A DNA stretch of 64,000 bases, taken from positions 1 to 64,000 of the forward strand of contig JBGAGQ010000012.1 in NCBI GenBank assembly GCA_044226625.1, given 5' to 3'. This DNA comes from Thermoanaerobaculia bacterium. GTDB taxonomy: Bacteria; Acidobacteriota; Thermoanaerobaculia; Multivoradales; UBA5704. Shown in pieces: positions 1-64,000 of this stretch. How positions within the stretch are numbered: the first letter of the stretch is position 1; each line of letters opens with the position of its first letter. The position numbers and the translations under genes are program-made. The notes beneath the pieces are model-generated. The model made no database searches. It was not told the DNA's origin and was given only the letters and a program-made list of their open reading frames with translations.

Positions 1-19
1 TCTCCGGTAGAGACTCTTT

Positions 20-109
20 TGGCGGTGAGGGTGGGATTCGAACCCACGGTAGAGTTTCCCCTACACACGCTTTCCAAGCGTGCTCCTTAAGCCACTCGGA
101 CACCTCACC
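20..109 (-). tRNA. tRNA-Ser (anticodon GGA)
   Basis: Reverse complement reads GGTGAGGTGTCCGAGTGGCTTAAGGAGCACGCTTGGAAAGCGTG...GGTTCGAATCCCACCCTCACCGCCA: acceptor stem, GGA anticodon, long variable arm, TTCGAAT T-loop, encoded CCA. Confidence 0.97.
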
Positions 110-126
110 TCGGCTTTTGAAAGAAC

Positions 127-615
127 TCACTTCGCCCGCAGGCGGACGAAAAAGCGGCGAAGTAGCTCGCCGCATTCCTCTCCCATCACGCCGTCGACCA
201 CTTCGAGGCGATGGTTCAAGCGCGCGTCCCGAGCCAGATCGCCTAGGCTACCGCAGTAGCCGGCTTTCGGATCCATCGCGCCGAAAACCAGACGCTCGAT
301 CCTGCTCGCGACCAGGCCACCCGCGCACATCGCGCACGGCTCGAGGGTCACGTACATCGTACAGCCGGTCAAGCGCCATCCGCCGACCGCCCGGGCCGCC
401 TCGCGGATCGCCAAGATCTCGGCGTGACCCAGAGGATCGCCGTCGATCTCGCGCCGGTTGTGACCGCGACCGACGATCTCCTCGTCCTTGACGATCACCG
501 CACCGATCGGCACCTCGCCGAGCTCTCCAGCTCGCCGAGCCTCCTCGAGCGCGCGCTCCATCCACGCCCGATCTCGTTCGGCGGAATCACCCGCCGTACC
601 GCGGTTCTCAGCCAA
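127..615 (-). CDS. tadA: tRNA adenosine(34) deaminase
   Basis: GEVPIGAV, HAEILA and TLEPCAMC zinc-deaminase motifs. Confidence 0.95.
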   Translation of the reverse strand: MAENRGTAGDSAERDRAWMERALEEARRAGELGEVPIGAVIVKDEEIVGRGHNRREIDGDPLGHAEILAIREAARAVGGWRLTGCTMYVTLEPCAMCAGGLVASRIERLVFGAMDPKAGYCGSLGDLARDARLNHRLEVVDGVMGEECGELLRRFFVRLRAK

Positions 616-673
616 CGAGCCGCGGATAATAATCGAATCGGCCCGGCGCCGTAAACCCGGCGTCGCGAGTCGC

Positions 674-702
674 TTTACAGGGTCCGGCCGAGCACGTAGG
701 AT
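674..702 (+). promoter_or_regulatory. sigma70-type promoter for SRP RNA
   Basis: TTTACA (674-679) - 17 nt - TAGGAT (697-702), just upstream of ffs. Confidence 0.65.
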
Positions 703-723
703 CTGGGTCTTCCGGCAGGGACC

Positions 724-836
724 GACGAAGGGTTCGGGTCCTGTGCATCGATCCTCACCGAACCTCGTCAGGCCCGGAAGGGAGCAGCGATAAGGTTGGG
801 CGACCGAGTGCCGCAGATCAACCGGAACCCTTCGTC
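724..836 (+). ncRNA. ffs: signal recognition particle small (4.5S) RNA
   Basis: Conserved GTCAGGCCCGGAAGGGAGCAGC domain-IV motif; terminal stem GACGAAGGGTTC/GAACCCTTCGTC; usual position upstream of dnaX. Confidence 0.92.
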
Positions 837-879
837 AATCTCTGCCTCGGTTCACAGACCCTCCTCGAGTCCGTAGCCC

Positions 880-2601
880 ATGGCCTATCAGGTCCTCGCG
901 CGCAAATGGCGACCCCAGGATTTTTCCAGCCTGGTCGGTCAAGAAGCGATCGTAACCGCGCTGCGTAACGCCCTGCGCGAGAAGCGCATCGCCCAGGCGT
1001 ATCTCTTCTCCGGGATTCGAGGGGTCGGCAAGACCACCGCGGCGCGCGTCCTCGCCAAAGCGCTGAACTGCGAGACGAATTTCGGCGGGGATCCCTGTAA
1101 CGAGTGCACCCCTTGCCGCGAGATCACCCGCGGGGGCGATCTGGACGTCATCGAGGTCGACGCGGCCACCTATTCAAAGGTCGAGCAGGTGCGCGAGCTC
1201 ACCGAGAGCTTGCGTTACGGGCCTGCCCGCGACCGCTACAAAGTGGTCGTTCTCGACGAGATCCACCGCCTCTCCCGCCAGGCGTTCGACGCCCTTCTCA
1301 AGATCGTCGAGGAGCCGCCCCCGCATCTCGTGTTCATCTTCGCGACGACCGAGGCGGACGCCGTTCCCGTGACCATCCTTTCGCGTTGCCAGGAGTTCCG
1401 CTTTCGACGTGTCCCCTCGTTAGAGGTCGCCGCCCTGCTGCGGAAAATCTGCTCCGAGGAGACCATCGCCGCAAGCGACGCCGCGCTCCGGCTGATCGCC
1501 CGCGCGGGAGAAGGCAGCGTTCGCGACGCCGTCGCGTTGCTCGATCAGCTCGCGACTTTCGGCAATCGCACCATCTCGGACGACGATGCCGTGCGCCTGC
1601 TCGGCGGCCTCGACACCGCGATGTTCCAAGATCTCCTTCGCGCGATGCTCGCGGGCGATCCGCGGGCGATCCGCGAAGCGGCGCGGCGCATCGAGGACGA
1701 GGGCTGGGATGCGCGCAACGTCTTCGGCCAGTTCCTCGCTTTCTGCCGCGACGCGCTCCATCTCGCGATCGGCGGCTCCCCGGCCTCGATCGATCTTCCC
1801 GAGGAAGAGGCGCAGGCCCTCGCCGCCCTGGCGGCCGACGCCGGCTATGAAAACCTTCTTCGGCTGCTGACGCAGTTGCTCGCGAGCGAGCCGCTCGTGC
1901 GGCGCAGCGAAACCGGCGTGCTCGCGGTAGAGATCGCCTGGCTGCGCGCGGCCGAGCTGCCCAAGCTTCTCAAGGTCGAGGCGCTCCTGTCCGGAGCCGC
2001 CACTCCGCCGCGCGCCGCCGGGCCGTTCCCGCCACCGACCTCTTCGACCCCCGCGCCGTCGAGCCGAGCGTCGAGCGCGCCACCTCGATCCCCGTCCGCA
2101 CCTGCGGCCCCGCCGATGGCCGAGCCGCAGGTGCCTCGCGCCACAGCCCCGGTTCCCGCTCACGTCGCGCCGAACGTGCCGAGTCATCCCGGCGTTCTGA
2201 GCGGACCAAGCGTATCGAGCGCGCCGAGCGGTGACGGCGGCTCACCGGTCGAGCGTTTTCTCGACGAGGTGCGCAAGCGCAAGCCGCCGCTCGCCTCCCA
2301 CCTCGACCGCGCCGTCTTGAGCCACGACGAGGGGCGGCTCACGATCGCCTACGATCCGAGCGACCTTCAGCTCCGCGACGGCTTGAATCGCGGCAGCAAT
2401 CCACAGATACTGCGCGAGGCCATCGCCGCCGTCTGGGGCGCCGCGGTCGAATGGCGTGCGGTTCCGGGCGCCCCGACCGATCCGAACCGAGGCCTAAGCG
2501 AGGCTCCCAAAGCTCCGCAGCCGGCCCTGGTCGACAATCCCACCGTACAAACACTGCTCGAGCTGTTCGGCGGTCAGATCGAGGCGACCGAAGAGCGCTA
2601 G
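880..2601 (+). CDS. dnaX: DNA polymerase III subunit gamma/tau
   Basis: LARKWRPQ, Walker A GIRGVGKT, Zn-binding Cys, DEIH, SRC motif; Pro/Ala-rich linker. Confidence 0.97.
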   Translation: MAYQVLARKWRPQDFSSLVGQEAIVTALRNALREKRIAQAYLFSGIRGVGKTTAARVLAKALNCETNFGGDPCNECTPCREITRGGDLDVIEVDAATYSKVEQVRELTESLRYGPARDRYKVVVLDEIHRLSRQAFDALLKIVEEPPPHLVFIFATTEADAVPVTILSRCQEFRFRRVPSLEVAALLRKICSEETIAASDAALRLIARAGEGSVRDAVALLDQLATFGNRTISDDDAVRLLGGLDTAMFQDLLRAMLAGDPRAIREAARRIEDEGWDARNVFGQFLAFCRDALHLAIGGSPASIDLPEEEAQALAALAADAGYENLLRLLTQLLASEPLVRRSETGVLAVEIAWLRAAELPKLLKVEALLSGAATPPRAAGPFPPPTSSTPAPSSRASSAPPRSPSAPAAPPMAEPQVPRATAPVPAHVAPNVPSHPGVLSGPSVSSAPSGDGGSPVERFLDEVRKRKPPLASHLDRAVLSHDEGRLTIAYDPSDLQLRDGLNRGSNPQILREAIAAVWGAAVEWRAVPGAPTDPNRGLSEAPKAPQPALVDNPTVQTLLELFGGQIEATEER

Positions 2602-2624
2602 GGACACGCGAGGAACCAAAAAGC

Positions 2625-2921
2625 ATGAGCAGCATGCGCCAATTGATGAAGCAAGCCCAGGAGATGCAGGAGCGCCTCCAGCGAGAGCTGGGCGAGACGA
2701 CCGTCGAGGCGAGCGTGGGCGGAGGGATGGTCACGCTCGTGATGAACGGGCACAAGCAGCTGGTCTCCGCAAAGATCGATCCGGAGGTGCTCGATCCGGA
2801 AGACCCCTCGGTCCTCGAGGACCTGATCGTCGCCGCGGTCAACGAAGCCGGCCGCAAGATCGAAGAGACGATGCAGGCCAAAGTGGGCTCGATGGCTTCG
2901 AGCCTTCCCGGCCTCTTCTAG
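2625..2921 (+). CDS. ybaB: YbaB/EbfC nucleoid-associated protein
   Basis: MKQAQEMQ...GGGMV...LEDLIVAAVNEA; lies between dnaX and recR. Start moved to ATG 2625. Confidence 0.93.
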   Translation: MSSMRQLMKQAQEMQERLQRELGETTVEASVGGGMVTLVMNGHKQLVSAKIDPEVLDPEDPSVLEDLIVAAVNEAGRKIEETMQAKVGSMASSLPGLF

Positions 2922-2939
2922 CCCCATCGCCGGTCCGGG

Positions 2940-3524
2940 ATGTCCGATCCTCTCGCCCGCCTGGTCGGCGAGCTCTCCCGCCTCCCTTCGATCGGTCCGA
3001 AGACGGCAACCCGGCTCGCCCACCATCTCCTCAAGGTCTCGAAACCCGAGGCCGAGGCGCTCGCCCGGGCGATCGTAGAAGTCAAAGAACGCCTGTTCCA
3101 CTGCTCGATCTGCAACGCGATCACCGCGGTCGAGCCTTGCGCGATCTGCTCCGATACCGGCCGGGATCGCGCCCGAATCTGTGTCGTCGAAGAGCCGTTC
3201 AACATCGCGCCGATGGAGCGCACCGGCGAGTTCCGCGGTCTCTACCACGTGCTGCTCGGGGTGCTGTCGCCGCACCGCGGCATCGGTCCGGATCGCCTGG
3301 CGATCGCCGGTCTGCTCGATCGCCTGACGGGCGTCGAGGAGGTGATCGTCGCGACCAACCCCAACGTCGAAGGCGAGGCGACGGCTCTTTACCTGGCCCG
3401 CCTGCTCAAGAGTCGCGACGTCCTGGTCACCCGCCTCGCCTTCGGAATGCCGGTGGGCGGCGACATCGAATACACCGACCAGGTCACCCTCGCTCGTTCC
3501 CTCGCCGGCCGCCGAGCGCTTTGA
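2940..3524 (+). CDS. recR: recombination mediator RecR
   Basis: LPSIGPKTA HhH, C4 zinc finger, TOPRIM (ATNPNVEGEATA). Confidence 0.97.
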   Translation: MSDPLARLVGELSRLPSIGPKTATRLAHHLLKVSKPEAEALARAIVEVKERLFHCSICNAITAVEPCAICSDTGRDRARICVVEEPFNIAPMERTGEFRGLYHVLLGVLSPHRGIGPDRLAIAGLLDRLTGVEEVIVATNPNVEGEATALYLARLLKSRDVLVTRLAFGMPVGGDIEYTDQVTLARSLAGRRAL

Positions 3525-3535
3525 GGGGCGAAGGG

Positions 3536-4882
3536 ATGCCGTCCCGTCTGGATCCTGTCGAGCCCTCCTCTCCCCGGCTCGCGCAAGGCGACTTGCCTCC
3601 GGAGATCCTTGCGCCTCCTCCGGGGCCCCGTTCTCGGGAGCTCGCCGCGGATCTCGACCGTTATCTAGCCCCCTCGCTTTCGACCGTGGTGGATGGAGTG
3701 CCCGCACCGATATGGCAGGAGGCCCTCGGTGCGAATGTCTTGGACGTCGACGACAACCGATACGTCGACCTCACCGCGGGGTTCGGCGTGGCAGGGATCG
3801 GCCATCGCCACCCCGAGATCGTCGCCGCGGTCGCCCGCCAAGCGGCGCAGCTCGTCCATGCTCTGGGCGACGTGGCCGCCCATCCGGGACGAGCGACGCT
3901 CGCCCGCCGGCTGGCCGAGCTCGTCCCCGTCGGCCTCGCCGACGAGGAGCGCCAGGTCTTCTTTGCCGTCTCCGGGGCCGAGGCGGTGGAGATCGCCCTC
4001 AAGACCGCTCTGTTGGCCACCGGCCGTCGGGAAGTGGTCGCCTTCGATCCGGCCTATCACGGTCTCACGCTCGGGGCGCTCGCCGTCACCTCGCGGCCCG
4101 CTTTTCGCGCGCCGTTCGTCCCCCACCTCCATCCGAACGTCGCGCGATTTCCGTTCGGAGGAGATCTCGCGCCTCTCGCCGAACGGCTCGGCCGAGGCGA
4201 CGTCGGCGCGGTGCTCGTAGAGCCGGTCGTCGGTCGCGAAGGGGTTCTGTTCCCGCCCGCCGCCTGGCTGCAAAGCGTTGCCGACCTGGCGCACAGCTCC
4301 GGCGCCCTCCTGATCGCCGACGAGATTTTCACCGGTTTCGGTCGCACCGGCCGCGGGTTCGCCGTCGAAGCGGAGAACGTGCGGCCCGACCTCCTCTGTT
4401 GCGGCAAGGCGCTCGGCGGCGGCCTGCCGATCGCCGCGATCGTCGGGCCGCGCCGCATTTTCGAGGTCTGGCGTACCGCGGGCGAGGCACTCCACACGGC
4501 GACCTTCGTCGCCCATCCGCTCGCCTGCGCCGCGGCGCTCGCTACCCTGGAGGTGATCGAACGCGACGGTCTCGTGGCGCGCGCGCTTCGCCTGGGGGAG
4601 GAGATCGTCGCACCTCGCCTCGCCACTTGGCCCGCGCGATTTCCTGCCGTCGCGGCGATACGAGGCCGCGGCCTCCTCTGGGGCATCGAGCTCACGGGAT
4701 CCGCGGCGGCCAAGAGCTTCGCCGCCGACGCCCAAGCGCGCGGCGTCCTCCTGCTCGCCGGTGGACCGCGAGGCGTGGTCGCGCAAATCGCGCCGCCGCT
4801 TGCGATCGCCGAGCGGCAGCTGGCTCGAGCGCTCGAGATTCTCGAAACCGCTCTCGAGGGAATACCGGAGAACGTGCCGTGA
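3536..4882 (+). CDS. class III PLP-dependent aminotransferase (GabT/ArgD-like)
   Basis: SGAEAVEIALK, YHG, DEIFTGFGRTG, GKALGGG (PLP Lys). Start placed at ATG 3536 after recR. Confidence 0.88.
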   Translation: MPSRLDPVEPSSPRLAQGDLPPEILAPPPGPRSRELAADLDRYLAPSLSTVVDGVPAPIWQEALGANVLDVDDNRYVDLTAGFGVAGIGHRHPEIVAAVARQAAQLVHALGDVAAHPGRATLARRLAELVPVGLADEERQVFFAVSGAEAVEIALKTALLATGRREVVAFDPAYHGLTLGALAVTSRPAFRAPFVPHLHPNVARFPFGGDLAPLAERLGRGDVGAVLVEPVVGREGVLFPPAAWLQSVADLAHSSGALLIADEIFTGFGRTGRGFAVEAENVRPDLLCCGKALGGGLPIAAIVGPRRIFEVWRTAGEALHTATFVAHPLACAAALATLEVIERDGLVARALRLGEEIVAPRLATWPARFPAVAAIRGRGLLWGIELTGSAAAKSFAADAQARGVLLLAGGPRGVVAQIAPPLAIAERQLARALEILETALEGIPENVP

Positions 4883-5448
4883 TCCCCGACGCCCGGTTCA
4901 AGATCGCGTTCATCGGGACCCACGGCGTCGGCAAGACCACGCTGTGCTTCGGGCTCGCCGCCCTGCTCAAGGCGCGCGATCTCTCGGTCGAAGTGGTCCA
5001 CGAGGTGGCTCGCCGCTGCCCGCTGCCTATCAACGAACAGACCTCCGTCGCCGCCCAGAGTTGGATCCTCCATTCGCAAATCGCCGAGGAGATCAGCGCC
5101 GCGGCCCGCTACCCGGTCGTGATTTGCGATCGCAGCGTGCTCGACAACTACGTCTATCTGCTCCTCGCGGCCGGGCGGCAGGACGCGCTCGAACCGTTGA
5201 TCGACATCTGGATGGGGGGCTACGACCTCCTGGTTCAGGTACCGATCGTCGCCTCTCCCTCCCCGGACGGAATCCGCTCCGCCAACCCCGCGTTTCAGAG
5301 CGCCGTCGACGAACGCCTAGACCGAGAGCTCGCGCGTCGCCGCCTTTTCGCCCTTCGGCTCGATCCGGACCACCGGCAAGGCTGGCTCGAGTCGGTGGAA
5401 CGCGAGGTCTCGGCGCGGCTTCGTCCGAGCCAGCTCCAATTGCTGTAG
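4879..5448 (+). CDS. AAA_28/NadR-like P-loop ATPase/kinase
   Basis: KIAFIGTHGVGKTT Walker A and ICDRSVLD; GTG start overlaps the upstream stop (GTGA). Confidence 0.8.
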   Translation: MIPDARFKIAFIGTHGVGKTTLCFGLAALLKARDLSVEVVHEVARRCPLPINEQTSVAAQSWILHSQIAEEISAAARYPVVICDRSVLDNYVYLLLAAGRQDALEPLIDIWMGGYDLLVQVPIVASPSPDGIRSANPAFQSAVDERLDRELARRRLFALRLDPDHRQGWLESVEREVSARLRPSQLQLL

Positions 5449-5485
5449 CTCCGGAGGTCCGCCGTTGGGCTAGACTTTCCGGACC

Positions 5486-6466
5486 GTGGCCCTCTCTCCC
5501 CTCCTCCTCCGACGTTGGGAGCTCTTCTCCCACTTCAACGATCCCCAGCTCGAGAACCTCGCCGAGCACGTCGACCGCGAACGCTTCGACGCCGGCGCGC
5601 CCGTCCTCAAAGAGGGCGAACCCTCCCTCGGCGCCTATCTGATCGAGCGCGGAGAGGTCGTCATCGAGCGCAACACGCCCTACGGCCGTTTCGAGCTCGC
5701 GCGCCTCGGGCCGGGGGAGATGTTCGGCGAAACCAGTTTCGTCGACGGCCAGGCTCGGTCGGGAAACGCTACGGCGGCCGCCGAGACCGCCCTCCTCACT
5801 TTTCACCCGGAGATCCTCGCCGGCGCGATGGAGGAGGATCCCAAGCTCAAGCTTTCGCTCCATTGGGCGTTCTGGAAGAGCCTGTCGCAGAAGCTGCGCG
5901 CCACGAACGACAAGCTGACGCGCTTCTTCTCGACCTCCGGCGCACCCGCGGCGACTCCGGCGGCCGTCGGGGCCGCGGCGACGGGGGACTTTCGGGTCGA
6001 CCTCGCCTCGAAGCGCAGATTGTTTCAGGAACAGAAGCTCTCGAACCTCGAGATCAACTTCCTCTCCACCCTATCGAAGGAAAAGAAGCTCGCCCCGAAC
6101 CAGGTGCTTTTCCGCGAGGGCGAGCCCGGCGACTCGATGTACGTCGTCCTCGAGGGGCGGATCATGATCAGCAAGTTCATCCCGGGCGCGGGAGAGGAGG
6201 CGCTCGCGTTCCTCGAGCGCGGCGACTATTTCGGCGAGATGGCGCTGATCGACCACCAACCCCGGTCGGCCGACGCCAAAGCGCACGAGGAAGAAGCGGT
6301 GGTCCTCGCCATCTCCCGCGAGGTGCTCGAAGGTCTCCTCGACATCCAGAAGATCTCGTCCCTGAATCTGCTCCGGATCCTGTGCAACCTTGCCGCGTCC
6401 CGGCTGCGCGAGATCGACGACAAGATCATCGGCTGGTTCATCCTGTCCGGCGGTTCCGGTCAGTAA
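5486..6466 (+). CDS. tandem cyclic-nucleotide-binding domain protein
   Basis: Two cNMP domains (FGETSF...RSG; FGEMAL...PRSA); no HTH seen. Confidence 0.85.
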   Translation: MALSPLLLRRWELFSHFNDPQLENLAEHVDRERFDAGAPVLKEGEPSLGAYLIERGEVVIERNTPYGRFELARLGPGEMFGETSFVDGQARSGNATAAAETALLTFHPEILAGAMEEDPKLKLSLHWAFWKSLSQKLRATNDKLTRFFSTSGAPAATPAAVGAAATGDFRVDLASKRRLFQEQKLSNLEINFLSTLSKEKKLAPNQVLFREGEPGDSMYVVLEGRIMISKFIPGAGEEALAFLERGDYFGEMALIDHQPRSADAKAHEEEAVVLAISREVLEGLLDIQKISSLNLLRILCNLAASRLREIDDKIIGWFILSGGSGQ

Positions 6467-7583
6467 CCCCAGCTTTCCTCGCGACCGACAGGATCTTTCC
6501 TACCAGAGACGAGGTCGCCAGGCTCTCGATCTCCTCCAGTCCGAACCAACCCGCCGCCGCGCCCTCCCGGACGGCGGATTCGATCTCCACCGTGCCGCGA
6601 TGGACGGTGACACGGAGGTCCCGGTAGGTAATGCCGTGACGGGCGCCGCCGATCCGCTCACCCACCGTCCATCGCCCTCCGTAACGTTCCCGGAGACCGG
6701 CCTCGAGCTCCTCCGTCCGTTCCACCCACGGCAGCTCCCATAGACCCGCGAGCAGCGAGCTCGTGTCCGGACGGCGGAACATCAGGACGTTTCCCTCGCC
6801 GTCCTCGACCACGAGCGCGACCAGCGAGATTTCTTCGCTCTTGGCGGCGCGCGCCGCTTTCGGATAACGCTCGGCGGCGCCCGCCGCGGCGGCTCGGCAA
6901 CCCGATACCAGAGGGCAAAGCAGACACCGCGGGTTCTTCGGCACACAGATCGTCGCGCCGAGCTCCATCATCGCCTGGTTCGAATCGCCGGCTCGGCCAG
7001 GGTCGAGAAGCTCCGTGGCCGCGACCAGGAGCCTGCGTCGTACCACCGCGCTCTTGACGTCCCCTTCCTCGGCGAGCCGTCGCGCGAGGACGCGCTCCAC
7101 GTTGCCGTCGAGCACCGGAACGGCGACCCCAAAACAGATGCTCGCGATCGCCGCCGCCGTATAGGCGCCTATTCCGGGCAGATCGAGCAGTCCCTCGACG
7201 GTGCGGGGAAAACCTCCGCGAGCGACCACACCCCGCGCGGCTTCGTGGAGCTGTCGCGCCCTCCGGTAGTACCCGAGACCGGACCAGGCGGCCAGCACCT
7301 CGTCGAGCGGTGCGGCCGCGAGCGCCTCGACTCCGGGAAACCGGTCGAGAAACGCTAGGTAATAGGGGATGACCGTCTCGACCCGTGTCTGTTGGAGCAT
7401 GATCTCCGAGATCCAGACGCGATAGGGATCTCGGTTCTGACGCCAGGGGAGATCGCGTCGATGCCGATCGAACCAGCCGATCAAGCTCGAGGCCTCGGGG
7501 GTCGGCCCCTTTTTCGCACCTCTCTTCGGATCCTCGATCGGACCAGGTCCTCGACCGCACATCGGGCCTTCATTGTCTCTCAC
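6438..7583 (-). CDS. mutY: A/G-specific adenine glycosylase
   Basis: WISEIMLQQT, GLGYYRRA, HhH LPGIGAYTA, VLDGNVERV, Fe-S Cys motif. Confidence 0.95.
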   Translation of the reverse strand: MRDNEGPMCGRGPGPIEDPKRGAKKGPTPEASSLIGWFDRHRRDLPWRQNRDPYRVWISEIMLQQTRVETVIPYYLAFLDRFPGVEALAAAPLDEVLAAWSGLGYYRRARQLHEAARGVVARGGFPRTVEGLLDLPGIGAYTAAAIASICFGVAVPVLDGNVERVLARRLAEEGDVKSAVVRRRLLVAATELLDPGRAGDSNQAMMELGATICVPKNPRCLLCPLVSGCRAAAAGAAERYPKAARAAKSEEISLVALVVEDGEGNVLMFRRPDTSSLLAGLWELPWVERTEELEAGLRERYGGRWTVGERIGGARHGITYRDLRVTVHRGTVEIESAVREGAAAGWFGLEEIESLATSSLVGKILSVARKAGVTDRNRRTG

Positions 7584-7852
7584 TCCCTCCCTCCCGAGCC
7601 GATGACCCTTTCCGCCGGTTTTATCGCGTCTTTCCTTGAGGGACCCTCTTCCGGCATCGCCGCGAGACGGATCCGGGATCGGCCGCGAGCGCGTTCCGCG
7701 GCAGGCCTTGCGGCGGTCCGGAGGATCCTGTTAGCCTCGAAAAACGCCTGCTGGCCCCACCGCCATGCGACCGGTCGCCGTACCCTCGGTTTTCCTCAGG
7801 CTGTGGAAAATTTGCGGATATCCTCTCTGTCACCTGCGAGATTTTCGGCCTG

Positions 7853-9178
7853 ATGGCACCACATACGTTTTGGTCTCGGTTGCAGAAGAAGCTCCAGCTT
7901 TCGCTGGCGCCCGAAGACTATGAAACCTGGTTTCGCCCCCTCCGAGGACGTCTCGACGGGGATCGACGGCTGATCCTGATCGCTCCCAACGAGCGCTTCG
8001 TGTCGACGCTCAAAGAGAGCTACCGGCCCGAGATCGACCGTGCGATCGCCGAGCTCAAAGAGCCGGATCTCGAAATCGATTTCGTCCTCGACGACGCCCC
8101 GGCGTCCGCGGGCGGCGAATCCCCCGTCGCCTCCGAGCCGGCCAGCGTGCCGCTTCCGGCGGCGAATGCGTTTAATCAGAAGTACTTGTTCGAGAATTTC
8201 GTCGTCGGCAACTCGAACCAATTCGCCCATGCCGCGGCGCGGGCCGTGGCGGATCGTCCCTCGTCGAGCTACAACCCCCTGTTCCTCTATGGTGGGGTAG
8301 GGCTGGGCAAGACCCATCTCCTTCACGCGGTGGGTCATCAGATCCTCGCCCAACATCCCCACCTCCGGGTCCTCTACCTCCCGGCGGAACAGTTCGTCAA
8401 CGAGCTGATCAACTCGATCCGTTTCGACCGCATGCCGGCTTTTCGGGAGCGCTACCGGACGATCGACGTTCTCCTGATCGACGACGTCCAGTTCATCGCC
8501 AACAAAGAACGGACCCAGGAAGAGTTCTTTCACACCTTCAATACGCTCTACACGAGCCAGAAGCAGATCATCCTCTCGTCCGATTCCTCGCCCAAGGACA
8601 TCCCTACCCTGGAGGAGCGGCTGAGGAGCCGGTTCCAGTGGGGCCTGATCGCGGACATCCAGCCACCGGATCTCGAGACCAAAGTCGCGATCCTGCGCAA
8701 GAAGGCCGACTTCGAGAAGACGGAGCTCCCGAACGAGGTCGCGGAGTTCGTCGCGCAGCAGATCAAGTCGAACATCCGGGAGCTCGAAGGGATGTTGAAT
8801 CGGGTGATCGCGTTTTCCTCGCTCACCGGAAAACCGCTCTCCCTGGAGCTCGCCCGCGAAACGTTGCGCGACATCCTGCCGCACGAGGGACGCAAGCCTA
8901 CCGCCGCCGAAATCACCAAGTGCGTCGCGCGCCACTACGGCTTGAAGGTCGTCGAGATCAAGAGCAAGAACAACTCGAAGCAGATCTCCTTTCCTCGGCA
9001 GGTCGCCATGTACCTGTGCAAGCGCCTCACCGACCTGTCCTATCCGGAGATCGGCAAACAGTTCAACGACAAGCACCATTCGACCGTCATGTACTCGGTC
9101 GACAAGATCCAGCAGTTACGGCAAGAGGACGGCGATTTCGATCGTGTCCTGCAGAACCTCGAGCGCAGCCTCTCCTAA
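7853..9178 (+). CDS. dnaA: chromosomal replication initiator DnaA
   Basis: NPLFLYGGVGLGKTHL, IDDVQF, RLRSRF, C-terminal HSTV domain IV. Confidence 0.98.
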   Translation: MAPHTFWSRLQKKLQLSLAPEDYETWFRPLRGRLDGDRRLILIAPNERFVSTLKESYRPEIDRAIAELKEPDLEIDFVLDDAPASAGGESPVASEPASVPLPAANAFNQKYLFENFVVGNSNQFAHAAARAVADRPSSSYNPLFLYGGVGLGKTHLLHAVGHQILAQHPHLRVLYLPAEQFVNELINSIRFDRMPAFRERYRTIDVLLIDDVQFIANKERTQEEFFHTFNTLYTSQKQIILSSDSSPKDIPTLEERLRSRFQWGLIADIQPPDLETKVAILRKKADFEKTELPNEVAEFVAQQIKSNIRELEGMLNRVIAFSSLTGKPLSLELARETLRDILPHEGRKPTAAEITKCVARHYGLKVVEIKSKNNSKQISFPRQVAMYLCKRLTDLSYPEIGKQFNDKHHSTVMYSVDKIQQLRQEDGDFDRVLQNLERSLS

Positions 9179-9425
9179 AGAGAGATCGCGACCCCCTGCG
9201 AATCTCCTGCGGAAATTCCTGAGGACGGAAGCCGGAAAGTTTCCAGACCTCGCGGTTCCATGCGCAGCCGTGCACAGCCCTTCCACAGCTGAACCGCAGC
9301 TCGGCTCAGCGGGCAACTCTCTTTCTTTCCTGGGAGTTAGGACCCAAATCCGCAGATCCACAGCGCCTTCTACGTACGACTACGGTGAGATATGATTCTG
9401 GGTACTGGGTAAGAGAAGGAGCCCC
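9179..9425. promoter_or_regulatory. probable oriC (dnaA-dnaN intergenic region)
   Basis: Degenerate DnaA boxes (GTGCACA, CTTCCACA, tandem AAATCCGCA/AGATCCACA at 9346-9362), then GCGCC and TAC/CTA trio-like repeats. A further box-like TGTGGAAAA at 7802-7810 lies upstream of dnaA. Confidence 0.7.
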
Positions 9426-10520
9426 ATGGAAATCCGCGTTTCGCGCAGTGAGTTTCTTGCCGAGCTATCCCCCATGCTGGGCATCGCCGAGAAGAAGACG
9501 ACGATCCCGGTGCTGTCGCACCTCCTCCTTCAGGCGCGGGGTGCCAGGGTTTCGCTCGCGGCGACCGATCTCGACGTTTCCCTCACCAGCTGGTGCGACG
9601 CCGAAGTTTCGCAGCCCGGCGGTATCGCGCTCCAGGCGCGCAAGTTCACCGAGATCATCAGCTCACTGACCGGCGACGAGGTGCATCTGGTCCTCGAGGA
9701 GCCGCGAGCCCTCTCGATCCGCGCCGGCCGCTCTCGATTCAAGATCCATGGCCTTCCGCCCGACGATTTTCCGACCCTGCCGACCGTCGAGCCGACGCGC
9801 CGCATGGAGCTGCCTTTCGCCGATCTCAAGCGGATGATCGGGAAAGTCTTCTTCGCCGTGTCCGCGGAGGAGTCCCGGTTCCAGTTGAACGGGGCGCTGA
9901 TAAAGCTCAAGGGGAACAGCGTCGAGATGGTGGCGACCGATGGGCATCGGTTGGCCCTGGTCGAGCAGAAGGTCGAAGGGGCGGCGGAAGATTCGGTCCT
10001 CGCTCCGCGCAAGGCGCTGCAGGAGATCCAGCGGTTCGAGGGCGATGGCAACGTCGTCTTCGCCCGAGGCGAGCATCACCTGTCGTTCGGCTTGAATCGC
10101 CGCGAGCTCATCTGCCGCATCCTCGAGGGGACGTTTCCCGACTACGAGCGGGTCATCGCGCGCGACAACGACAAGCAGGCGATCTTCGATCGGCGGGCCC
10201 TGGGAGAGGCGGTCAAGCGCGTCGCCCTGATGACCGGCGATCGTGCGCGTGCGGTGCGGCTCGACCTCGAGGAAGGGCAGGTCACCGTCTCGGCGGTCAA
10301 CCAGGATCTAGGCGAAGCGGTCGAAGAGCTGGCCTGCGACTACTCCGGACCGGAGATTCGCGTCGGCATCAACCCGGACTACATGGCGCAGTTTTTGGCC
10401 GCGGTCGAGACCGAGAAGGTTCGCTTCGACCTCAAGGACGAGAACACGCAGTGCGTGGGTTATCCGGTCGATGGCTCCGATGCCCGGTACCTCTGCGTGA
10501 TCATGCCGATGAGGATCTGA
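9426..10520 (+). CDS. dnaN: DNA polymerase III beta clamp
   Basis: ATDLD, VATDGHRL, FPDYERVI, C-terminal VIMPMRI. Confidence 0.98.
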   Translation: MEIRVSRSEFLAELSPMLGIAEKKTTIPVLSHLLLQARGARVSLAATDLDVSLTSWCDAEVSQPGGIALQARKFTEIISSLTGDEVHLVLEEPRALSIRAGRSRFKIHGLPPDDFPTLPTVEPTRRMELPFADLKRMIGKVFFAVSAEESRFQLNGALIKLKGNSVEMVATDGHRLALVEQKVEGAAEDSVLAPRKALQEIQRFEGDGNVVFARGEHHLSFGLNRRELICRILEGTFPDYERVIARDNDKQAIFDRRALGEAVKRVALMTGDRARAVRLDLEEGQVTVSAVNQDLGEAVEELACDYSGPEIRVGINPDYMAQFLAAVETEKVRFDLKDENTQCVGYPVDGSDARYLCVIMPMRI

Positions 10521-10536
10521 AGCGGAAGCTTCTCCC

Positions 10537-14227
<3,691 letters not shown>

Positions 14228-14265
14228 GGAGCGATCCCGACGAATCTGCACCACGCAAGGATTCC

Positions 14266-16794
<2,529 letters not shown>

Positions 16795-16905
16795 AGGCCG
16801 ACGCAAGGCGCGCGGACCGTGCATCGTCCGCGTGCTCCGAAGCGCCCTCGGGAGCGAAACTTTCGCGGGCGCATCCTTCGAAGCAAAGGGTACGGAGGTA
16901 ACGAC

Positions 16906-17568
16906 ATGCAGTTCTTCCTCGATACGGCCGACGTCCAAGAAATTCAAACCGCCCTCGACTGGGGAATGCTCGACGGCGTCACGACCAACCCCTCGCTCAT
17001 CGCCAAGCAGGGCAAGCCCTATCTGCCGACCGTCAAGGAGATCGCGAACCTCGTTCCGGGTCCCGTATCCGGCGAAGTGCTCGCGCTCGAGTACGACGAG
17101 ATGCTCGATCAGGCGCATCGCCTGGCGGAGCTCGCCGACAACGTGGTCGTCAAGGTGCCGCTCAACCCACCCGGTCTGCGCCTCGTCCGCGCCCTCGGCG
17201 AGGAAGGCATCAAGACCAACGTGACCCTCTGTTTCTCCGCCGCCCAGGCGCTGATCGCGGCCAAGGCGGGAGCGACTTACATCTCTCCGTTCGTCGGTCG
17301 CCTCGACGACGTCGGCGAGGAAGGGATGAAGCTGATCGAGGACATCGTCGGCATCTACCAGAACTACGAGTTCGCCACCCAGGTGCTGGTGGCGTCGGCC
17401 CGCCATCCGATTCACGTCGTGCAGTCCGCGCAGATCGGGGCGGACGTCGTGACGATCCCCTTCAAGGTGCTCGAGGCGCTCTACAAGCACCCCCTCACCG
17501 ACGTCGGTCTCGATCGCTTCCTGGCCGATTGGAAGAAGACCGGCCGCTCGTTCGCCGACCAGGAGTAA
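16906..17568 (+). CDS. transaldolase / fructose-6-phosphate aldolase family
   Basis: [32 protein letters not shown] 16906 follows a GGAGG RBS. Confidence 0.93.
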
Positions 17569-17708
17569 GACGGGACCAGCCCGCGGCGCCCGGAGGGTTC
17601 CGGCACACCGGAGCCCTCCCGTGGACGCCCGGGCGCGGGGTAGGGCACCGCGGTCGAACCCGCGACGAAATGCGATAGATTCGCGCGGAACGACCTAGGA
17701 GTGTCCCG

Positions 17709-19094
17709 ATGGCCCTCGAATCCACCGACGTCCTCGCCCGTATCGAAGCCGAGAAAGAGGGCTATCTCGAAGAGCTCAAAGACTATCTCCGGATCCCGTC
17801 GATCTCGACCGATCCGGAGTACGCCGCCGAAGTGTCGCGCGCGGCCGACTTCCTGGTCGGCAAGCTGCGCGAGGCCGGCCTGACCGTCGAGAAGATCGCC
17901 ACCCACGGCCACCCGCTGGTCTACGCGGAATGGCTCGGCGCTCCGGGCAAACCCACCGTACTGTTTTACGGGCATTACGACGTCCAGCCCGCCGATCCGC
18001 TCTCGGAATGGCGGAACCCGCCGTTCGAGCCGACCGTCGAAGGGGACAAGCTGTACGCCCGCGGTGCCACCGACGACAAGGGGCAGTCGTTCGCCCACGT
18101 CAAGGGCGTTGCCGCGATGCTCAAGGAGCGCGGCAGCTTGCCGGTCAACGTCAAGTTCCTGGTCGAAGGCGAAGAGGAATCGGGCGGCGAATCGATCGAC
18201 CGCTACGTCCGCGAGGATGGCGGCAAAAGGCTCGCCTGCGACTGCGTGGTGGTCTCCGACTCTTCGATGTACGGTCCCGGTCAGCCGTCGCTCGTCTACG
18301 GTTTGAAAGGGCTCGCGTACATGGAGGTCAAGGTGACCGGACCGGTCCGAGATCTCCACTCCGGAACCTACGGAGGCGGCGTCGCGAACCCGCTGAACGC
18401 CCTCGGACACATCATCGCCCAGCTCCAGGATCGCGAGACCGGCAAAATCCTGATCCCCGGGTTTTACGACGACGTCAAGCCGCTCGAAGCGTGGGAGCGC
18501 GAGGAGTTCGCGCAGCTCCCCTTCGACGAGAAGGAGTACTGCGCGGAGCTCGGCATCTCCGAGACCTGGGGCGAGCAGGGCTACACGGTGCGCGAGCGAA
18601 CCTGGGCACGCCCGACCTGCGATGTCCATGGCCTGTTCGGCGGTTACCAGGCCAAAGGGGCGAAGACTGTCCTACCGTCTTGGTGCGGCGCGAAGGTGTC
18701 GATGCGTCTGGTGCCCGACCAGGATTCGGAGAAGATCGCCCGGCAGTTTTCCGACTACGTCCGCTCGATCGCCCCGCACGGCGTGAAGGTCGAGGTCGAA
18801 TACCTCCACGGTGGCAAGGCGGTTGGCGTTTCGACCGAGGGGCCGTTCGTCGAGGCGGCGCTCTCGGCGATGGAAGACGTCTGGGGCAAGCGTCCGGTCC
18901 GCGTTCGCGAGGGGGGCTCGATCCCGATCGTCGCGACCTTCTCCGACGTGCTGCGCACACCCGTGCTCCTGCTCGGCTTTGGCCTGAACGACGACGCGCT
19001 CCACTCGCCGAACGAGAAATTCAACATCAGTCACTTCTACAACGGGATCCGGGCCGTCGCACGGCTGCTCGATCGCGTCGGCGAGGTGCGGTAA
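17709..19094 (+). CDS. M20 family dipeptidase
   Basis: YGHYDVQP, RGATDDKG, EGEEESG, HSPNE. Confidence 0.93.
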   Translation: MALESTDVLARIEAEKEGYLEELKDYLRIPSISTDPEYAAEVSRAADFLVGKLREAGLTVEKIATHGHPLVYAEWLGAPGKPTVLFYGHYDVQPADPLSEWRNPPFEPTVEGDKLYARGATDDKGQSFAHVKGVAAMLKERGSLPVNVKFLVEGEEESGGESIDRYVREDGGKRLACDCVVVSDSSMYGPGQPSLVYGLKGLAYMEVKVTGPVRDLHSGTYGGGVANPLNALGHIIAQLQDRETGKILIPGFYDDVKPLEAWEREEFAQLPFDEKEYCAELGISETWGEQGYTVRERTWARPTCDVHGLFGGYQAKGAKTVLPSWCGAKVSMRLVPDQDSEKIARQFSDYVRSIAPHGVKVEVEYLHGGKAVGVSTEGPFVEAALSAMEDVWGKRPVRVREGGSIPIVATFSDVLRTPVLLLGFGLNDDALHSPNEKFNISHFYNGIRAVARLLDRVGEVR

Positions 19095-19137
19095 GCCGCT
19101 CGAGTCTCCGAGAGGTTCCAAAGGAAGTGCCGCGGTC

Positions 19138-19698
19138 ATGAAGTCCAAAGGAATCGAGCGCGAGATCAAATTTCCCCAGGTGGAGCTCGACGACCTGCGC
19201 CAACGGCTCGTCGAGCTCGAAGCGGAGCGCCGGGCGCCGGGCGCGTTCGAGGACAACTGGATCTTCGATCGCAGCGACGAGCTGCGCCAGGCGGGCCGCG
19301 TCCTCCGGTTGCGGATCGACGGCTCGGGGGGGCGCGTCACCTTGAAGGGACCCATGCAGCTCGAAGGCAACGTCAAGGTCCGCGAGGAGCGAGAGTTCGG
19401 CGTCAACGACGCGGAAGAGGCCCGCGCCCTGCTCGAGGGCCTCGGGTACCGCGTCGTCTCGCGCTATCAGAAGGTCCGCGAGGAATGGCAGCTCGGCGGC
19501 GTGACGATCGCGCTCGATCACACGCCGCTCGGCGACTTCGCCGAATTCGAAGGCGAGGGAGCCGAGACCGTCGCGAAGCGCTGCGGCTTCGATCCCAAGA
19601 ACGGCGAGAAGCGCTCCTACCTTCGGCTCTACGAGGATCACCTCAAAGAGCATCCGGAAGCGCCCCCCGAGATGGTGTTCCCGGCGGGCAGCCGGTAG
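19138..19698 (+). CDS. CYTH-domain protein (class IV adenylate cyclase-like)
   Basis: ExExK motif (EREIK), LRLR, TLKG, REEWE/EFE motifs. Confidence 0.88.
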   Translation: MKSKGIEREIKFPQVELDDLRQRLVELEAERRAPGAFEDNWIFDRSDELRQAGRVLRLRIDGSGGRVTLKGPMQLEGNVKVREEREFGVNDAEEARALLEGLGYRVVSRYQKVREEWQLGGVTIALDHTPLGDFAEFEGEGAETVAKRCGFDPKNGEKRSYLRLYEDHLKEHPEAPPEMVFPAGSR

Positions 19699-19717
19699 GC
19701 GCGTCGCTTCCGCGGCG

Positions 19718-20722
19718 ATGCCGAAGGTCCTTCCGAACCGAAAGCCCTCTTTCCGCGGCGTGGTGCTCGCCGCGGGCCTCGGCCTTCGGCTCCGGCCGCT
19801 CACCCTCGAAACGCCGAAGCCGTTGCTGCCTGTCGCCGGCCGGCCAGTTGTCGCATGGACGCTGGATCGTCTGGTGCGGGCAGGGTGCGAAGCGGCGGCG
19901 CTGAACCTCCATCACCTCGGCGACCGGATCCGCGCGACGTTCGGCAATTCCTACCGGGGGATGCCGATCGAGTACTTCGACGAGCCGGAGATTCTCGGCA
20001 CGCTCGGCGCGCTGCCGCCGATGCGAGATTTCCTCTCCCGGGCCGATCTGGCGATCGTCGTGAACGGCGATTCGCTCTGCCGCTGGCCGGTCGACACGCT
20101 CCTCGCCCGCCATCTGGAAAGCGGCGCGCGCGCGACCCTCCTGCTCGCCGGCCGCCCCGACCCGGAAGAGCTCGGCGGAGGATTGGGCGTCGACCGCGCG
20201 GGGCGGGTCGTTCAAATGCGGACCGCTCCACCGGTTGGCACGATCGCTCGCCGCATCGCCTTCGCCGGCATGCACGCCTTCTCCCCGGACCTCCTCGCCG
20301 ACGTTCCGCCCGGGCCGGCCGACATCGTCGAGAGCCTCTATCTGCCCATGCTCGCTCGCGGCGAGCGGATCGCCTCCCTGGTAACCCGGGCCCGTTGGCA
20401 CGATCTCGGAACGCCGGCCCGATATCTCGACGGCGCGCTCGAATGGGTGTCGGGGCGACCGCTGCAGCGCTGGATATCGCCCGAGGCCACGGTTTCGCCG
20501 GAGGTGTCGATCGAGGGATCGATCGTCGAGGCGGGATGCGCGGTCGAAGCGGGCGCCCGGATCGAGCGCTCGCTCTGCCTGCCGGGAGCGATCGTCCGCG
20601 GCGGAAGCGTCGTGCGGGGCTCGATCGTCGGTCCCGGCGCCGAGGTGGCGGCCGGCCGGAAGCTCGCCGGTCAGCTCCTGGTCCGTCGCGGTGACGCCCT
20701 TCCTCTCGATGCCATTCAGTAG
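19718..20722 (+). CDS. sugar-phosphate nucleotidyltransferase with hexapeptide-repeat tail
   Basis: LAAGLGLRLRPLT..PKPLLPV, NGD, WHDLGTP. Confidence 0.88.
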   Translation: MPKVLPNRKPSFRGVVLAAGLGLRLRPLTLETPKPLLPVAGRPVVAWTLDRLVRAGCEAAALNLHHLGDRIRATFGNSYRGMPIEYFDEPEILGTLGALPPMRDFLSRADLAIVVNGDSLCRWPVDTLLARHLESGARATLLLAGRPDPEELGGGLGVDRAGRVVQMRTAPPVGTIARRIAFAGMHAFSPDLLADVPPGPADIVESLYLPMLARGERIASLVTRARWHDLGTPARYLDGALEWVSGRPLQRWISPEATVSPEVSIEGSIVEAGCAVEAGARIERSLCLPGAIVRGGSVVRGSIVGPGAEVAAGRKLAGQLLVRRGDALPLDAIQ

Positions 20723-20737
20723 AATCGGGGGCCCGAG

Positions 20738-21415
20738 ATGACCTCCTCACCCCGAACCAACGCCTCCCGCGCGTTTCGCCTGCTGGTCTTCGACTGGGAC
20801 GGGACGCTGATGGATTCGATCGCGACGATCGTCGCCTGTACCCAGGCGGCGCTCGGCGACCTCGGCCTCGCGCCGCCCCCCGAGGAGAAGGTTCGCCGCG
20901 TGGTCGGCATGGGGCTCCGCGAAACCATCGAAGAGCTCTGGCCGGACTGCGACGAGGCAAGCCTCGAACGGATTCGCGACAGCTATCGGCGTCATTGGCA
21001 CGAGACGTTTCGCGACCGGCCGATCCTCTACCCGGGGGTCGAGGCGATGCTGCGAGGTCTCGCCGAAGCCGGATATCTCCTGGCGGTCGCGACCGGCAAG
21101 AGCCGCCGCGGACTCGACCACGCGCTCGCGCAAACCCGCCTCGAAGGGCTTTTCCATTTCACCCGCACGGTGGACGAGGCGCCTTCGAAGCCACACCCCA
21201 AAATGCTGCTCGACATTCTCGAGAACCTCGGGGCGCGCGCCGACGAAGCGCTGGTGATCGGCGACACGACCTACGATCTCGGCATGGCGATGAACGCGGG
21301 CGCGCGGGCCGTCGGCATCCTCTCCGGAACGCACACGCGCGAGGATCTCGAAGGGGCGGGCGCGGCGGTCTGCTTGGCGTCGGTCACGGACGTTCCGGCC
21401 TGGCTCGCCGGCTGA
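20738..21415 (+). CDS. HAD-IA phosphatase (phosphoglycolate phosphatase-like)
   Basis: FDWDGTL, VATGK, SKPHP, IGDTTYD. Confidence 0.9.
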   Translation: MTSSPRTNASRAFRLLVFDWDGTLMDSIATIVACTQAALGDLGLAPPPEEKVRRVVGMGLRETIEELWPDCDEASLERIRDSYRRHWHETFRDRPILYPGVEAMLRGLAEAGYLLAVATGKSRRGLDHALAQTRLEGLFHFTRTVDEAPSKPHPKMLLDILENLGARADEALVIGDTTYDLGMAMNAGARAVGILSGTHTREDLEGAGAAVCLASVTDVPAWLAG

Positions 21416-21431
21416 AGATCGCGCGCTCCCC

Positions 21432-21463
21432 AAAAAACGACGAGCCCGCTTTCGCGGGCTCGC
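21432..21463 (-). terminator. intrinsic terminator downstream of the DUF2911 gene
   Basis: Minus strand reads GCGAGCCCGC-GAAA-GCGGGCTCGT followed by CGTTTTTT. Confidence 0.75.
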
Positions 21464-21493
21464 GGGTTCCAAATCGAGACAACGGCGCCGGGT

Positions 21494-22342
21494 CTACTTC
21501 TTCGCCTTCCACTCGGCGACGGACTTCTCGAGCGCCGCCACCTGGTCCGCGGCGGGCGGCTGGGCCGCCGTCTTCGCCGCCGCGAGAGCGCGTTCGCCAG
21601 CGGCCACCGCTTCCTTCACCCGTCCCTGCTTGGCGTAGAGGTTCGCCTCCGCCCGCAGGTTGTTGAAGTTGGCGTCGAGGGCGATCGAGGCGTCCAGCCA
21701 CTTCTCGGCCTTGTCCGCGCAGCCGTTGTCGACGCACCAGGCGGCTCCCTGGTAGAGAGTCTGCCAGCGCTGCTTGGCGGCGACCTGGGCCGCCGTGTCG
21801 ACCTCGATCTTGAACGGCACCGAGAGCTTTTCCCAGATCAGCTTGACCGTCGCCGAGTTGTCGGTGAGGTCGTCGAAATAGAACTCCATCCGCTCCTTGA
21901 CGTGCTGGTTCGGGACCGGAGTCACGGTCACGCGCAACGCGTCGTGCTCGGGCTTGTAGTTATAGGCGCCCCACTCGTCCGCGTCCTTGGAGAGGATCAG
22001 CGTCCACTCCTTCTCGGTCGGGATCGTCTGCAGGCCGTACGTCCCCGCCGGGACCTCCTTGCCCTCCACCTTGACCGCCGTCGAGAAGGTGATCGTCGTG
22101 TTCTCGTTCGCGCCGGTGCGCCAGACCTCGCCGAAGGGAACGAGCTCGCCCCAGATCTTCCGTCCCTTGACTCCCGGCCGGCTGTAGCGGATCGAAACGT
22201 CGGTCAAGCCGATCGTCTGCGAAACCATGGCGCCCGGCGAAGGCCGCGGGGCGGAGAGCTGCGAGGTCTGCGCGCTCGCGGCCGAGGCGGCGAGGGCCGT
22301 CCCCGCAAGCAGGGAAAGGGCCAAGCGGTGCGTACGTTTCAT
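21494..22342 (-). CDS. secreted DUF2911-domain protein with TPR-like C-terminus
   Basis: Signal peptide; YSRPGVKGRKIWGELVPFGEVWRTGANE motif. Confidence 0.88.
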   Translation of the reverse strand: MKRTHRLALSLLAGTALAASAASAQTSQLSAPRPSPGAMVSQTIGLTDVSIRYSRPGVKGRKIWGELVPFGEVWRTGANENTTITFSTAVKVEGKEVPAGTYGLQTIPTEKEWTLILSKDADEWGAYNYKPEHDALRVTVTPVPNQHVKERMEFYFDDLTDNSATVKLIWEKLSVPFKIEVDTAAQVAAKQRWQTLYQGAAWCVDNGCADKAEKWLDASIALDANFNNLRAEANLYAKQGRVKEAVAAGERALAAAKTAAQPPAADQVAALEKSVAEWKAKK

Positions 22343-22468
22343 CGGTCGTCCTCCTAAAAAAGGGCTAGAAATCCCGCGAAAGGCCGGGCCTCCCGCGACC
22401 AGCAGGCCGGGCGCGAAAGCTTATCGCACGAATCCCACGGGACGACCCCTCCCCCGCTCGCGACCGCC

Positions 22469-23659
22469 TCAGCCGATGCGACCGAACACCTCTCCCACCT
22501 GTTCCCAGCCGACCCGCATCAGAAAGCTGGTGTTGCGCCCGTACGACTTGATCCCCAGGATGTAGAAGTTTGGTTCCGGGTTCGCGAGCGTATCGGCGCC
22601 ATGGCTCGTCTGGGTCAGGCAATCGCCGCCGCCGCTCGCGCCCAGGAGCGCGGCGGATAACTTCATGGGAGCCGAGAAGGCATAGCACTCGTGGATCTGC
22701 AGCTCCCGGTAGAGCCGGTCGTCTGGAACGTAGCCGGTGAGCGAGAGCACGCGGTCGACCGAGACCGTCTCCACTCCGGCCGCCGACCGGAGGCCGACCT
22801 CGATCTTCCCGCTCGACCTTCGCAGCGATTCGACCACGACGCCTTTTTTGACCTCGACCGCGGGCGAGCCGCCCGCGGCGATCGCCGCGGCGTCCGCGAC
22901 CAGCCGACCGCGCTCGGGGAGCGGATCGGCTGACGCTTCGACGCAGGAGCCCTCCTCCCCGCGCAGCGCCCAGACGGTTCGGGTGCCTGGAGCGCGTTCG
23001 GCGAGCCGCGCGAGCGATCGCGCCGCGGTCCGCGCCGAATGCCCGCCGCCCACGAGCAGCACCGTCCGCCCCGCCCAGCCTTCCTCCCTCTCGAAATCCG
23101 GCAGCCGCCGGGAGACGGCCCCGTCGAGCGCGCGCTCGCCCGGCGCGGGGATGCCGCCGTCGCCGAGAAGGTTCGGGTTCGAGTAGGTCCCCGTGCAGTC
23201 GAGCACCACCGAGGCGTGCTCGATCCGCTCCTCGCCGTCGCGGTCGGCGATCAGCAGACGAAACGGCCTCGCCGCGCGCGCGGGCGAGGAAATCTCCTCG
23301 TGCTTGAGCAGCCCCTCCCGCCCGACCGCGACGACTCGGGACGAGAGCCGGATGTGCGGAGCGACGGCAGGCAGCGCGGCGAGCGGCTCGAGCAGACGGT
23401 CCACCAACTCGTCGCCGGTGGGGCAGCTCTCGCCCTCGGGAACTTCGACGCCCGCCGCTACGAGCGCGGCGCGCATCCGCGGCGAGACGTTCATCGACCA
23501 CGGGGTGAAGAGGCCGACGTGGCCCCAGGCGCGGACGTGGCCGGCGATTCGAGGCGCGGCCTCGTACAGCGTGAAGTCGAGGCCGCGCTCCGCCGCGGCA
23601 AGGGCGGCCTCCAGGCCGGTCGGTCCGGAGCCGAGGATCGCGAGGTGGGTGTTCGTCAT
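22469..23659 (-). CDS. FAD/NAD(P)-dependent flavoprotein monooxygenase, ArsO/ArsV-like
   Basis: GSGPTG FAD fold, LFTPWSMN, GGGHSA, ELQIHECY, GIKSYGR motifs. Start MTNTH at 23659 after an AAGGAGG RBS. Confidence 0.75.
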   Translation of the reverse strand: MTNTHLAILGSGPTGLEAALAAAERGLDFTLYEAAPRIAGHVRAWGHVGLFTPWSMNVSPRMRAALVAAGVEVPEGESCPTGDELVDRLLEPLAALPAVAPHIRLSSRVVAVGREGLLKHEEISSPARAARPFRLLIADRDGEERIEHASVVLDCTGTYSNPNLLGDGGIPAPGERALDGAVSRRLPDFEREEGWAGRTVLLVGGGHSARTAARSLARLAERAPGTRTVWALRGEEGSCVEASADPLPERGRLVADAAAIAAGGSPAVEVKKGVVVESLRRSSGKIEVGLRSAAGVETVSVDRVLSLTGYVPDDRLYRELQIHECYAFSAPMKLSAALLGASGGGDCLTQTSHGADTLANPEPNFYILGIKSYGRNTSFLMRVGWEQVGEVFGRIG

Positions 23660-23690
23660 GCTTCCTCCTTCAGGGATCGAAACCTTCGAT

Positions 23691-24578
23691 TCATGCGCGC
23701 TCGCTCTCCAGGAAGCGGGCGAGCTCGACGCTTTGCGGATTCGCGAGCCGCTCGCGGCAGGCGCCGCATTCGACCAGCTCGCCCGCGGGGCCACCCGGGC
23801 CGTCGCGCCGGTCGAGGCAGGCGATCTCGTCCGCCGTCCGCCGCGCCTGACCGAGCGAATGGGTGACCAGGACGATCGCCCGGCTCTTCGCCAGCTCGCG
23901 GATCCGCTCTTCGATCGCCTCGGTCGAACGCGGGTCGAGCGCGCTCGTCGGCTCGTCCAAGAGGAGGACTCGCGGGTCGACTGCGAGCGCACGAGCGAGA
24001 CAGAGCCGCTGCTGCTGGCCGACCGAAAGCTGGGCGGCGGGATCCTTCAGGCGGTCCTTCACCTCGGCCCACAAGGCGGCCTCGACCAGGGCGCGCTCCA
24101 GCCGCTCGGGCAGGTGCCGTCGCGGTACGAGCCCGGCGTGGCGCAGGCCAAAGAGCACGTTCTCCGCGACAGTGCCGGGAAAGAGGACCGGACGCTGGAA
24201 GAGCATGCCGACCTGTCGGCGTACGGCGTCCACCGGCTGGCGCCGAATCGAGCCGCCGAACAGAAGGACCTCGCCTTCCATGCGCAGCCCCGGCGAAAGC
24301 TCGACCATCCGATTCAGGCAGGAGAGCAACGTCGTCTTGCCCGCGCCCGAGGAGCCGATCAACGCGAGGACCCGCCGGTCCGGAAGGCGGAGGTCGACGC
24401 CGCGCAAGAGCGGGCGCTCGCCCTGGAAGACGCCCAGGCCGCGGGCCTCGAGGGCCGGCGCCTCGAAGGCTTCGACGACCGGCGACCGGAGCGCGTCGAC
24501 GATCTTTCCGTCCGCCGCGCAGTCCACCGCCGGGCAGCAGCCGTCGGTCGGCTCGACCGCGTACAGGGCTTCAGCCAT
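23691..24578 (-). CDS. pstB: phosphate-type ABC transporter ATPase (PstB-like) with Cys-rich N-terminal extension
   Basis: GSSGAGKTT, CLNRM, LSVGQQQRLCLARAL, LLDEPTSALDP. Confidence 0.85.
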   Translation of the reverse strand: MAEALYAVEPTDGCCPAVDCAADGKIVDALRSPVVEAFEAPALEARGLGVFQGERPLLRGVDLRLPDRRVLALIGSSGAGKTTLLSCLNRMVELSPGLRMEGEVLLFGGSIRRQPVDAVRRQVGMLFQRPVLFPGTVAENVLFGLRHAGLVPRRHLPERLERALVEAALWAEVKDRLKDPAAQLSVGQQQRLCLARALAVDPRVLLLDEPTSALDPRSTEAIEERIRELAKSRAIVLVTHSLGQARRTADEIACLDRRDGPGGPAGELVECGACRERLANPQSVELARFLESERA

Positions 24579-25422
24579 GGCGTGCCTCCTCATGGGCGCG
24601 CAGCCGGATCGGCAGGGCGACGAGGCTCGCGCCGGCGACCAAGCCGAGCAGCGCGAGCGCGGCGCCCCAGAGATGCCTCTCGCCGGCCGGCGAAAAGGAA
24701 TCCTGCGCGAGGACGAAGATGTGGTACGGCAGGGCGAGCACCGGGCTCTCCCGGATGCCTCGCGGGATCTCGGCGCCGGAAAAGACCGCGGCGGCGAAAA
24801 GAATCGGCGCGGTCTCACCCGCCGCGCGCGCGAGTCCGAGCAGCGCCCCCGAGATCAAACCGCCCAGGCTCTGCCGCAGAATGACCGAGCGGGCGACCTG
24901 GGCTCTGGTGAGACCGAGCCCGTAAGCCGCCTCGACGTAGGTTCGCGGCAACGCTTCGATGCGCTCGATGAGCGCGATCGTCTCGGCCGGGAGGATCATC
25001 AGGCCGAGGAGCAAACCGCCGCCGAGCCACGATTTGCCCCAACCGAGCCCGTGGACGAAGACGACGAATCCGCCGATGCCGAGCAAGACCGAGGGGATGG
25101 CGTTCGCCGCGTAAAGCGCCGAGAGCGCGCCGCGCCGCAGGCCCGGGCGGGGGAGATACACGGTGGCGGCAAGCGCCAGCCCGACCGCGAACGGCAGGCT
25201 CGCGGCGAGCGCGGTCGCGATCAGGATCGCGGTGCCCGCGAGCTCGTAGAGCACCCCGCCCTCGGCGCCCGAACCGGACGAAGGCCGGACGTAGAAAGAG
25301 GGATCGAAGGCCGAACCGCCTCGGCCGACGATCTCTCCGAGCGCGATCGCGAGGACGCCGAGCACCGCGAATGCCGCGAGCGCGCACCCCCCGATCAGGG
25401 CCCGGCTCACCCATTTACGCAT
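24571..25422 (-). CDS. pstA: phosphate-type ABC permease PstA-like
   Basis: IPSVLLG, EAAYGLG EAA loop, ARAAGETAPIL. Confidence 0.85.
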   Translation of the reverse strand: MRKWVSRALIGGCALAAFAVLGVLAIALGEIVGRGGSAFDPSFYVRPSSGSGAEGGVLYELAGTAILIATALAASLPFAVGLALAATVYLPRPGLRRGALSALYAANAIPSVLLGIGGFVVFVHGLGWGKSWLGGGLLLGLMILPAETIALIERIEALPRTYVEAAYGLGLTRAQVARSVILRQSLGGLISGALLGLARAAGETAPILFAAAVFSGAEIPRGIRESPVLALPYHIFVLAQDSFSPAGERHLWGAALALLGLVAGASLVALPIRLRAHEEARHG

Positions 25423-26335
25423 TCGGCACCTTGCGCAGCGCGAGCCACGAGCCGGCGAACGAGAGGAGGCCCACCACCGCGAGCAGGAGCAGGCCGAGGG
25501 CGAGAAGCGCCCCCCAATGCACGGGGTCACCGTACGCGAGAAAGGTCTCCGAGCCGCCGAGCTTCGTGGTCACCGTTTGGCCCGCTCCGGCGAGCGGCTC
25601 GATCGAGAGCAGCCGTTCCGGCCAGACGTTGTCCCGGCGGCCGATCACCAAGAAGACGGCGATCGTCTCGCCGAGCGCGCGGCCGAGGCCCAGCAGGAGC
25701 GCGGAGGCGAGGCCGGGCAGCGCCGCCGGAATCACGGCGCGCACGATCGTCTCGGCTCGGCCGAGACCGAGTGCCCGCGCGGCGATCCGCCGGCTGCGCG
25801 GCACCGCGGCGAGCGCGTCGTCGCCCAACGAGACGACCGTCGGCAGGATCATCACCGCGAGGAGCAGTCCGCCGGTCGCGAGCGTGTCGCCGGAGATCGG
25901 ATCGAACGGGCGCAGCAGCCGGAAGACGACGTCGCGCAGGAGCAGGACGCCGAGCAGGCCGTAGACGACGGACGGAATCCCCGCGAGCAGCTCGACTCCG
26001 ACCTTCGCCGCGATCCGGATCGGTCGCGGCAGGAGCTCGGAAAGGAAAACCGCTGCGCCGAGACCGATCGGCGCCGCGAGCGCCAGCGCGACCGCCGACA
26101 CGGCGAGGCTGCCGTAGATCATGGGCAGCGCGCCGAAGCTCGCGGAACGAAACGACCAGCGGACCCCGAGCAGTCCGGCGAACCCGGCCGATCGGACGAA
26201 CGGCCACGCCTCGATCGCGAACACGACGACCAGACCGAGGAACGCCGCTGCGGCCAGGGCGGACGAGCCGAACGCGGCGAGCCGGAGGAGGTCCGGCCGC
26301 CGCGGCCGAGGTCGCGACTCGGGTGTTTCCCTCAC
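25415..26335 (-). CDS. pstC: phosphate-type ABC permease PstC-like
   Basis: ELLAGIPSVVYG, GRALGETIAV. Confidence 0.88.
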   Translation of the reverse strand: MRETPESRPRPRRPDLLRLAAFGSSALAAAAFLGLVVVFAIEAWPFVRSAGFAGLLGVRWSFRSASFGALPMIYGSLAVSAVALALAAPIGLGAAVFLSELLPRPIRIAAKVGVELLAGIPSVVYGLLGVLLLRDVVFRLLRPFDPISGDTLATGGLLLAVMILPTVVSLGDDALAAVPRSRRIAARALGLGRAETIVRAVIPAALPGLASALLLGLGRALGETIAVFLVIGRRDNVWPERLLSIEPLAGAGQTVTTKLGGSETFLAYGDPVHWGALLALGLLLLAVVGLLSFAGSWLALRKVPNA

Positions 26336-27207
26336 TTCTTCCCTGGGCCGGCCGGTATCTTCAGATAGCCATGCTTCTCGACCAGCGTCTGACCTCGTGG
26401 GGAGAGCAGGAGGTCGATCATCGCCTTGGCCAGCCCCTTCGGCGGACCGTCGGTCACCAGTTGGAGCGGACGGGCGATCGGATAGCTACCGTCGGCGATC
26501 GCGGCGAGGGTCGGGGCGACGACCTTGCCGTCAAGACGCTTGACCGCCACGGCGAAAACGGTCTTCTGATCGGCCCAGGCGGCAGAGAGCTGCGAGATCG
26601 AGCCCGGCGTCGAGGCGACCTTGTTGCGCCCCTCTTCGTTCGCGCCGACCTCCGGATGGGAGACGTCGGGCGCCTTCTTCGGATCGCCGTAGAGCCACTT
26701 GGCGAACGCTTCCCAGGTTCCCCGGCCGGGCTCCTTGTTGAAGAAGACGATCCGTCGGTCCGGGCCACCGACCGTCTTCCAGTTGGCGATCGTCCCCTCG
26801 TAGATGCCCTGCACCTGCTGGCGCGAGAGAACCTTCACCCCGCCGTCCCAGACGTCCTTCGAGACGACCAGCGCGAGCGCGTCGATGCCGATCCGCGTCG
26901 CCTGGAATCGGACCTTCGGAAACTTCTTCGCGTCGTCCGGCTCGAGGTCGCGCGAGATCATGCCGATCTCGGCGCGCCCTTCGCCGAGCGCCGCGATGCC
27001 GCCCGAGCTTCCGCCTTGCGTGTCGACGAAGATGGTCGCCTTCTTTTCTCCGCGCAGGATCTCGGCGGCCTCGACCACCACCGGGTTCACGGTGGTCGAG
27101 CCGTTGATCCGGAGCGGCCCGTCGGCCGCCCGGGCCGTCGCGGCGAGGCACGGGGCGACCGCGAACGCGGCCGCGATCAGCAGCAGCCGGAACCGGGAGT
27201 GCAGCAT
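26332..27207 (-). CDS. pstS: phosphate-type ABC substrate-binding protein (PstS/PBP-like)
   Basis: Signal peptide, RINGSTTV, GGSSGG, YPIARPL. ATG 27207 with a GGAGG RBS inside the upstream gene. Confidence 0.85.
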   Translation of the reverse strand: MLHSRFRLLLIAAAFAVAPCLAATARAADGPLRINGSTTVNPVVVEAAEILRGEKKATIFVDTQGGSSGGIAALGEGRAEIGMISRDLEPDDAKKFPKVRFQATRIGIDALALVVSKDVWDGGVKVLSRQQVQGIYEGTIANWKTVGGPDRRIVFFNKEPGRGTWEAFAKWLYGDPKKAPDVSHPEVGANEEGRNKVASTPGSISQLSAAWADQKTVFAVAVKRLDGKVVAPTLAAIADGSYPIARPLQLVTDGPPKGLAKAMIDLLLSPRGQTLVEKHGYLKIPAGPGKK

Positions 27208-28334
27208 GCGGTGGCCTCCGTGGTGACCTGGTAGTCCTGGCCTTTGGTTTCCTTCGGATGCCTGCGCGCGGTGCGCGAGCAATCGAACGGCGCGGCCTCT
27301 TCGAGCGGCACCTCGACCCGCGGCTCGATGGTGTCGAACATGCCGGCGTAGGGCTCGCGCTGGTAGAGGCGATAGGTCTTGTCGCAGACGGCATAGCGCT
27401 CGCCGCGCCGCATGCGGTGGCCGTCGTCGTCCAATACTTCTTTCCACGGCCCCCGATAGACCACGGCCTGATTGCGCTCGAGGCACTCGCCCTGTTTGCC
27501 CTTCCACGCCTCTACGGTGAGCGAACGGAACTCGATCCCCTCGACCGTGCGCCAGGGCTCCGTCTGCCGCTCGAGGACGCGGATGCCGTAGAAGCCCGCC
27601 GCCTCGAACGCCTCGAGGAAGCCGGTCTCGGTGAGCGCGCCCGAGATGCAGCCGCTCCAGAGCTCGTGGTCGAGCTGCATCGAAAGGGGCACCTCCTCGT
27701 CGCACACGATGTCCGAGATCACGGCGCTCCCGCCGTTCTTCAAGACGCGGAAGATCTCGCGGAACAGACGCGGCTTCTCCTCGCCGTCGACCAGGTTCAA
27801 GACGCAGTTGGACACCACGACGTCGACCGAATCGTCGGCCACCAGCGGGTGCTCCCGGCGCAGCCGCTCGGCGCGGGTGGCCGCCTGGAGCAGGCCCTCG
27901 GTCGAGCGGACGGGATCCTTCGCGAGCTCGGCGTCGAAGCGGTCCATGTCGAGCGCGAGGTCCTGGATCCGGCCGCGCCGGAACTCGACGTTCGCGTACC
28001 CCAGTCGCTCGGCGACCACGGGCGCGTTGCGCCGTGCCACGTCGAGCATCTCGGTGGTCATGTCGACGCCGATCACCTTGCCCTCTTTCCCCACCACCTG
28101 GGCGGCGATGAAACAGATCTTGCCCGTGCCGCTGCCGAGGTCCAGCACGGTCTCGCCCGGTTTGAGATGCCGGCTCGGATCGCCGCAGCCGTAGTCGCGC
28201 TCGATCACCTCGTCCGGGATGATCGCGAGATATTTCGGGTCGTATTCCACCGGACAGCAGAGATCGGAAACGCGCTCTTGGGCGCCTTGCCGGTATCGAT
28301 CCTTGACGACGTCGTCGACGACCAAGGTAGCCAT
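27177..28334 (-). CDS. arsM: arsenite methyltransferase-like (ArsM/AS3MT family) SAM-dependent methyltransferase
   Basis: Conserved As-binding Cys contexts YGCGDP, SNCVLNL and WSGCISGA; DLGSGTG SAM motif; N-terminal CC and C-terminal CCTPGSGCC; AGGAGG RBS before ATG 28334. Confidence 0.8.
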   Translation of the reverse strand: MATLVVDDVVKDRYRQGAQERVSDLCCPVEYDPKYLAIIPDEVIERDYGCGDPSRHLKPGETVLDLGSGTGKICFIAAQVVGKEGKVIGVDMTTEMLDVARRNAPVVAERLGYANVEFRRGRIQDLALDMDRFDAELAKDPVRSTEGLLQAATRAERLRREHPLVADDSVDVVVSNCVLNLVDGEEKPRLFREIFRVLKNGGSAVISDIVCDEEVPLSMQLDHELWSGCISGALTETGFLEAFEAAGFYGIRVLERQTEPWRTVEGIEFRSLTVEAWKGKQGECLERNQAVVYRGPWKEVLDDDGHRMRRGERYAVCDKTYRLYQREPYAGMFDTIEPRVEVPLEEAAPFDCSRTARRHPKETKGQDYQVTTEATACCTPGSGCC

Positions 28335-28368
28335 GCGGACCTCCTGCGCCGCCAAGGGCGCGGGCCAA

Positions 28369-28415
28369 AGAAAAATTGCCACCGAGCGGCCCCCTCGGAA
28401 GGGGGCTGCCCGCGG
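28369..28415 (-). terminator. terminator/attenuator-like hairpin between DUF2064 and arsM-like genes
   Basis: Minus strand CGGGCAGCCCCC-TTCCGA-GGGGGCCGCTCG followed by GTGGCAATTTTTCTTT. Confidence 0.45.
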
Positions 28416-28435
28416 AAGAACTCGGAACGGGTGGT

Positions 28436-29200
28436 TTAGAAGGGAAGCGGGGAGGGGGCGGGCGGCGCGCGCCCGACGCGCGGCGCGGCGAAGCCGCCGG
28501 CGATACGGCCGAGATCGAACGGCACCGTGGGCCGCAGGTCCGCGAGCGCGGACCGAAGGATTTTTACCAGCCGGGCGAGCGGGCGCGCGAGGCCCGCCCC
28601 GCGGCCGGCTTTCTGCCGCTTGAGCCAGCCCGACAGGTCGACCGCGCGGTCGAGATCGGCGAGTGGCGCGAGGCGGACCACCGCGCGCCCGGCCCGGGCG
28701 AGCGAACGCTCGAGATCGCGGAGCGTCTCGTGCCGGCACCACCGCGCGGCGTCGGCGAGCCCGGCGATCGGCCGCGCCATCGCGATCAGGTAGAGGCCGC
28801 CGTCCGGAGAGGGGCCGAGGACGACCCGGTCGGGATCGTCCCTTAGGAGCTCGATCGCCCGCGCGACATGCGAGGCCGAGAGGCCGGGGACGTCGGCCGC
28901 GGCGACCACGAGGATCTCCGGACCGCGGGCGAACGCCCCGGCCACCGCGTGCTCCAGCCGCGCGCCGAACCGCTCGCCGCGCTGGGGCAGGACCTCGACG
29001 CCGGGTGCGTCGGCGAGCGGCTCCGGGCTCGCGATCGCGATCGCGCAGCCGGCCTCCCGACCCGCGGCGACGGCGCTGTCGAGCAGCTCGCGATGCGCCG
29101 CGTCCTCGAGATGACGGAGCCGACCCGGCAGCAAGCGACGCCGGGCGCTCTCCGCCGAGACGCCGCGGGAGAAGACGAGAAAGGTCGGTCGGCCGCGCAT
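28436..29200 (-). CDS. DUF2064 / TIGR04282-like glycosyltransferase-family protein
   Basis: QRGERFGARL, ADVPG, LGPSPDGGLYLI, LADLD motifs; C-terminal GRAPP. Confidence 0.78.
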   Translation of the reverse strand: MRGRPTFLVFSRGVSAESARRRLLPGRLRHLEDAAHRELLDSAVAAGREAGCAIAIASPEPLADAPGVEVLPQRGERFGARLEHAVAGAFARGPEILVVAAADVPGLSASHVARAIELLRDDPDRVVLGPSPDGGLYLIAMARPIAGLADAARWCRHETLRDLERSLARAGRAVVRLAPLADLDRAVDLSGWLKRQKAGRGAGLARPLARLVKILRSALADLRPTVPFDLGRIAGGFAAPRVGRAPPAPSPLPF

Positions 29201-29264
29201 CGTACTCTTCAGGTACGCGGGCGGAGGAGGATTCGGATGATCGGCGCGCACGGGTCGTCTCGGT

Positions 29265-30329
29265 TCAGTACCGGGAGACTGCCCGCTCGCGCGGCGGCAG
29301 GATTTCGAGACAGGTCGTCCACCAGCCGGTGGTGACGGTTTCGACGAACTCCTCGGGCAGCCGCTCGGCGCGCATCTCGGCGGCGAGCGCCAGGTGGTCG
29401 TAGCGGAGCGGCAGAAGCTGGACCGAGAGCCCCCCGGCATCCGGCTCCCCCGCCGATGCCGGCGCGCCTGCCGATTCGCCCGCCTCTTCGACCACCGCGT
29501 ACCAGACCCGGACGTCGCCGTCGTTGGCCGGCCGGCCGATCACCCCGACGTTGACCGCGTCGCGTCCGGAGGGCAGCCGCCGGTGCCAGTGGAGGCCCGT
29601 GTGCGTGCAGAGCAGGGCGTCGGCGCGCTCCTGGTCGAGCAGCACCTCGAGGAACGGCACCGGGCTGGTCGAGCGGAACAGGAACTCGTTGATCCGTCGC
29701 GGCGAGCCGTGGACCAGCAGCAGCTCTCGCCCGCCCACGCGAACCCGCCGCCGCCGGGGGAGTCGCCCCATCCAGGTCTTGAACTCGGCCGAGCAGCTCC
29801 TCTCCGTGTAGCGGTAAGAGACCTCGGCGAAGTGATTGTCGCGCGGGTCCGTATAGCCGCAGTTGCAGTCCTCGCGGCCGGAGGCGAGCGACTCCTCGTA
29901 GTTCCCCTGAATCGCCCGGACGCCGCCTGAGGTCAACAGGGGCCAGATCTTTTCCGGATTCGGGCCGAACCCGCCGAAGTCCCCCAAGCAATAGATGGCG
30001 TCGACCGCGTGGCGCGCCGCCTCCTCGAGCAGCGCGGCGAGCGCCAGGTGGTTGTTGTAGACCCCGCCGAAGACGAGGATGCGTCGGAACGGCCCCTCGA
30101 CCGGGGTGGGATCGGCGTCCGCGGCGAGGAAGCCGCGCACCGCCGCGTCACGCTCCCCGGCCGAGAGCGCCATCCCCGAGGCGGCCGTCGCAGCGCGAAA
30201 TCGGCCGAGCGGCACGAGCGACTCGCCCCAGGTGGCGAGCCCCCGGTGGGCGACCAGCCGTTCCCGATGCCGCGCGCGCACCGAGTCGTCGGTCGTTTCG
30301 CCGAGGCTCTGGGGGGGACGGTTCGCCAT
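29265..30329 (-). CDS. calcineurin-like metallophosphoesterase (divergent, Cys-containing)
   Basis: FGGVYNN, CLGDFGG, IQGNYE, DCNCGY, VHGSP, CTHTG. Confidence 0.8.
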   Translation of the reverse strand: MANRPPQSLGETTDDSVRARHRERLVAHRGLATWGESLVPLGRFRAATAASGMALSAGERDAAVRGFLAADADPTPVEGPFRRILVFGGVYNNHLALAALLEEAARHAVDAIYCLGDFGGFGPNPEKIWPLLTSGGVRAIQGNYEESLASGREDCNCGYTDPRDNHFAEVSYRYTERSCSAEFKTWMGRLPRRRRVRVGGRELLLVHGSPRRINEFLFRSTSPVPFLEVLLDQERADALLCTHTGLHWHRRLPSGRDAVNVGVIGRPANDGDVRVWYAVVEEAGESAGAPASAGEPDAGGLSVQLLPLRYDHLALAAEMRAERLPEEFVETVTTGWWTTCLEILPPRERAVSRY

Positions 30330-30354
30330 GCGCTCTCTTCCGTCGCCTCGCTCG

Positions 30355-31278
30355 TTACGTCTTGCAGCTCACGCCGTACGCGTGGCAGGTCCAGCAGGCC
30401 GGATGGTCGAGGGAAAACGGTTCGAGAGCGTCGGCGATCGACTCGCCCATCTTGCCGGAGGGCTCGTTGACCAGGATCGGGCAGACCCAGACCCCCTGGT
30501 CGGTCACCATCCGGCAGGCGCTGCACTGGAGGTGGTCCCAGCCCCCCTCCGGGGCGTCCCCCTCCCGCAGACGCTGCCACGCCTCATAGGCGCCGCCGCG
30601 CTCCGCCTCGGCGCCGATCTGGAAGACCGGCAGGATCTTGAGTCGCGGCTTGTCGATGCCGAGGCCCTTGAGCAGCTCGAAGAATCGCGATTTGCCCTGA
30701 TCGGTGCCCGACTCCCGATGGACCTCGGTCACCGTGATCACCGGATTGAGCCCCGCCGCGACCAGATTGCCCACCCCTTCGAGGATGCGGTCGAACGTGC
30801 CGGGGCCGCGGATCGGATCGTTCGAAGCGGCGTCGTAGCCGTCCAGCGAGACGCGCAGGTCGAGCGAGTAGTCCGAGGCGTCGGCGAGCGCCTTCAGGCG
30901 CTCCGCGCGCGCCGGGTCGAGCAGCAGCCCGTTGGTGAGGACGTTCGCCGGGCCGACGCGCAGCGTGGCGGCGAGGATCTCCTCCATCTCGGGGTTCAGA
31001 AACGGCTCGCCGCCGGTGAAGTAGTACTCCTTCACCCCGAGGCGCGCGCCCTCTTCGAGGTAGCCCTCGACGAGCGCGAGGCTCATGTGCTCGTGGGTGT
31101 GGTTGGTGGGAGAGCAGGAGATGAAGCAGTGGGTGCAGGCGATGTTGCAGACCGTACCCGCGACCTGGAACCAGAGGGTGTCGAGCGCCCGGAGAGCCAC
31201 CCGCGGTGCGTCGGCCGCCGGGATCGGGGGGGCGGCGACCGGCTCGAGACCCGCGCCCGAAAGCGCGTCGGCCGTCAT
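30355..31278 (-). CDS. radical SAM protein (ArsS-related) with C-terminal Cys cluster
   Basis: CNIACTHC (CxxxCxxC), FTGGEPF, VSLDG, IRGPGTF; C-terminal CSAC...C...CWTC...C. Start MTAD 31278 after GAGG. Confidence 0.88.
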   Translation of the reverse strand: MTADALSGAGLEPVAAPPIPAADAPRVALRALDTLWFQVAGTVCNIACTHCFISCSPTNHTHEHMSLALVEGYLEEGARLGVKEYYFTGGEPFLNPEMEEILAATLRVGPANVLTNGLLLDPARAERLKALADASDYSLDLRVSLDGYDAASNDPIRGPGTFDRILEGVGNLVAAGLNPVITVTEVHRESGTDQGKSRFFELLKGLGIDKPRLKILPVFQIGAEAERGGAYEAWQRLREGDAPEGGWDHLQCSACRMVTDQGVWVCPILVNEPSGKMGESIADALEPFSLDHPACWTCHAYGVSCKT

Positions 31279-31474
31279 GCGCGAACCTCGCTCCCGGAAT
31301 GCGACTTGAGCAGCGACCCGATCTGCGACAGAGCTCGTTCCATCCTTTCCACCTACGCATCCACCCGGCGGCTTGGATGACCGTTCAGCGTTCCAGCGGA
31401 CCCCAAGGGGCCGGAGCATACACGAACGCCCGCTGGCGGCCGCCGCCGCGGAGGTCGGCTATGATGCCTCGGCC

Positions 31475-32011
31475 TTGAGCCGATTCCTCGCCCTCTCGAT
31501 CGCGCTGCTCGTCCTGGTGATGGCGCTCTTCCAATTCGGCCTCGAGGCGCTCGGCTGGCTCCCCGTCGGCGCGCCGCCGCCGCCGCCCCCGAGGGTGCAG
31601 CTCGGCGCCTGGGGGCTCGAAGCGCTCGGCCTCGCGGCGCTCTTCCTGCTAATCCAGCGCGAAGGGGGCGTTTCCTGGTTCACCGGGTTGATGACCGGCT
31701 GGATCGCCTGGGTCTTCCGCGGTCCCCTCCTGGTCGTCTCGGTTGCCGCCGCGGGTCTCGATCCCAAGCCCTATTGGGGCATGTCGTTCCGGTGGTGGGT
31801 TCTCTACTCGACCTGCGGTTTGGTGCTCGGAATTCTGGCGCGCCCCGTGGAGCCGCGGCCCGAGCCTCCGGCGCCCCCACCACGCCTGGCGGCCCTCGAA
31901 CCGCCCACGGTGTCCACGCGGGCGCCCGAGCCGCCCTCGTCTCTCGAAGAGGCGGCGCCGCCGCCCGCCGACGAGCCGCCGGGCACCGCGGGCGTGGGGC
32001 CCGCCGCTTGA
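31475..32011 (+). CDS. hypothetical membrane protein with Pro-rich tail
   Basis: About four hydrophobic segments; TTG start 9 nt after TATGAT; stop overlaps the PKS start. Confidence 0.6.
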   Translation: MSRFLALSIALLVLVMALFQFGLEALGWLPVGAPPPPPPRVQLGAWGLEALGLAALFLLIQREGGVSWFTGLMTGWIAWVFRGPLLVVSVAAAGLDPKPYWGMSFRWWVLYSTCGLVLGILARPVEPRPEPPAPPPRLAALEPPTVSTRAPEPPSSLEEAAPPPADEPPGTAGVGPAA

Positions 32012-33069
32012 GAGTCGCCGCCGTCGGCTCCGCGCTGCCGCCGCACTTCTACGATCAGGCGACCTTGCTCGCGGCGCTCGAGAAGCGCTGGCAAGACCGC
32101 CTGTTCAACCTCGACCGGCTGAAGCGGCTGCACGAAAACGTCCTGGTCGGCGGCCGCTACCTGGCCCTACCGATCGACGAATACGACCGGCTCGAGACCT
32201 GGGGCCAGGCGAACAGCGCCTGGATCCGTGTCGCCCAAGAGGTAGGGGATCGGGCGATCCGCCGGGCGCTCGACCGCGCGGGGCTCGCCGCGACCGACGT
32301 TTCCGCCTTCTTCTTCACCACCGTCACGGGGGTCGCCACCCCGTCGATCGACGCGCGGTTGATCAACCGCCTGCGCATGTCGCCGCGGATCAAGCGCCTG
32401 CCGATCTTCGGCCTCGGCTGCCTCGCGGGCGCCGCCGGGATCGCCCGCGCGGCGGACTACGTGCGCGCCTATCCGGACCAGGTGGCGCTGCTGCTCTCGG
32501 TCGAGCTCTGCTCGCTCACGCTCCAAAGCGAGGACCTGTCGATCCCGAACCTGATCGCTTCGGGCTTGTTCGGCGACGGAGCGGCGGCCGTGCTGGTCGC
32601 CGGAAGCGAGCGGACCGACTTTCCGGCCACGGCCGGCCCTGAGATCGTCGCGACCCGCTCGATCTTCTATCCCGATTCCGAGCGCGTGATGGGGTGGGAC
32701 ATCTCGGAGACCGGCTTCAAGATCGTCCTCTCGGCCGACGTGCCGAAGGTGGTCGAAGAGCACATGAAGGAAGACGTTGACGCCTTCCTCGGCGACCACG
32801 GCCTCAGCCGGGCCGACATCGCGAGCTGGGTCTGCCATCCGGGAGGCCCGAAAGTGCTCGGGGCGATGCAGCAGACTCTCGAGCTTCCCGACGGCGCCCT
32901 CGACGTCACCTGGCGCAGCCTGCGCGAGGTGGGGAACCTCTCCTCGACCTCCGTCCTCCTGGTGCTCGAAGAGACGATGGCGAACCATCGCCCCGCCCCG
33001 GGATCCTGGGGCCTCCTCACCGCGATGGGCCCGGGGTTCTGTTCCGAGCTGGTGCTGCTGCGCTGGTGA
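32008..33069 (+). CDS. type III polyketide synthase (alkylresorcinol/alkylpyrone synthase-like)
   Basis: Catalytic triad contexts GLGCLAG, CHPGGPK and GNLSS; FGDGAAA; MGPGF. Confidence 0.92.
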   Translation: MRVAAVGSALPPHFYDQATLLAALEKRWQDRLFNLDRLKRLHENVLVGGRYLALPIDEYDRLETWGQANSAWIRVAQEVGDRAIRRALDRAGLAATDVSAFFFTTVTGVATPSIDARLINRLRMSPRIKRLPIFGLGCLAGAAGIARAADYVRAYPDQVALLLSVELCSLTLQSEDLSIPNLIASGLFGDGAAAVLVAGSERTDFPATAGPEIVATRSIFYPDSERVMGWDISETGFKIVLSADVPKVVEEHMKEDVDAFLGDHGLSRADIASWVCHPGGPKVLGAMQQTLELPDGALDVTWRSLREVGNLSSTSVLLVLEETMANHRPAPGSWGLLTAMGPGFCSELVLLRW

Positions 33070-33139
33070 GTCGGTGAAAAACGGCGGGCAAGGGGCCGAA
33101 ACGCCTCGCCGGATCGATGTCCGCCCTTCGAAGTGGAGT

Positions 33140-33405
33140 GCCGAAATCGTTTTCGCGGGTGAGCGGACCCGTTTTTCGACGGCCGAATTCGCTTTTCCGG
33201 TCGCCAACGCCGATTCGCGACCGCCCAAGCGGTTTTCTCGCCGCCGCGACCCTTACGCTCCGCGGGAAAACCCGTTTTCCAAGTGCCGAAAACGGTCGCG
33301 CCAGTCCCGAAGCGTCTCGGCCGCCGCGAAAGTCGTTTTCGCGGTGAGCGAAGCGAATTCGGCCGCCACGAAATCGCTCCGCCCGATCAGAAAACCCCTC
33401 GCTAC
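33140..33405. repeat. degenerate ~21-nt-period repeat tract
   Basis: GTTTTC-like words recur at about 33149, 33171, 33192, 33212, 33232, 33274, 33335, 33356. GAAATCGTTTTCGCGGGTGAGCG (33143) recurs as GAAAGTCGTTTTCGCGGTGAGCG (33328). Confidence 0.5.
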
Positions 33406-33626
33406 ACCGTAGGCCCGTGGGATCACATTGCGAGCCGGCGCCTCGGCGATCGCGCGACCCCCTGCTCCGGTCGCGATCCTCCTGTCCCCGGATAGTCCGG
33501 GGCGCGTTTCGAGGCGCCGGAGCGCTTCGCCACGAGGCTCAAGCCTCACGGCGTGCAGGGGATACTCGGACAGCTCAAGCGTGCCTCGAATTTCAAACCT
33601 GCGACCGTTATAGTGACTGACCGAGG

Positions 33627-34430
33627 ATGAGCAACCCCTATCTCGATCTGACCGACGAGTTCAATCAGGGGCGCCTGCGGGCTCTCCTTAGCTCGGGCCA
33701 AGCCGTGGTCGTGCACCGACTGGCGATCATGAGCAAGGACGGCGACTGGATCTTGCGCGAGGATGCCGAAGCGCTGCGGCACGTCCTCGAGGTGCTCTCT
33801 GCCAAGAGGGCACAATTGCGTTTCGGAGCGCCGCTCGACCTCCGCTGGTTGGCCGGCGGCTGGAGCTCACACCTGGAATTTCGGAGCGACGAGATTCGCA
33901 TGAGGACGGACTTCGTTACGCGACCTCCGCGGATCGGCGCGGCGAGTTTGGCGCGAATGTGGGCGGAGGCCGAAGCAAGAGGTGACGAGGTCGTTGGAGT
34001 GGAGCCGCTAGCCGCCCTCAAGCTGACCAATCGCGAGAAGGACTACGTGGTCATCGGAGAGCTCGCTCGTTTGATGACCGAGCCGCGAGCCCAACTCCGG
34101 TACTCCCGCAGTAGTCGTGACCTGATCGAGCTTGCCACCAAGCATCCGGAAGCGCTGGCCGAGGTCGAAGCCGAACGGCCGCTTCTCCGTCGGATCTCGG
34201 AAGGTCGAGAGGCTTTAGACGAGGCGCTCGACCAGGAAAGACGAACGCTCATTCGGGCGAACGAAGCGCGCCTCGACCGTTACCTCGCGGCCGCTCGAGC
34301 CTGGCGCGAGATCTGGCCGGACGTTCAGAGGGAGATCGAGGACCGACCTCTCGCCGAAGCCAACGCCTTCATGGCGTCGCGGGCCGAAGGGATCCTTCCC
34401 TTCGAACCTGCGTCCGGGGAAGATCTGTGA
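33627..34430 (+). CDS. hypothetical protein, putative nucleotidyltransferase fold
   Basis: SGQAV...H....SKDGDW resembles the GGxA...H...T.D.D pol-beta/MNT signature; LKLTNREKD resembles K....R.KD. Confidence 0.55.
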   Translation: MSNPYLDLTDEFNQGRLRALLSSGQAVVVHRLAIMSKDGDWILREDAEALRHVLEVLSAKRAQLRFGAPLDLRWLAGGWSSHLEFRSDEIRMRTDFVTRPPRIGAASLARMWAEAEARGDEVVGVEPLAALKLTNREKDYVVIGELARLMTEPRAQLRYSRSSRDLIELATKHPEALAEVEAERPLLRRISEGREALDEALDQERRTLIRANEARLDRYLAAARAWREIWPDVQREIEDRPLAEANAFMASRAEGILPFEPASGEDL

Positions 34431-34642
34431 CCGGCATGCGCGACGAGTTCTTGAGCGAAGAAGACCTCGACCTTCGGAATCTCTCGGAGACCGAGCTGAT
34501 CGCCGTTTGGAACCTTTGGTTGCGACAGGCGCAGGCGACGAACGATCTCGACGCGGCGCTCTATTCGCATGGAGTCTTCGACTTCGATCCGGCGCCTCAT
34601 CCCACATCGCGGCTGGGAGGCCGGGAGCTGCGTAAAGACTGA
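34427..34642 (+). CDS. small acidic hypothetical protein
   Basis: 71 aa; GTGA start/stop overlap with the upstream ORF. Confidence 0.55.
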   Translation: MTGMRDEFLSEEDLDLRNLSETELIAVWNLWLRQAQATNDLDAALYSHGVFDFDPAPHPTSRLGGRELRKD

Positions 34643-34694
34643 CTCGCCGCCGCCCGGTGCGCTCAAACGGGCGCGCGAGACCTCACGCCGCTGG

Positions 34695-37600
34695 TTAAGG
34701 CCGATCCCTGGGCGTAGCCAGGATCCTTTCGAGGATGGCGAGATCGAGCGGCTTGACCAGATGGTGGTCGATGCCGGCTTCTTCGGAGCGCCTACGATCG
34801 TCCCGCTGGCCCCAGCCGGTGAGGGCGATCACGCGGACCGCGTCGTTCGACGAGCGTTGGCGGATCCGGCGGGCGACCTCGTAGCCGTCCATGCCGGGCA
34901 GGCCGATGTCGAGCAGCACGACGCTCGGCGCGTAGGTTTCGAGCGCATCGAGCGCCTCCGCCCCGTCCCGGGCGGTGCGGACGTCGGCGCCGAGGAACCG
35001 GAGGAGCATGCCGAGGCTTTCGGCCGCGTCGTGGTTGTCGTCGACCACCAGGATGCGATGCTGGGCTACCGCGCTCGGCGGCAAGGCGGGCGGCGGATCG
35101 GACTGCAGCGATCCCGCCGGGCCCGCCGCGAGCGGCAGCCGCACCACGAACTCGCTTCCCTGCCCGAGGCCGTCGCTCTTCGCCTCGACCCGGCCGCCGT
35201 GCAAGTCGACCAGGCTGCGGACGAGGGTCAGGCCGATCCCTAGGCCTCCCTGGGATCGCCCGTAGCTGCGTTCCCCCTGGGCGAACAGGTCGAACACCGA
35301 AGGCAGCATGTCGCCGTCGATGCCCGTCCCGTCATCCCGGACCGACACCACGGCGAACGCGCCTTCGCGTTGCGCGGTGAGCCAGATCCGGCCCCCGTCC
35401 TCGGTGTATTTCGCGGCGTTGTTCAGCAGATTGGCCAGCACCTGGGCCAGCCGCACGGGGTCGGCTTCCAGGAGCATCGTCTCGGGCGCCAGGTCCAGGG
35501 TAAGCCGATGCCCGGAGGCGTCGATCAGCGGCCGGCTCGTCTCGACGGCGCTGCGGACGACGTCGGCGAGGTCGACCCGCTCCCTCTTGAGCTCGACCTT
35601 GCCGCGGGTGATCCGCGAGACTTCCATCAGGTCGTCCACCAGGCGGATCAGGTGGTCGACCTGCCGTTCCATGACGGCGTGGACCTGCTCGGCGACCTCG
35701 CCGTCGCCTCGCGCCAGGCGCAGCGTTTCGAGTCCGGTGCGGATCGGGGCGAGCGGGTTGCGCAGCTCGTGGGCCAGCGTCGCGAGGAACTCGTCCTTGC
35801 GCCGATCCGCCTCGCGCAAGCCGTCGGTGATCCGGGCTTCATGATCCCGGCGCAGCCGCGCCATCTCGAGGCGGGCGCCCACCCGTGCGAGCAGCTCGCG
35901 CGCGGAAAACGGCTTGACCAGGTAATCGTCGGCCCCCGCCTGCATCCCCTCCACATGCGCCTCCTCGCCGGCGCGGGCGGAGAGCAGGATCACCGGGAGC
36001 GTGCGCGTCCGTTCGTCGGACCGGAGCGCGCGCAGCAGTCCGAAGCCGTCCAAGCCCGGCATCATCACGTCCGCGAGGACGAGCTCGGGGAGCCGGCGCT
36101 CGACGGCGGCGAGCGCCGCCTCGCCGTCTGACACGACCTCCACGTCGTAGAGCGAGCCCAGCAGTCGACCGACATAGGCGCGCATGTCGGCGTTGTCGTC
36201 GGCCCAGACGATGCGCGGCCGCTCCGCGGATCCCGGCCGGGCGACGGTCGTCGGCGCGTCGACGATGCCCGCGGGCCACCGCTCGGGGATCTCGGTTTCG
36301 CGCGGCAGCCAGCTCAAGGTCTCTTCGAGGAAGGAGTCGGCCGCCGAGACCGAGGCCGCCGAGGCCCCGGAGACCACCGATCCGCCGCCGCTCGCGATCC
36401 GGTCCACCGGGAGGTGGGCGATCCCCTTGGGCAGCACGACCGAGAACGTGCTTCCTACGCCGACCGCGCTTCGAACCGAGACGCCACCGCCGTGCAGCCG
36501 AACCAGCTCGCGGACCATCGCCAAGCCGATCCCGGTTCCCTCGTGGGTGCGGGCCCGCACCCCCTCGATGCGATGGAAGCGGTCGAAGACGTGCGGCAGG
36601 TGGCTCTCGGCGATCCCCGTGCCCGTGTCGCGCACCGATAGCTCGACGCCGGCCCCGGCGTCCCGCAACCGGACCTCGATCTCCCCTTCGAGGGTGAACT
36701 TGAAGGCGTTGGAGACGAGGTTCAGCACGATCTTCTCGTACATGTCCCGGTCGACGTAGACCGGTTCGTCGAGAGGCGGGCAATCGACGATCAGGCGCAT
36801 CCCCGCCCTCTCCACGGCCGAGCGAAAGACGCTCGCGAGCTCCACCGTGAGCTCCGCCAGATCGGTCGGCACGTAGGTCGCCTGGATGCGGCCGGCCTCG
36901 ATGCGCGCAAAATCGAGCAGCGAGTTGACGAGCTTCTGCAGACGACGGACATTGCGGTGGAGCATCTCCACCCGTTCGCGCGGCCACACGGAATCGGCCT
37001 CGCCGAGCAGCGCGTCTTCGAGCGGGCCCAGGATCAGCGTCAACGGGGTGCGGAGCTCGTGGCTCACGTTCGAGAAAAAGACGGTCTTCGCCCGGTCGAT
37101 CTCGGCCAGCGCGTCGGCCCGCCGGCGCTCCGCCTCGTAGGCGCGAGCGTTGGCGATCGAGGTGGCGATCTGTCCCGCGAGCAGCTCATAGAAGCCGAGG
37201 TAGGGCTCGTCGAACTTCAGCCGGGCGCTCACGCCCGCGACCATGACCCCGGCCAGCCGGTGGGCGAGGTTCGACCGGATAGGCACCATCACGGCGTACT
37301 GCGGAGGGTCGGACCAGGGACCGGCGGGAACGTTGCCGCCGAAACGTCCGGCCAGGTCGCCGACGACGGACACCGCGGCCGTGCGTACCGCGTCGGCGAA
37401 CGGCCAGGGACCCTCCAAGGCGCCGAGCTCGACGCGCCCGGGGCAGCCCTCGGTCTCGGCCTCACAGCCGAAAAACCCGGCCAGCGCGGCCGCCTCGCCG
37501 TTCTCGTCGATCCGCTCGTCGATCAGATAGAGGAGGGCGAACGGGACGTCCTTGTCGTAGGCGGCCAGGGTCTCCGCGGCGATCCGGCACGCCTCCTCCG

Positions 37601-38159
37601 CGGTCCTGGCCTGTCCCGCGCGCGCGCCGAGATCGCGCAACGCCCTCACCCGGCGCTCTCCGACGACCTTCTCGGTGATCTCGTGCACCGCGGCGAGGAC
37701 GCCGCCGATGCCGTTCGGGGCGCTCTCGTCCGGCACCGCGCTGTAGGCGATGGCGAAGTGGGTCTCCTCGACGAAGCCGTAGCGGTTGATCTCGAAGAAG
37801 ATGTCCTCGTCCCAGGTCGCCGGTCCGCCGCGGAACGGAGTATCGATCAGCGGTTCGAGGAGATCCCAGATCTCGCTCCAGCACTCCCGGACCGGGCGCC
37901 CCAACGCCCACGGATGTTTCGTGCCGAGAATCGGCCGGTACGAGTCGTTGTAGAGCGACACGTACTCCGGTCCCCACCAGAGCAGCATCGGGAAGCGGTT
38001 CGCCAGGAGGATGCGGACCATCATCCGCAGGGCCGGCGACCACGATTCGGTGGGTCCGAGCGGCGTCCGCGACCAGTCGAAGGTCCGGATGCGCTCCTCC
38101 ATCTCCGGACCGGCGGCCGAGCCGCCGGTCGGGGGATCCGTAGCGTCGGTCGAGTTCAT
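34695..38159 (-). CDS. hybrid sensor histidine kinase (PAS-like/GAF - HK - REC - HK - REC)
   Basis: Two H-boxes (SHELRTPL, AHELRNPL), two HATPase domains, two receiver domains (DVMMPGLDG, DIGLPGMDG). Confidence 0.93.
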   Translation of the reverse strand: MNSTDATDPPTGGSAAGPEMEERIRTFDWSRTPLGPTESWSPALRMMVRILLANRFPMLLWWGPEYVSLYNDSYRPILGTKHPWALGRPVRECWSEIWDLLEPLIDTPFRGGPATWDEDIFFEINRYGFVEETHFAIAYSAVPDESAPNGIGGVLAAVHEITEKVVGERRVRALRDLGARAGQARTAEEACRIAAETLAAYDKDVPFALLYLIDERIDENGEAAALAGFFGCEAETEGCPGRVELGALEGPWPFADAVRTAAVSVVGDLAGRFGGNVPAGPWSDPPQYAVMVPIRSNLAHRLAGVMVAGVSARLKFDEPYLGFYELLAGQIATSIANARAYEAERRRADALAEIDRAKTVFFSNVSHELRTPLTLILGPLEDALLGEADSVWPRERVEMLHRNVRRLQKLVNSLLDFARIEAGRIQATYVPTDLAELTVELASVFRSAVERAGMRLIVDCPPLDEPVYVDRDMYEKIVLNLVSNAFKFTLEGEIEVRLRDAGAGVELSVRDTGTGIAESHLPHVFDRFHRIEGVRARTHEGTGIGLAMVRELVRLHGGGVSVRSAVGVGSTFSVVLPKGIAHLPVDRIASGGGSVVSGASAASVSAADSFLEETLSWLPRETEIPERWPAGIVDAPTTVARPGSAERPRIVWADDNADMRAYVGRLLGSLYDVEVVSDGEAALAAVERRLPELVLADVMMPGLDGFGLLRALRSDERTRTLPVILLSARAGEEAHVEGMQAGADDYLVKPFSARELLARVGARLEMARLRRDHEARITDGLREADRRKDEFLATLAHELRNPLAPIRTGLETLRLARGDGEVAEQVHAVMERQVDHLIRLVDDLMEVSRITRGKVELKRERVDLADVVRSAVETSRPLIDASGHRLTLDLAPETMLLEADPVRLAQVLANLLNNAAKYTEDGGRIWLTAQREGAFAVVSVRDDGTGIDGDMLPSVFDLFAQGERSYGRSQGGLGIGLTLVRSLVDLHGGRVEAKSDGLGQGSEFVVRLPLAAGPAGSLQSDPPPALPPSAVAQHRILVVDDNHDAAESLGMLLRFLGADVRTARDGAEALDALETYAPSVVLLDIGLPGMDGYEVARRIRQRSSNDAVRVIALTGWGQRDDRRRSEEAGIDHHLVKPLDLAILERILATPRDRP

Positions 38160-38211
38160 GGGGTTCGAGGGCGATTGCGTTCAGCCGGGGCCGAGCGTCA
38201 CGCCACTCGCT

Positions 38212-39924
38212 TCACGAGATCGGCCGGATGTCCGTCGGCACATCGGAGAGACGGCCGATCGCGGCGCGCAGCTCCGGGCTCGCCTTGCCGTACTTGTCGA
38301 GGAACGCCTTCGTCCCCTCATAGTCGCCCTCTCCCTGGAGGATGAGCAGATCGTGCAGCAGGTCGCGGATCGCGCCGGGGAACTTGTCCGAAACGGCGCG
38401 GAAGCGGCCGGCGGCGTCGACCTCGAGCGCGCCTTTCTCCTCGAGGTAGTTGAACTGGGCGACGACCCCCTGACCGTGCGCGTCGTCGACGCCGAAGCGG
38501 GCGGCGCGGAACAGGCCCGCGACGTAGGTCGGTTCGAGCGCCGTGCGGAGCGCGGCGGGCATCTCTCCCTGCTCGATCAGGGCGAGGATGTCGTAGACGC
38601 CCATCACGTCCGCCTTCGCCTCTTCGACCGTGGAGAAAAGCTCCTTGAGCTCGAGGCGGACCTCCGTCTTCTGGCCGTTCTTGGTGATCGTGCCCGGGCC
38701 GAGGCCGTGCGAGAGCTCGTGGTGGAGCACCTCGTTCAGATAGGCGTCGAACGTGACGAGCGGCACCTGCGCCGGATCGAGCACGCGCTGCGCGATCGGC
38801 GTGAGGATCCGGTCGTACTTGGCGCGCATGAGGTTGCGCAGCAGCACCTTCTTCGAGCCCTTCGCCTCGCGCACCCGCTCGTCGTTGGGGAGGTTGAACG
38901 CGATCGCCGGCACGCCGGCCCGGGCGTCGCCCGCGACGCTCGCCACGTCCACCACGCGGATGGGGCTCTCCGTGCCGCGCTCGAAGTTCTTCATCGCGTC
39001 GGGGATCGGCAGATTGCGCTCGAGCCAGGGGAGCCGCTCCTTGAAGCGGGCGAGCGCCGCGGCCTCCGCCGGCAGGTTCACCGTCACGTACGACTCGAAA
39101 GAAGCCTTGTACCCGAACAGGTCGTCCTCGTAGGTCTCATAGGGACCGATCGTCACCTCGACCGGCGCATCGAGGTCCATCCAGTCGACGTCGCTCTGGA
39201 AATAGTCATCGGAGAGGAAAGCCGCCGCGCGCGAGCGGAGGAACTTCGAGAGCGTGGCGTTCTCGGTGAGGTCGGCCGCCTCGTTGAGGATCCGGGCCGC
39301 CGGCTCCAGCCACTCTCGGTACTCCTTGGAGTACGGGATCGCGACCAGGCGGTCACCCTGGCGCCGGATCACCGTGACGCCCGAGGTGAAGGCCTCTCGG
39401 TCCTCCGGATGCGCGGCGAGCCAGCGCTCGAGCTCCTCCTTCGTGAGGTCCTCGGGATAGAACCCGGCTCCCTTCGGATGGACCGAGTCGCCGAGGAACG
39501 CCTTACGCTCGTCGAGCCGGTCCCACGGTCCGAAGTTCACGGTGAAGAAGTCGCGGGCGGTCTGGGCTTTCGGGCCCTTCCAGCCGGCCATCTCGTCGCG
39601 CAGCGCCGGGCCGCCGGCCCACGCCTGGCGCAGGTAGATCTCGTCGATCAGGCGGGAGACCTCGCCGAGCTTTTCGAGCGCCTTGCGGTCGCGCTCGGAC
39701 AGGGCCGAGAGATCGGGGGTGAGCCGGACGGGGGAGTACTTCGCCAGCCGCTGGTCGATGTCGGGGATCACGCTTGCCTCCGAAAACCGTCCGGGAGCCG
39801 CCGCGCTCCGGGGCGCGGGCGCCGAAGCGCAGGCCGAGAGGAGGGCGACCGCCATGGCCCCCGAAAGAACGACGGCGGGAAAGGCCGCGAGCGGCCGGAA
39901 GTTCGAGGTCGTCGGTGCGTTCAT
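38212..39924 (-). CDS. M49 (dipeptidyl peptidase III-like) zinc peptidase, lipoprotein
   Basis: HELSHGLG, EEAKAD, NLPND; lipobox LSAC; AAGGAG RBS before ATG 39924. Confidence 0.82.
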   Translation of the reverse strand: MNAPTTSNFRPLAAFPAVVLSGAMAVALLSACASAPAPRSAAAPGRFSEASVIPDIDQRLAKYSPVRLTPDLSALSERDRKALEKLGEVSRLIDEIYLRQAWAGGPALRDEMAGWKGPKAQTARDFFTVNFGPWDRLDERKAFLGDSVHPKGAGFYPEDLTKEELERWLAAHPEDREAFTSGVTVIRRQGDRLVAIPYSKEYREWLEPAARILNEAADLTENATLSKFLRSRAAAFLSDDYFQSDVDWMDLDAPVEVTIGPYETYEDDLFGYKASFESYVTVNLPAEAAALARFKERLPWLERNLPIPDAMKNFERGTESPIRVVDVASVAGDARAGVPAIAFNLPNDERVREAKGSKKVLLRNLMRAKYDRILTPIAQRVLDPAQVPLVTFDAYLNEVLHHELSHGLGPGTITKNGQKTEVRLELKELFSTVEEAKADVMGVYDILALIEQGEMPAALRTALEPTYVAGLFRAARFGVDDAHGQGVVAQFNYLEEKGALEVDAAGRFRAVSDKFPGAIRDLLHDLLILQGEGDYEGTKAFLDKYGKASPELRAAIGRLSDVPTDIRPIS

Positions 39925-40209
39925 CGGAATCTCCTTCCCCTGCCGGGGTTGGAGCAAAGGATCTCACACCGCGCGGGCCCGGAGGCTCCCGGCCGCAGGA
40001 GAGCCTCGAGGAGCCGGCGAAGGTAGCGAAAATCTTTGCGCGAATCGAGCTGCTCGACTACCGGATGCCCAAGGGAAGCTCTTTCGCGCTTCCTTCGCAC
40101 CTTGTCATCGCGGATTGGGGGGGCTTAAGGCTCTTGAAAGCTAGAATCCGCGCAGAAGCTTGTCCCCGGGTCACCTTCGGCCCGGACCCCCTTCAAGGAG
40201 GAGCGCATC

Positions 40210-40410
40210 GTGCAGAGGAAGAATAAGAAGCTCAATCTCGGCCGAGAGACTCTCATCGCATTGGACTTGCATCAGATCGCGGGGGGGTTCGGCTCGGGCA
40301 CGGTCAACTGCACCACCTTGATCTCGACGGTTTGCACCAACACGTGCCCGAGTGATTGCCCGACGTGTTTCTCTGATGTGCCGGACTGGACCTGTTTTCC
40401 CCGAGGCTGA
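40210..40410 (+). CDS. putative RiPP (lanthipeptide-like) precursor peptide 1
   Basis: AAGGAGGAG RBS; leader KKLNLGRETLIAL...IAGG; core with 6 Cys and many Thr/Ser. Confidence 0.75.
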   Translation: MQRKNKKLNLGRETLIALDLHQIAGGFGSGTVNCTTLISTVCTNTCPSDCPTCFSDVPDWTCFPRG

Positions 40411-40473
40411 GCCCGTCTTCGGCCCGGCTCCGAGAACCGCTCGAGCCCCTCGAAGCCGGCTACCGGGTCGAGC

Positions 40474-41133
40474 TCAAACTCCCGGCCGAATCCAGGCGCG
40501 GGCGGCGAGCGCCAGGAACTCCCGCCCTTCGAGCAGCCGGGCTCGGTCGTCGCCGAGGTCCTCGAAGAGGAGGGCGATCGACAGCTCGTGGCCGGACTCC
40601 TCGAGCAGCGACTGCAGCGTGGGGGAAAGGTCGTCCGGGCCGTAGATCCAGGTCTCGACCGAGGCGATGTGAGGGGCGGTCACCGCCTCTCCGGCGACCC
40701 GGCGCGGCTCCAGGCGCTGGACCTCGCGTTGACTGTAGCGCAGCGCAGGGGGTGCCCCGAGGAGGACCAGCGCCTGGCCGCGCGGTGTGAGCGAGCCGCG
40801 GCGGTCTCCTCCCGCGTAGAGGTTGTCGGCCGCCGCCACCCGGTCGTTGAAGGTGATCAGGGCCGGGTTGCCGGGAACCGCGGGGTCGGGATCGCGGCGC
40901 TGCCAGAAGCGATCGATCGCCGCGAGCACCGCCCGGTCGTCGCGCAGGCGCCGGATCTCTCCGGCCTCGTCCGGGAGGAGGAGCCAGCGCGCCGGCCCCT
41001 CGGCCCAGGCGCGCGCGGCGCCGGCCGGGCTTCCGGCCGAGGCGCAGGCGAACAGGCCCACGAGCAGCAGGACCGCGTAGCCGCGTTTCGGCGCGATCGC
41101 CGCCACCGCAGAAAGGACGAGCGAGGCGTCCAT
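40474..41133 (-). CDS. GWxTD-domain protein (degenerate motif)
   Basis: FWQRRDPDP...NP...RV..A...GSLTPRG..L.LG.P pattern; N-terminal signal/lipobox-like segment. Confidence 0.7.
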   Translation of the reverse strand: MDASLVLSAVAAIAPKRGYAVLLLVGLFACASAGSPAGAARAWAEGPARWLLLPDEAGEIRRLRDDRAVLAAIDRFWQRRDPDPAVPGNPALITFNDRVAAADNLYAGGDRRGSLTPRGQALVLLGAPPALRYSQREVQRLEPRRVAGEAVTAPHIASVETWIYGPDDLSPTLQSLLEESGHELSIALLFEDLGDDRARLLEGREFLALAARAWIRPGV

Positions 41134-41137
41134 GGCC

Positions 41138-41419
41138 TCAGTGGACGTTGTCGTCCCCCTCCGGGCCGGGTGCCTCGGGGATCGGTCCGAAGGTCTGCTC
41201 GTAGCGTTCGAGGTTGGTCGCGAGCGCCCGGACGATGCGCTTGAGATGCCCCGGGCTGGTGATCACGCGGGCGGCGACGATCCCCTGCGGCGGCACCAGA
41301 TTGACGAAATCGAGGATGAACTCCTCTTGGGTGTGGAGGATGCGCAGCAGGTTCGAGTAGCGCCCCTTGAGCTCGTCGTCCTCGATCTTGATGTTGAGCG
41401 CTTCGTCGGTGGGCGGCAC
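41138..41419 (-). CDS. DUF3467-like small protein
   Basis: GRYSN...HTQEEFILDF...RVITSPGHLKR; AGGAGG RBS. Confidence 0.8.
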   Translation of the reverse strand: MPPTDEALNIKIEDDELKGRYSNLLRILHTQEEFILDFVNLVPPQGIVAARVITSPGHLKRIVRALATNLERYEQTFGPIPEAPGPEGDDNVH

Positions 41420-41536
41420 GGTTTCCTAGCCTCCTTAGAAGAGTGGGCGCGCGGCGGGCTGCTCCGCCGCGGCGCAGGGGCGGAGCCTGCCGGCCGAAAC
41501 CGGGCATCGCCGCAACCTCCGCTCGAGCTCTTTCGA

Positions 41537-42844
41537 TCAGTCTACACCCGCTCCCGGTCCCTCGTCGGCAGCCCAGGCGATCCCCCCCTCGAAGTCGAAT
41601 CGATGCTCGGGGAAGTACACCCCTTCGCCGCGCTCGCGGGAGGTGACCGTGAACCCGAGCACCTTGCGCCGGTAGTCGTAGGGAGCGCCGTCGCGGGCGT
41701 GGACGGCGACGTCGACCAGGTATTCGCCGGGCGCGAGACGAAGCGAGGGGCAGTGGATCCGCACCCGCCCCTCCCCTTCCAGCCGCTCCGGTCGCCAGCC
41801 GGCGAGGTCGGTATTCGTTCCCCAGCAGGCGATGCCGCGCGGGGTGGCGATTGCAATGCCGAAGACGAAATCCTCGAGCGGCCGGCCGGCTCGCACGACG
41901 ATCTCGAAGGTCGCCGGAGCGCCCGATTCGAGCAGGTGGCGCTCCTCGGCTTCGGCGCCCTCCCCGACGCGCAGCCGGACGGCGACGATCTCCGCCTCGC
42001 GCGAGCCCCAGCGCAGCGGCTCGGTTTCGCCTTCTCCGGTTTCCTCGGGGGCCTTCTCGCCCTGGGCGCGATGCTCCCCCTCCTCGCGCTCGGCGACCTC
42101 TTGCCGGTAGGCGTCGATCGCCCGCCGCGGGTTGCCCACCAGGCGCTGCTTGCCCCCTTCGAGCCAGAGCGCGCGGTCGCAGAGACCCGCGACCAGGTCG
42201 AGCGAGTGGGAGACGAAGAGGACCGTCTTGCCCTGGACCAGGAGCTCTTCGATGCGCCGCAGACAGCGGTGGGAAAACTGCTCGTCGCCGACCGCGAGCA
42301 CCTCGTCGACCAAGAGGATGTCGGGATCGGTGTGGATCGCCACCGAGAAGCCGAGCCGCACGTACATGCCGGAGGAGTAGTTCTTGACCGGCTCCGCCAT
42401 GAAATCGGCGAGCCCCGAGAACTCGACGATCTCGTCGTACCGGCGGTCGATCTCCTTCCGCGAAAGCCCGAGCACGGCGCCGTTGATGTAGACGTTCTCG
42501 CGCCCCGAGATTTCCGGGTGGAAACCCGCGCCGAGCTCGATCAACGCGGCGACCCGGCCGGCGACCTCGACGCGCCCGGAGGTCGGCCGGATCATCCCGG
42601 CGATCAGCTTGAGCAGCGTCGACTTGCCCGAGCCGTTGCCGCCGACCACGCCGAACGCCTCGCCCCGCCCGACCGTGAAATCGATCCCGTCGAGCGCCAC
42701 GATCGCCTCACCGCGCGTGAGATTCCGCGTCAGGCTGCGCTCGACGAGCGCGCTCTTCAAGGTCCGGAACTGGTCGCGGGGGGCGGTCCGCCGATAGAGC
42801 TTGACCAGCCCTTCGACCCGGATCGCGGGATCGGATCCGCTCAC
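41537..42844 (-). CDS. wzt: polysaccharide ABC transporter ATPase (Wzt) with C-terminal carbohydrate-binding domain
   Basis: GGNGSGKST, ELGAGFHPE, YSSGMYVRLGF, LVDEVLAVGD; GTG overlaps the wzm stop. Confidence 0.88.
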   Translation of the reverse strand: MSGSDPAIRVEGLVKLYRRTAPRDQFRTLKSALVERSLTRNLTRGEAIVALDGIDFTVGRGEAFGVVGGNGSGKSTLLKLIAGMIRPTSGRVEVAGRVAALIELGAGFHPEISGRENVYINGAVLGLSRKEIDRRYDEIVEFSGLADFMAEPVKNYSSGMYVRLGFSVAIHTDPDILLVDEVLAVGDEQFSHRCLRRIEELLVQGKTVLFVSHSLDLVAGLCDRALWLEGGKQRLVGNPRRAIDAYRQEVAEREEGEHRAQGEKAPEETGEGETEPLRWGSREAEIVAVRLRVGEGAEAEERHLLESGAPATFEIVVRAGRPLEDFVFGIAIATPRGIACWGTNTDLAGWRPERLEGEGRVRIHCPSLRLAPGEYLVDVAVHARDGAPYDYRRKVLGFTVTSRERGEGVYFPEHRFDFEGGIAWAADEGPGAGVD

Positions 42845-43644
42845 GCGGCCTCCACGAGCGTCTCGCGCAGACGGTCGAACAGCCATGCGCCGGCGCACCA
42901 GGCGAGCGCCGAGACGACGACCATGTGCAACCAGAGGGAGGGCTCCGGCATCCGGCCTTCGAAGATGGTCCGCTGGTAGGCGAGCGCGAACGGCGCGAAC
43001 GGATTCGCGCGGATCGCGAGCTGCACCTTGGGCAGCGCGACGAGCGCTTCGATTCGATAGAGGATCGGGGTGAGGAAGAACCCGAGCGCGAGCAGGTTCG
43101 TGAGCAGGTCGCGGACGTCCTTGAAATGGACGTTCAGCGCCGCGAGCCCGAGCGCGAGCCCGGCCACCAGCGGCACCTCGAGCAGGACCACCGCCGGAGC
43201 GAGGAGAGACGGCCACCCCCCGACCGGATGGCCGTAGGCGCGACCGACGAAGATCGCCCCGACGAGGATCGGCGTCGCGAGCAACAGATGGAACAGGTTC
43301 GAGAGGACCGCGACCGCGGGGAGCAGCTCAACGGGAAAAACCGCCTTCCTCAAGAGGCCGGAGTTGGCGGTGAGCGACACCGTTCCTTCGAGCAACGAGG
43401 TCGACAGCCAGATCCACGGAAAGAGGCCGCTCACCACGAACAGCGAATAAGGGTCGGCGCCGGAGACCCGGGGCCGGAAGATGACGGAAAAGACGAACGT
43501 GTAGACGCCGAGCAGGAGCAGCGGATTGGCCAGCGACCAGAGGTAGCCGAGCGCCGAGCCGCGATAGCGCGCCGCGAGCTCGCGGGTGGTGAGCGTCCAT
43601 AGCAGCGCGCGGAAACGGAAGATCTGGGCGGCGACCTGGAACAT
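42841..43644 (-). CDS. wzm: polysaccharide ABC transporter permease (Wzm)
   Basis: RYRGSALGYLWSL.NPLL, FFLTPILY, NPF. Confidence 0.88.
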   Translation of the reverse strand: MFQVAAQIFRFRALLWTLTTRELAARYRGSALGYLWSLANPLLLLGVYTFVFSVIFRPRVSGADPYSLFVVSGLFPWIWLSTSLLEGTVSLTANSGLLRKAVFPVELLPAVAVLSNLFHLLLATPILVGAIFVGRAYGHPVGGWPSLLAPAVVLLEVPLVAGLALGLAALNVHFKDVRDLLTNLLALGFFLTPILYRIEALVALPKVQLAIRANPFAPFALAYQRTIFEGRMPEPSLWLHMVVVSALAWCAGAWLFDRLRETLVEAA

Positions 43645-43740
43645 GGCGGAGGGCCGATCTTGTCACGAGAGTCCGCATGCCCTCGTTTCCCGCCGGGTTT
43701 GCCGAGCGGCCGGCGGCACCGGCCGCCGGCCGTTTCGACC

Positions 43741-43926
43741 TCAGCAAATGCAGGAGTTGAAGTCCGTGACGCGCGGCTGGCACTCCGCGAGGTACTTGGT
43801 GACGCAGCCCTGACAGACCGTGAACGAACAGCCGTTGGAGACGTTCGGCCCGGCGCCCGCGCCCGAGAGCGCTTCCGGATTCAGGTTCTGGAGGGTCTCG
43901 CGGTGGAGGGAGAGCTTCTTGCGCAT
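43741..43926 (-). CDS. putative RiPP (lanthipeptide-like) precursor peptide 2
   Basis: GAAGGA RBS; leader RKKLSLHRETLQNL; core with 6 Cys ending in SCIC. Confidence 0.75.
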   Translation of the reverse strand: MRKKLSLHRETLQNLNPEALSGAGAGPNVSNGCSFTVCQGCVTKYLAECQPRVTDFNSCIC

Positions 43927-44074
43927 GGTGGCATCCTTCGAGGGAAGTCCGCGGGCTTGAGCGACCGGGACTGGACTTGCCCTCTTAGGCGCAGCGCCCG
44001 AACCGTTTCCCTCACGCGCGGCGAAACGCGGCGAAATTCTCGAGCGAAGCGGCGGCGGTAGACTCGCGCCCTCG

Positions 44075-46345
44075 ATGGAATCGGTCCTCGTCCCCCTGCT
44101 CCCGGGCCTTTACATGGCGGCGCTCGCGGCCGTCTTACTGACCGCTTTGCGCCGATGGTGGGATCCCGTCCCTCTCGGCGTCGCGGCGGCGTTCGGCGTC
44201 GCGTTGCTCGCGCTGTTCGGCGGCGTGCTCTTCCGCGGCGAGATTCTCCTGCCGCTCGACAACCTGCGCGGAGAGGCGCCGTTTCGCGAGCTCGCCCCGA
44301 CCGTGCCACACGGCAACCTGATCCAGGGGGATCTGATCCAGCTCGTCGCGCCGAGCCAGGTGGAGGTCCGACGGGCGTTCGCGGAAGGTCGGTTGCCGTT
44401 CTGGAACGAACGGGTCGGAGCGGGCATGCCGCTGCTCGCCGATCCGCAGGCGCAGGTGCTCCAGCCGCTCGTGCTTCTCGCCCTGCCGTTCCCGCTCGGC
44501 GCCGCGGCCGGAGTGACGGCCGCGCTCCGCGTGCTGCTCGCGCTGGTCTTTACCTTCCTGTTCCTCCGGCGCGTGGGGCTCGGCTCGGGCGCGGCGCTCT
44601 GCGGCGCGTTCGGCTTCGGGCTCGGCGGCTTTGTCCTGCTCTGGCTCGGCTGGCCGATGGCGAGCTCGGCCGCCTGGCTGCCGGCGGTGCTCTACGCTTT
44701 GACCGTCCTGGCGCAACGGCAGGTCCGGCGCGACGCGTTCCTGCTCGGCTTCGCGCTGTTCGGACTGCTCCAGGCGGGTCACCCCGAAACGATCGCCTTC
44801 GCGCTCGTCTTCGCCGCGGCGTTCGCCCTGGTTCTCGCCCGTTCGCTCGCCGGCCGCTCGCGCCGCCCCTTCGGCACGCGCGCCGCCTGGGCGCTCGCGC
44901 TCGCCGTGGGGCTGGGCGCCCCGACGCTCCTGCCGGCGGCGCTCTACCTGCCGCACACGGCTCGCGCCGCGCGCGAGCAGGCCCGCCTCGCCGCGCTCGC
45001 CCCGTCCGGAGCGGCCGTCGTCGCGCGGACGATTCCGCTCTTCGCTCCGAACGCGCAGGGCAACAGCCGCTACCTCGACTATTGGGGGCCGAACAACACA
45101 AACGAGGACGCCTGCGCCTTCGCCGGCACGATCCTCCTGCTCGCCGCGCTCGTGGGGGCCGGGACCCTGCCCGGTGGACGCCGATCTGCTCGGGGCCGCG
45201 ATCTCGGAGGGGCCGCACGGGCGAGCCGCTTTCTCCTCGCCGCCGGAACGATCGCCGCCCTGGGCGCCGTGGGGCTAGGACGAACCCGGCTGCTCCTGAT
45301 CGCGGCCTTCGCCGTCGCCGCGCTCGGGGCGATCGCGATCGAGCGCTTCGCCCGCGGCGACGGCTCGCGCGCCGCGGCGCTCGGGCTCGGCCTCCTCCTC
45401 GCCGCGGGCCTCGCCTGGGCTTACCTCGCGCACCCCGACCCGGGCGATCCGGACCGCATGGCGGTCTTCCGGCTCGGCTGGCTCCGCTGGCAGCTCCGAT
45501 TCCTCGGCGCCGGCCTGGTGATCCTGATCGTCGCGCGGGGCCGACGGTTCCTGCCGTACCTGCTCGCGCCGCTCGTCGCCGCGGAGCTCTTCCTGATCCA
45601 CGCTCCGGCGAATCCGCCGATGCCCGCGCGCCTGCTCTTTCCGACTCCTCCGGCGATCCGGTTCCTCGAGGGCCACGTCCGGCCCGGGGAGCGGATCGCC
45701 GCGCTCGGCCGCGCGCTACCGCCGAACCTCGCGACGCTCTACGGGCTCTCGGACCTCCGCATCTACAACCCGGCGATGCCCGCGGCCTGGGAAAAGCTGG
45801 TCGCGCCGCTGGTCGACCGGCGCCTGGCACCGGGGCGCGGCGAGGTGCCGGCGTTTGGCCGGCCGCTCGATCCTCTCTATCCCCGTCTCGGCGTGCGCTT
45901 CCTGCTCACCGAGCCCGAGGCGACGCTGCCGCCGCCGCTCCGGCGGGTCTACTCGGACGGGGCGGCGCGGATCTGGGAGATCCCGGGCCCGTCGCCGCTC
46001 GCCTTCGCCGCCGGCCGCCCGGGACCGGAGGCGAGGCTCGGCATCGAGCGGCTCTCCCCCGCACATCTGCGTCTCCAGGTGCCTCCGGCGCTCCGCGGCA
46101 CGACCTGGCACCTCTCGACGGCCTTGTTCGACGACGGCGGTTGGCGCCTGCGGACCGACGACCGGGCCACGTCCACGGGCCACGAGCGGAACGCGCTCCT
46201 TTCAGCCGAGATCCCCGCCGGGACCGAGACGATCGAGATCGCCTACCGGCCGCCGGGGTTCGTCGCCGGCTGCCTGCTCGCGGCCCTCGCTGTCGGCGGG
46301 GCGATCCGCCGCGCCCGCGTGCCCGAACCGGTCGCTCGCGGCTAG
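44075..46345 (+). CDS. YfhO-like polytopic membrane protein (GT-C glycosyltransferase-like)
   Basis: LPFWNE...GMPLLAD.Q, AGHPET, many TM segments, C-terminal GW...G...I.Y.P domain. Confidence 0.78.
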   Translation: MESVLVPLLPGLYMAALAAVLLTALRRWWDPVPLGVAAAFGVALLALFGGVLFRGEILLPLDNLRGEAPFRELAPTVPHGNLIQGDLIQLVAPSQVEVRRAFAEGRLPFWNERVGAGMPLLADPQAQVLQPLVLLALPFPLGAAAGVTAALRVLLALVFTFLFLRRVGLGSGAALCGAFGFGLGGFVLLWLGWPMASSAAWLPAVLYALTVLAQRQVRRDAFLLGFALFGLLQAGHPETIAFALVFAAAFALVLARSLAGRSRRPFGTRAAWALALAVGLGAPTLLPAALYLPHTARAAREQARLAALAPSGAAVVARTIPLFAPNAQGNSRYLDYWGPNNTNEDACAFAGTILLLAALVGAGTLPGGRRSARGRDLGGAARASRFLLAAGTIAALGAVGLGRTRLLLIAAFAVAALGAIAIERFARGDGSRAAALGLGLLLAAGLAWAYLAHPDPGDPDRMAVFRLGWLRWQLRFLGAGLVILIVARGRRFLPYLLAPLVAAELFLIHAPANPPMPARLLFPTPPAIRFLEGHVRPGERIAALGRALPPNLATLYGLSDLRIYNPAMPAAWEKLVAPLVDRRLAPGRGEVPAFGRPLDPLYPRLGVRFLLTEPEATLPPPLRRVYSDGAARIWEIPGPSPLAFAAGRPGPEARLGIERLSPAHLRLQVPPALRGTTWHLSTALFDDGGWRLRTDDRATSTGHERNALLSAEIPAGTETIEIAYRPPGFVAGCLLAALAVGGAIRRARVPEPVARG

Positions 46346-46355
46346 AATCGCGACC

Positions 46356-46664
46356 ATGGCCGAGACGAAAAAGCTCTCCGTCCGCTGCCCCGATTGCGGC
46401 TCCGATCTGGTGGTCGACGCCGCGACCGGCGAGGTCCTCTCGCATCGCAAGCCGAAGGCGCCCCTCGGCGGCGGCCGCGATTTCGCCTCGCTGTTCCGCG
46501 AGCTCGACGAGAGCAAAGCGAAAGCGGAGACCCTGTTCGAGCGGGAGAAAGCGGCGTTCGAAGACCGCGACCGCCTGCTCGAAGAGAAGTTCCGCGAGGC
46601 GATGAAGCGCGCCGAGGAAGACCCGGATCAGGGACCTCCGAAGCGCCCGTTCGACCTCGACTAG
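46356..46664 (+). CDS. small zinc-ribbon protein
   Basis: VRCPDCG N-terminus, helical charged C-terminus ending PFDLD. Confidence 0.75.
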   Translation: MAETKKLSVRCPDCGSDLVVDAATGEVLSHRKPKAPLGGGRDFASLFRELDESKAKAETLFEREKAAFEDRDRLLEEKFREAMKRAEEDPDQGPPKRPFDLD

Positions 46665-46735
46665 CGCGTCTTTTGCGGCGGCGCGCACTCCCTTTCGGGG
46701 ACCAAACCCCACACGAAAGAGAAAGCGAGGCCCTA

Positions 46736-46885
46736 GTGAAGAAGCGCACTCCGCCCAAGCTCCTCCTCAACCGCGAAACGCTCAAGACCTTGACCGGCGA
46801 GAGCGCGAAGGACGGGCTCCAGGCCGTGGCCGGAGGCTTCACCTACTCCGACGTGCGCAACTGCAGCGTCTGCTACTGCGAGTAG
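46736..46885 (+). CDS. putative RiPP (lanthipeptide-like) precursor peptide 3 (49 aa)
   Basis: GTG after GCGAGG; VKKRTPPKLLLNRETLKTL...VAGG-FTYSDVRNCSVCYCE. Hidden at the end of the 46394..46885 ORF in the track. Confidence 0.7.
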   Translation: MKKRTPPKLLLNRETLKTLTGESAKDGLQAVAGGFTYSDVRNCSVCYCE

Positions 46886-46977
46886 TCGTCCCCCGGGAGG
46901 CGCGACCTCGGGCCGCCTCCCTTCTCTCCTTTCGATCCGCTTGCGAATCAAGGACTTGAGGTAAACTTCCACCCCGC

Positions 46978-48831
46978 GTGGCCCGCTCAAGGGCCCCCGC
47001 CGGACGCTTTTGGACCGCGCCCCCCGGTCGTCTGGGGATGCCTCGCGGCAGGGCGTCACGAGCGCGAAACGACCGCAGCATCCGAAATGCGCCTGGACGC
47101 GGTGCGACCGAGCAGAGAGCGCCCGCCAGCGAGCGCGTGAGAGAGGAGCCGAACTTGACCCCATGGTGGCTGCGCCCCACGGCCGAGGGCGCATCGAAGG
47201 AAGAAACGCCGCAAGAACCCGCATATACCGACAGGCCGAGCGAAACGCCCACCGAGGCTGCCGCTTCGAGCGAACTACCGAGCGTCGAACCGGCCGTCCA
47301 GGCGGCGGAGTGGACCAGCGCGCCGGTCGAAGAGACCCCGACCGCGGAATCGAGCGTCCCCGCTACGCCCCCCGCCGCCGAGATTCCCGCCTCGCCCCGG
47401 ATGGCCGTCCCCCCCGCCGAGCCCCCGCCGCCCGCGGCCCCCGCCGCCACCGGCTGGCGCTCGTGGCGGCAGCCCTCGGAAGAGGTCGCGCCGCCGGTCT
47501 CGTCGATCCTCGATCGCGAGCCGGAGCCCGCGCCGAGCTACTACGCCACCGAGAGATCGCCTTACCTCGAGCCGCCCGCGTCGAACGTGACGGCGAAGGA
47601 ACCCGCTGCGGAGGCCTCGGCCGCTCCCGTTGAGACGCCGGAGACCCTCGACGCCCTGGGTGTCCCTCCCCCCGCTCGCGGGGGGAGGCTAGGAGGGGGG
47701 CCAGAGCAAAACAACGCGGCCGAGCCGACCGAAATCACCGAGACCGGCGAGGTGATCGAGGCAGAGGTCGTCGAGATCTCCTCCGCGGCGGAGCCGGCCG
47801 GCGAAACGGAAGAAGCACGCGAAGGTCGCCGTCGCACCCGCCGCCGTGGCGGTCGCCGCCGCAACGGCCGCGCCGCCGCCGAGACCGCCCTTTCGGCGCA
47901 GCCCGAAGAGGACGAGGCCGAGGAGGACGAGGTCGAGGCGCCGATCGCCATCGCGCCGCCGGCCCGCCGCCCGCCGATCCAAGAAGACGCGGTCTTCCGG
48001 CGCCGCGAGGCGTTCGACTACGAAGCCGCGTTGCCGCCGCGCGAGATCGTGGTCACCGTCCCCGAGCGCCGGAGCGCCGACGAGCGGAAGATCGCCCTCT
48101 TCTGCGACCTGGAGAACGTCGCGCTCGGCGTGCGCGACTCCGACATCAAGAAGTTCGACATCGAGCTGGTGCTCGAGCGTCTGCTCGAGAAGGGCAAGAT
48201 CATCGTCAAGAAGGCCTACGCCGACTGGGAGCGCTACAGCGACTACAAGCGCCCGTTCCACGAGGCGGCGATCGAGCTGATCGACATCCCGCAGAAGCAC
48301 TACTCGGGCAAGAACAGCGCCGACATCAAGATGGTCGTCGACGCGATGGACCTCTCCTACTCGAAGGAGCACCTCGACACGTTCGTGCTCCTCTCGGGCG
48401 ACAGCGACTTCTCGCCGCTGGTCTCCAAGCTCAAGGAGAACAACAAGTACGTGATCGGGATCGGCGTGAAGAACTCCTCGTCGGCGCTGCTGATCGACAA
48501 CTGCGACGAGTTCATCTTCTACGAGGACGTCTGGCGCGACCAGCAGAAAGCGCCGCACGTGGTGGGCGTCAACAAGAAGAGCACCGAGGCGTTCAGCCTG
48601 ATGGTCGAGTCGATCCAGGCGCTCCTGCGCGAGAACAAGGACGTCCTCTGGGGCTCGATGATCAAGCAGACCATGCAGCGGAAGAAGCCGGCGTTCAACG
48701 AGGGGTACTACGGCTACAGCACCTTCTCCGAGCTTCTCGAAGACGCCGAGCGCAACAACGTGATCAAGCTCAAGAAGGACCAGCGCTCGGGCACTTACAT
48801 CGTGACCGGCTTCGCCGGCTCGAAGCGGTAG
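46978..48831 (+). CDS. NYN (LabA/DUF88) domain protein with OST-HTH and long disordered N-terminus
   Basis: ALFCDLEN, AYADW, GKNSADIKMVVDA, SGDSDFSPL, C-terminal YGYSTFSELLE. Start uncertain. Confidence 0.85.
   Translation: MARSRAPAGRFWTAPPGRLGMPRGRASRARNDRSIRNAPGRGATEQRAPASERVREEPNLTPWWLRPTAEGASKEETPQEPAYTDRPSETPTEAAASSELPSVEPAVQAAEWTSAPVEETPTAESSVPATPPAAEIPASPRMAVPPAEPPPPAAPAATGWRSWRQPSEEVAPPVSSILDREPEPAPSYYATERSPYLEPPASNVTAKEPAAEASAAPVETPETLDALGVPPPARGGRLGGGPEQNNAAEPTEITETGEVIEAEVVEISSAAEPAGETEEAREGRRRTRRRGGRRRNGRAAAETALSAQPEEDEAEEDEVEAPIAIAPPARRPPIQEDAVFRRREAFDYEAALPPREIVVTVPERRSADERKIALFCDLENVALGVRDSDIKKFDIELVLERLLEKGKIIVKKAYADWERYSDYKRPFHEAAIELIDIPQKHYSGKNSADIKMVVDAMDLSYSKEHLDTFVLLSGDSDFSPLVSKLKENNKYVIGIGVKNSSSALLIDNCDEFIFYEDVWRDQQKAPHVVGVNKKSTEAFSLMVESIQALLRENKDVLWGSMIKQTMQRKKPAFNEGYYGYSTFSELLEDAERNNVIKLKKDQRSGTYIVTGFAGSKR
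47662..47702. repeat. REP-like palindrome inside the NYN gene
   Basis: GTCCCTCCCCCCGCTCGCGGGGGGAGGCTAGGAGGGGGGCC, nearly identical to copies at 48969 and 56567. Confidence 0.8.
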
Positions 48832-48847
48832 AGCCGGACCGCAGCAG

Positions 48848-49007
48848 CCCCTACCTCGATCCTCCCCCGCAAGCGGGGGAGGAAGCTCTTGTCCGTTCGG
48901 GCTTTTCACCGCCGGTCGGCGGAGAGTTCCTCCTCTTCTCCTGCCATCCACCGTCGGCCCGGCGAAGGGTCCCTCCCCCCGCTTGCGGGGGGAGGCCAGG
49001 AGGGGGG
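48848..49007. repeat. inverted pair of REP-like palindromes (REPIN/BIME-like)
   Basis: CCTCCCCCGCAAGCGGGGGAGG (48861-48882) and CCTCCCCCCGCTTGCGGGGGGAGG (48972-48995) between convergent genes. Confidence 0.85.
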
Positions 49008-49010
49008 CGG

Positions 49011-49277
49011 CTACCCCGCGCTTCCGCGCCGCAAACTGCGCCCGACCCCCCAGGCGACGAGGCCGCCGAGCAGCGCCCATTCGAGCCCGCCGAAGACGAT
49101 CGAGCAGACGAACAGGGTCGCACCGCCCGTGCCCGAGTAGGCGAGCGAAGCGGGCAGCCCCATCCAGATCATCAGGTTGGACGCGCCGAAGGGATCCCAG
49201 GTCCGCCAGATCCAGAGCACGGCGAGGCCGTGGATCAGAAAGCCGGCGATCGCGGCGTGGCGGATCGCGTTCTTCAT
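49011..49277 (-). CDS. small hypothetical membrane protein
   Basis: Two to three hydrophobic segments; follows the FGE-like gene on the same strand. Confidence 0.55.
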   Translation of the reverse strand: MKNAIRHAAIAGFLIHGLAVLWIWRTWDPFGASNLMIWMGLPASLAYSGTGGATLFVCSIVFGGLEWALLGGLVAWGVGRSLRRGSAG

Positions 49278-49313
49278 TTGGACCTGGCTCACGTCCGATC
49301 GCTCCTCGCCGGC

Positions 49314-50000
49314 TCAGGCGCCGCTCGATGCGAGCCGAAAGCCGTAATCCGCGTAGCGCAGATGCGGCCGGATCGAGGAGCGCGCGGCGCAGCGGCTCCC
49401 TTTGATCTGATGCCGCCACGAGCCGCCGCGCGACGAGCGTCGCACACCGGTCGCCGGACCCTGCGGATCGGTTTCGGCCGAGACGGAATAGTAGCCCGCA
49501 TCGTATCGGTCGCCGCACCACTCGTGGACGTTCTCGCCTAGCCCGAAAAACCCGAGCGGATGCCGTGAAGGATAGGCGTCGACGACCTCCGGTCCGTTGC
49601 GCCAGCGCGCCGAATAATCCGCAAGCGACTCCGGGGGATCGTCCCCCCACGGATAGAGCACGTCGCGGCCGGCCCGTGCCGCGTACTCCCACTCGGCCTC
49701 GGTAGGCAGCCGGACCACCTCGCCGACCCGCCGGCCGAGCCAATCGCAGTAGGCGACCGCGTCGTCCCAAGACGGACCCACCGCGGGCATTCGCGGATCG
49801 CCGAACGCCGGCTCGCCCCAAAACGAAGGCGCCGCATGGCCGGTCTCGTCGAGGAAGGCCTGGTATTCGCACCGCAGCACGGGAGCCCGCGCGAGCCGAA
49901 ACGGCGAAAGCCGCACCCGATGCGCGGGATTTTCCTCGTCCCGCGGCCCGCCCCCCATCACGAACGTCCCGCCGGGGATCGCGATCCAGTCGGGGGTCAC
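49314..50000 (-). CDS. FGE-sulfatase (SUMF1/EgtB/PvdO) domain protein
   Basis: IPGGTFVMG, RLPTEAEWEYAAR, NVHEWC, RGGSW, GFRLA; lacks the FGE CxxxxC catalytic motif. Confidence 0.85.
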   Translation of the reverse strand: MTPDWIAIPGGTFVMGGGPRDEENPAHRVRLSPFRLARAPVLRCEYQAFLDETGHAAPSFWGEPAFGDPRMPAVGPSWDDAVAYCDWLGRRVGEVVRLPTEAEWEYAARAGRDVLYPWGDDPPESLADYSARWRNGPEVVDAYPSRHPLGFFGLGENVHEWCGDRYDAGYYSVSAETDPQGPATGVRRSSRGGSWRHQIKGSRCAARSSIRPHLRYADYGFRLASSGA

Positions 50001-50008
50001 GGCGCCGG

Positions 50009-50791
50009 CTACACCACCTCGACCCATTCGAGCTCGACCTCTCGACCGAGGATGCGGGCGGCGGTGCGGCGGAAGGAGTCGTTCAAGTCGGTGACCGCGA
50101 AGTGGTGGACCGGCGGGCTCTCGCGGTCGGTGAGGAGCCCCGCCGCTTCGAGGCCCGCGGCGACCGATTCGGCGATGGCTTGGGCGGAATCGATCAGGGC
50201 GACCGTCGGCCCCGCGACCCGTTCGAGCACCGGCACGAGCAGCGGATAGTGGGTGCAGCCGAGGACCAGCGTGTCGACCCGCGCGTCGAGCAGCGGCGCG
50301 AGATAACGCCGCGCCACGAGCTCCGTCACCTCGTCGTCGTGCCACCCTTCCTCGACCAGCGGCACGAACAGCGGGCAGGCGCGCGACAGCACGTCGAGCT
50401 CGGGGCGCAGGCGCAGCAGCGCGCGCGGATAGGCGTCGGAGCGCACGGTGGCCTCCGTCGCCAGCACGCCGATGCGCCCGTGGGTGTGGGCGGCAGCGCG
50501 CTCCGCGCCCGGCTCGATCACGCCCCAGGTCGGCAGATGCAGTTCGAGGTTCGGCAGGGCAAGGGCCGAGGCGGTGTTGCACGCGACGACGACCGCTTTG
50601 ACGCCGCGGCGTTCGAGGAAAGCGACGTTCCTCCGGGTGTAGCGGGTGACCGTATCTTCGGATTTCGAGCCGTAGGGAAGGCGCGCCGTGTCGCCCAGGT
50701 AGAGGATCGATTCGCGCGGCAGCCGCTTCTGGAGCGCCGCGACCACGGTGAGGCCGCCGACTCCGGAATCGAAGACGCCGATCGTATCCAT
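50009..50791 (-). CDS. murI: glutamate racemase
   Basis: [29 protein letters not shown]. Confidence 0.97.
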
Positions 50792-50800
50792 GGCCGCGCG

Positions 50801-51376
50801 TTACGGGGCGAGAAGGCTGCGGTCGGCCGCGAATGGCCGGCTGGTGTCGAGATGGCCGCCGAAGCTCTCTCGCTGGACGCCGTTCCAGAGCAGGGCGACG
50901 CGCGAGACCTGCTCGACGTTCAAGGCGATCGAATCGACCAGGGAGTAGACGCGCTGCATCTCGGCGAGCGAGCCCGACGAGGGAGGATCGGCGAGCGTCT
51001 CGGAGCGGAGGTCGACGTAGGCCGTACCGTCGGCGGCGAGCAGGATCCCTCCGACCGTCACCCCCTCGGGGAACGACCGCCCGAGATCTCCCTGGCGCGG
51101 TCCTTCGAGCACCCCGAGGACGATCTTGCGCACGCGGTCCTTCGGCTCCGGCGTGACGTCGAGCACGCGCCGCTCCGGGATCAGGTACTCCCCCGGCCCC
51201 GGGAAGTAGAGCGAGACGGTGATCCGCTCGGTCCCCTCGGGAGCGGCGCCGGTCAAGCTGTCGATCACCCCGGTGAGGCTCTTCTTGCCGCCGCGGGTCG
51301 CGACGAGCCAGATCCCGCCGCCGATCACCACCAGGGCGAGCAGCGCAAGGATGACTTTCGCCGCGGTGCGATTCAT
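50801..51376 (-). CDS. GerMN-domain protein
   Basis: N-terminal TM, LYFP...E.R, AYVDL, GSLAE..VYSLV, GHLD; amidase-GerMN-murI order. Confidence 0.85.
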   Translation of the reverse strand: MNRTAAKVILALLALVVIGGGIWLVATRGGKKSLTGVIDSLTGAAPEGTERITVSLYFPGPGEYLIPERRVLDVTPEPKDRVRKIVLGVLEGPRQGDLGRSFPEGVTVGGILLAADGTAYVDLRSETLADPPSSGSLAEMQRVYSLVDSIALNVEQVSRVALLWNGVQRESFGGHLDTSRPFAADRSLLAP

Positions 51377-52986
51377 CGCGAGGCCCTTGGGCGGGCTCCG
51401 GGCGGGGCGGCGGGAGGAGGAGTCGGCCGAGCGGGGGCCGCGTCCGTACCGTTGCTCGGCGCACCCGGTGCCACCGAGGTACCCGGCGGCGCCGACGGAT
51501 CGCCGGGCGTCGCGCTCCGCGCTTCGACCAGGTCTTTGTAATGCCCCACCGCGCGCACCAGCGCGTCGACCAGCTGCGCCCGGTAGCCGGCGTCCTGCAG
51601 CTTCTTCTCCTCGTCCGGGTTGCTGATGAAGCCGAGCTCGACCAGGACTGCCGGCATGGCGGCGCCCATCAGCACGCGGAACGGCGCCTGCTTGACGCCC
51701 CGATCCTTGAGCTCCAACGCCTGGTTGAGCTCCCCCTGGATCATGTTCGCGATGCGCTGGCTCTGCTCCAGGTAGCGGCTCTGGGCGAGGTCCCAGAGCA
51801 TCAGCTGGAGGTCGTTCTGCACCGAGAGGTCGGTGTTGCCGGCCCCTGCGTCGGCGTTTTCCGCGTTCGCCGAGCTCTCGGCGCGCGGATCGGTCGCCCG
51901 GTTCGCGAGGAAGTAGGTCTCGGCGCCGTGGGCGCCCGAGCCGAGGGAGGAGTTCAGGTGGATCGAAAGGAACAGATCCGCCTTGTTCTGGTTGGCGATC
52001 GCCGTCCGGGCGTCGAGCGAGAGGATGACGTCGCTCGTCCGGGTGAGCTCGGTGCGGACGCCGAGCCGCTCGGCGAGCTGGCCGGCGAGCGCGCGGGCCA
52101 GCAGCAGGGTGAGCTCCTTTTCTTGGACGCCGCTCGGTCCGATCGCGCCGGTCTCGACGCCGCCGTGACCCGGATCGATCACGATGGTGCGGATCCCCGG
52201 CCGGTCGATCGCCGCCGACGGAGAGCCGACCGGCGTGGAGACCTCGCCCCCGCGATGGACGTCGAACACGATCCGGAACGGATTGTCGAGCGTGTAGCTC
52301 TCGGCCGACGCCCCGCGCAGCAGGCGGATCACCAGGCGGTCGGGGCTCGAGTCGACCCCTTCGACCAGCGGATCGTCGAGCGCGGACGGGAGCGAGGGGG
52401 CGATCCGGTCGCCCAGCATGCGCACCTCGATGCGGCCGGGCTGCTGCTGTTCGATCTTGTAACGCGGCGGCGACGGGAACTGGAGCACCACGGTCGTCGT
52501 CCCCTGCAGGTGGACGACGTCCACCGCGACGGGCACCAGGCGCGCCTGGCGTTTGGCGATCGCCAGCCGAGTGGCGTCCGCCTGCCATTCGAACGACCAG
52601 CCGGAAAGATCGCCGAACGTCTTCCGCAGCAGGTCGAGCGGGACCATGATGGCACCCCCGCCCGGGGTCACCGGCTGCGAGAGCGAGAAGATGTCGGAGC
52701 CCACGGTGACGACCGGGCTCCCGACGGCGAGCACCGTCTGGGTCTCGCCGATCGTGAGGAGGTAGCTTCCTCCCTCTCCCGGGCCGAGCTTGCCGCCGAG
52801 CGCGTCGGCGACCGGTCCCAGGGCAACGAGCGGTCCCGCGGGACCGACGACCACCTGGGCCGGGATCTCGCGCCCTTCCACCGTGACCGCCGCGGCGTGC
52901 GGTGGTGCTTCGGCTTGGGCGCCCAGGAGGGCGGGAAGGAGGAGTGCGAGCAGACGAAGGGAAAGACGCGAGCGACGAAAGTCCAC
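51373..52986 (-). CDS. N-acetylmuramoyl-L-alanine amidase (Amidase_3 with AMIN-like domains)
   Basis: IDPGHGG, QEK, SIHLNS, VLVELGFISN; signal peptide from GTG 52986. Confidence 0.92.
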   Translation of the reverse strand: MDFRRSRLSLRLLALLLPALLGAQAEAPPHAAAVTVEGREIPAQVVVGPAGPLVALGPVADALGGKLGPGEGGSYLLTIGETQTVLAVGSPVVTVGSDIFSLSQPVTPGGGAIMVPLDLLRKTFGDLSGWSFEWQADATRLAIAKRQARLVPVAVDVVHLQGTTTVVLQFPSPPRYKIEQQQPGRIEVRMLGDRIAPSLPSALDDPLVEGVDSSPDRLVIRLLRGASAESYTLDNPFRIVFDVHRGGEVSTPVGSPSAAIDRPGIRTIVIDPGHGGVETGAIGPSGVQEKELTLLLARALAGQLAERLGVRTELTRTSDVILSLDARTAIANQNKADLFLSIHLNSSLGSGAHGAETYFLANRATDPRAESSANAENADAGAGNTDLSVQNDLQLMLWDLAQSRYLEQSQRIANMIQGELNQALELKDRGVKQAPFRVLMGAAMPAVLVELGFISNPDEEKKLQDAGYRAQLVDALVRAVGHYKDLVEARSATPGDPSAPPGTSVAPGAPSNGTDAAPARPTPPPAAPPGARPRASR

Positions 52987-53123
52987 GAAGCGGGAGGATA
53001 CCACCGGCCCTCGACCTGGAATCGGCGGCCTGGACGTGGTAGATCTTCCGCCTGTTCTTCTGTCTGTTGTTGGGGTTTCACTCTCCAGCTCCGGCGAACG
53101 TCGTTTCAAGGGGGATCGAAGGT

Positions 53124-53516
53124 ATGGACATCCGGCAGTTCCGAGTGGTGGTCCGGGCAAAGAGCTTCGAGCGCACGAGCCGCTTCTACGGCGAAACGCT
53201 GGCGCTCCCCCGGCTCCAGACGTGGGAGCGGGAGGACGGCCGCGGCGCCGTCTTCCAGGCGGGCTCGGGGGCGATCGAGGTGCTCGGCGCGCCGTCGGGC
53301 ATGCGGTTTCAGGACGAGCAGTACTCCTACCAAGGTCCGGAGCACAAGCTGACCCTCACCCTCGTCGTCCCGTCGGCCGAGAAGACCTTCGAGGAGATCA
53401 GCTTCCGCGACCGCAACATCCCCGGCGGTCTGCGGCGCACGGGCGACGGCTCGCTGATCTTCGAGACCCACGACCCCGACGGCGTGAAGATCGTCTTCCG
53501 ACAGGCCGACCTCTAG
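53124..53516 (+). CDS. VOC/glyoxalase family protein
   Basis: SRFYGETLAL and HDPDGVKI motifs. Confidence 0.8.
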   Translation: MDIRQFRVVVRAKSFERTSRFYGETLALPRLQTWEREDGRGAVFQAGSGAIEVLGAPSGMRFQDEQYSYQGPEHKLTLTLVVPSAEKTFEEISFRDRNIPGGLRRTGDGSLIFETHDPDGVKIVFRQADL

Positions 53517-53554
53517 GAATCTCCGAGGGAGCCCCGCGGTTTTCCGGGGCCGCC

Positions 53555-56371
53555 ATGCGCCTCGTCCACGCTTTCCTGATCTGTGCCTCCGTCGCGGCCG
53601 CTCCGCTGTGCGCCGCGGCGCCGCCCGTCGCCGGATCGAGCGCTGGAACCGGCGGTAAGGCCCCCGGCGAATCGGCCGGGGGGTCCGCCAGCGGAGGGCT
53701 CGACTGGTCGGTCGACGACCTCGTCCGCGCCGAGAGCGCCGACGAATGGGCGCTCGCTTCCGACGGGAGCGCCATCGCCTGGATCCAGTCGGGGGTGGAA
53801 GGGGAGGGCGCATCCGAGCGCCAGGCGACGCGGATCTGGCTGCTCCGGACGGGGAGCGGCAGCCGCGACGCGGCCGCGGCGATCCCGTTGACGCGCGGCC
53901 GCGAGGAGGTCGCGCACCCGCGCTTCTCCCCCGACTCGCGGCGGCTCGCCTTCCTTTCGGATCGCCCGATGGCCGAGGGAGGCGAGACCGAAGCCGAAGG
54001 GACGGCCCAGGTGTGGATCCTGCCGCTGTCCGGCGGCGAGGCCTATCCCGCGACGGCCTTCGACCGCGACGTCCAGGACTTCGCCTGGATCGACGACCGG
54101 ACACTCGCGGTGCTCGCCGCGGAATCCCCTTCGGAGCGCGAGCGGAGGCGCGACGAGAGCAGCGATACCGCGATCGTCGTCGACGACGCGGAGAGCCGGC
54201 CGGCCGTGCGCCTGTTCCGCGTCGAGGTGGACCCCTCGGAGGCCGCCGATCCGCAACCGGGCACGGTGCGCCGCCTGACCACCAACTCCGACTGGCTCGG
54301 CGAGATCGCTGTCTCACCGGACGGCAAGCGGGCCGTGGCGACGGCGGCCCGCAGCCTGTCGTACGACTTCGACCAACGGGTCCGCCCGCGCACGCTCCTG
54401 ATCGACCTCGCGACCGGCGCCGAAACGGACCTCTTCGCCGACGGCCCCTCGGTCGTTCCGGTCGGCTTCCGCTGGGCGCCCGACAGCTCGGGCTTCTATT
54501 TCACCGAGGAGCGGACGACCCACCCGACCTATCGGATCGCCACCGTCACCGACCTCTGGTACTACGACCTCGCGAGCCGCGGCGCGCAGCGCATCGACCT
54601 CGGCTGGCCGCGCGGCCTGGCCGCCCCGGTCGAGCCGCTCGCGGACGGCTTCCTCGCCCTGCTCGCCGACGGCGTCCGCTACCGTCCGGCCCGCTACGTT
54701 CGCTCCCGGAGCGGCGCGAAACGCCAGGACCTCGCCGGCACCCACGTAAAGAACCTCGATGGCTGGGCGCTCTCGGCCGACGGCCGGACGCTCGTCTACG
54801 TCCACTCGTCGGCGACCCGCCCGCCCCAGGGGTACGTCGCCCGGCTCGACGGAGCGAGGCTCGTCGCCGAGCGGCGGATCACCACGCTCAACGCCGATTG
54901 GGAGGATAAGCCCACCGGGCGTAGCGAGATCGTGCAGTGGAAAGGGGCCAAGGGCGAGACGGTCGAGGGCGTCCTCCGCTATCCGCTCGATTGGAAGAAA
55001 GGCGAGAAGCGGCCTCTCGTCCTCTCGATCCACGGTGGGCCGAACGAGACCGATCGCGACACCTGGGCGGAGGACTGGAGCGCGCCGGAGATCCTCCTGC
55101 GCGCCCGGGGCGCGTTCGTCCTAGCCGCCAATTACCACGGCAGCTCCGGCTACGGCCTGGAATGGGTCGAATCGATCGCCGGCCGCTACTACGAGCTCGA
55201 GGTGCCCGACCTCGAGAAGGGCGTCGACTCGCTGATCGCCCGCGGTCTCGTCGACCCCGAGCGCCTGGGGAGCATGGGCTGGTCGAACGGCGGCATCCTC
55301 ACCGCGGAGCTGATCACCCGCACGCGGCGCTACAAAGCCGCGTCGATCGGCGCCGCCGACGTCGAATGGATCAGCGATTGGGGCAACGTCGATTTCGGCG
55401 CGGCGTTCGACAACTACTACTTCGGCGGCCCGCCCTGGGAAAAGCTCGAGCACTACGTCCAGAAGTCGCCGTTCTTCCGCTTGAAGGACGTCACGACGCC
55501 GACCCTCGTCTACGCCGGCACGGCCGATCGCTCGGTCCCGCCGAACCAGGCGTGGTCCCTGTTTCGCGCCCTCCAGCAGATCGGCAAGGCGCCCACCCGG
55601 TTGGTGCTCTTCCCCGGCGAGCCGCACGCCCTGCTCGAGCCGGCGCACCAGCGGCGGAAGATGGAAGAGGACCTCGACTGGTTCGACCGGTACCTGTTCG
55701 ACCGGCCGGCGTCCTCCCGTCCGGCCGTGCCCGAGGGCTCCGCCCTCGCCAGCCTGATCGCGAAGAAGAGCGCGGCGCGTCAGGGAGCCGCCTGGGGCCT
55801 CCTCTTCGACGGCGCGCTGATCCCCGAGACGGTCGCTCACGAAGGCCAGGAGGTCGGACGCTTCGAGGTGACGCGTGCGCAGTTCGCGGCGTTCGACCCA
55901 ACCGTTCCCGCGCTCCCGGGCGAAGAGAACCTACCCGCGATTGTGCCGTTCGAACGGGCGAAGAGCTACGCCGCCTGGCTCGCGAAGAAGGCGGGCCAAC
56001 CCTTCCGCCTCCCCACCGAAGACGAGGCGCAGTCCTTGGCCGACGAGGCCGGCTCCGGCGGCAACACCCTCGACGCCTGGGTCGGCTACACCCCGAATCC
56101 GGAAGACGCCGCGGCGATCCGCGCGGCCCTCGCCCAAGCCTTCGGAACCGGAGCGACCGCCCCTCTGCTCGAGCCCGCGGGAAGCCACCCCGGCCTGGGC
56201 GAGGGAAATGCCGCGATCTTCGACCTGGACGGCAACGCCGCCGAATGGGCGGTTGCCGAAAACGGCAAAGCCGTCGCCATCGGCTCAAGCGCCGAGCGCC
56301 CGAACGACCCACGAAGCTCCGAGGGGGCGAGCCTGGCGTATACGGGATTTCGGGTGGTGGTGGGGCGCTAG
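53555..56371 (+). CDS. S9 prolyl oligopeptidase-family peptidase fused to a C-terminal FGE-sulfatase-like domain
   Basis: Signal peptide, PD40 propeller repeats, HGGP, GWSNGG, DRSVP, EPH; tail FEVTRAQF..RLPTE..GNAAEW..GFRVV. Confidence 0.88.
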   Translation: MRLVHAFLICASVAAAPLCAAAPPVAGSSAGTGGKAPGESAGGSASGGLDWSVDDLVRAESADEWALASDGSAIAWIQSGVEGEGASERQATRIWLLRTGSGSRDAAAAIPLTRGREEVAHPRFSPDSRRLAFLSDRPMAEGGETEAEGTAQVWILPLSGGEAYPATAFDRDVQDFAWIDDRTLAVLAAESPSERERRRDESSDTAIVVDDAESRPAVRLFRVEVDPSEAADPQPGTVRRLTTNSDWLGEIAVSPDGKRAVATAARSLSYDFDQRVRPRTLLIDLATGAETDLFADGPSVVPVGFRWAPDSSGFYFTEERTTHPTYRIATVTDLWYYDLASRGAQRIDLGWPRGLAAPVEPLADGFLALLADGVRYRPARYVRSRSGAKRQDLAGTHVKNLDGWALSADGRTLVYVHSSATRPPQGYVARLDGARLVAERRITTLNADWEDKPTGRSEIVQWKGAKGETVEGVLRYPLDWKKGEKRPLVLSIHGGPNETDRDTWAEDWSAPEILLRARGAFVLAANYHGSSGYGLEWVESIAGRYYELEVPDLEKGVDSLIARGLVDPERLGSMGWSNGGILTAELITRTRRYKAASIGAADVEWISDWGNVDFGAAFDNYYFGGPPWEKLEHYVQKSPFFRLKDVTTPTLVYAGTADRSVPPNQAWSLFRALQQIGKAPTRLVLFPGEPHALLEPAHQRRKMEEDLDWFDRYLFDRPASSRPAVPEGSALASLIAKKSAARQGAAWGLLFDGALIPETVAHEGQEVGRFEVTRAQFAAFDPTVPALPGEENLPAIVPFERAKSYAAWLAKKAGQPFRLPTEDEAQSLADEAGSGGNTLDAWVGYTPNPEDAAAIRAALAQAFGTGATAPLLEPAGSHPGLGEGNAAIFDLDGNAAEWAVAENGKAVAIGSSAERPNDPRSSEGASLAYTGFRVVVGR

Positions 56372-56390
56372 GCTGTTGGAGGCTCGAAGC

Positions 56391-56447
56391 ATGACCAAAC
56401 TGCTCGAACGAGCCGTCGCTCAGGCTGCCGCTCTTCCGGAGGCCGAG
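56391..56447 (+). pseudogene. 5' remnant of a small antitoxin-like gene cut by the repeat element
   Basis: GGAGG RBS, then MTKLLERAVAQAAALPEAE, ending exactly where the 203-bp repeat begins. Confidence 0.45.
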
Positions 56448-56650
56448 GTGCCGCCCCCCACCTCGGTCCTCCCCCGCAAGCGGGGGAGGAGGCCCGCCCG
56501 TCCCTGTTCACGTCTCTGTATCTCCGTCTCGCCCTCGCTCCAGTCCTCACATCCTCTCAGGAAGGCGTCCCTCCCCCCGCTTGCGGGGGGAGGACAGGAG
56601 GGGGGCCTCAGCCAACCACGTCGGCCGGCCCGTTGACGCAGGGGCGGAGC
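56448..56650. repeat. ~200-bp composite REP element, copy A
   Basis: Two opposed CCTCCCCCGC..GCGGGGGAGG palindromes with spacer and GGGGCGGAGC end; high-identity reverse complement of 57714-57916. Confidence 0.88.
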
Positions 56651-56705
56651 TTGTCTCCGCCCGCGATCATCGCCACTTCTGGGCGGAGGCTAGATTCGCC
56701 TCTAC
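56638..56705. repeat. second (GTAG-type) REP-like palindrome pair
   Basis: GCAGGGGCGGAGCTTGTCTCCGCCC...GGGCGGAGGCTAGATTCGCCTCTAC; related GCTCCGCCCCTAC at 57714-57726. Confidence 0.55.
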
Positions 56706-56770
56706 ACCCCCTCGATTCGGGACACGTGCCTCCCTTCGCGAGGCGGCTTCTCTCTAACTAAGCGCGAGCC

Positions 56771-57658
56771 TCACCGTAACACCAACAAATCCACCGCCGT
56801 CGCCGCAAACAGCCCGACCGATAAAAACCCGTTCGTGGTGAAGAACGCCGCGTTCAGGCGCGAGAAGTCGTTCGGCCGGACGATCCAGTGCTGGTAGGCG
56901 AGGAGCAGGAGGCAGCCGGCCCAGCCGACCCAGTAGCCAGCTCCCAGACCGGGCGGGTAGAGGCTCGGAAGGAGCGCGAGCAGCGCGACGACGACGACGT
57001 GGAGGAGCCCGGAGATCCAGAGCGCGGGTACGACTCCGAAGCGGGCGGGAATCGAGAAGAGGCCATTCGCTCGATCGAACTCGAGATCTTGGAGGGCGTA
57101 GAGCACGTCGAAGCCGGCGGTCCAGAGGAGCACGGCGAGCGCGAGGACGAGCGGAGCGGGCTGGATGTCTCCGCGGACGGCGATCCAGGCTCCGAGCGGG
57201 GCACCGGAGAGCGCGAGGCCAAGGATCAGATGGCAGAGGAAGGTGAAGCGCTTGGTGTACGAGTAGAGGAAGAGCACGCCGAGCGCCACGGGGGAGAGCG
57301 CGAGGGCGAGGGGGTTCAAGCGCCAGGCGGCGAGCACCAGCAGGGCGACGCTCGCGGCGATGAACAGCGAGACGAAGAGCGGCGTCACCAGCCCGGCCGG
57401 CAGGGCGCGCATCGAGGTCCGCGGGTTGTCGGCGTCGATCTTCCGGTCGATCAGACGGTTCCACCCCATCGCGGCGCTCCGCGCGCCGACCATCGCCACG
57501 GCGATCCAGCCGACCGTCCGCCACGACGGCCACCCCTCGGCCGCGAGCATCATTCCCATCAGGGCAAACGGTAGGGCGAAGAGCGTGTGCTCGATCTTGA
57601 TCATCTCGAGCACGATGCGGAGCTGGCGGAGGGGGGAGGTCGGGCGATTCGTCGGCAT
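56771..57658 (-). CDS. UbiA-family prenyltransferase (MqnP/4-hydroxybenzoate polyprenyltransferase-like)
   Basis: KIEHTLFALPF, NRLIDRKIDADNPRT, YSYTKRF, DVLYALQD. Confidence 0.92.
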   Translation of the reverse strand: MPTNRPTSPLRQLRIVLEMIKIEHTLFALPFALMGMMLAAEGWPSWRTVGWIAVAMVGARSAAMGWNRLIDRKIDADNPRTSMRALPAGLVTPLFVSLFIAASVALLVLAAWRLNPLALALSPVALGVLFLYSYTKRFTFLCHLILGLALSGAPLGAWIAVRGDIQPAPLVLALAVLLWTAGFDVLYALQDLEFDRANGLFSIPARFGVVPALWISGLLHVVVVALLALLPSLYPPGLGAGYWVGWAGCLLLLAYQHWIVRPNDFSRLNAAFFTTNGFLSVGLFAATAVDLLVLR

Positions 57659-57713
57659 TCGGGGCGGATCTTATCGAGGCGTCGGGGAAGGGCGAAAAAT
57701 TCGGAACGCAGAG

Positions 57714-57916
57714 GCTCCGCCCCTACGTCAACGGGCCGGCCGACGTGGCTGGCTGAAGGCCCCCCTCCTGTCCTCCCCCCGCAAGCGGGGGGAGAGACGC
57801 TTCGCTGAGAGGGGGTGAGGACTGGAGTGAGGGTGAGGCGGAGACGCAAGGGCGTGAAGGGGACGGGCGGGCCTCCTCCCCCGCTTGCGGGGGAGGACCG
57901 AGGTGGGGGTCGGCAC
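57714..57916. repeat. ~200-bp composite REP element, copy B (inverted)
   Basis: Inverted copy of 56448-56650 on the other side of the UbiA gene. Confidence 0.88.
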
Positions 57917-58125
57917 GGTTCGCCGAAAGAGTCCCCTCCTAAAAATCGGGCGCGAGGCACCCATGGAGTTCCGACCTCGATGCCGACTTCCAGAACACTC
58001 TAAACATGGCCACCGTCTCATCCTGCGGACCCGGTGCCCCGACGGTGCGGACCTATTCAGGAAACGAACCGCCCATCCCAAACCTCTGGGCAAGCTCAGG
58101 ACCGCCTCGCTACACTCTCCGCATC

Positions 58126-60201
58126 ATGGCTCCGCTCACCCGCCGCGCCTTCCTTGCCGCCGCCGCCTCGATGGGGGCCACTCTGGCCTGGGCCGGTCCT
58201 CGGTCTCTCCGCTCGCGCTCGATTTGGGTCGAGGACCGCGGGCGGTTCGCCGAAGGGGTCGCCTCCGGAGACCCCGCGCCCGATAGCGTCCTCCTCTGGA
58301 CCCGCTACTCGGCCGGGGGGACGGAGACCAGCGTACCGCTCACCGTCGAAGTCGCCGAGGACGCAGCCTTCGCGCACGTCGTCGCGCGGGCCGAGACGCG
58401 CGCGCTGCTCGCCGCGGACCATACCTGCCGGGTCCTCGTCGGCGGACTGCGGCCGTATCGGGTCTATTGGTACCGGTTTCTGGACGCCAAGGGCCACGGA
58501 AGCCGAATCGGGCGCACCCGGACCGCGCCGGCGGACGACGACGCCAAGCCGATGCGGTTCGTGTTCGTCAGCTGCCAGAACGTCTGCGAGGGAGCCCAGA
58601 ACGCTTACCGGCGGATGATCTTCGAAGACGAGCGCGCGGCGCCGGACGACCAGCTCGCCTTCATCCTCCATCTCGGCGATTTCGTCTACGAGGTCGTGCA
58701 ATATCCGGAGGACGTCCCGGGCGGCCACCGTTACGACCGCCGGGTGCGCGACGTCGTTCGCTATCCCACGGGCGAGAAGGTCGCGGGCTTCCGGGTGCCG
58801 GTCGACCTCGCCGACTATCGGGCGCTCTACCGCGCCTACCTCCAAGATCCGGACATCCAGGACGCGAGAGCGCGCTGGCCGTTCGTTCCCATGTGGGACA
58901 ACCACGAGTTCTCGTGGCTCGGCTGGCAGTCGTTCCAGCTCTTCGAGGGCAAGGTCCGCCCGGCCCAGACCCGAAAGGTCGCGGCCAACCAGGCGTGGTT
59001 CGAGTACCAGCCGGCGCGCGTCGCCCAGGCGGCCGGCGCGTCGCTCGAACGCTTCGAGGCGCCCGCGGTCAAGGACGTGCCGATCGAGACGCTCGACGAG
59101 CAGGGCCTCGGCCAGGAGCCGAACAACCTCGCGGCGATCGGCAGCCTCACCGGGTACCGGACGCAGCGCTGGGGCCGTTATCTCGACCTGTTGATCACCG
59201 ACCAGCACTCCTACCGCTCGGAGGTGCCCGACAGCCGGGAGGAGACGAACCCCCTGCAGAACGACGATTTCCCGAACCTCGTTCCCCAGGAGGTGATGGA
59301 GATCCTCGACGCCGGCAGGGCCTACGCGAACGGCCACCCGCCGGACACGATCCGCTTCGGCGAGGCCGAGATCCCGAACTTCCGCAAGACGGGCGCGCCG
59401 CAGACGGTGCTCGGGGCGCGGCAGAAGGAGTGGTTCCTCGACCGCCTGTGCACCTCGCGCGCGACCTGGAAGGTGTGGGGCAATTCGCTCGGGTCGCTCG
59501 AGTGGCGCGCGGACCCGCAAAACCTCCCCGAGGGGATGGTCAAACGTTGGCCGGGCGCCGGGTTCGCGAGCTTCGGCGGCGGCGGCGATTGGGGCTCGGC
59601 CTATACCGAGCGCGGCCAGATCTACGACGCTGTGCGCGAGGCGGGCCTCACCGGATTCCTCACCGTCTCGGGCGACCGGCACAGCTTCTGGGCGGGCCTG
59701 TCGGCGAAGGCGCTACCTCCCGCATCCTTCGAGCCGGTCGGCGCCGCGTTCATCACCGGATCGATCTCGGCGGCCGGTCTGGCCGAGTCCTTCGAGCATC
59801 GCTTCCCGCAGGACCACCCGCTGCACGCCCTCTACATGGCCGAGGTTGGCGGCAAGAAACAGCCGATGGTGAACCTCCTGATGCACCACGGGGTGAAGAC
59901 CTGCCTCGAGTACCAGAAGACCGGCGATCTCGAGAAGGCCCGCCGCGTCTCGAACCCGGACGTCGCGCCGCACCTCTCCTTCCTCGACATGAGCGGTCAC
60001 GGCTACGCCGTCCTGCGCCTCACGGCCGACGCGGCCGAATGCGAGTTCGTCTGCATCCCCCGGCCGCTCGAGCGCAGCGAAGGCGCCGACGGCGGACCGC
60101 TCCGCTATCGCGTCGTCCACCGCGTACCGATGTGGGCAAAAGGCGAGCGGCCGCGGCTGGAACAGCGGGTCATCGAAGGGGATCCGGGGCTCGCGCTGTA
60201 A
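58126..60201 (+). CDS. phoD: alkaline phosphatase D family, Tat-exported
   Basis: TRRAFL Tat signal, GVASGDP, HLGDFVYE, WDNHE, SGDRH. Confidence 0.88.
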   Translation: MAPLTRRAFLAAAASMGATLAWAGPRSLRSRSIWVEDRGRFAEGVASGDPAPDSVLLWTRYSAGGTETSVPLTVEVAEDAAFAHVVARAETRALLAADHTCRVLVGGLRPYRVYWYRFLDAKGHGSRIGRTRTAPADDDAKPMRFVFVSCQNVCEGAQNAYRRMIFEDERAAPDDQLAFILHLGDFVYEVVQYPEDVPGGHRYDRRVRDVVRYPTGEKVAGFRVPVDLADYRALYRAYLQDPDIQDARARWPFVPMWDNHEFSWLGWQSFQLFEGKVRPAQTRKVAANQAWFEYQPARVAQAAGASLERFEAPAVKDVPIETLDEQGLGQEPNNLAAIGSLTGYRTQRWGRYLDLLITDQHSYRSEVPDSREETNPLQNDDFPNLVPQEVMEILDAGRAYANGHPPDTIRFGEAEIPNFRKTGAPQTVLGARQKEWFLDRLCTSRATWKVWGNSLGSLEWRADPQNLPEGMVKRWPGAGFASFGGGGDWGSAYTERGQIYDAVREAGLTGFLTVSGDRHSFWAGLSAKALPPASFEPVGAAFITGSISAAGLAESFEHRFPQDHPLHALYMAEVGGKKQPMVNLLMHHGVKTCLEYQKTGDLEKARRVSNPDVAPHLSFLDMSGHGYAVLRLTADAAECEFVCIPRPLERSEGADGGPLRYRVVHRVPMWAKGERPRLEQRVIEGDPGLAL

Positions 60202-60426
60202 GGCCGCCCGGCTATTGATGCGCCGACCTCGCCCCCGCCGACGGTGGAGTGGGTTCAAGAGCGCTTCGAGGGGAGCGGGTCGGATGATCGAGCGATACTC
60301 GCGCCTCCATGACCATCGGAGCTCGCCGTTCCTAAGGCCTCGCCTCGCGCAGGAAATCACCACCCCGGCGGGCGCGCGGAAATGGCGGGCGTTGCGGTAG
60401 GCGGTTCGGGACTCACGGGGGGAGAG

Positions 60427-61962
60427 ATGGAGCACGCTCAGACGGCTTCACGTTACGGAACGCTACTCTTCTTCCTCGCGGCCGTCTTCTTGCTCGCCGC
60501 CGCGGGTTTGAACAGCGCCATGGATTCGGCGGTCGACAAGCTGGATCGTCTCACTACTCGATACTCCGAAGCCGAGACCATGCTGGGTAAAGCCCGTTCA
60601 GCCAGGTTAAAAGGGGAAAACTTTTACTCGGCTGTGAGTCTCCAGATTCTCATTCAAGAGTGGTGGAGAAAGACGGACGAAAAGCTTCCTACGGATTACG
60701 GCGATAGTTTTGCAGATCGGCCGGTGAGCCTGCCAGGCTTCTCGCAGATGAAACTCACCGTAAATCCAGTGAGTGGTGACTATTGGACAAGGTTCTACCG
60801 ACAGAACGATCTTTACCGGGTCCCCCTGTTTCGGCAACTCGAAAAGGGGGCAGAAAGTTTCGGAAAGGAAGCAAAGAGGATCGATAGTCTTCCAGAGGCT
60901 CCGGAACAAAAGGCGCGGTTGCTGGATATCGCCCTGGTCCAGTCATTCCCGAGCAAGACGGCGCGCGAGATCTTGGCCGATGACTTCATGGACATTCTCG
61001 TCGAGAAGAAGAATGTCGATCGGAATATCAGATGCTGGATTGCACTGGACGATTGGCCCTGTCGGAGCGGCGGTACTGCTACGGGGGTTGGAGTCTCCTA
61101 TCTCCGGCGAGATGAACGATTTCTATGGGTTCAAGATTCTCGGGATCACATCTTCAACTCGCTGGGCATCGCAAAGAATCAGGACGAAGCCGAGGCGCTG
61201 CTGAAAGAAGAGTGGATCAGGGCCCATGACGCACTGCTCGAGTTCAAGATACCCATGACGCAGGTGAGCCTTCCGGGTAGCGGCTTGACTCTTTCGGTAG
61301 GCGACGTGCTCTTGCTCGCAGGCCCGCTCCTCATCTATTTCCAGATTCTTTTCCTGGTATCCAAGGAACGGATGGCGGTGTCCGGATCGGAAAAAGAGGC
61401 CTTCGTCTTTCCACAGTTCTCAGCACCGGACGATCCGCTGGTTTCGCTCAAGGGCACGAGGCTGGCAGGATTCAGCGAGAGAATCATCTGGTTACTCTTC
61501 TTGGTCGCGCCGATCGCGGTTCTAACGATCGCCGTGGTGACGCGGTACGATTTCATGAGTCTTTCAGCGTACAGCGGCCTTCCCTGGATCAAGAAGATCG
61601 AATACAGCAGGTCTTCCGACGGGTTTTCAGCTCTTCTCGACCTCATCAACCTCGGCTTTCTCGGCATCGCGTTGGTCGTCGCGATTCGGCTCACGACCCT
61701 TCACCGGTCAGCCAGTCGGTACATTTCGGATCGCAATTACCGATCCCTGACGGTTCTGTTGTTGAACCTCTTCACCGTCACTTTCCTCGCCGCTGGTTGG
61801 AGTCTTCTCGGTAGAGAAATTCCGGTGTGGGGGACCTATTTCCTCGCCTTCGCTGTTCTCTGGTTGGCGGGATTCCTCGTGGCTTTGGTTCGAGGTGCTT
61901 GGACGATGGCACTTCTTTCGGCTGGCGGATTCGCACTGGGGTTATCCATTCTCATTGGCTAG
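60427..61962 (+). CDS. orphan multi-pass membrane protein, AT-richer than flanks
   Basis: Long ORF with an N-terminal TM, a soluble domain and about six C-terminal TMs; frequent A/T-ending codons. Confidence 0.7.
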   Translation: MEHAQTASRYGTLLFFLAAVFLLAAAGLNSAMDSAVDKLDRLTTRYSEAETMLGKARSARLKGENFYSAVSLQILIQEWWRKTDEKLPTDYGDSFADRPVSLPGFSQMKLTVNPVSGDYWTRFYRQNDLYRVPLFRQLEKGAESFGKEAKRIDSLPEAPEQKARLLDIALVQSFPSKTAREILADDFMDILVEKKNVDRNIRCWIALDDWPCRSGGTATGVGVSYLRRDERFLWVQDSRDHIFNSLGIAKNQDEAEALLKEEWIRAHDALLEFKIPMTQVSLPGSGLTLSVGDVLLLAGPLLIYFQILFLVSKERMAVSGSEKEAFVFPQFSAPDDPLVSLKGTRLAGFSERIIWLLFLVAPIAVLTIAVVTRYDFMSLSAYSGLPWIKKIEYSRSSDGFSALLDLINLGFLGIALVVAIRLTTLHRSASRYISDRNYRSLTVLLLNLFTVTFLAAGWSLLGREIPVWGTYFLAFAVLWLAGFLVALVRGAWTMALLSAGGFALGLSILIG

Positions 61963-62161
61963 CCTGGAGCTGCGCGAGGAAGAGCGCGGCGGGCCCCCTC
62001 CGCCGGAGATCGAATCCGGCGTTCTCGCGCCGGAGTGTCTGGAAATGCTCCAGCGCCCGCGGAAGCGGAGCCTCTGACGCCCACCTTCCCCACGAACACC
62101 ATCGTGTTTATGCTCCGGAAAGGAGAAGACACGAGGGTGTTTCTCCAGGAGGGCGCTCAAC

Positions 62162-63455
62162 TTCTACTTTCCGCGACAGTTCGACGAGGTGTTGGCCGCT
62201 TGGGCTCGGGGGGCGGGCCGCAAGCCTCTGTTTCCTCGAGCTCAACCTGGAGCGATACGCGGACCTCTCCCTCGTGCGCTCCTGCCGTTCTGCGGACGAT
62301 CTTCTGAAAGCTCTCGCCGCGCGCCACAACGTGACGGCCTTCCCGGAGCGGACGCTCCTGTTCCTCGATGAGGTGCAGGAGAGCTCCGAGGCGATCCAGT
62401 GGCTGCGTTTCTTCCATGAGGACCATCCGGAAATCGCTGTGGTGGCGGCCGGCTCGCTCCTGGAAGTCCGATTGGAAGAGCGGGGATTCTCCTTCCCCGT
62501 GGGCAGGGTGACCTTCCGGACGCTGCGCCCTTTGAGCTTCCAGGAGTTTCTCAAGGCGTCCGGTAAGGACGTGCTCGCCGAGGGGATCCGCGTGGGGGAG
62601 GTCCCCGGCTCCGAGACCGCGGTGCCGCTCCATACCCAAGCGCTCTCCCTGCTCCGGGACTACCTGCTGGCCGGGGGCATGCCCGAGGCGGTCCGGACGT
62701 GGGTCGAATCGGGCAGCCCGGCCGCCGTCCGGCAGGTCCAGTCGGATCTGATTCAGGCGTTCGCGGAGGACATCCAGAAATACCGGAGCGGCGTCTCGGC
62801 ATCCGACCTCGAGGCCGCGTTCGACAATCTGCCGCACCATTACGGTCTGCGATTCCGCTACGAGAACTTCGCCCCGGGCTTCAAATCGCAGCGGATGAAG
62901 GACGCCCTCGGCAAGCTCGAAGCGGCGCTGCTGATCGCGCGCGTATGGCCCACGCACTCGGTCCAACTGCCGCTCGCCGTCCGGGCCAGATCCGCGCCGA
63001 AACTCCTGCCGCTCGACGTCGGTCTCGCGCTCCATACCCTCGGCACGGGATACCAGGCGCTCGCGTCCGAGCCCCTGGAGCGCCTGTTGGACGGCCGGCT
63101 CGCCGAGATCTTCGTCGGCCAACAGCTTCTCGCCTCTCGATCGGCCGCCGCCGAGCCGCTGTTCTTCTGGGTGAGCGAATCCGCGCGAGCCAACGCCGAG
63201 ACCGACTATCTGTTACCCGGCGCGGGCTATCCCGTACCCGTCGAGGTCAAGGCGGGGGCTGCCGGATCGCTCAAGTCGCTCCACCAGTTCCTCTTCCGGG
63301 CGGGCTGCGAGCTCGGGATCCGCCTGCACGCGGGGACCTACGGCGATGAGCGCCTCAAGGTAAAGATGCCGGAGGGGGAACTGGCGTACCGCCTGATCTC
63401 GCTCCCGATCTATCTGGCGGAAGAGGTGGCGGCTTGGTTGAGTCGGAGAGAATAG
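62162..63455 (+). pseudogene. AAA_14-DUF4143 ATPase with Walker A deleted and a frameshift
   Basis: FYFPRQFDEVLAAWARGAGRKPL in one frame joins FLELNLER...FLDEVQE...AAGSLL...GGMPE...PVEVKAG in another; no GxRQxGKT/S. Confidence 0.65.
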
Positions 63456-63492
63456 CTAGCGTTCCGCGAGGAACAGTCGCCAGGAGTCCTTC

Positions 63493-63975
63493 GTGACCGA
63501 CCCATTCCAGAACGTAGCCGACGAAGAACGGCGACTGGTTGAGAAGCTGGCCAAGATCGAAGCGCTGTTCGCCCGCGGCGCGACGGCGGGCGAGCGCGCC
63601 GCGGCGGAAAGCGCCAGAGAACGGATTCGCGCGCGCCTTCTGACTTTGGAGAAGATCGAGCGGCCGGTCGAGTACCGGTTCACCCTGGCCGACGGCTGGT
63701 CCCGACGGTTGTTCACCGCCCTTCTTCGTCGCTACGGGCTACGTCCTTTCCGCTATCGACGGCAACGCCACACGACCGTGATGGTCCGGGTGACGGCGAA
63801 ATTTGTCGACGAGGTTCTGTGGCCCGAGTTCCAGCAGCTCGACGCCACCCTCCGAGCTCACCTGCAGGCTGTGACGGATCGCATCGTGACCGTGGCGATC
63901 CACGGCGAGACGGCTGAGGCGGAGGAGCGTGCGGGGGAACCCTCACCGTCCGACGGGCAGCGGTCGCTCGGATAG
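63493..63975 (+). CDS. hypothetical protein with DUF2786-like N-terminus
   Basis: EKLAKIEALFARGATAGERAAA helix; AGGAG RBS. Confidence 0.7.
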   Translation: MTDPFQNVADEERRLVEKLAKIEALFARGATAGERAAAESARERIRARLLTLEKIERPVEYRFTLADGWSRRLFTALLRRYGLRPFRYRRQRHTTVMVRVTAKFVDEVLWPEFQQLDATLRAHLQAVTDRIVTVAIHGETAEAEERAGEPSPSDGQRSLG

Positions 63976-64000
63976 CCAACCTTCCGGGGGCGGAACCGGC

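What the first reader, a model, noticed from the sequence alone, without database searches (positions are those of the whole stretch)
22469..31278. Nine-gene candidate organoarsenical biosynthesis operon with its own Pst-like importer
Seen: nine co-directional, mostly abutting or overlapping genes: radical SAM, divergent metallophosphoesterase, DUF2064, ArsM-type methyltransferase, pstS-C-A-B, flavoprotein. Several are unusually Cys-rich, and there is no phoU, arsR, arsC or efflux pump in the operon. Established: ArsM plus the radical SAM enzyme ArsS start arsenosugar synthesis in cyanobacteria, TIGR04282-type glycosyltransferases co-occur with ArsS, and arsenate enters cells through Pst systems. 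Inference: this may be a pathway that imports arsenate (or another oxyanion) to build a methylated As-sugar or As-lipid rather than to detoxify, with a non-canonical radical SAM enzyme and an extra phosphoesterase step.
Basis: partly seen in the sequence, partly recalled or inferred. Interest (0 to 1): 0.85.

Follow-up and report, generated by a model that had tools for sequence, protein, structure and literature searches.

The report
Arsenic-methylation and importer module inside a lipid-linked operon
A soil acidobacterium carries an operon that joins an arsenic methyltransferase and an unusual phosphate-type importer to a radical SAM enzyme and its partner protein, which may make an unknown arsenic-containing compound.

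Summary
The nine co-directional genes are real (minus strand, 22469-31278), and a tenth gene (DUF2911) plus a terminator-like site probably end the unit.

The operon is a mosaic. The core is radical SAM, a degenerate metallophosphoesterase (MPE) and a flavoprotein, with a divergent type III PKS. It occurs in most of 80 related Thermoanaerobaculia loci. DUF2064-ArsM-PstSCAB is a mobile accessory module found at different positions, or missing: 25 of 52 loci with full flanks have the core alone.

Points for an arsenic pathway:
- The ArsM keeps the As(III)-binding cysteines, is closest to arsinothricin-type ArsM, and has a conserved CC...CC tail.
- 22 of 30 loci of this ArsM subfamily across the phylum have a radical SAM gene within 1.5 kb.
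- The PstS carries an invariant altered anion loop seen only beside ArsM, and the genome has a separate canonical pstSCAB and phoU.

Points against:
- The radical SAM is neither ArsS nor ArsL, and the core works without ArsM in many genomes.
- There is no arsenate reductase in the operon.

Modelling supports a radical SAM-MPE complex.

Verdict: a candidate new kind of organoarsenical cluster, possibly lipid-linked. Product and imported substrate are unknown.

The parts
30355..31278 (-). Radical SAM enzyme, 307 aa. It has CX3CX2C (C44, C48, C51) and five invariant C-terminal Cys (C252, C266, C295, C298, C305). It is SPASM/twitch-like and belongs to no named family.
   Evidence: (best NCBIfam match is the Rv1681 family, 96.1 bits against 380; ArsS 50.1 against 300)
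29265..30329 (-). Degenerate metallophosphoesterase-like protein, 354 aa, predicted partner subunit of the radical SAM enzyme. The motif I Asp and His are lost (GGVY) and motif III is GNYE. It has an invariant DCxCGYTDPRDN insert and a GWWTTCLE tail.
   Evidence: SapH fold, TM 0.72/0.80; complex score 0.89 against best control 0.08
28436..29200 (-). DUF2064 / MobA-like nucleotidyltransferase-fold protein, 254 aa. It resembles TIGR04282 but scores below the cut-off.
   Evidence: PF09837 66.1 bits; TIGR04282 81.9 against 134
27177..28334 (-). Long-form ArsM-type As(III) SAM methyltransferase, 385 aa, with a conserved C-terminal CC-x(3-5)-CC tail.
   Evidence: (NF040538 322.5 against 500; PRK11873 207.7 against 263)
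26332..27207 (-). PstS-like periplasmic binding protein, 291 aa, with the variant anion loop NKEPGRGTWE.
   Evidence: (TIGR02136 163.6 against 206.6)
25415..26335 (-). PstC-type permease, 306 aa.
   Evidence: TIGR02138 212.8 against 196.45, over the cut-off
24571..25422 (-). PstA-type permease, 283 aa.
   Evidence: TIGR00974 143.6 against 193.45
23691..24578 (-). PstB-type ATPase, 295 aa. Its N-terminal Cys-rich extension is kept only in the nearest kin.
   Evidence: (TIGR00972 253.5 against 343.2)
22469..23659 (-). Flavoprotein with two dinucleotide-binding domains, 396 aa. It is weakly like TrxR-like/YpdA reductases and type II FMOs, and is part of the conserved core.
21494..22342 (-). DUF2911 protein, 282 aa, co-directional. 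It lies downstream in 42 of 80 related loci and is probably the last gene of the unit.
21440..21463 (-). Terminator-like hairpin (10 pairs, then a T run) after the DUF2911 gene.
   Evidence: A consensus match only: 3 sites found against 4.5 expected in shuffles.
31373..32011 (+). Divergent membrane protein, 212 aa, no Pfam family, conserved beside the PKS in 59 of 80 loci.
31774..33069 (+). Divergent type III polyketide synthase. Homology starts near residue 72-79 of this ORF, so the true start is probably near 32000.
   Evidence: (67 of 80 loci)

Best explanation
**What it is.** The operon is a mosaic in an uncultured Thermoanaerobaculia (Acidobacteriota) genome.

- A conserved, lipid-linked core makes or modifies a fatty-acyl or polyketide-derived metabolite. 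The core is a twitch-type radical SAM enzyme that probably forms a complex with a degenerate metallophosphoesterase-like subunit, a TrxR/FMO-like flavoprotein, and a divergent type III PKS.
- Into this core an arsenic module has been recruited: DUF2064, long-form ArsM and a variant PstSCAB.

**Proposed mechanism (inferred).**
1. The variant Pst importer brings in an oxyanion, most likely arsenate.
2. After reduction by a host reductase, As(III) is held by the Cys-rich ArsM and methylated.
3. The radical SAM/MPE enzyme forms a further C-As bond, or modifies the carbon scaffold. This gives an organoarsenical, possibly an arsenolipid, by analogy with ArsM/ArsS and ArsL/ArsM.
4. The flavoprotein supplies electrons to the radical SAM cluster or oxidises the trivalent product.

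**Shown.** Gene content, conservation pattern, ArsM cysteines, the PstS loop variant, the existence of a second canonical Pst, and a modelled rSAM-MPE interface.

**Inferred.** The imported substrate, every chemical step, and the product.
For: 1. **ArsM identity.** The best NCBIfam match is arsinothricin-type ArsM (322.5 bits). It aligns to CmArsM with YGCGD, SNCVLNL and WSGCISGA kept. Thirteen Cys columns, including a C-terminal CC...CC tail, are invariant or nearly so in 37 sequences.
2. **ArsM-rSAM linkage across the phylum.** Of 30 ArsM-long loci from a sample of 301 genomes, 22 have a radical SAM ORF within 1.5 kb. Three more (L114, L115, L121) have one within about 4 kb. These include a second rSAM clade, 28-35% identical, with the same five-Cys C-terminus and without MPE.
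3. **Module inside the operon at different places.** Among 52 loci with full flanks, 16 have ArsM+Pst and 9 have ArsM only. The module lies upstream of rSAM, between MPE and the flavoprotein, or split, always co-directional.
4. **PstS variant.** All 21 cluster PstS have (N/D)KE(P/A)GRGTWE, where solved PstS 4gd5 has SREDGSGTR and the genome's own housekeeping PstS has GRNSASGTY. Among 30 PstS loci of the phylum sample the signature occurs in only 3, all beside ArsM, and once in the own genome. In G112 distant versions of rSAM, ArsM, PstS and PstC lie together.
5. **Conventional systems are elsewhere in the genome.** pstSCAB is on C84 and phoU on C86. A MarR gene, a canonical ArsM (325.3 bits, over the cut-off) and an ArsC-like gene lie on C48.
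6. **Lipid context.** A type III PKS is present in 67 of 80 loci. A FAAL-ACP-acyltransferase fusion lies directly upstream of rSAM-MPE in 8 of 20 distant loci.
7. **rSAM-MPE complex model.** The score is 0.89 with best control 0.08. The mark was reached by 58 of 80 solved complexes and 2 of 110 mismatched pairs. The runs agree in at least 95% of contacts and the partner's pLDDT is at least 91. The interface uses family-invariant MPE motifs.
8. **Known precedent.** The known bacterial C-As routes are ArsM, ArsS, ArsL and the bsn pathway (passages read in PMC12159101, and in 10.1101/2024.02.01.577332).
Against: - The core does not need ArsM. 25 of 52 full-flank loci are core only. Five such genomes have only distant ArsM-like hits (42-54% identity over parts, or none). 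Core-only and ArsM-bearing loci are interleaved on the rSAM tree; starred branches force at least 6 changes. Outside the class the rSAM-MPE pair has no ArsM nearby.
- The rSAM fails the ArsS and ArsL tests, and its five C-terminal Cys look like an ordinary auxiliary-cluster domain.
- There is no arsenate reductase, ArsR or exporter in the operon.
- PstC passes the curated phosphate PstC cut-off, so plain phosphate transport is not excluded.
- DUF2064, ArsM, PstS, PstA and PstB all score below their curated cut-offs.
- No chemistry or induction data exist. The only RNA trace is a few short contigs in one metatranscriptome library, which may include DNA.
Confidence: 0.4

Rival explanations
1. 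Phosphate-stress mosaic with detoxification. The variant Pst is a second, high-affinity phosphate scavenger. ArsM only detoxifies the arsenate that such importers inevitably co-import. Both have been placed under the promoter of a lipid-remodelling or lipid-modifying operon (rSAM-MPE-flavoprotein, PKS) because all respond to the same stress. No organoarsenical natural product is made on purpose.
For: - PstC passes the phosphate PstC cut-off, and PstS, PstA and PstB find the phosphate families as their best hits.
- The module is accessory and is often lost or gained among close kin, as resistance islands are.
- The core exists without ArsM.
- One locus (L056) has Pst without ArsM.
- From general knowledge: arsenate enters through phosphate transporters and uptake rises under phosphate limitation.
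Against: - It does not explain why 22 of 30 ArsM-long loci across the phylum sit within 1.5 kb of a radical SAM gene, including clades with neither MPE, PKS nor Pst.
- It does not explain the invariant change of the PstS anion loop, seen only beside ArsM.
- It does not explain why the genome keeps a separate canonical ArsM with an ArsC-like neighbour.
- There is no phoU and no reductase in the operon.
Confidence: 0.27
2. Same architecture, other element or substrate. The ArsM-like enzyme and the variant Pst handle a different soft metalloid or oxyanion, such as antimony, selenium, tellurium or a reduced phosphorus species. Or the methyltransferase methylates a thiol or other group on the lipid product.
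For: - ArsM, PstS, PstA, PstB and DUF2064 all score below the curated cut-offs of their families.
- The PstS loop differs from phosphate binders.
- From general knowledge: ArsM-type enzymes can also methylate Sb(III).
Against: - The canonical As(III)-binding cysteines are invariant.
- The nearest named families are all arsenic methyltransferases.
[quoted passage not shown] That bears only loosely on this enzyme.
Confidence: 0.13
3. The adjacency has no shared metabolite. The ArsM module and the core are independent functions that share a permissive insertion site and transcription, and the rSAM-ArsM adjacency elsewhere reflects a different, unrelated partnership.
For: - The module is patchy.
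- rSAM sequences with and without ArsM are about 80% identical.
- The ArsM-adjacent clade-B rSAMs are only 28-35% identical to the window's enzyme.
Against: - The module is found at several different positions but always inside this operon and co-directional.
- DUF2064, ArsM and an rSAM recur together in other lineages.
- The two rSAM clades share the same invariant Cys pattern.
Confidence: 0.15

Closest known systems
Arsenosugar genes of cyanobacteria: ArsM + radical SAM ArsS (TIGR04167) + TIGR04282/TIGR04283 transferases
   Same: There is a triad of an ArsM, a radical SAM enzyme with a Cys-rich C-terminus and a DUF2064/TIGR04282-like protein. The NCBIfam names link TIGR04167 and TIGR04282 to arsenosugar synthesis.
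   Different: - The rSAM matches only the N-terminal half of the ArsS model (50.1 bits against 300).
- DUF2064 scores 81.9 against 134.
- ArsM scores 122.3 against 400 for the arsenosugar ArsM model.
- The own genome has no ArsS over the cut-off.
- This locus adds an MPE-like partner, a flavoprotein, a Pst importer and a PKS neighbour.
Arsinothricin cluster arsQML (Burkholderia gladioli)
   Same: The ArsM is closest to the arsinothricin-type ArsM model and of similar length (385 aa against 378 aa) with a similar Cys layout. An rSAM is paired with an ArsM. Cys-rich tails bind As(III) in that system (the ArsL RCCLKC tail).
   Different: - ArsL is 428 aa with CX3CX2C at residues 194-201 and an RCCLKC tail.
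- The window's rSAM is 307 aa with CX3CX2C at residues 44-51 and a tail ending ACWTCHAYGVSCKT.
- There is no ArsQ-type exporter. An importer is present instead.
PstSCAB phosphate ABC importer
   Same: It has the four-gene order S-C-A-B, and PstC is over the curated cut-off. The PstS aligns along its length to solved PstS proteins.
   Different: - PstS, PstA and PstB score below their cut-offs.
- The loop that reads SREDGSGTR in 4gd5 reads NKEPGRGTW here, invariant in 21 orthologues.
- There is no phoU.
- It is a second system beside a canonical one.
SapH/YfcE-type calcineurin-like metallophosphoesterases (PDB 3qfm, 3rqz)
   Same: The fold is the same (Foldseek TM 0.72/0.80 to SapH). The motif II GD, HGSPR and THTG motifs are kept.
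   Different: - The motif I Asp and His are replaced (SDVH in 3rqz, GGVY here) and the motif III His is replaced by Tyr.
- Family-specific DCxCGYTDPRDN and GWWTTCLE motifs are present.
- It is predicted to bind the rSAM.
Bisenarsan (bsn) cluster of Streptomyces
   Same: An arsenic-containing metabolite is joined to a polyketide/acyl part, and arsenic genes are embedded in a PKS context (passages read in PMC12159101).
   Different: The bsn pathway forms its C-As bond without SAM enzymes, via an EPSP-synthase homologue and a mutase. This locus has ArsM and an rSAM and none of those enzymes.
SPASM/twitch radical SAM enzymes (BlsE, SkfB, EpeE, anSME)
   Same: These are the best structural matches (Foldseek TM 0.52-0.63). 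The C-terminal Cys pattern resembles the start of a SPASM/twitch domain (the motif comparison is from recall).
   Different: Sequence similarity is low (14-21% identity). There is no precursor peptide or sugar-nucleoside context. It pairs with an MPE-like subunit.

Membership tests
ArsS (TIGR04167, arsenosugar radical SAM) | Whole-protein HMM score at or above the curated cut-off (300 bits), covering the C-terminal Cys/Sec-rich domain | tested here: not met
   50.1 bits, model positions 5-147 of 303 only; it is the best ArsS-like hit in the whole genome, still 49.9 bits.
ArsL (RCCLKC-tail radical SAM, arsinothricin) | C-terminal RCCLKC motif that binds As(III); about 428 aa with CX3CX2C near residue 194 | tested here: not met
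   (paper passages) compared: 307 aa, CX3CX2C at residues 44-51, tail ACWTCHAYGVSCKT. No ArsL model appeared among the 25 NCBIfam rows shown.
Radical SAM superfamily, SPASM/twitch class | CX3CX2C cluster motif plus a C-terminal Cys-rich auxiliary domain and a partial TIM-barrel fold | tested here: met
   PF04055 72.6 bits. C44, C48, C51 and five C-terminal Cys are invariant in 24 sequences. The top folds are BlsE, SkfB, EpeE and anSME. Cluster binding itself is not testable here.
ArsM / As(III) SAM methyltransferase | SAM-binding Rossmann domain plus the conserved As(III)-binding cysteines | tested here: met
   alignment to CmArsM keeps the Cys of YGCGD, SNCVLNL and WSGCISGA. C26/27, C50, C177 and C229 are invariant in 37 sequences. 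The CmArsM residue numbers are from recall.
Arsinothricin-type ArsM (NF040538) / generic ArsM (PRK11873) | Score at or above the curated cut-off (500 / 263 bits) | tested here: not met
   322.5 and 207.7 bits. It is closest to NF040538 along 306 residues but forms a separate subfamily.
TIGR04282 arsenosugar-associated transferase | Score at or above 134 bits | tested here: not met
   81.9 bits (Pfam DUF2064 is met at 66.1 against 25.8). A second copy on contig C6 does pass, at 140.6 bits.
PstSCAB phosphate transporter | All four subunits over the curated cut-offs, and canonical phosphate-binding loops in PstS | tested here: inconclusive
   PstC 212.8 against 196.45 (met); PstS 163.6 against 206.6, PstA 143.6 against 193.45 and PstB 253.5 against 343.2 (not met); the R-x-x-x-S-G-T loop is changed to K-E-P-G-R-G-T. 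Which residues touch phosphate is from recall of E. coli PstS.
Calcineurin-like metallophosphoesterase (active enzyme) | Motifs DxH, GD, GNH(D/E), H and GH(x)H that bind two metals | tested here: not met
   the DxH motif is replaced by G-V/I-Y and GNH by GNY in all 18 sequences. GD, HGSPR and THTG are kept. The fold is met.
ArsO / ArsV / ArsH arsenic flavoenzymes | Membership of the ArsO FMO family (cut-off 425 bits) or of the ArsH FMN reductases | tested here: not met
   ArsO 17.6 bits, and no ArsH hit among the 25 rows shown; the profile is closest to a YpdA/Bdr-type TrxR-like reductase (44 bits) and to type II FMO (34 bits). An ArsV model was not seen in the library output.

The most novel reading that the evidence does not exclude
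A heterodimer of a twitch-type radical SAM enzyme and a catalytically remodelled phosphoesterase-fold subunit forms a C-As bond on a fatty-acyl or polyketide scaffold. It is fed by a dedicated arsenate-selective Pst importer and tailored by a Cys-tailed ArsM. This would be the first genetically defined bacterial arsenolipid pathway and a further enzymatic route to C-As bonds. In genomes without the arsenic module, the same core would build the phosphorus or carbon analogue.
Probability: 0.17. Interest if true: 0.88.

Novelty: new variant of a known kind. Interest (0 to 1): 0.62.

Why it matters
- **Few known routes to C-As bonds.** The known bacterial routes are ArsM, ArsS, ArsL and the bsn route. 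In my searches I found no gene set described for arsenolipids.
- **A third ArsM-rSAM partnership.** This locus and its relatives define a recurrent ArsM-radical SAM pairing that is neither ArsS nor ArsL, in abundant soil and sediment Acidobacteriota.
- **An importer instead of an exporter.** Here the pairing comes with an importer whose binding loop is systematically altered. If the importer is arsenate-selective, it would reverse the usual logic of discriminating against arsenate.
- **An accessory-subunit arrangement worth testing.** The predicted rSAM/pseudo-phosphoesterase complex would be worth testing whatever the substrate, since the pair is conserved across the phylum next to lipid enzymes.
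- **If the rival is right.** The locus would still show how arsenic detoxification is wired to phosphate scavenging.

Tried and rejected
- **ArsS and ArsL identity for the rSAM:** rejected.
- **ArsO/ArsV identity for the flavoprotein:** rejected.
- **"Only Pst system in the genome":** rejected.
- **Riboswitch or other known RNA in the operon:** none. Rfam at gathering threshold found only a tRNA and SRP RNA at the window's start.
- **Sigma-70-like promoters in 21000-32500:** 0 found. This is uninformative for this phylum.
- **PstB N-terminal CCP motif as a conserved arsenic site:** kept only in the nearest kin, so dropped.
- **ESM Atlas searches for MPE and rSAM:** they gave only unnamed acidobacterial clusters.
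- **PDB sequence searches for rSAM, MPE and flavoprotein:** only distant superfamily hits.
- **Metagenome scan with PstS:** 4 loci. Three repeat the window's order and one is an ordinary Pst. This is too few to test the association independently.
- **Sequencing runs:**
  - X1 (0.89 of the sampled words, probably the source or a near relative) and X2 hold the stretch as DNA contigs.
  - The RNA library X3 has eight short contigs (2-14 differences each) on DUF2911, PstS, ArsM, the 5' end of rSAM and the PKS.
  - Contigs cannot show level, strand or one transcript, DNA may be in the library, and parts without cover mean nothing.
- **Literature searches:** searches returned 0 papers. Searches returned papers on ArsS, ArsL, bsn and on pst genes in arsenic islands, but none describing this gene set. 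Subscription journals and supplementary files were not visible and may bear on this.
- **In-frame TGA in two ArsM relatives:**
  - In L133 it is simply the stop codon.
  - In L119 it falls at the next-to-last Cys position of the tail, which could be truncation or selenocysteine. This was not resolved.

Full report
**1. The observation.**

The window has about 70% G+C, so many spurious ORFs appear. One chain of minus-strand ORFs stands out, with high third-position GC (0.83-0.91) and family matches.

| Gene | Coordinates | Length |
|---|---|---|
| radical SAM | 30355-31278 | 307 aa |
| metallophosphoesterase-like (MPE) | 29265-30329 | 354 aa |
| DUF2064 | 28436-29200 | 254 aa |
| ArsM-like | 27177-28334 | 385 aa |
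| PstS | 26332-27207 | 291 aa |
| PstC | 25415-26335 | 306 aa |
| PstA | 24571-25422 | 283 aa |
| PstB | 23691-24578 | 295 aa |
| flavoprotein | 22469-23659 | 396 aa |

- Four junctions overlap. The remaining gaps are 25-101 nt.
- A tenth co-directional gene (DUF2911, 21494-22342) follows, then a terminator-like hairpin at 21463-21440.
- A membrane protein (31373-32011) and a type III PKS (to 33069) are transcribed divergently.

**2. What each gene is.**

*Radical SAM.*
- It has a canonical CX3CX2C. Its best named match is the uncharacterised Rv1681 family (96.1 bits against a cut-off of 380). ArsS scores 50.1 against 300 and matches only the N-terminal half.
- In 24 homologues, C44, C48, C51 and five C-terminal Cys (C252, C266, C295, C298, C305) are invariant.
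- An AlphaFold model (pLDDT 85.8) is closest to the SPASM/twitch enzymes BlsE, SkfB, EpeE, SuiB and anSME (TM 0.52-0.63).
- ArsL is 428 aa with its cluster motif at residues 194-201 and an RCCLKC tail that binds As(III) (passages read). This protein has neither feature.

*MPE.*
- It has the fold of the SapH Ap4A hydrolase (TM 0.72/0.80).
- In all 18 aligned members the motif I Asp and His are lost (SDVH in 3rqz, GG(V/I)Y here) and the motif III His is Tyr. New invariant motifs appear: DCxCGYTDPRDN and GWWTTCLE.

*ArsM.*
- It is closest to arsinothricin-type ArsM (322.5 bits, below the 500 cut-off) and keeps the arsenic-binding cysteines.
- Its family carries a conserved C-terminal CC-x(3-5)-CC tail.

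*DUF2064.* It resembles TIGR04282 but scores below the cut-off (81.9 against 134).

*Flavoprotein.* It has two dinucleotide-binding domains and is weakly nearest to YpdA/TrxR-like reductases and type II FMOs. It is not ArsO.

**3. The Pst system.**

- PstC passes its curated cut-off. PstS, PstA and PstB do not.
- The genome has a complete canonical pstSCAB on contig C84, with PstS at 274.6 bits (over the cut-off), and a phoU on C86. The window's system is therefore a second one.
- Aligned to a solved PstS (4gd5), the loop SREDGSGTR reads NKEPGRGTW.
- All 21 cluster-associated PstS share (N/D)KE(P/A)GRGTWE, while the housekeeping PstS has GRNSASGTY.
- In a sample of 301 genomes of the phylum, 35 had a PstS hit. 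Only three were more than 50% identical (G000, G271, G112). Only those three of the 30 loci returned carry the signature, and all three lie beside an ArsM.
- From recall, this loop holds phosphate-contacting residues in E. coli PstS. The change suggests altered ligand recognition but does not show it.

**4. Conservation: a core and a movable module.**

- The rSAM has thousands of close homologues (74-100% identity in the 120 listed). The named ones are Thermoanaerobaculia MAGs.
- A genome scan found 234 relatives and kept the 80 best loci. Counts of tblastn hits in those 80 loci (some loci are cut by contig ends):

| Gene | Loci with a hit, of 80 |
|---|---|
| MPE | 77 |
| flavoprotein | 70 |
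| type III PKS | 67 |
| ArsM | 42 |
| DUF2911 | 42 |
| DUF2064 | 35 |
| Pst genes | 19-21 |

- Among the 52 loci with at least 6.5 kb upstream and 8 kb downstream:
  - 25 have the core only;
  - 16 have ArsM plus Pst;
  - 9 have ArsM without Pst;
  - 1 has DUF2064 only;
  - 1 has Pst only.
- The module lies upstream of rSAM in most cases. It lies between MPE and the flavoprotein in the window's clade, and in a few loci it is split. It is always co-directional.
- Three metagenome contigs repeat the window's order.
- On an rSAM tree of 60 rows the module is patchy. Well-supported branches force at least 6 changes for "core only". For example, L014 (core only) nests in the window's clade, and L041 and L044 are sisters that differ in the module.
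- Five genomes with a core-only locus have no close orthologue of this ArsM: hits of 42-54% identity over parts in four, and none in one.

**5. Beyond the class.**

- In the 301-genome sample, 56 genomes have an rSAM hit at E <= 1e-20. This tally includes the unpublished genome G029.
- I fetched 20 distant loci. In 13 of the 14 with an rSAM of 40% identity or more, the MPE gene is adjacent. The flavoprotein is present only in L094-L097 (three of them in the same class), and ArsM in one (L094).
- In 8 of the 20 loci, a roughly 890-aa fusion of acyl-AMP ligase, carrier domain and acyltransferase lies directly upstream of rSAM-MPE.
- In 44 of the 80 Thermoanaerobaculia loci an AMP-binding enzyme lies beyond the PKS. 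It is absent from the window's own locus and its nearest kin.
- The core therefore sits in fatty-acyl or polyketide contexts.
- A complex model supports rSAM-MPE binding.
  - The score is 0.89 and the best control 0.08.
  - The mark was reached by 58 of 80 solved complexes and 2 of 110 mismatched pairs.
  - The runs agree in at least 95% of contacts and the partner's pLDDT is at least 91.
  - The interface uses MPE residues 136, 143-154 and 266-279, which are family-invariant segments.
  - This is a model, not a measurement.

**6. The ArsM-radical SAM link.**

- The six most distant rSAM loci (28-35% identity, no MPE) share the same C-terminal Cys pattern.
- Three of them sit next to a 58-72% identical ArsM-long, one of those with a DUF2064 as well.
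- Searching the ArsM across the phylum gave hits in 30 of 301 genomes. Of the 30 loci returned:
  - 22 have a radical SAM ORF within the 1.5-kb flanks;
  - 3 more (the window, its genus-mate, and G098) have one within about 4 kb;
  - 5 show none in the flank.
- In G112 distant versions of rSAM, ArsM, PstS and PstC lie together.
- This recurrent pairing is the strongest argument that ArsM-long works with a radical SAM enzyme, as ArsM does with ArsS and with ArsL.

**7. The rest of the genome.**

- A canonical ArsM (325.3 bits, over the cut-off) follows a MarR gene on C48. An LMWP ArsC-like gene (100 bits, below the cut-off) lies beside it.
- No Acr3, no Grx-type ArsC and no ArsS over the cut-off were found in this 97.9%-complete assembly.
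- The window's ArsM is thus an extra, specialised copy.

**8. Reading.**

- The best-supported account is a lipid-linked rSAM/MPE/flavoprotein pathway that has recruited an arsenic module in some lineages. Together they would import an oxyanion, probably arsenate, and make an organoarsenical, possibly an arsenolipid.
- I put this at about 0.4. The core clearly functions without ArsM, the rSAM belongs to no arsenic family, no reductase is present and nothing biochemical is known.
- The main rival, at about 0.27, is a phosphate-stress mosaic in which Pst scavenges phosphate and ArsM detoxifies co-imported arsenate. It explains the patchiness. It does not explain the ArsM-rSAM pairing or the invariant PstS loop change.
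- Other-element and no-shared-metabolite readings take the rest.

**9. Novelty.**

- My literature searches found no description of this gene set. Searches returned nothing. Searches returned only ArsS, ArsL, bsn and arsenic-island papers.
- A 2025 review lists ArsM, ArsS, ArsL and the bsn route as the known bacterial C-As chemistries (passages read).
- Subscription journals and supplementary files were not visible.
- I rate it a new variant of a known kind: a radical SAM plus ArsM arsenic cluster, with a new rSAM clade, a pseudo-phosphoesterase partner and a variant importer.

**10. Expression.**

One metatranscriptome library (X3) holds eight short contigs, with 2-14 differences each, on DUF2911, PstS, ArsM, the start of rSAM and the PKS. 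This is a weak hint only, because DNA may be present in the library and contigs show neither level nor transcript structure.

Noticed in passing
G000 contig C6:64764-65360 (locus L188 6660-7382, minus) and L188 7448-8254 (plus): A second DUF2064 protein, this one over the TIGR04282 cut-off (140.6 bits), lies back to back with a SAM hydroxide adenosyltransferase (SAM_HAT_N 158.6 bits). This is another SAM-cleaving enzyme beside a DUF2064.
   Followed up: partly
G000 contig C48:42700-44943 (locus L187 6737-8472 and beyond): A conventional arsenic locus: a MarR-family regulator, a canonical ArsM (325.3 bits, over the cut-off) and a convergent LMWP ArsC-like gene (100 bits, below the cut-off). The contig ends at 45788, so further ars genes may be cut off.
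   Followed up: partly
L099-L105 and L107 (for example L100 6740-9412): In other acidobacterial families a roughly 890-aa fusion of AMP-binding, PP-binding and acyltransferase domains (recalls Aas/ElbD, from memory) lies directly upstream of the rSAM-MPE pair. This forms a conserved three-gene unit without any arsenic gene.
   Followed up: partly
L119 (G026:C9:111956-113101): An ArsM-long relative has an in-frame TGA at the next-to-last Cys position of the C-terminal CC tail. It could be a truncated tail or a selenocysteine. In L133 the reported TGA is just the stop codon.
   Followed up: partly
window 23-109 (minus) and 732-830 (plus): A tRNA gene and the small SRP RNA lie at the start of the window.
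   Followed up: no
window 34695-38159 (minus): A large hybrid histidine kinase (GAF, two HisKA/HATPase sets and receiver domains) lies about 1.6 kb beyond the PKS. A possible regulatory link was not examined.
   Followed up: no
window 28378-28390 (minus): A weak terminator-like hairpin (5 pairs, then a T run) lies in the 101-nt gap between DUF2064 and ArsM. It is within chance expectation (3 found against 4.5 expected).
   Followed up: no
L060 (contig labelled Polyangiaceae): One locus with the full module comes from a MAG labelled Myxococcota, yet its rSAM nests among Thermoanaerobaculia sequences. This could be mis-binning or gene transfer.
   Followed up: no

What the first reader, a model, noticed from the sequence alone, without database searches (positions are those of the whole stretch)
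40210..46885. Three dispersed orphan RiPP-precursor-like genes sharing a K-L-x-L-x-R-E-T-L-x-x-L leader
Seen: leaders KKLNLGRETLIAL (40210+), KKLSLHRETLQNL (43926-) and PKLLLNRETLKTL (46736+). Each has an RBS, a Gly-rich junction (IAGG, GAG, VAGG) and an unrelated Cys/Ser/Thr-rich core (6, 6 and 3 Cys). They sit singly between unrelated genes within 6.7 kb, and no LanB/C/M/KC, YcaO or C39 exporter is in the window. Established: conserved leader plus hypervariable core is RiPP logic, and prochlorosin precursors are scattered and processed in trans by one enzyme. Inference: a genome-wide combinatorial peptide library served by a distant maturase, or a family of disulfide/metal-binding peptides.
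Basis: partly seen in the sequence, partly recalled or inferred. Interest (0 to 1): 0.82.

Follow-up and report, generated by a model that had tools for sequence, protein, structure and literature searches.

The report
Scattered lanthipeptide precursor gene library
The three small genes are real members of a family of 56 scattered genes in one acidobacterial genome that most likely encode precursors of ring-forming lanthipeptides matured by one distant, unlinked set of enzymes.

Summary
All three ORFs exist as described: leaders, Gly-rich junctions and 6, 6 and 3 Cys.

They belong to a 56-member family on 33 contigs of this probably Thermoanaerobaculia genome. The strict leader motif occurs 37 times in the six-frame translation and 0 times in reversed translations.

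The leader is the known LxLx[K/R]x5L/Gly-Gly type of class I lanthipeptides (Walker 2020). NCBIfam lant_leader_L1a matches 38 of 56 at E<=0.1, but only 6 pass its cut-off.

The genome has one full LanB, two LanC and one C39 ABC exporter, all unlinked. Elsewhere the same leader sits beside LanB and LanC. All 24 of 41 related genomes with the leader also have LanB.

In the cores, 99.1% of 323 Cys have Ser/Thr 2-7 residues N-terminal, against 73.9% in shuffles. The C-terminal side shows no excess, and Cys counts are odd in 31 of 56.

Orthologues keep their cores, but the repertoire turns over quickly between congeners.

Verdict: a class I, unclustered counterpart of prochlorosin-type libraries. 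Expression and chemistry are untested. Interest 0.62.

The parts
40210..40410 (+). Precursor gene 1 (66 aa). Leader is about residues 1-26 and ends in IAGG. The 40-aa core has 6 Cys and 12 Ser/Thr.
   Evidence: ORF and sequence. Leader HMM E 2.6e-10. Two orthologues at 76-78% identity keep 29 of 40 core positions invariant, against 13 of 26 leader positions.
40195..40203 (+). Ribosome-binding site AAGGAGGAG of gene 1.
   Evidence: Sequence. A family-wide conserved AAGGAG lies at -12 to -7.
40000..40497 (.). Block of about 500 nt that carries gene 1. It is missing at the syntenic site in 6 of 7 congeners; borders are approximate.
   Evidence: Congeners have 28-302 nt between the flanking genes where G000 has about 660-774 nt, and no leader hit there. 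G005 could not be assessed. The block also holds an 84-nt piece 81% like C109:46416-46499.
43741..43926 (-). Precursor gene 2 (61 aa). The leader ends near the invariant A23-G24-A25. The core has 6 Cys and 6 Ser/Thr.
   Evidence: ORF. NF038153 gives 18.3 bits, below the cut-off of 22. Ten database relatives are 60-84% identical with all 6 Cys plus S34 and T36 invariant; one is named 'class I lanthipeptide' by NCBI. A syntenic orthologue lies in G007.
43701..43739 (-). GC-rich hairpin just after the stop codon of gene 2; a likely transcript end.
   Evidence: strand folding: MFE -35.7 kcal/mol, z -2.64, and 1 of 200 shuffles folds as well. The consensus terminator scan did not list it.
46736..46885 (+). 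Precursor gene 3 (49 aa). The leader ends in VAGG. The 15-aa core has 3 Cys and 3 Ser/Thr.
   Evidence: ORF and sequence. Leader HMM E 1.1e-6. No relative was found in the protein database besides itself.
46665..46930 (+). Clean 266-nt block: 71 nt upstream, gene 3, then a hairpin and a U-rich tail. It is absent at the syntenic site in 6 of 7 congeners.
   Evidence: Congeners have 2-70 nt between the same conserved flanks. G005 could not be assessed. The hairpin is seen, but its energy is not exceptional (z 0.04).

Best explanation
The three genes encode class I lanthipeptide precursors (LanA). They belong to a 56-gene family scattered over the genome.

Proposed pathway:
1. Each gene is a small, probably monocistronic unit with its own ribosome-binding site.
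2. The shared N-terminal leader (MKKxxxKLxLx[R/K]ETLxxL ... G-G/A) is recognised in trans by the single LanB dehydratase (contig C93). LanB glutamylates Ser/Thr in the core and eliminates the glutamate to give dehydro-residues.
3. One or both stand-alone LanC cyclases (C114 and C4) add Cys thiols to these residues, forming (methyl)lanthionine rings.
4. The single C39-peptidase ABC exporter, with its HlyD-like partner (C93), cuts after the Gly-Gly/Gly-Ala junction and exports the product.

Shown here: the family, its leader type, the enzyme set, the co-occurrence and the core statistics. Inferred: transcription, trans-processing, ring formation, cleavage site and biological role.

The architecture works like the prochlorosin system (many unlinked precursors, one tolerant enzyme set), but it is built from class I enzymes.
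For: 1. Family. 56 members lie on 33 contigs. Starts are 46 ATG, 8 GTG and 2 TTG. Junctions are GG in 32, GA in 23 and GR in 1. The strict motif gives 37 forward hits and 0 reversed. A conserved ribosome-binding site is present.

2. Leader type. It fits LxLx[K/R]x5L followed by GG. Walker et al. 2020 (passages read) describe this motif for class I LanAs and note that a C39 protease is often in the cluster. NCBIfam NF038153 lant_leader_L1a matches 38 of 56 at E<=0.1, best 5.8e-6. An orthologue of peptide 2 carries NCBI's name 'class I lanthipeptide'.

3. Enzymes in the genome. One LanB has both Lant_dehydr_N (572 bits) and Lant_dehydr_C (229 bits). Two LanC each carry the GxAHG, WCYG and CHG motifs; the assignment of these motifs to the NisC catalytic His and zinc ligands is recalled, not tested. 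One exporter combines C39, ABC membrane and ABC ATPase domains and follows a HlyD-like gene.

4. Association elsewhere. Of 80 loci around LanB homologues, 31 hold a leader-HMM hit in the flanks, and 28 of those also hold LanC. Examples are Kofleriaceae, Archangium, Paenibacillus, Bacillota and Acidobacteriaceae records. In G000 itself, three precursors lie directly upstream of the C4 LanC.

5. Co-occurrence. 24 of 41 related genomes have the leader, and all 24 have a PF04738 match. Of the 17 without the leader, 7 have a match (only 1 of them above 475 bits) and 10 have none. Related genomes are not independent samples.

6. Core logic.
- Ser/Thr count is at least the Cys count in 56 of 56 cores.
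- 99.1% of 323 Cys have a Ser/Thr 2-7 residues N-terminal, against 73.9 +/- 2.6% in 1000 within-core shuffles; 0 shuffles reach the observed value.
- The C-terminal side shows no excess: 72.4% against 73.9%, reached by 740 of 1000 shuffles.
- Cys number is odd in 31 cores and even in 25.

7. Selection. Orthologues keep all Cys and the nearby Ser/Thr.

8. Predicted complex of LanB residues 1-800 with the leader: weak support.
- Score 0.40; best of 3 controls 0.03.
- The mark was reached by 58 of 80 solved complexes and 2 of 110 mismatched pairs.
- At a score of 0.60 or under, only 7 of those 80 reached it, as did both mismatches that passed.
- The runs agree in at least 64% of contacts, and the partner's pLDDT is at least 48.
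- My own alignments were used, so these counts hold only roughly.
- A NisB-leader complex is solved (4wd9 is listed), so the pass may come from memory.
Against: - No expression data: no RNA run is listed for this stretch.
- No chemistry of any kind.
- The three window peptides fail the curated NF038153 cut-off: peptide 2 scores 18.3 against 22 bits, and peptides 1 and 3 have no hit. Only 6 genes in the genome pass it, and 18 of 56 have no hit even at E<=0.1.
- 53 of 56 genes are not next to any maturase, so processing in trans is inferred only.
- One LanB and two LanC would have to accept 56 unrelated cores with 2-10 Cys. That breadth is shown for class II ProcM but not, to my knowledge, for a natural class I system.
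- Cores with 17% Cys also resemble radical-SAM or disulfide peptides. A published classifier found such Cys-rich precursors ambiguous.
- One family gene (C17:5762) lies 172 nt downstream of a radical SAM/SPASM gene.
- The predicted complex gives only weak support.
Confidence: 0.72

Rival explanations
1. The peptides are unmodified, or only disulfide-bonded or metal-binding, double-glycine-leader peptides similar to class II bacteriocins or signals. The C39 ABC exporter cleaves and exports them, and LanB/LanC serve only the few precursors next to LanC.
For: - The GG/GA junction is present in 55 of 56, and one C39 exporter is in the genome.
- Cores are very Cys-rich: 17% Cys, 2-10 per core.
- 53 of 56 genes are unlinked to LanB or LanC.
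- The exporter's best NCBIfam match is an NHLP-type bacteriocin exporter, at 623 bits against a cut-off of 853.
Against: - Cys number is odd in 31 of 56, so full disulfide pairing is impossible in most.
- The one-sided Ser/Thr excess N-terminal to Cys (99.1% against 73.9%; none on the C-terminal side) has no rationale for disulfides.
- The leader tracks LanB across genomes: 24 of 24 leader-positive genomes against 7 of 17 leader-negative ones.
- The same leader sits in LanB-LanC clusters elsewhere.
Confidence: 0.14
2. The cores are modified by another maturase, such as a radical SAM/SPASM thioether-forming enzyme (ranthipeptide or sactipeptide type) or the YcaO-TfuA pair, rather than by LanB/LanC.
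For: - 3 of 56 weakly match TIGR04149, an rSAM-modified GG-leader RiPP family.
- Four SPASM-domain genes are in the genome, one 172 nt upstream of family gene C17:5762.
- One YcaO with a TfuA-related neighbour lies on C5.
- A published note reports Cys-rich precursors misread between the rSAM and class I classes.
Against: - The C17 enzyme looks most like heme-synthesis AhbD/NirJ2 (290 bits, below the cut-off of 500) and carries a PCP_red domain.
- Only 1 of 56 genes neighbours an rSAM gene.
- No neighbour family recurs: the largest cluster is 5 of 228 ORFs within 4 kb.
- The StsB-like rSAM on C31 has its own exporter and no family gene on its contig.
- No family gene lies on the YcaO contig C5.
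- The Ser/Thr-Cys asymmetry points to lanthionine.
Confidence: 0.07
3. Most of the 56 ORFs are not expressed genes. They would be chance ORFs or decaying remnants of old lanthipeptide clusters.
For: There is no expression evidence. The genes turn over quickly between congeners. Several start with GTG or TTG.
Against: - The motif gives 37 forward hits and 0 reversed.
- The ribosome-binding site and the MKK start are conserved.
- Orthologue cores are under strong constraint, with all Cys invariant.
- The family is kept at 17-57 copies in all 8 genomes of the genus.
Confidence: 0.03

Closest known systems
Class I lanthipeptide precursors with the LxLxKx5L / Gly-Gly leader. These are Bacteroidetes-type LanAs such as the pinensin family and Pedobacter lusitanus PedA peptides, modelled by NCBIfam NF038153 lant_leader_L1a.
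   Same: - The leader motif and the Gly-Gly end are the same.
- A C39 protease/exporter is present.
- LanB and LanC are separate enzymes.
- Cores are rich in Ser/Thr and Cys.
Sources: Walker 2020 passages; a review passage on PedA15.2 and GG cleavage by LahT150; HMM matches.
   Different: - Here the genes are not in a cluster: 53 of 56 are away from LanB, LanC and the exporter.
- There are 56 per genome.
- The host is Acidobacteriota (Thermoanaerobaculia by the nearest LanB records).
- Lys is mostly replaced by Arg in the motif.
- Only 6 of 56 pass the model's curated cut-off.
Prochlorosins: class II lanthipeptides of marine picocyanobacteria, with many scattered ProcA precursors and a single promiscuous ProcM.
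   Same: The working logic matches. Dozens of unlinked precursors share one leader and have unrelated cores. One enzyme set serves them, repertoires are species-specific, and a GG leader is cut by a C39-type exporter. This comparison rests on recalled knowledge plus abstracts listed.
   Different: - The enzymes are class I (LanB plus LanC), not a fused LanM. PF13575 gave no hit, but its controls rang nowhere; the only two LANC_like hits are stand-alone proteins of 432-438 aa.
- The leader is not Nif11/NHLP type; no such family appeared.
- The host is a different phylum.
TIGR04149-type GG-leader, Cys-rich peptides of Bacteroidota modified by radical SAM/SPASM enzymes.
   Same: These peptides also have a KLxLxKE-like leader ending in GG and a Cys-rich core. 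3 of 56 match weakly.
   Different: No recurrent rSAM neighbour exists: 1 of 56. The family tracks LanB instead.

Membership tests
Class I lanthipeptide precursor (LanA), LxLxKx5L/GG leader type | Leader motif L-x-L-x-[K/R]-x5-L near the N-terminus | tested here: met
   All three window peptides carry it. L8, L10, E13, T14 and L18 are invariant or at least 90% conserved in the 56-row alignment A2. The motif is as published.
Class I lanthipeptide precursor (LanA), LxLxKx5L/GG leader type | Score over the curated cut-off (22 bits) of NCBIfam NF038153 lant_leader_L1a | tested here: inconclusive
   Peptide 2 scores 18.3 bits, below the cut-off; peptides 1 and 3 have no hit. For the whole family, 38 of 56 match at E<=0.1, and 6 pass the cut-off in the genome search. 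A model cut-off is an annotation rule, not a biological definition.
Class I lanthipeptide precursor (LanA), LxLxKx5L/GG leader type | Double-glycine type leader end (G-G/A/S) for C39 cleavage | tested here: met
   The window peptides end in IAGG, an invariant AGA, and VAGG. By my junction rule the family has GG in 32, GA in 23 and GR in 1.
Class I lanthipeptide precursor (LanA), LxLxKx5L/GG leader type | Core with Ser/Thr and Cys placed so that (Me)Lan rings can form | tested here: met
   Ser/Thr count is at least the Cys count in 56 of 56. 99.1% of Cys have Ser/Thr 2-7 residues N-terminal, against 73.9% in shuffles (0 of 1000 reach it).
Class I lanthipeptide precursor (LanA), LxLxKx5L/GG leader type | LanB dehydratase and LanC cyclase encoded in the same genome | tested here: met
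   One full-length LanB and two LanC are present.
Class I lanthipeptide precursor (LanA), LxLxKx5L/GG leader type | Precursor co-located with LanB/LanC in one gene cluster | tested here: not met
   None is on the window's contig. Only 3 of 56 genes are within 1 kb of a LanC and none is near LanB. Of the 32 genes with at least 10 kb of sequence on both sides, 29 have no such enzyme there.
Class I lanthipeptide precursor (LanA), LxLxKx5L/GG leader type | Dehydrated residues and thioether rings in the mature product | not testable with these tools
   This needs mass spectrometry of expressed peptides.
Prochlorosin-type library (class II) | A LanM (ProcM-like) bifunctional synthetase | tested here: not met
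   PF13575 gave no match in G000, though it rang in no control genome either. The only two LANC_like matches are stand-alone proteins of 432-438 aa.
Prochlorosin-type library (class II) | Nif11- or NHLP-type leader | tested here: not met
   No Nif11 or NHLP family is among the NCBIfam matches of the 56 peptides.
Prochlorosin-type library (class II) | Many unlinked precursors with one shared leader and unrelated cores in one genome | tested here: met
   56 genes lie on 33 contigs. Paralogues share almost no nucleotide similarity and their cores do not align.
rSAM/SPASM-modified GG-leader peptides (TIGR04149) | Family HMM match and an adjacent radical SAM/SPASM maturase | tested here: not met
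   3 of 56 match weakly. 1 of 56 has an rSAM neighbour, and that enzyme looks AhbD/NirJ2-like.

The most novel reading that the evidence does not exclude
A whole acidobacterial lineage runs a class I 'peptide library' system. One LanB, a few LanC and one exporter mature 17-57 unlinked precursors per genome. New precursors arise and vanish as self-contained 0.27-1.75 kb cassettes (gene plus own signals, once together with a LanC). These drop cleanly into intergenic DNA by a mechanism not yet described, giving each species its own repertoire. If so, the LanB/LanC pair would be the most substrate-tolerant natural class I machinery known.
Probability: 0.25. Interest if true: 0.85.

Novelty: new variant of a known kind. 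Interest (0 to 1): 0.62.

Why it matters
Cluster-based genome mining looks for precursors next to their enzymes. Here 53 of 56 would be missed, and only 6 of 56 pass the annotation model, so a large peptide repertoire stays invisible.

If one LanB and one or two LanC really process dozens of unrelated cores, they would be a natural, highly tolerant class I toolkit for making ring-constrained peptide libraries. So far that role is filled mainly by class II ProcM.

It would also show that the 'one enzyme set, many scattered substrates' strategy evolved independently in a soil or sludge-type phylum. That in turn raises the open question of what such libraries are for.

Tried and rejected
- **Expression.** The look-up of sequencing runs listed no RNA holder for window 39900-47100, so this says nothing either way. 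Laying contigs of four DNA runs gave only short fragments. Bins without cover over peptides 1 and 3 in three runs cannot be read as absence.
- **Pfam.** No family matches the three peptides or any of the 56 beyond chance. PF28317, shown as precomputed for a few database relatives, is not in the Pfam copy at hand.
- **Rfam.** No match in 39500-48500.
- **Promoters and terminators.** The sigma-70 and terminator consensus scan gave 0 promoters and 1 terminator-like site, unrelated to the genes and fewer than in shuffles. Anchored alignment of upstream DNA shows no conserved promoter beyond the ribosome-binding site.
- **Recurrent neighbour gene.** Rejected: the largest blastp cluster is 5 of 228 neighbouring ORFs.
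- **REP-like palindrome as a vehicle for the cassettes.** Rejected: 1 of 56 genes lies within 600 nt of a copy, against 0.5 expected.
- **Recent duplication as the source of copies.** Mostly rejected. Apart from overlapping flanks, only a few paralogue pairs share 71-85% nucleotide identity over 46-203 nt.
- **Hairpin statistics for all 56.** Two scripts timed out, so only the three window genes were folded.
- **Bothwell et al. 2021 (Pedobacter PedA peptides).** Not held; known here only from a review passage.
- **Literature.** Searches found no paper describing a scattered class I precursor library in Acidobacteriota. Supplementary tables of Walker 2020 and of the 2024 and 2026 metagenome mining papers could not be seen and may list such precursors.

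Full report
**1. Observation**

Peptide 1 is 40210-40410 (+, GTG, 66 aa). Peptide 2 is 43741-43926 (-, ATG, 61 aa). Peptide 3 is 46736-46885 (+, GTG, 49 aa). The leader strings, the Gly-rich junctions and the Cys counts of 6, 6 and 3 are correct.

The neighbours are an M49 peptidase, a DUF3467 protein, a Wzt/Wzm-type ABC exporter, a YfhO-like membrane protein and an NYN-domain protein. None has a known role in peptide maturation.

The shared leader is far beyond chance. A strict form of the motif occurs 37 times in the genome's six-frame translation (12.07 million residues in open stretches of at least 30 aa) and 0 times in the reversed sequences. A loose form gives 63 against 25.

**2. The family**

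I built an HMM from the 37 strict hits and searched all six-frame open stretches, which gave 81 rows at E<=10. I kept 56 genes:
- all hits with E<=0.01, except one at the start of a 602-aa frame on C8 that has no Gly junction or Cys-rich tail;
- plus one hit on C9 (E 1.5) that carries the motif.

Two look-alike rows on C46 (E about 0.3) and the other weak rows were left out. An independent scoring with a model built from these same 56 also returns 56 matches at E<=0.01 in G000. That count is circular and only shows consistency.

Features of the 56 genes:
- They lie on 33 contigs.
- Starts are ATG in 46, GTG in 8 and TTG in 2.
- An AAGGAG-like site sits at -12 to -7.
- The leader ends in GG (32), GA (23) or GR (1).
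- Cores are 15-57 aa (median 33.5) and hold 323 Cys in all.

Paralogue cores do not align. Outside overlapping flanks, only a few pairs share any nucleotide similarity.

No neighbouring gene family recurs: the largest cluster is 5 of 228 ORFs within 4 kb.

**3. What the leader is**

The motif fits L-x-L-x-[K/R]-x5-L followed by a Gly-Gly end. Walker et al. 2020 (BMC Genomics, PMC7268733; passages read) describe this motif for class I LanAs of Bacteroidetes. They note that a C39 protease is often encoded in those clusters.

NCBIfam's leader model NF038153 (lant_leader_L1a, 'class I lanthipeptide') matches 38 of the 56 at E<=0.1, best 5.8e-6. Three match TIGR04149 weakly and three match NF038158. 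In a genome-wide search, only 6 genes pass the curated 22-bit cut-off and 14 reach E<=0.01. Peptide 2 scores 18.3 bits; peptides 1 and 3 have no hit.

One database orthologue of peptide 2 (72% identical) is already named 'class I lanthipeptide' by NCBI.

**4. The enzymes**

The genome (97.9% complete, 133 contigs) holds the following:
- exactly one LanB, on C93 (1123 aa, with Lant_dehydr_N and Lant_dehydr_C);
- two stand-alone LanC, on C4 and C114;
- one C39-peptidase ABC exporter on C93, preceded by a HlyD-like gene.

LanB's nearest solved relatives are 9g04, MibB (5ehk) and NisB. Both LanC carry GxAHG, WCYG and CHG. That these are the catalytic His and zinc ligands of NisC is recalled, not tested.

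LanB, the C114 LanC and the exporter stand among unrelated genes. Only the C4 LanC has precursors beside it, three in tandem. Of the 32 precursor genes with at least 10 kb of sequence on both sides, 29 have no LanB, LanC or exporter there.

Other candidate maturases:
- One YcaO with a TfuA-related neighbour lies on C5.
- There are four SPASM-domain genes.
- One of these, AhbD/NirJ2-like, lies 172 nt upstream of a family gene on C17.
- Another, StsB-like and with its own exporter, lies on C31, a contig without a family member.

**5. Link between leader and LanB/LanC**

Around 80 LanB homologues from public genomes, 31 loci hold a leader-HMM hit in the flanks, and 28 of those also hold a LanC. 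Examples:
- four tandem precursors beside LanB and LanC in three Kofleriaceae records;
- about five in an Acidobacteriaceae record;
- single ones in Archangium, Paenibacillus and Bacillota records.

The nearest LanB relatives (75-85% identical, seven loci titled Thermoanaerobaculia, Holophagales or Acidobacteriota) have no LanC within the held flanks, as in G000. These titles suggest the window's organism is a Thermoanaerobaculia acidobacterium.

Among 41 related genomes, 24 have at least one leader match, and all 24 have a PF04738 (LanB) match. Of the 17 without the leader, 7 have a match (only G029 above 475 bits) and 10 have none.

All 8 genomes of the genus have exactly one LanB match, 2-4 LanC and 17-57 leader matches: 56, 39, 57, 33, 25, 17, 23 and 53. 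Related genomes are not independent, so this is a pattern, not a statistic.

In a phylum-wide sample, 12 of 251 genomes have the leader. One of the 12 positives is an unpublished genome, on which nothing else rests.

**6. The cores behave like lanthipeptide cores**

- Ser/Thr are at least as many as Cys in 56 of 56 cores.
- Of 323 Cys, 99.1% have a Ser or Thr 2-7 residues to their N-terminal side. Within-core shuffles give 73.9 +/- 2.6%, and 0 of 1000 reach the observed value.
- The same window on the C-terminal side gives 72.4% against 73.9%, reached by 740 of 1000 shuffles.
- This one-sidedness matches the usual direction of lanthionine rings (dehydrated residue first, Cys later). It has no reason in disulfide or metal-binding peptides.
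- Cys counts are odd in 31 cores and even in 25, which also argues against all-disulfide folds.

In peptide 2, each of the six Cys can be paired with one of six Ser/Thr lying 3-6 residues upstream. This is my reading of alignment A3.

**7. Selection and turnover**

Orthologues keep their cores:
- Ten database relatives of peptide 2 (60-84% identical) keep all six Cys, S34 and T36.
- Two relatives of peptide 1 (76-78%) keep 29 of 40 core positions but only 13 of 26 leader positions.
- The C4 'A/B' peptides keep a CGPISVCIC tail across six genomes.

Yet the repertoire differs between species:
- Peptide 1 lies in a block of about 500 nt that is missing at the conserved syntenic site in 6 of 7 congeners (28-302 nt there instead; G005 could not be assessed). 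No orthologue was found in 91 other genomes of the family at E<=1e-10.
- Peptide 3 lies in a clean 266-nt block (46665-46930), replaced by 2-70 nt in 6 of 7 congeners. It has no relative in the protein database.
- Peptide 2 has a syntenic orthologue in G007. A nucleotide match covers the gene in G006, but I did not translate it. G004 has a different core at the same site. The gene is absent in G001, G002, G003 and G005.
- On C4, the third precursor plus LanC form an insertion of about 1.75 kb seen only in G000, with 35-91 nt in five congeners. G007 has a 65%-alike module elsewhere.

I checked ten G000 precursor genes at nucleotide level in the seven congeners. Four have no counterpart and six are patchy, present in 1-5 genomes. 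The flanking genes match at 70-89%. Short, fast-evolving genes can escape nucleotide searches, but the gap sizes for peptides 1 and 3 show true absence.

I found no border repeats and no link to the genome's REP-like palindrome. The way these small units are gained and lost is unexplained.

**8. Mechanism proposed**

The leader docks on LanB. LanB dehydrates Ser/Thr using glutamyl-tRNA, LanC closes the rings, and the C39 exporter removes the leader after GG/GA and exports the peptide.

A predicted complex of LanB residues 1-800 with the leader gave weak support only:
- The score was 0.40, and the best of 3 controls was 0.03.
- The mark was reached by 58 of 80 solved complexes and 2 of 110 mismatches.
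- At a score of 0.60 or under, only 7 of those 80 reached it, as did both passing mismatches.
- The runs agree in at least 64% of contacts, and the partner's pLDDT is at least 48.
- My own alignments were used.
- A NisB-leader complex is solved, so memory may play a part.

Transcription, trans-processing, ring topology and biological role are all inferred.

**9. Comparison and novelty**

As molecules, the three peptides are new members of a known kind: class I LanAs with the LxLxKx5L/GG leader.

As a system, this works like the prochlorosins (many scattered precursors, one enzyme set), but it fails that family's defining features. It has no LanM and no Nif11/NHLP leader. It also fails the usual class I feature of a gene cluster.

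Eight full-text searches found no description of such a scattered class I library in Acidobacteriota. [quoted passage not shown] A 2026 coral study treats class II and class III clusters of Acidobacteriota.

I rate it a new variant of a known kind, with interest 0.62 and confidence 0.72 in the class I reading.

Noticed in passing
window 47662-47702, 48969-49008, 56564-56627: A REP-like GC-rich palindrome of about 40 nt occurs in 59 copies (at least 28 nt matched) on 39 contigs of the genome. The first window copy lies inside the long ORF 46978-48831, so the NYN/OST-HTH gene probably starts downstream of it. The element shows no link to the precursor genes.
   Followed up: partly
window 40030-40113: Inside the block that carries peptide 1, an 84-nt piece is 81% identical to the 5' end of a small gene on C109:46416-46499. 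Similar pieces occur in three congeners at other loci. It looks like a gene fragment carried along with the insertion.
   Followed up: partly
L158 (G000:C4:53000-63000), about C4:58180-59932: The third tandem precursor plus the C4 LanC form an insertion of about 1.75 kb found only in G000. Five congeners have 35-91 nt at that site and keep only the one or two 'A/B' precursors. G007 has a 65%-alike precursor-LanC module on another contig.
   Followed up: partly
L147 (G004:C54), position about 3854 (-): At the exact syntenic site of peptide 2, G004 has a precursor with a similar leader but an unrelated core with 5 Cys.
   Followed up: no
L154 (G000:C31:26500-33500), 3388-6587: A StsB-like radical SAM/SPASM gene is followed by an ABC exporter, and one search gave a weak small-peptide hit upstream. 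This is a separate RiPP-like locus unrelated to the 56-gene family.
   Followed up: partly
L155 (G000:C5:22000-29500), 1593-4237 (-): A YcaO gene lies next to a TfuA-related gene, forming a thioamidation-type pair. No family precursor is on that contig.
   Followed up: no
G018:C13:217907-219915; G022:C3:1392860-1394854: In two relatives rich in leader genes (55 and 27 matches), the LanB match is split. G018 has two frames. G022 has several pieces of at most 105 bits. This may be a frameshift, an assembly error or decay.
   Followed up: no
G217 and G322 (phylum sample): A second acidobacterial family, with small genomes of 3.5-3.8 Mb, also carries many leader matches: 17 and at least 27.
   Followed up: no
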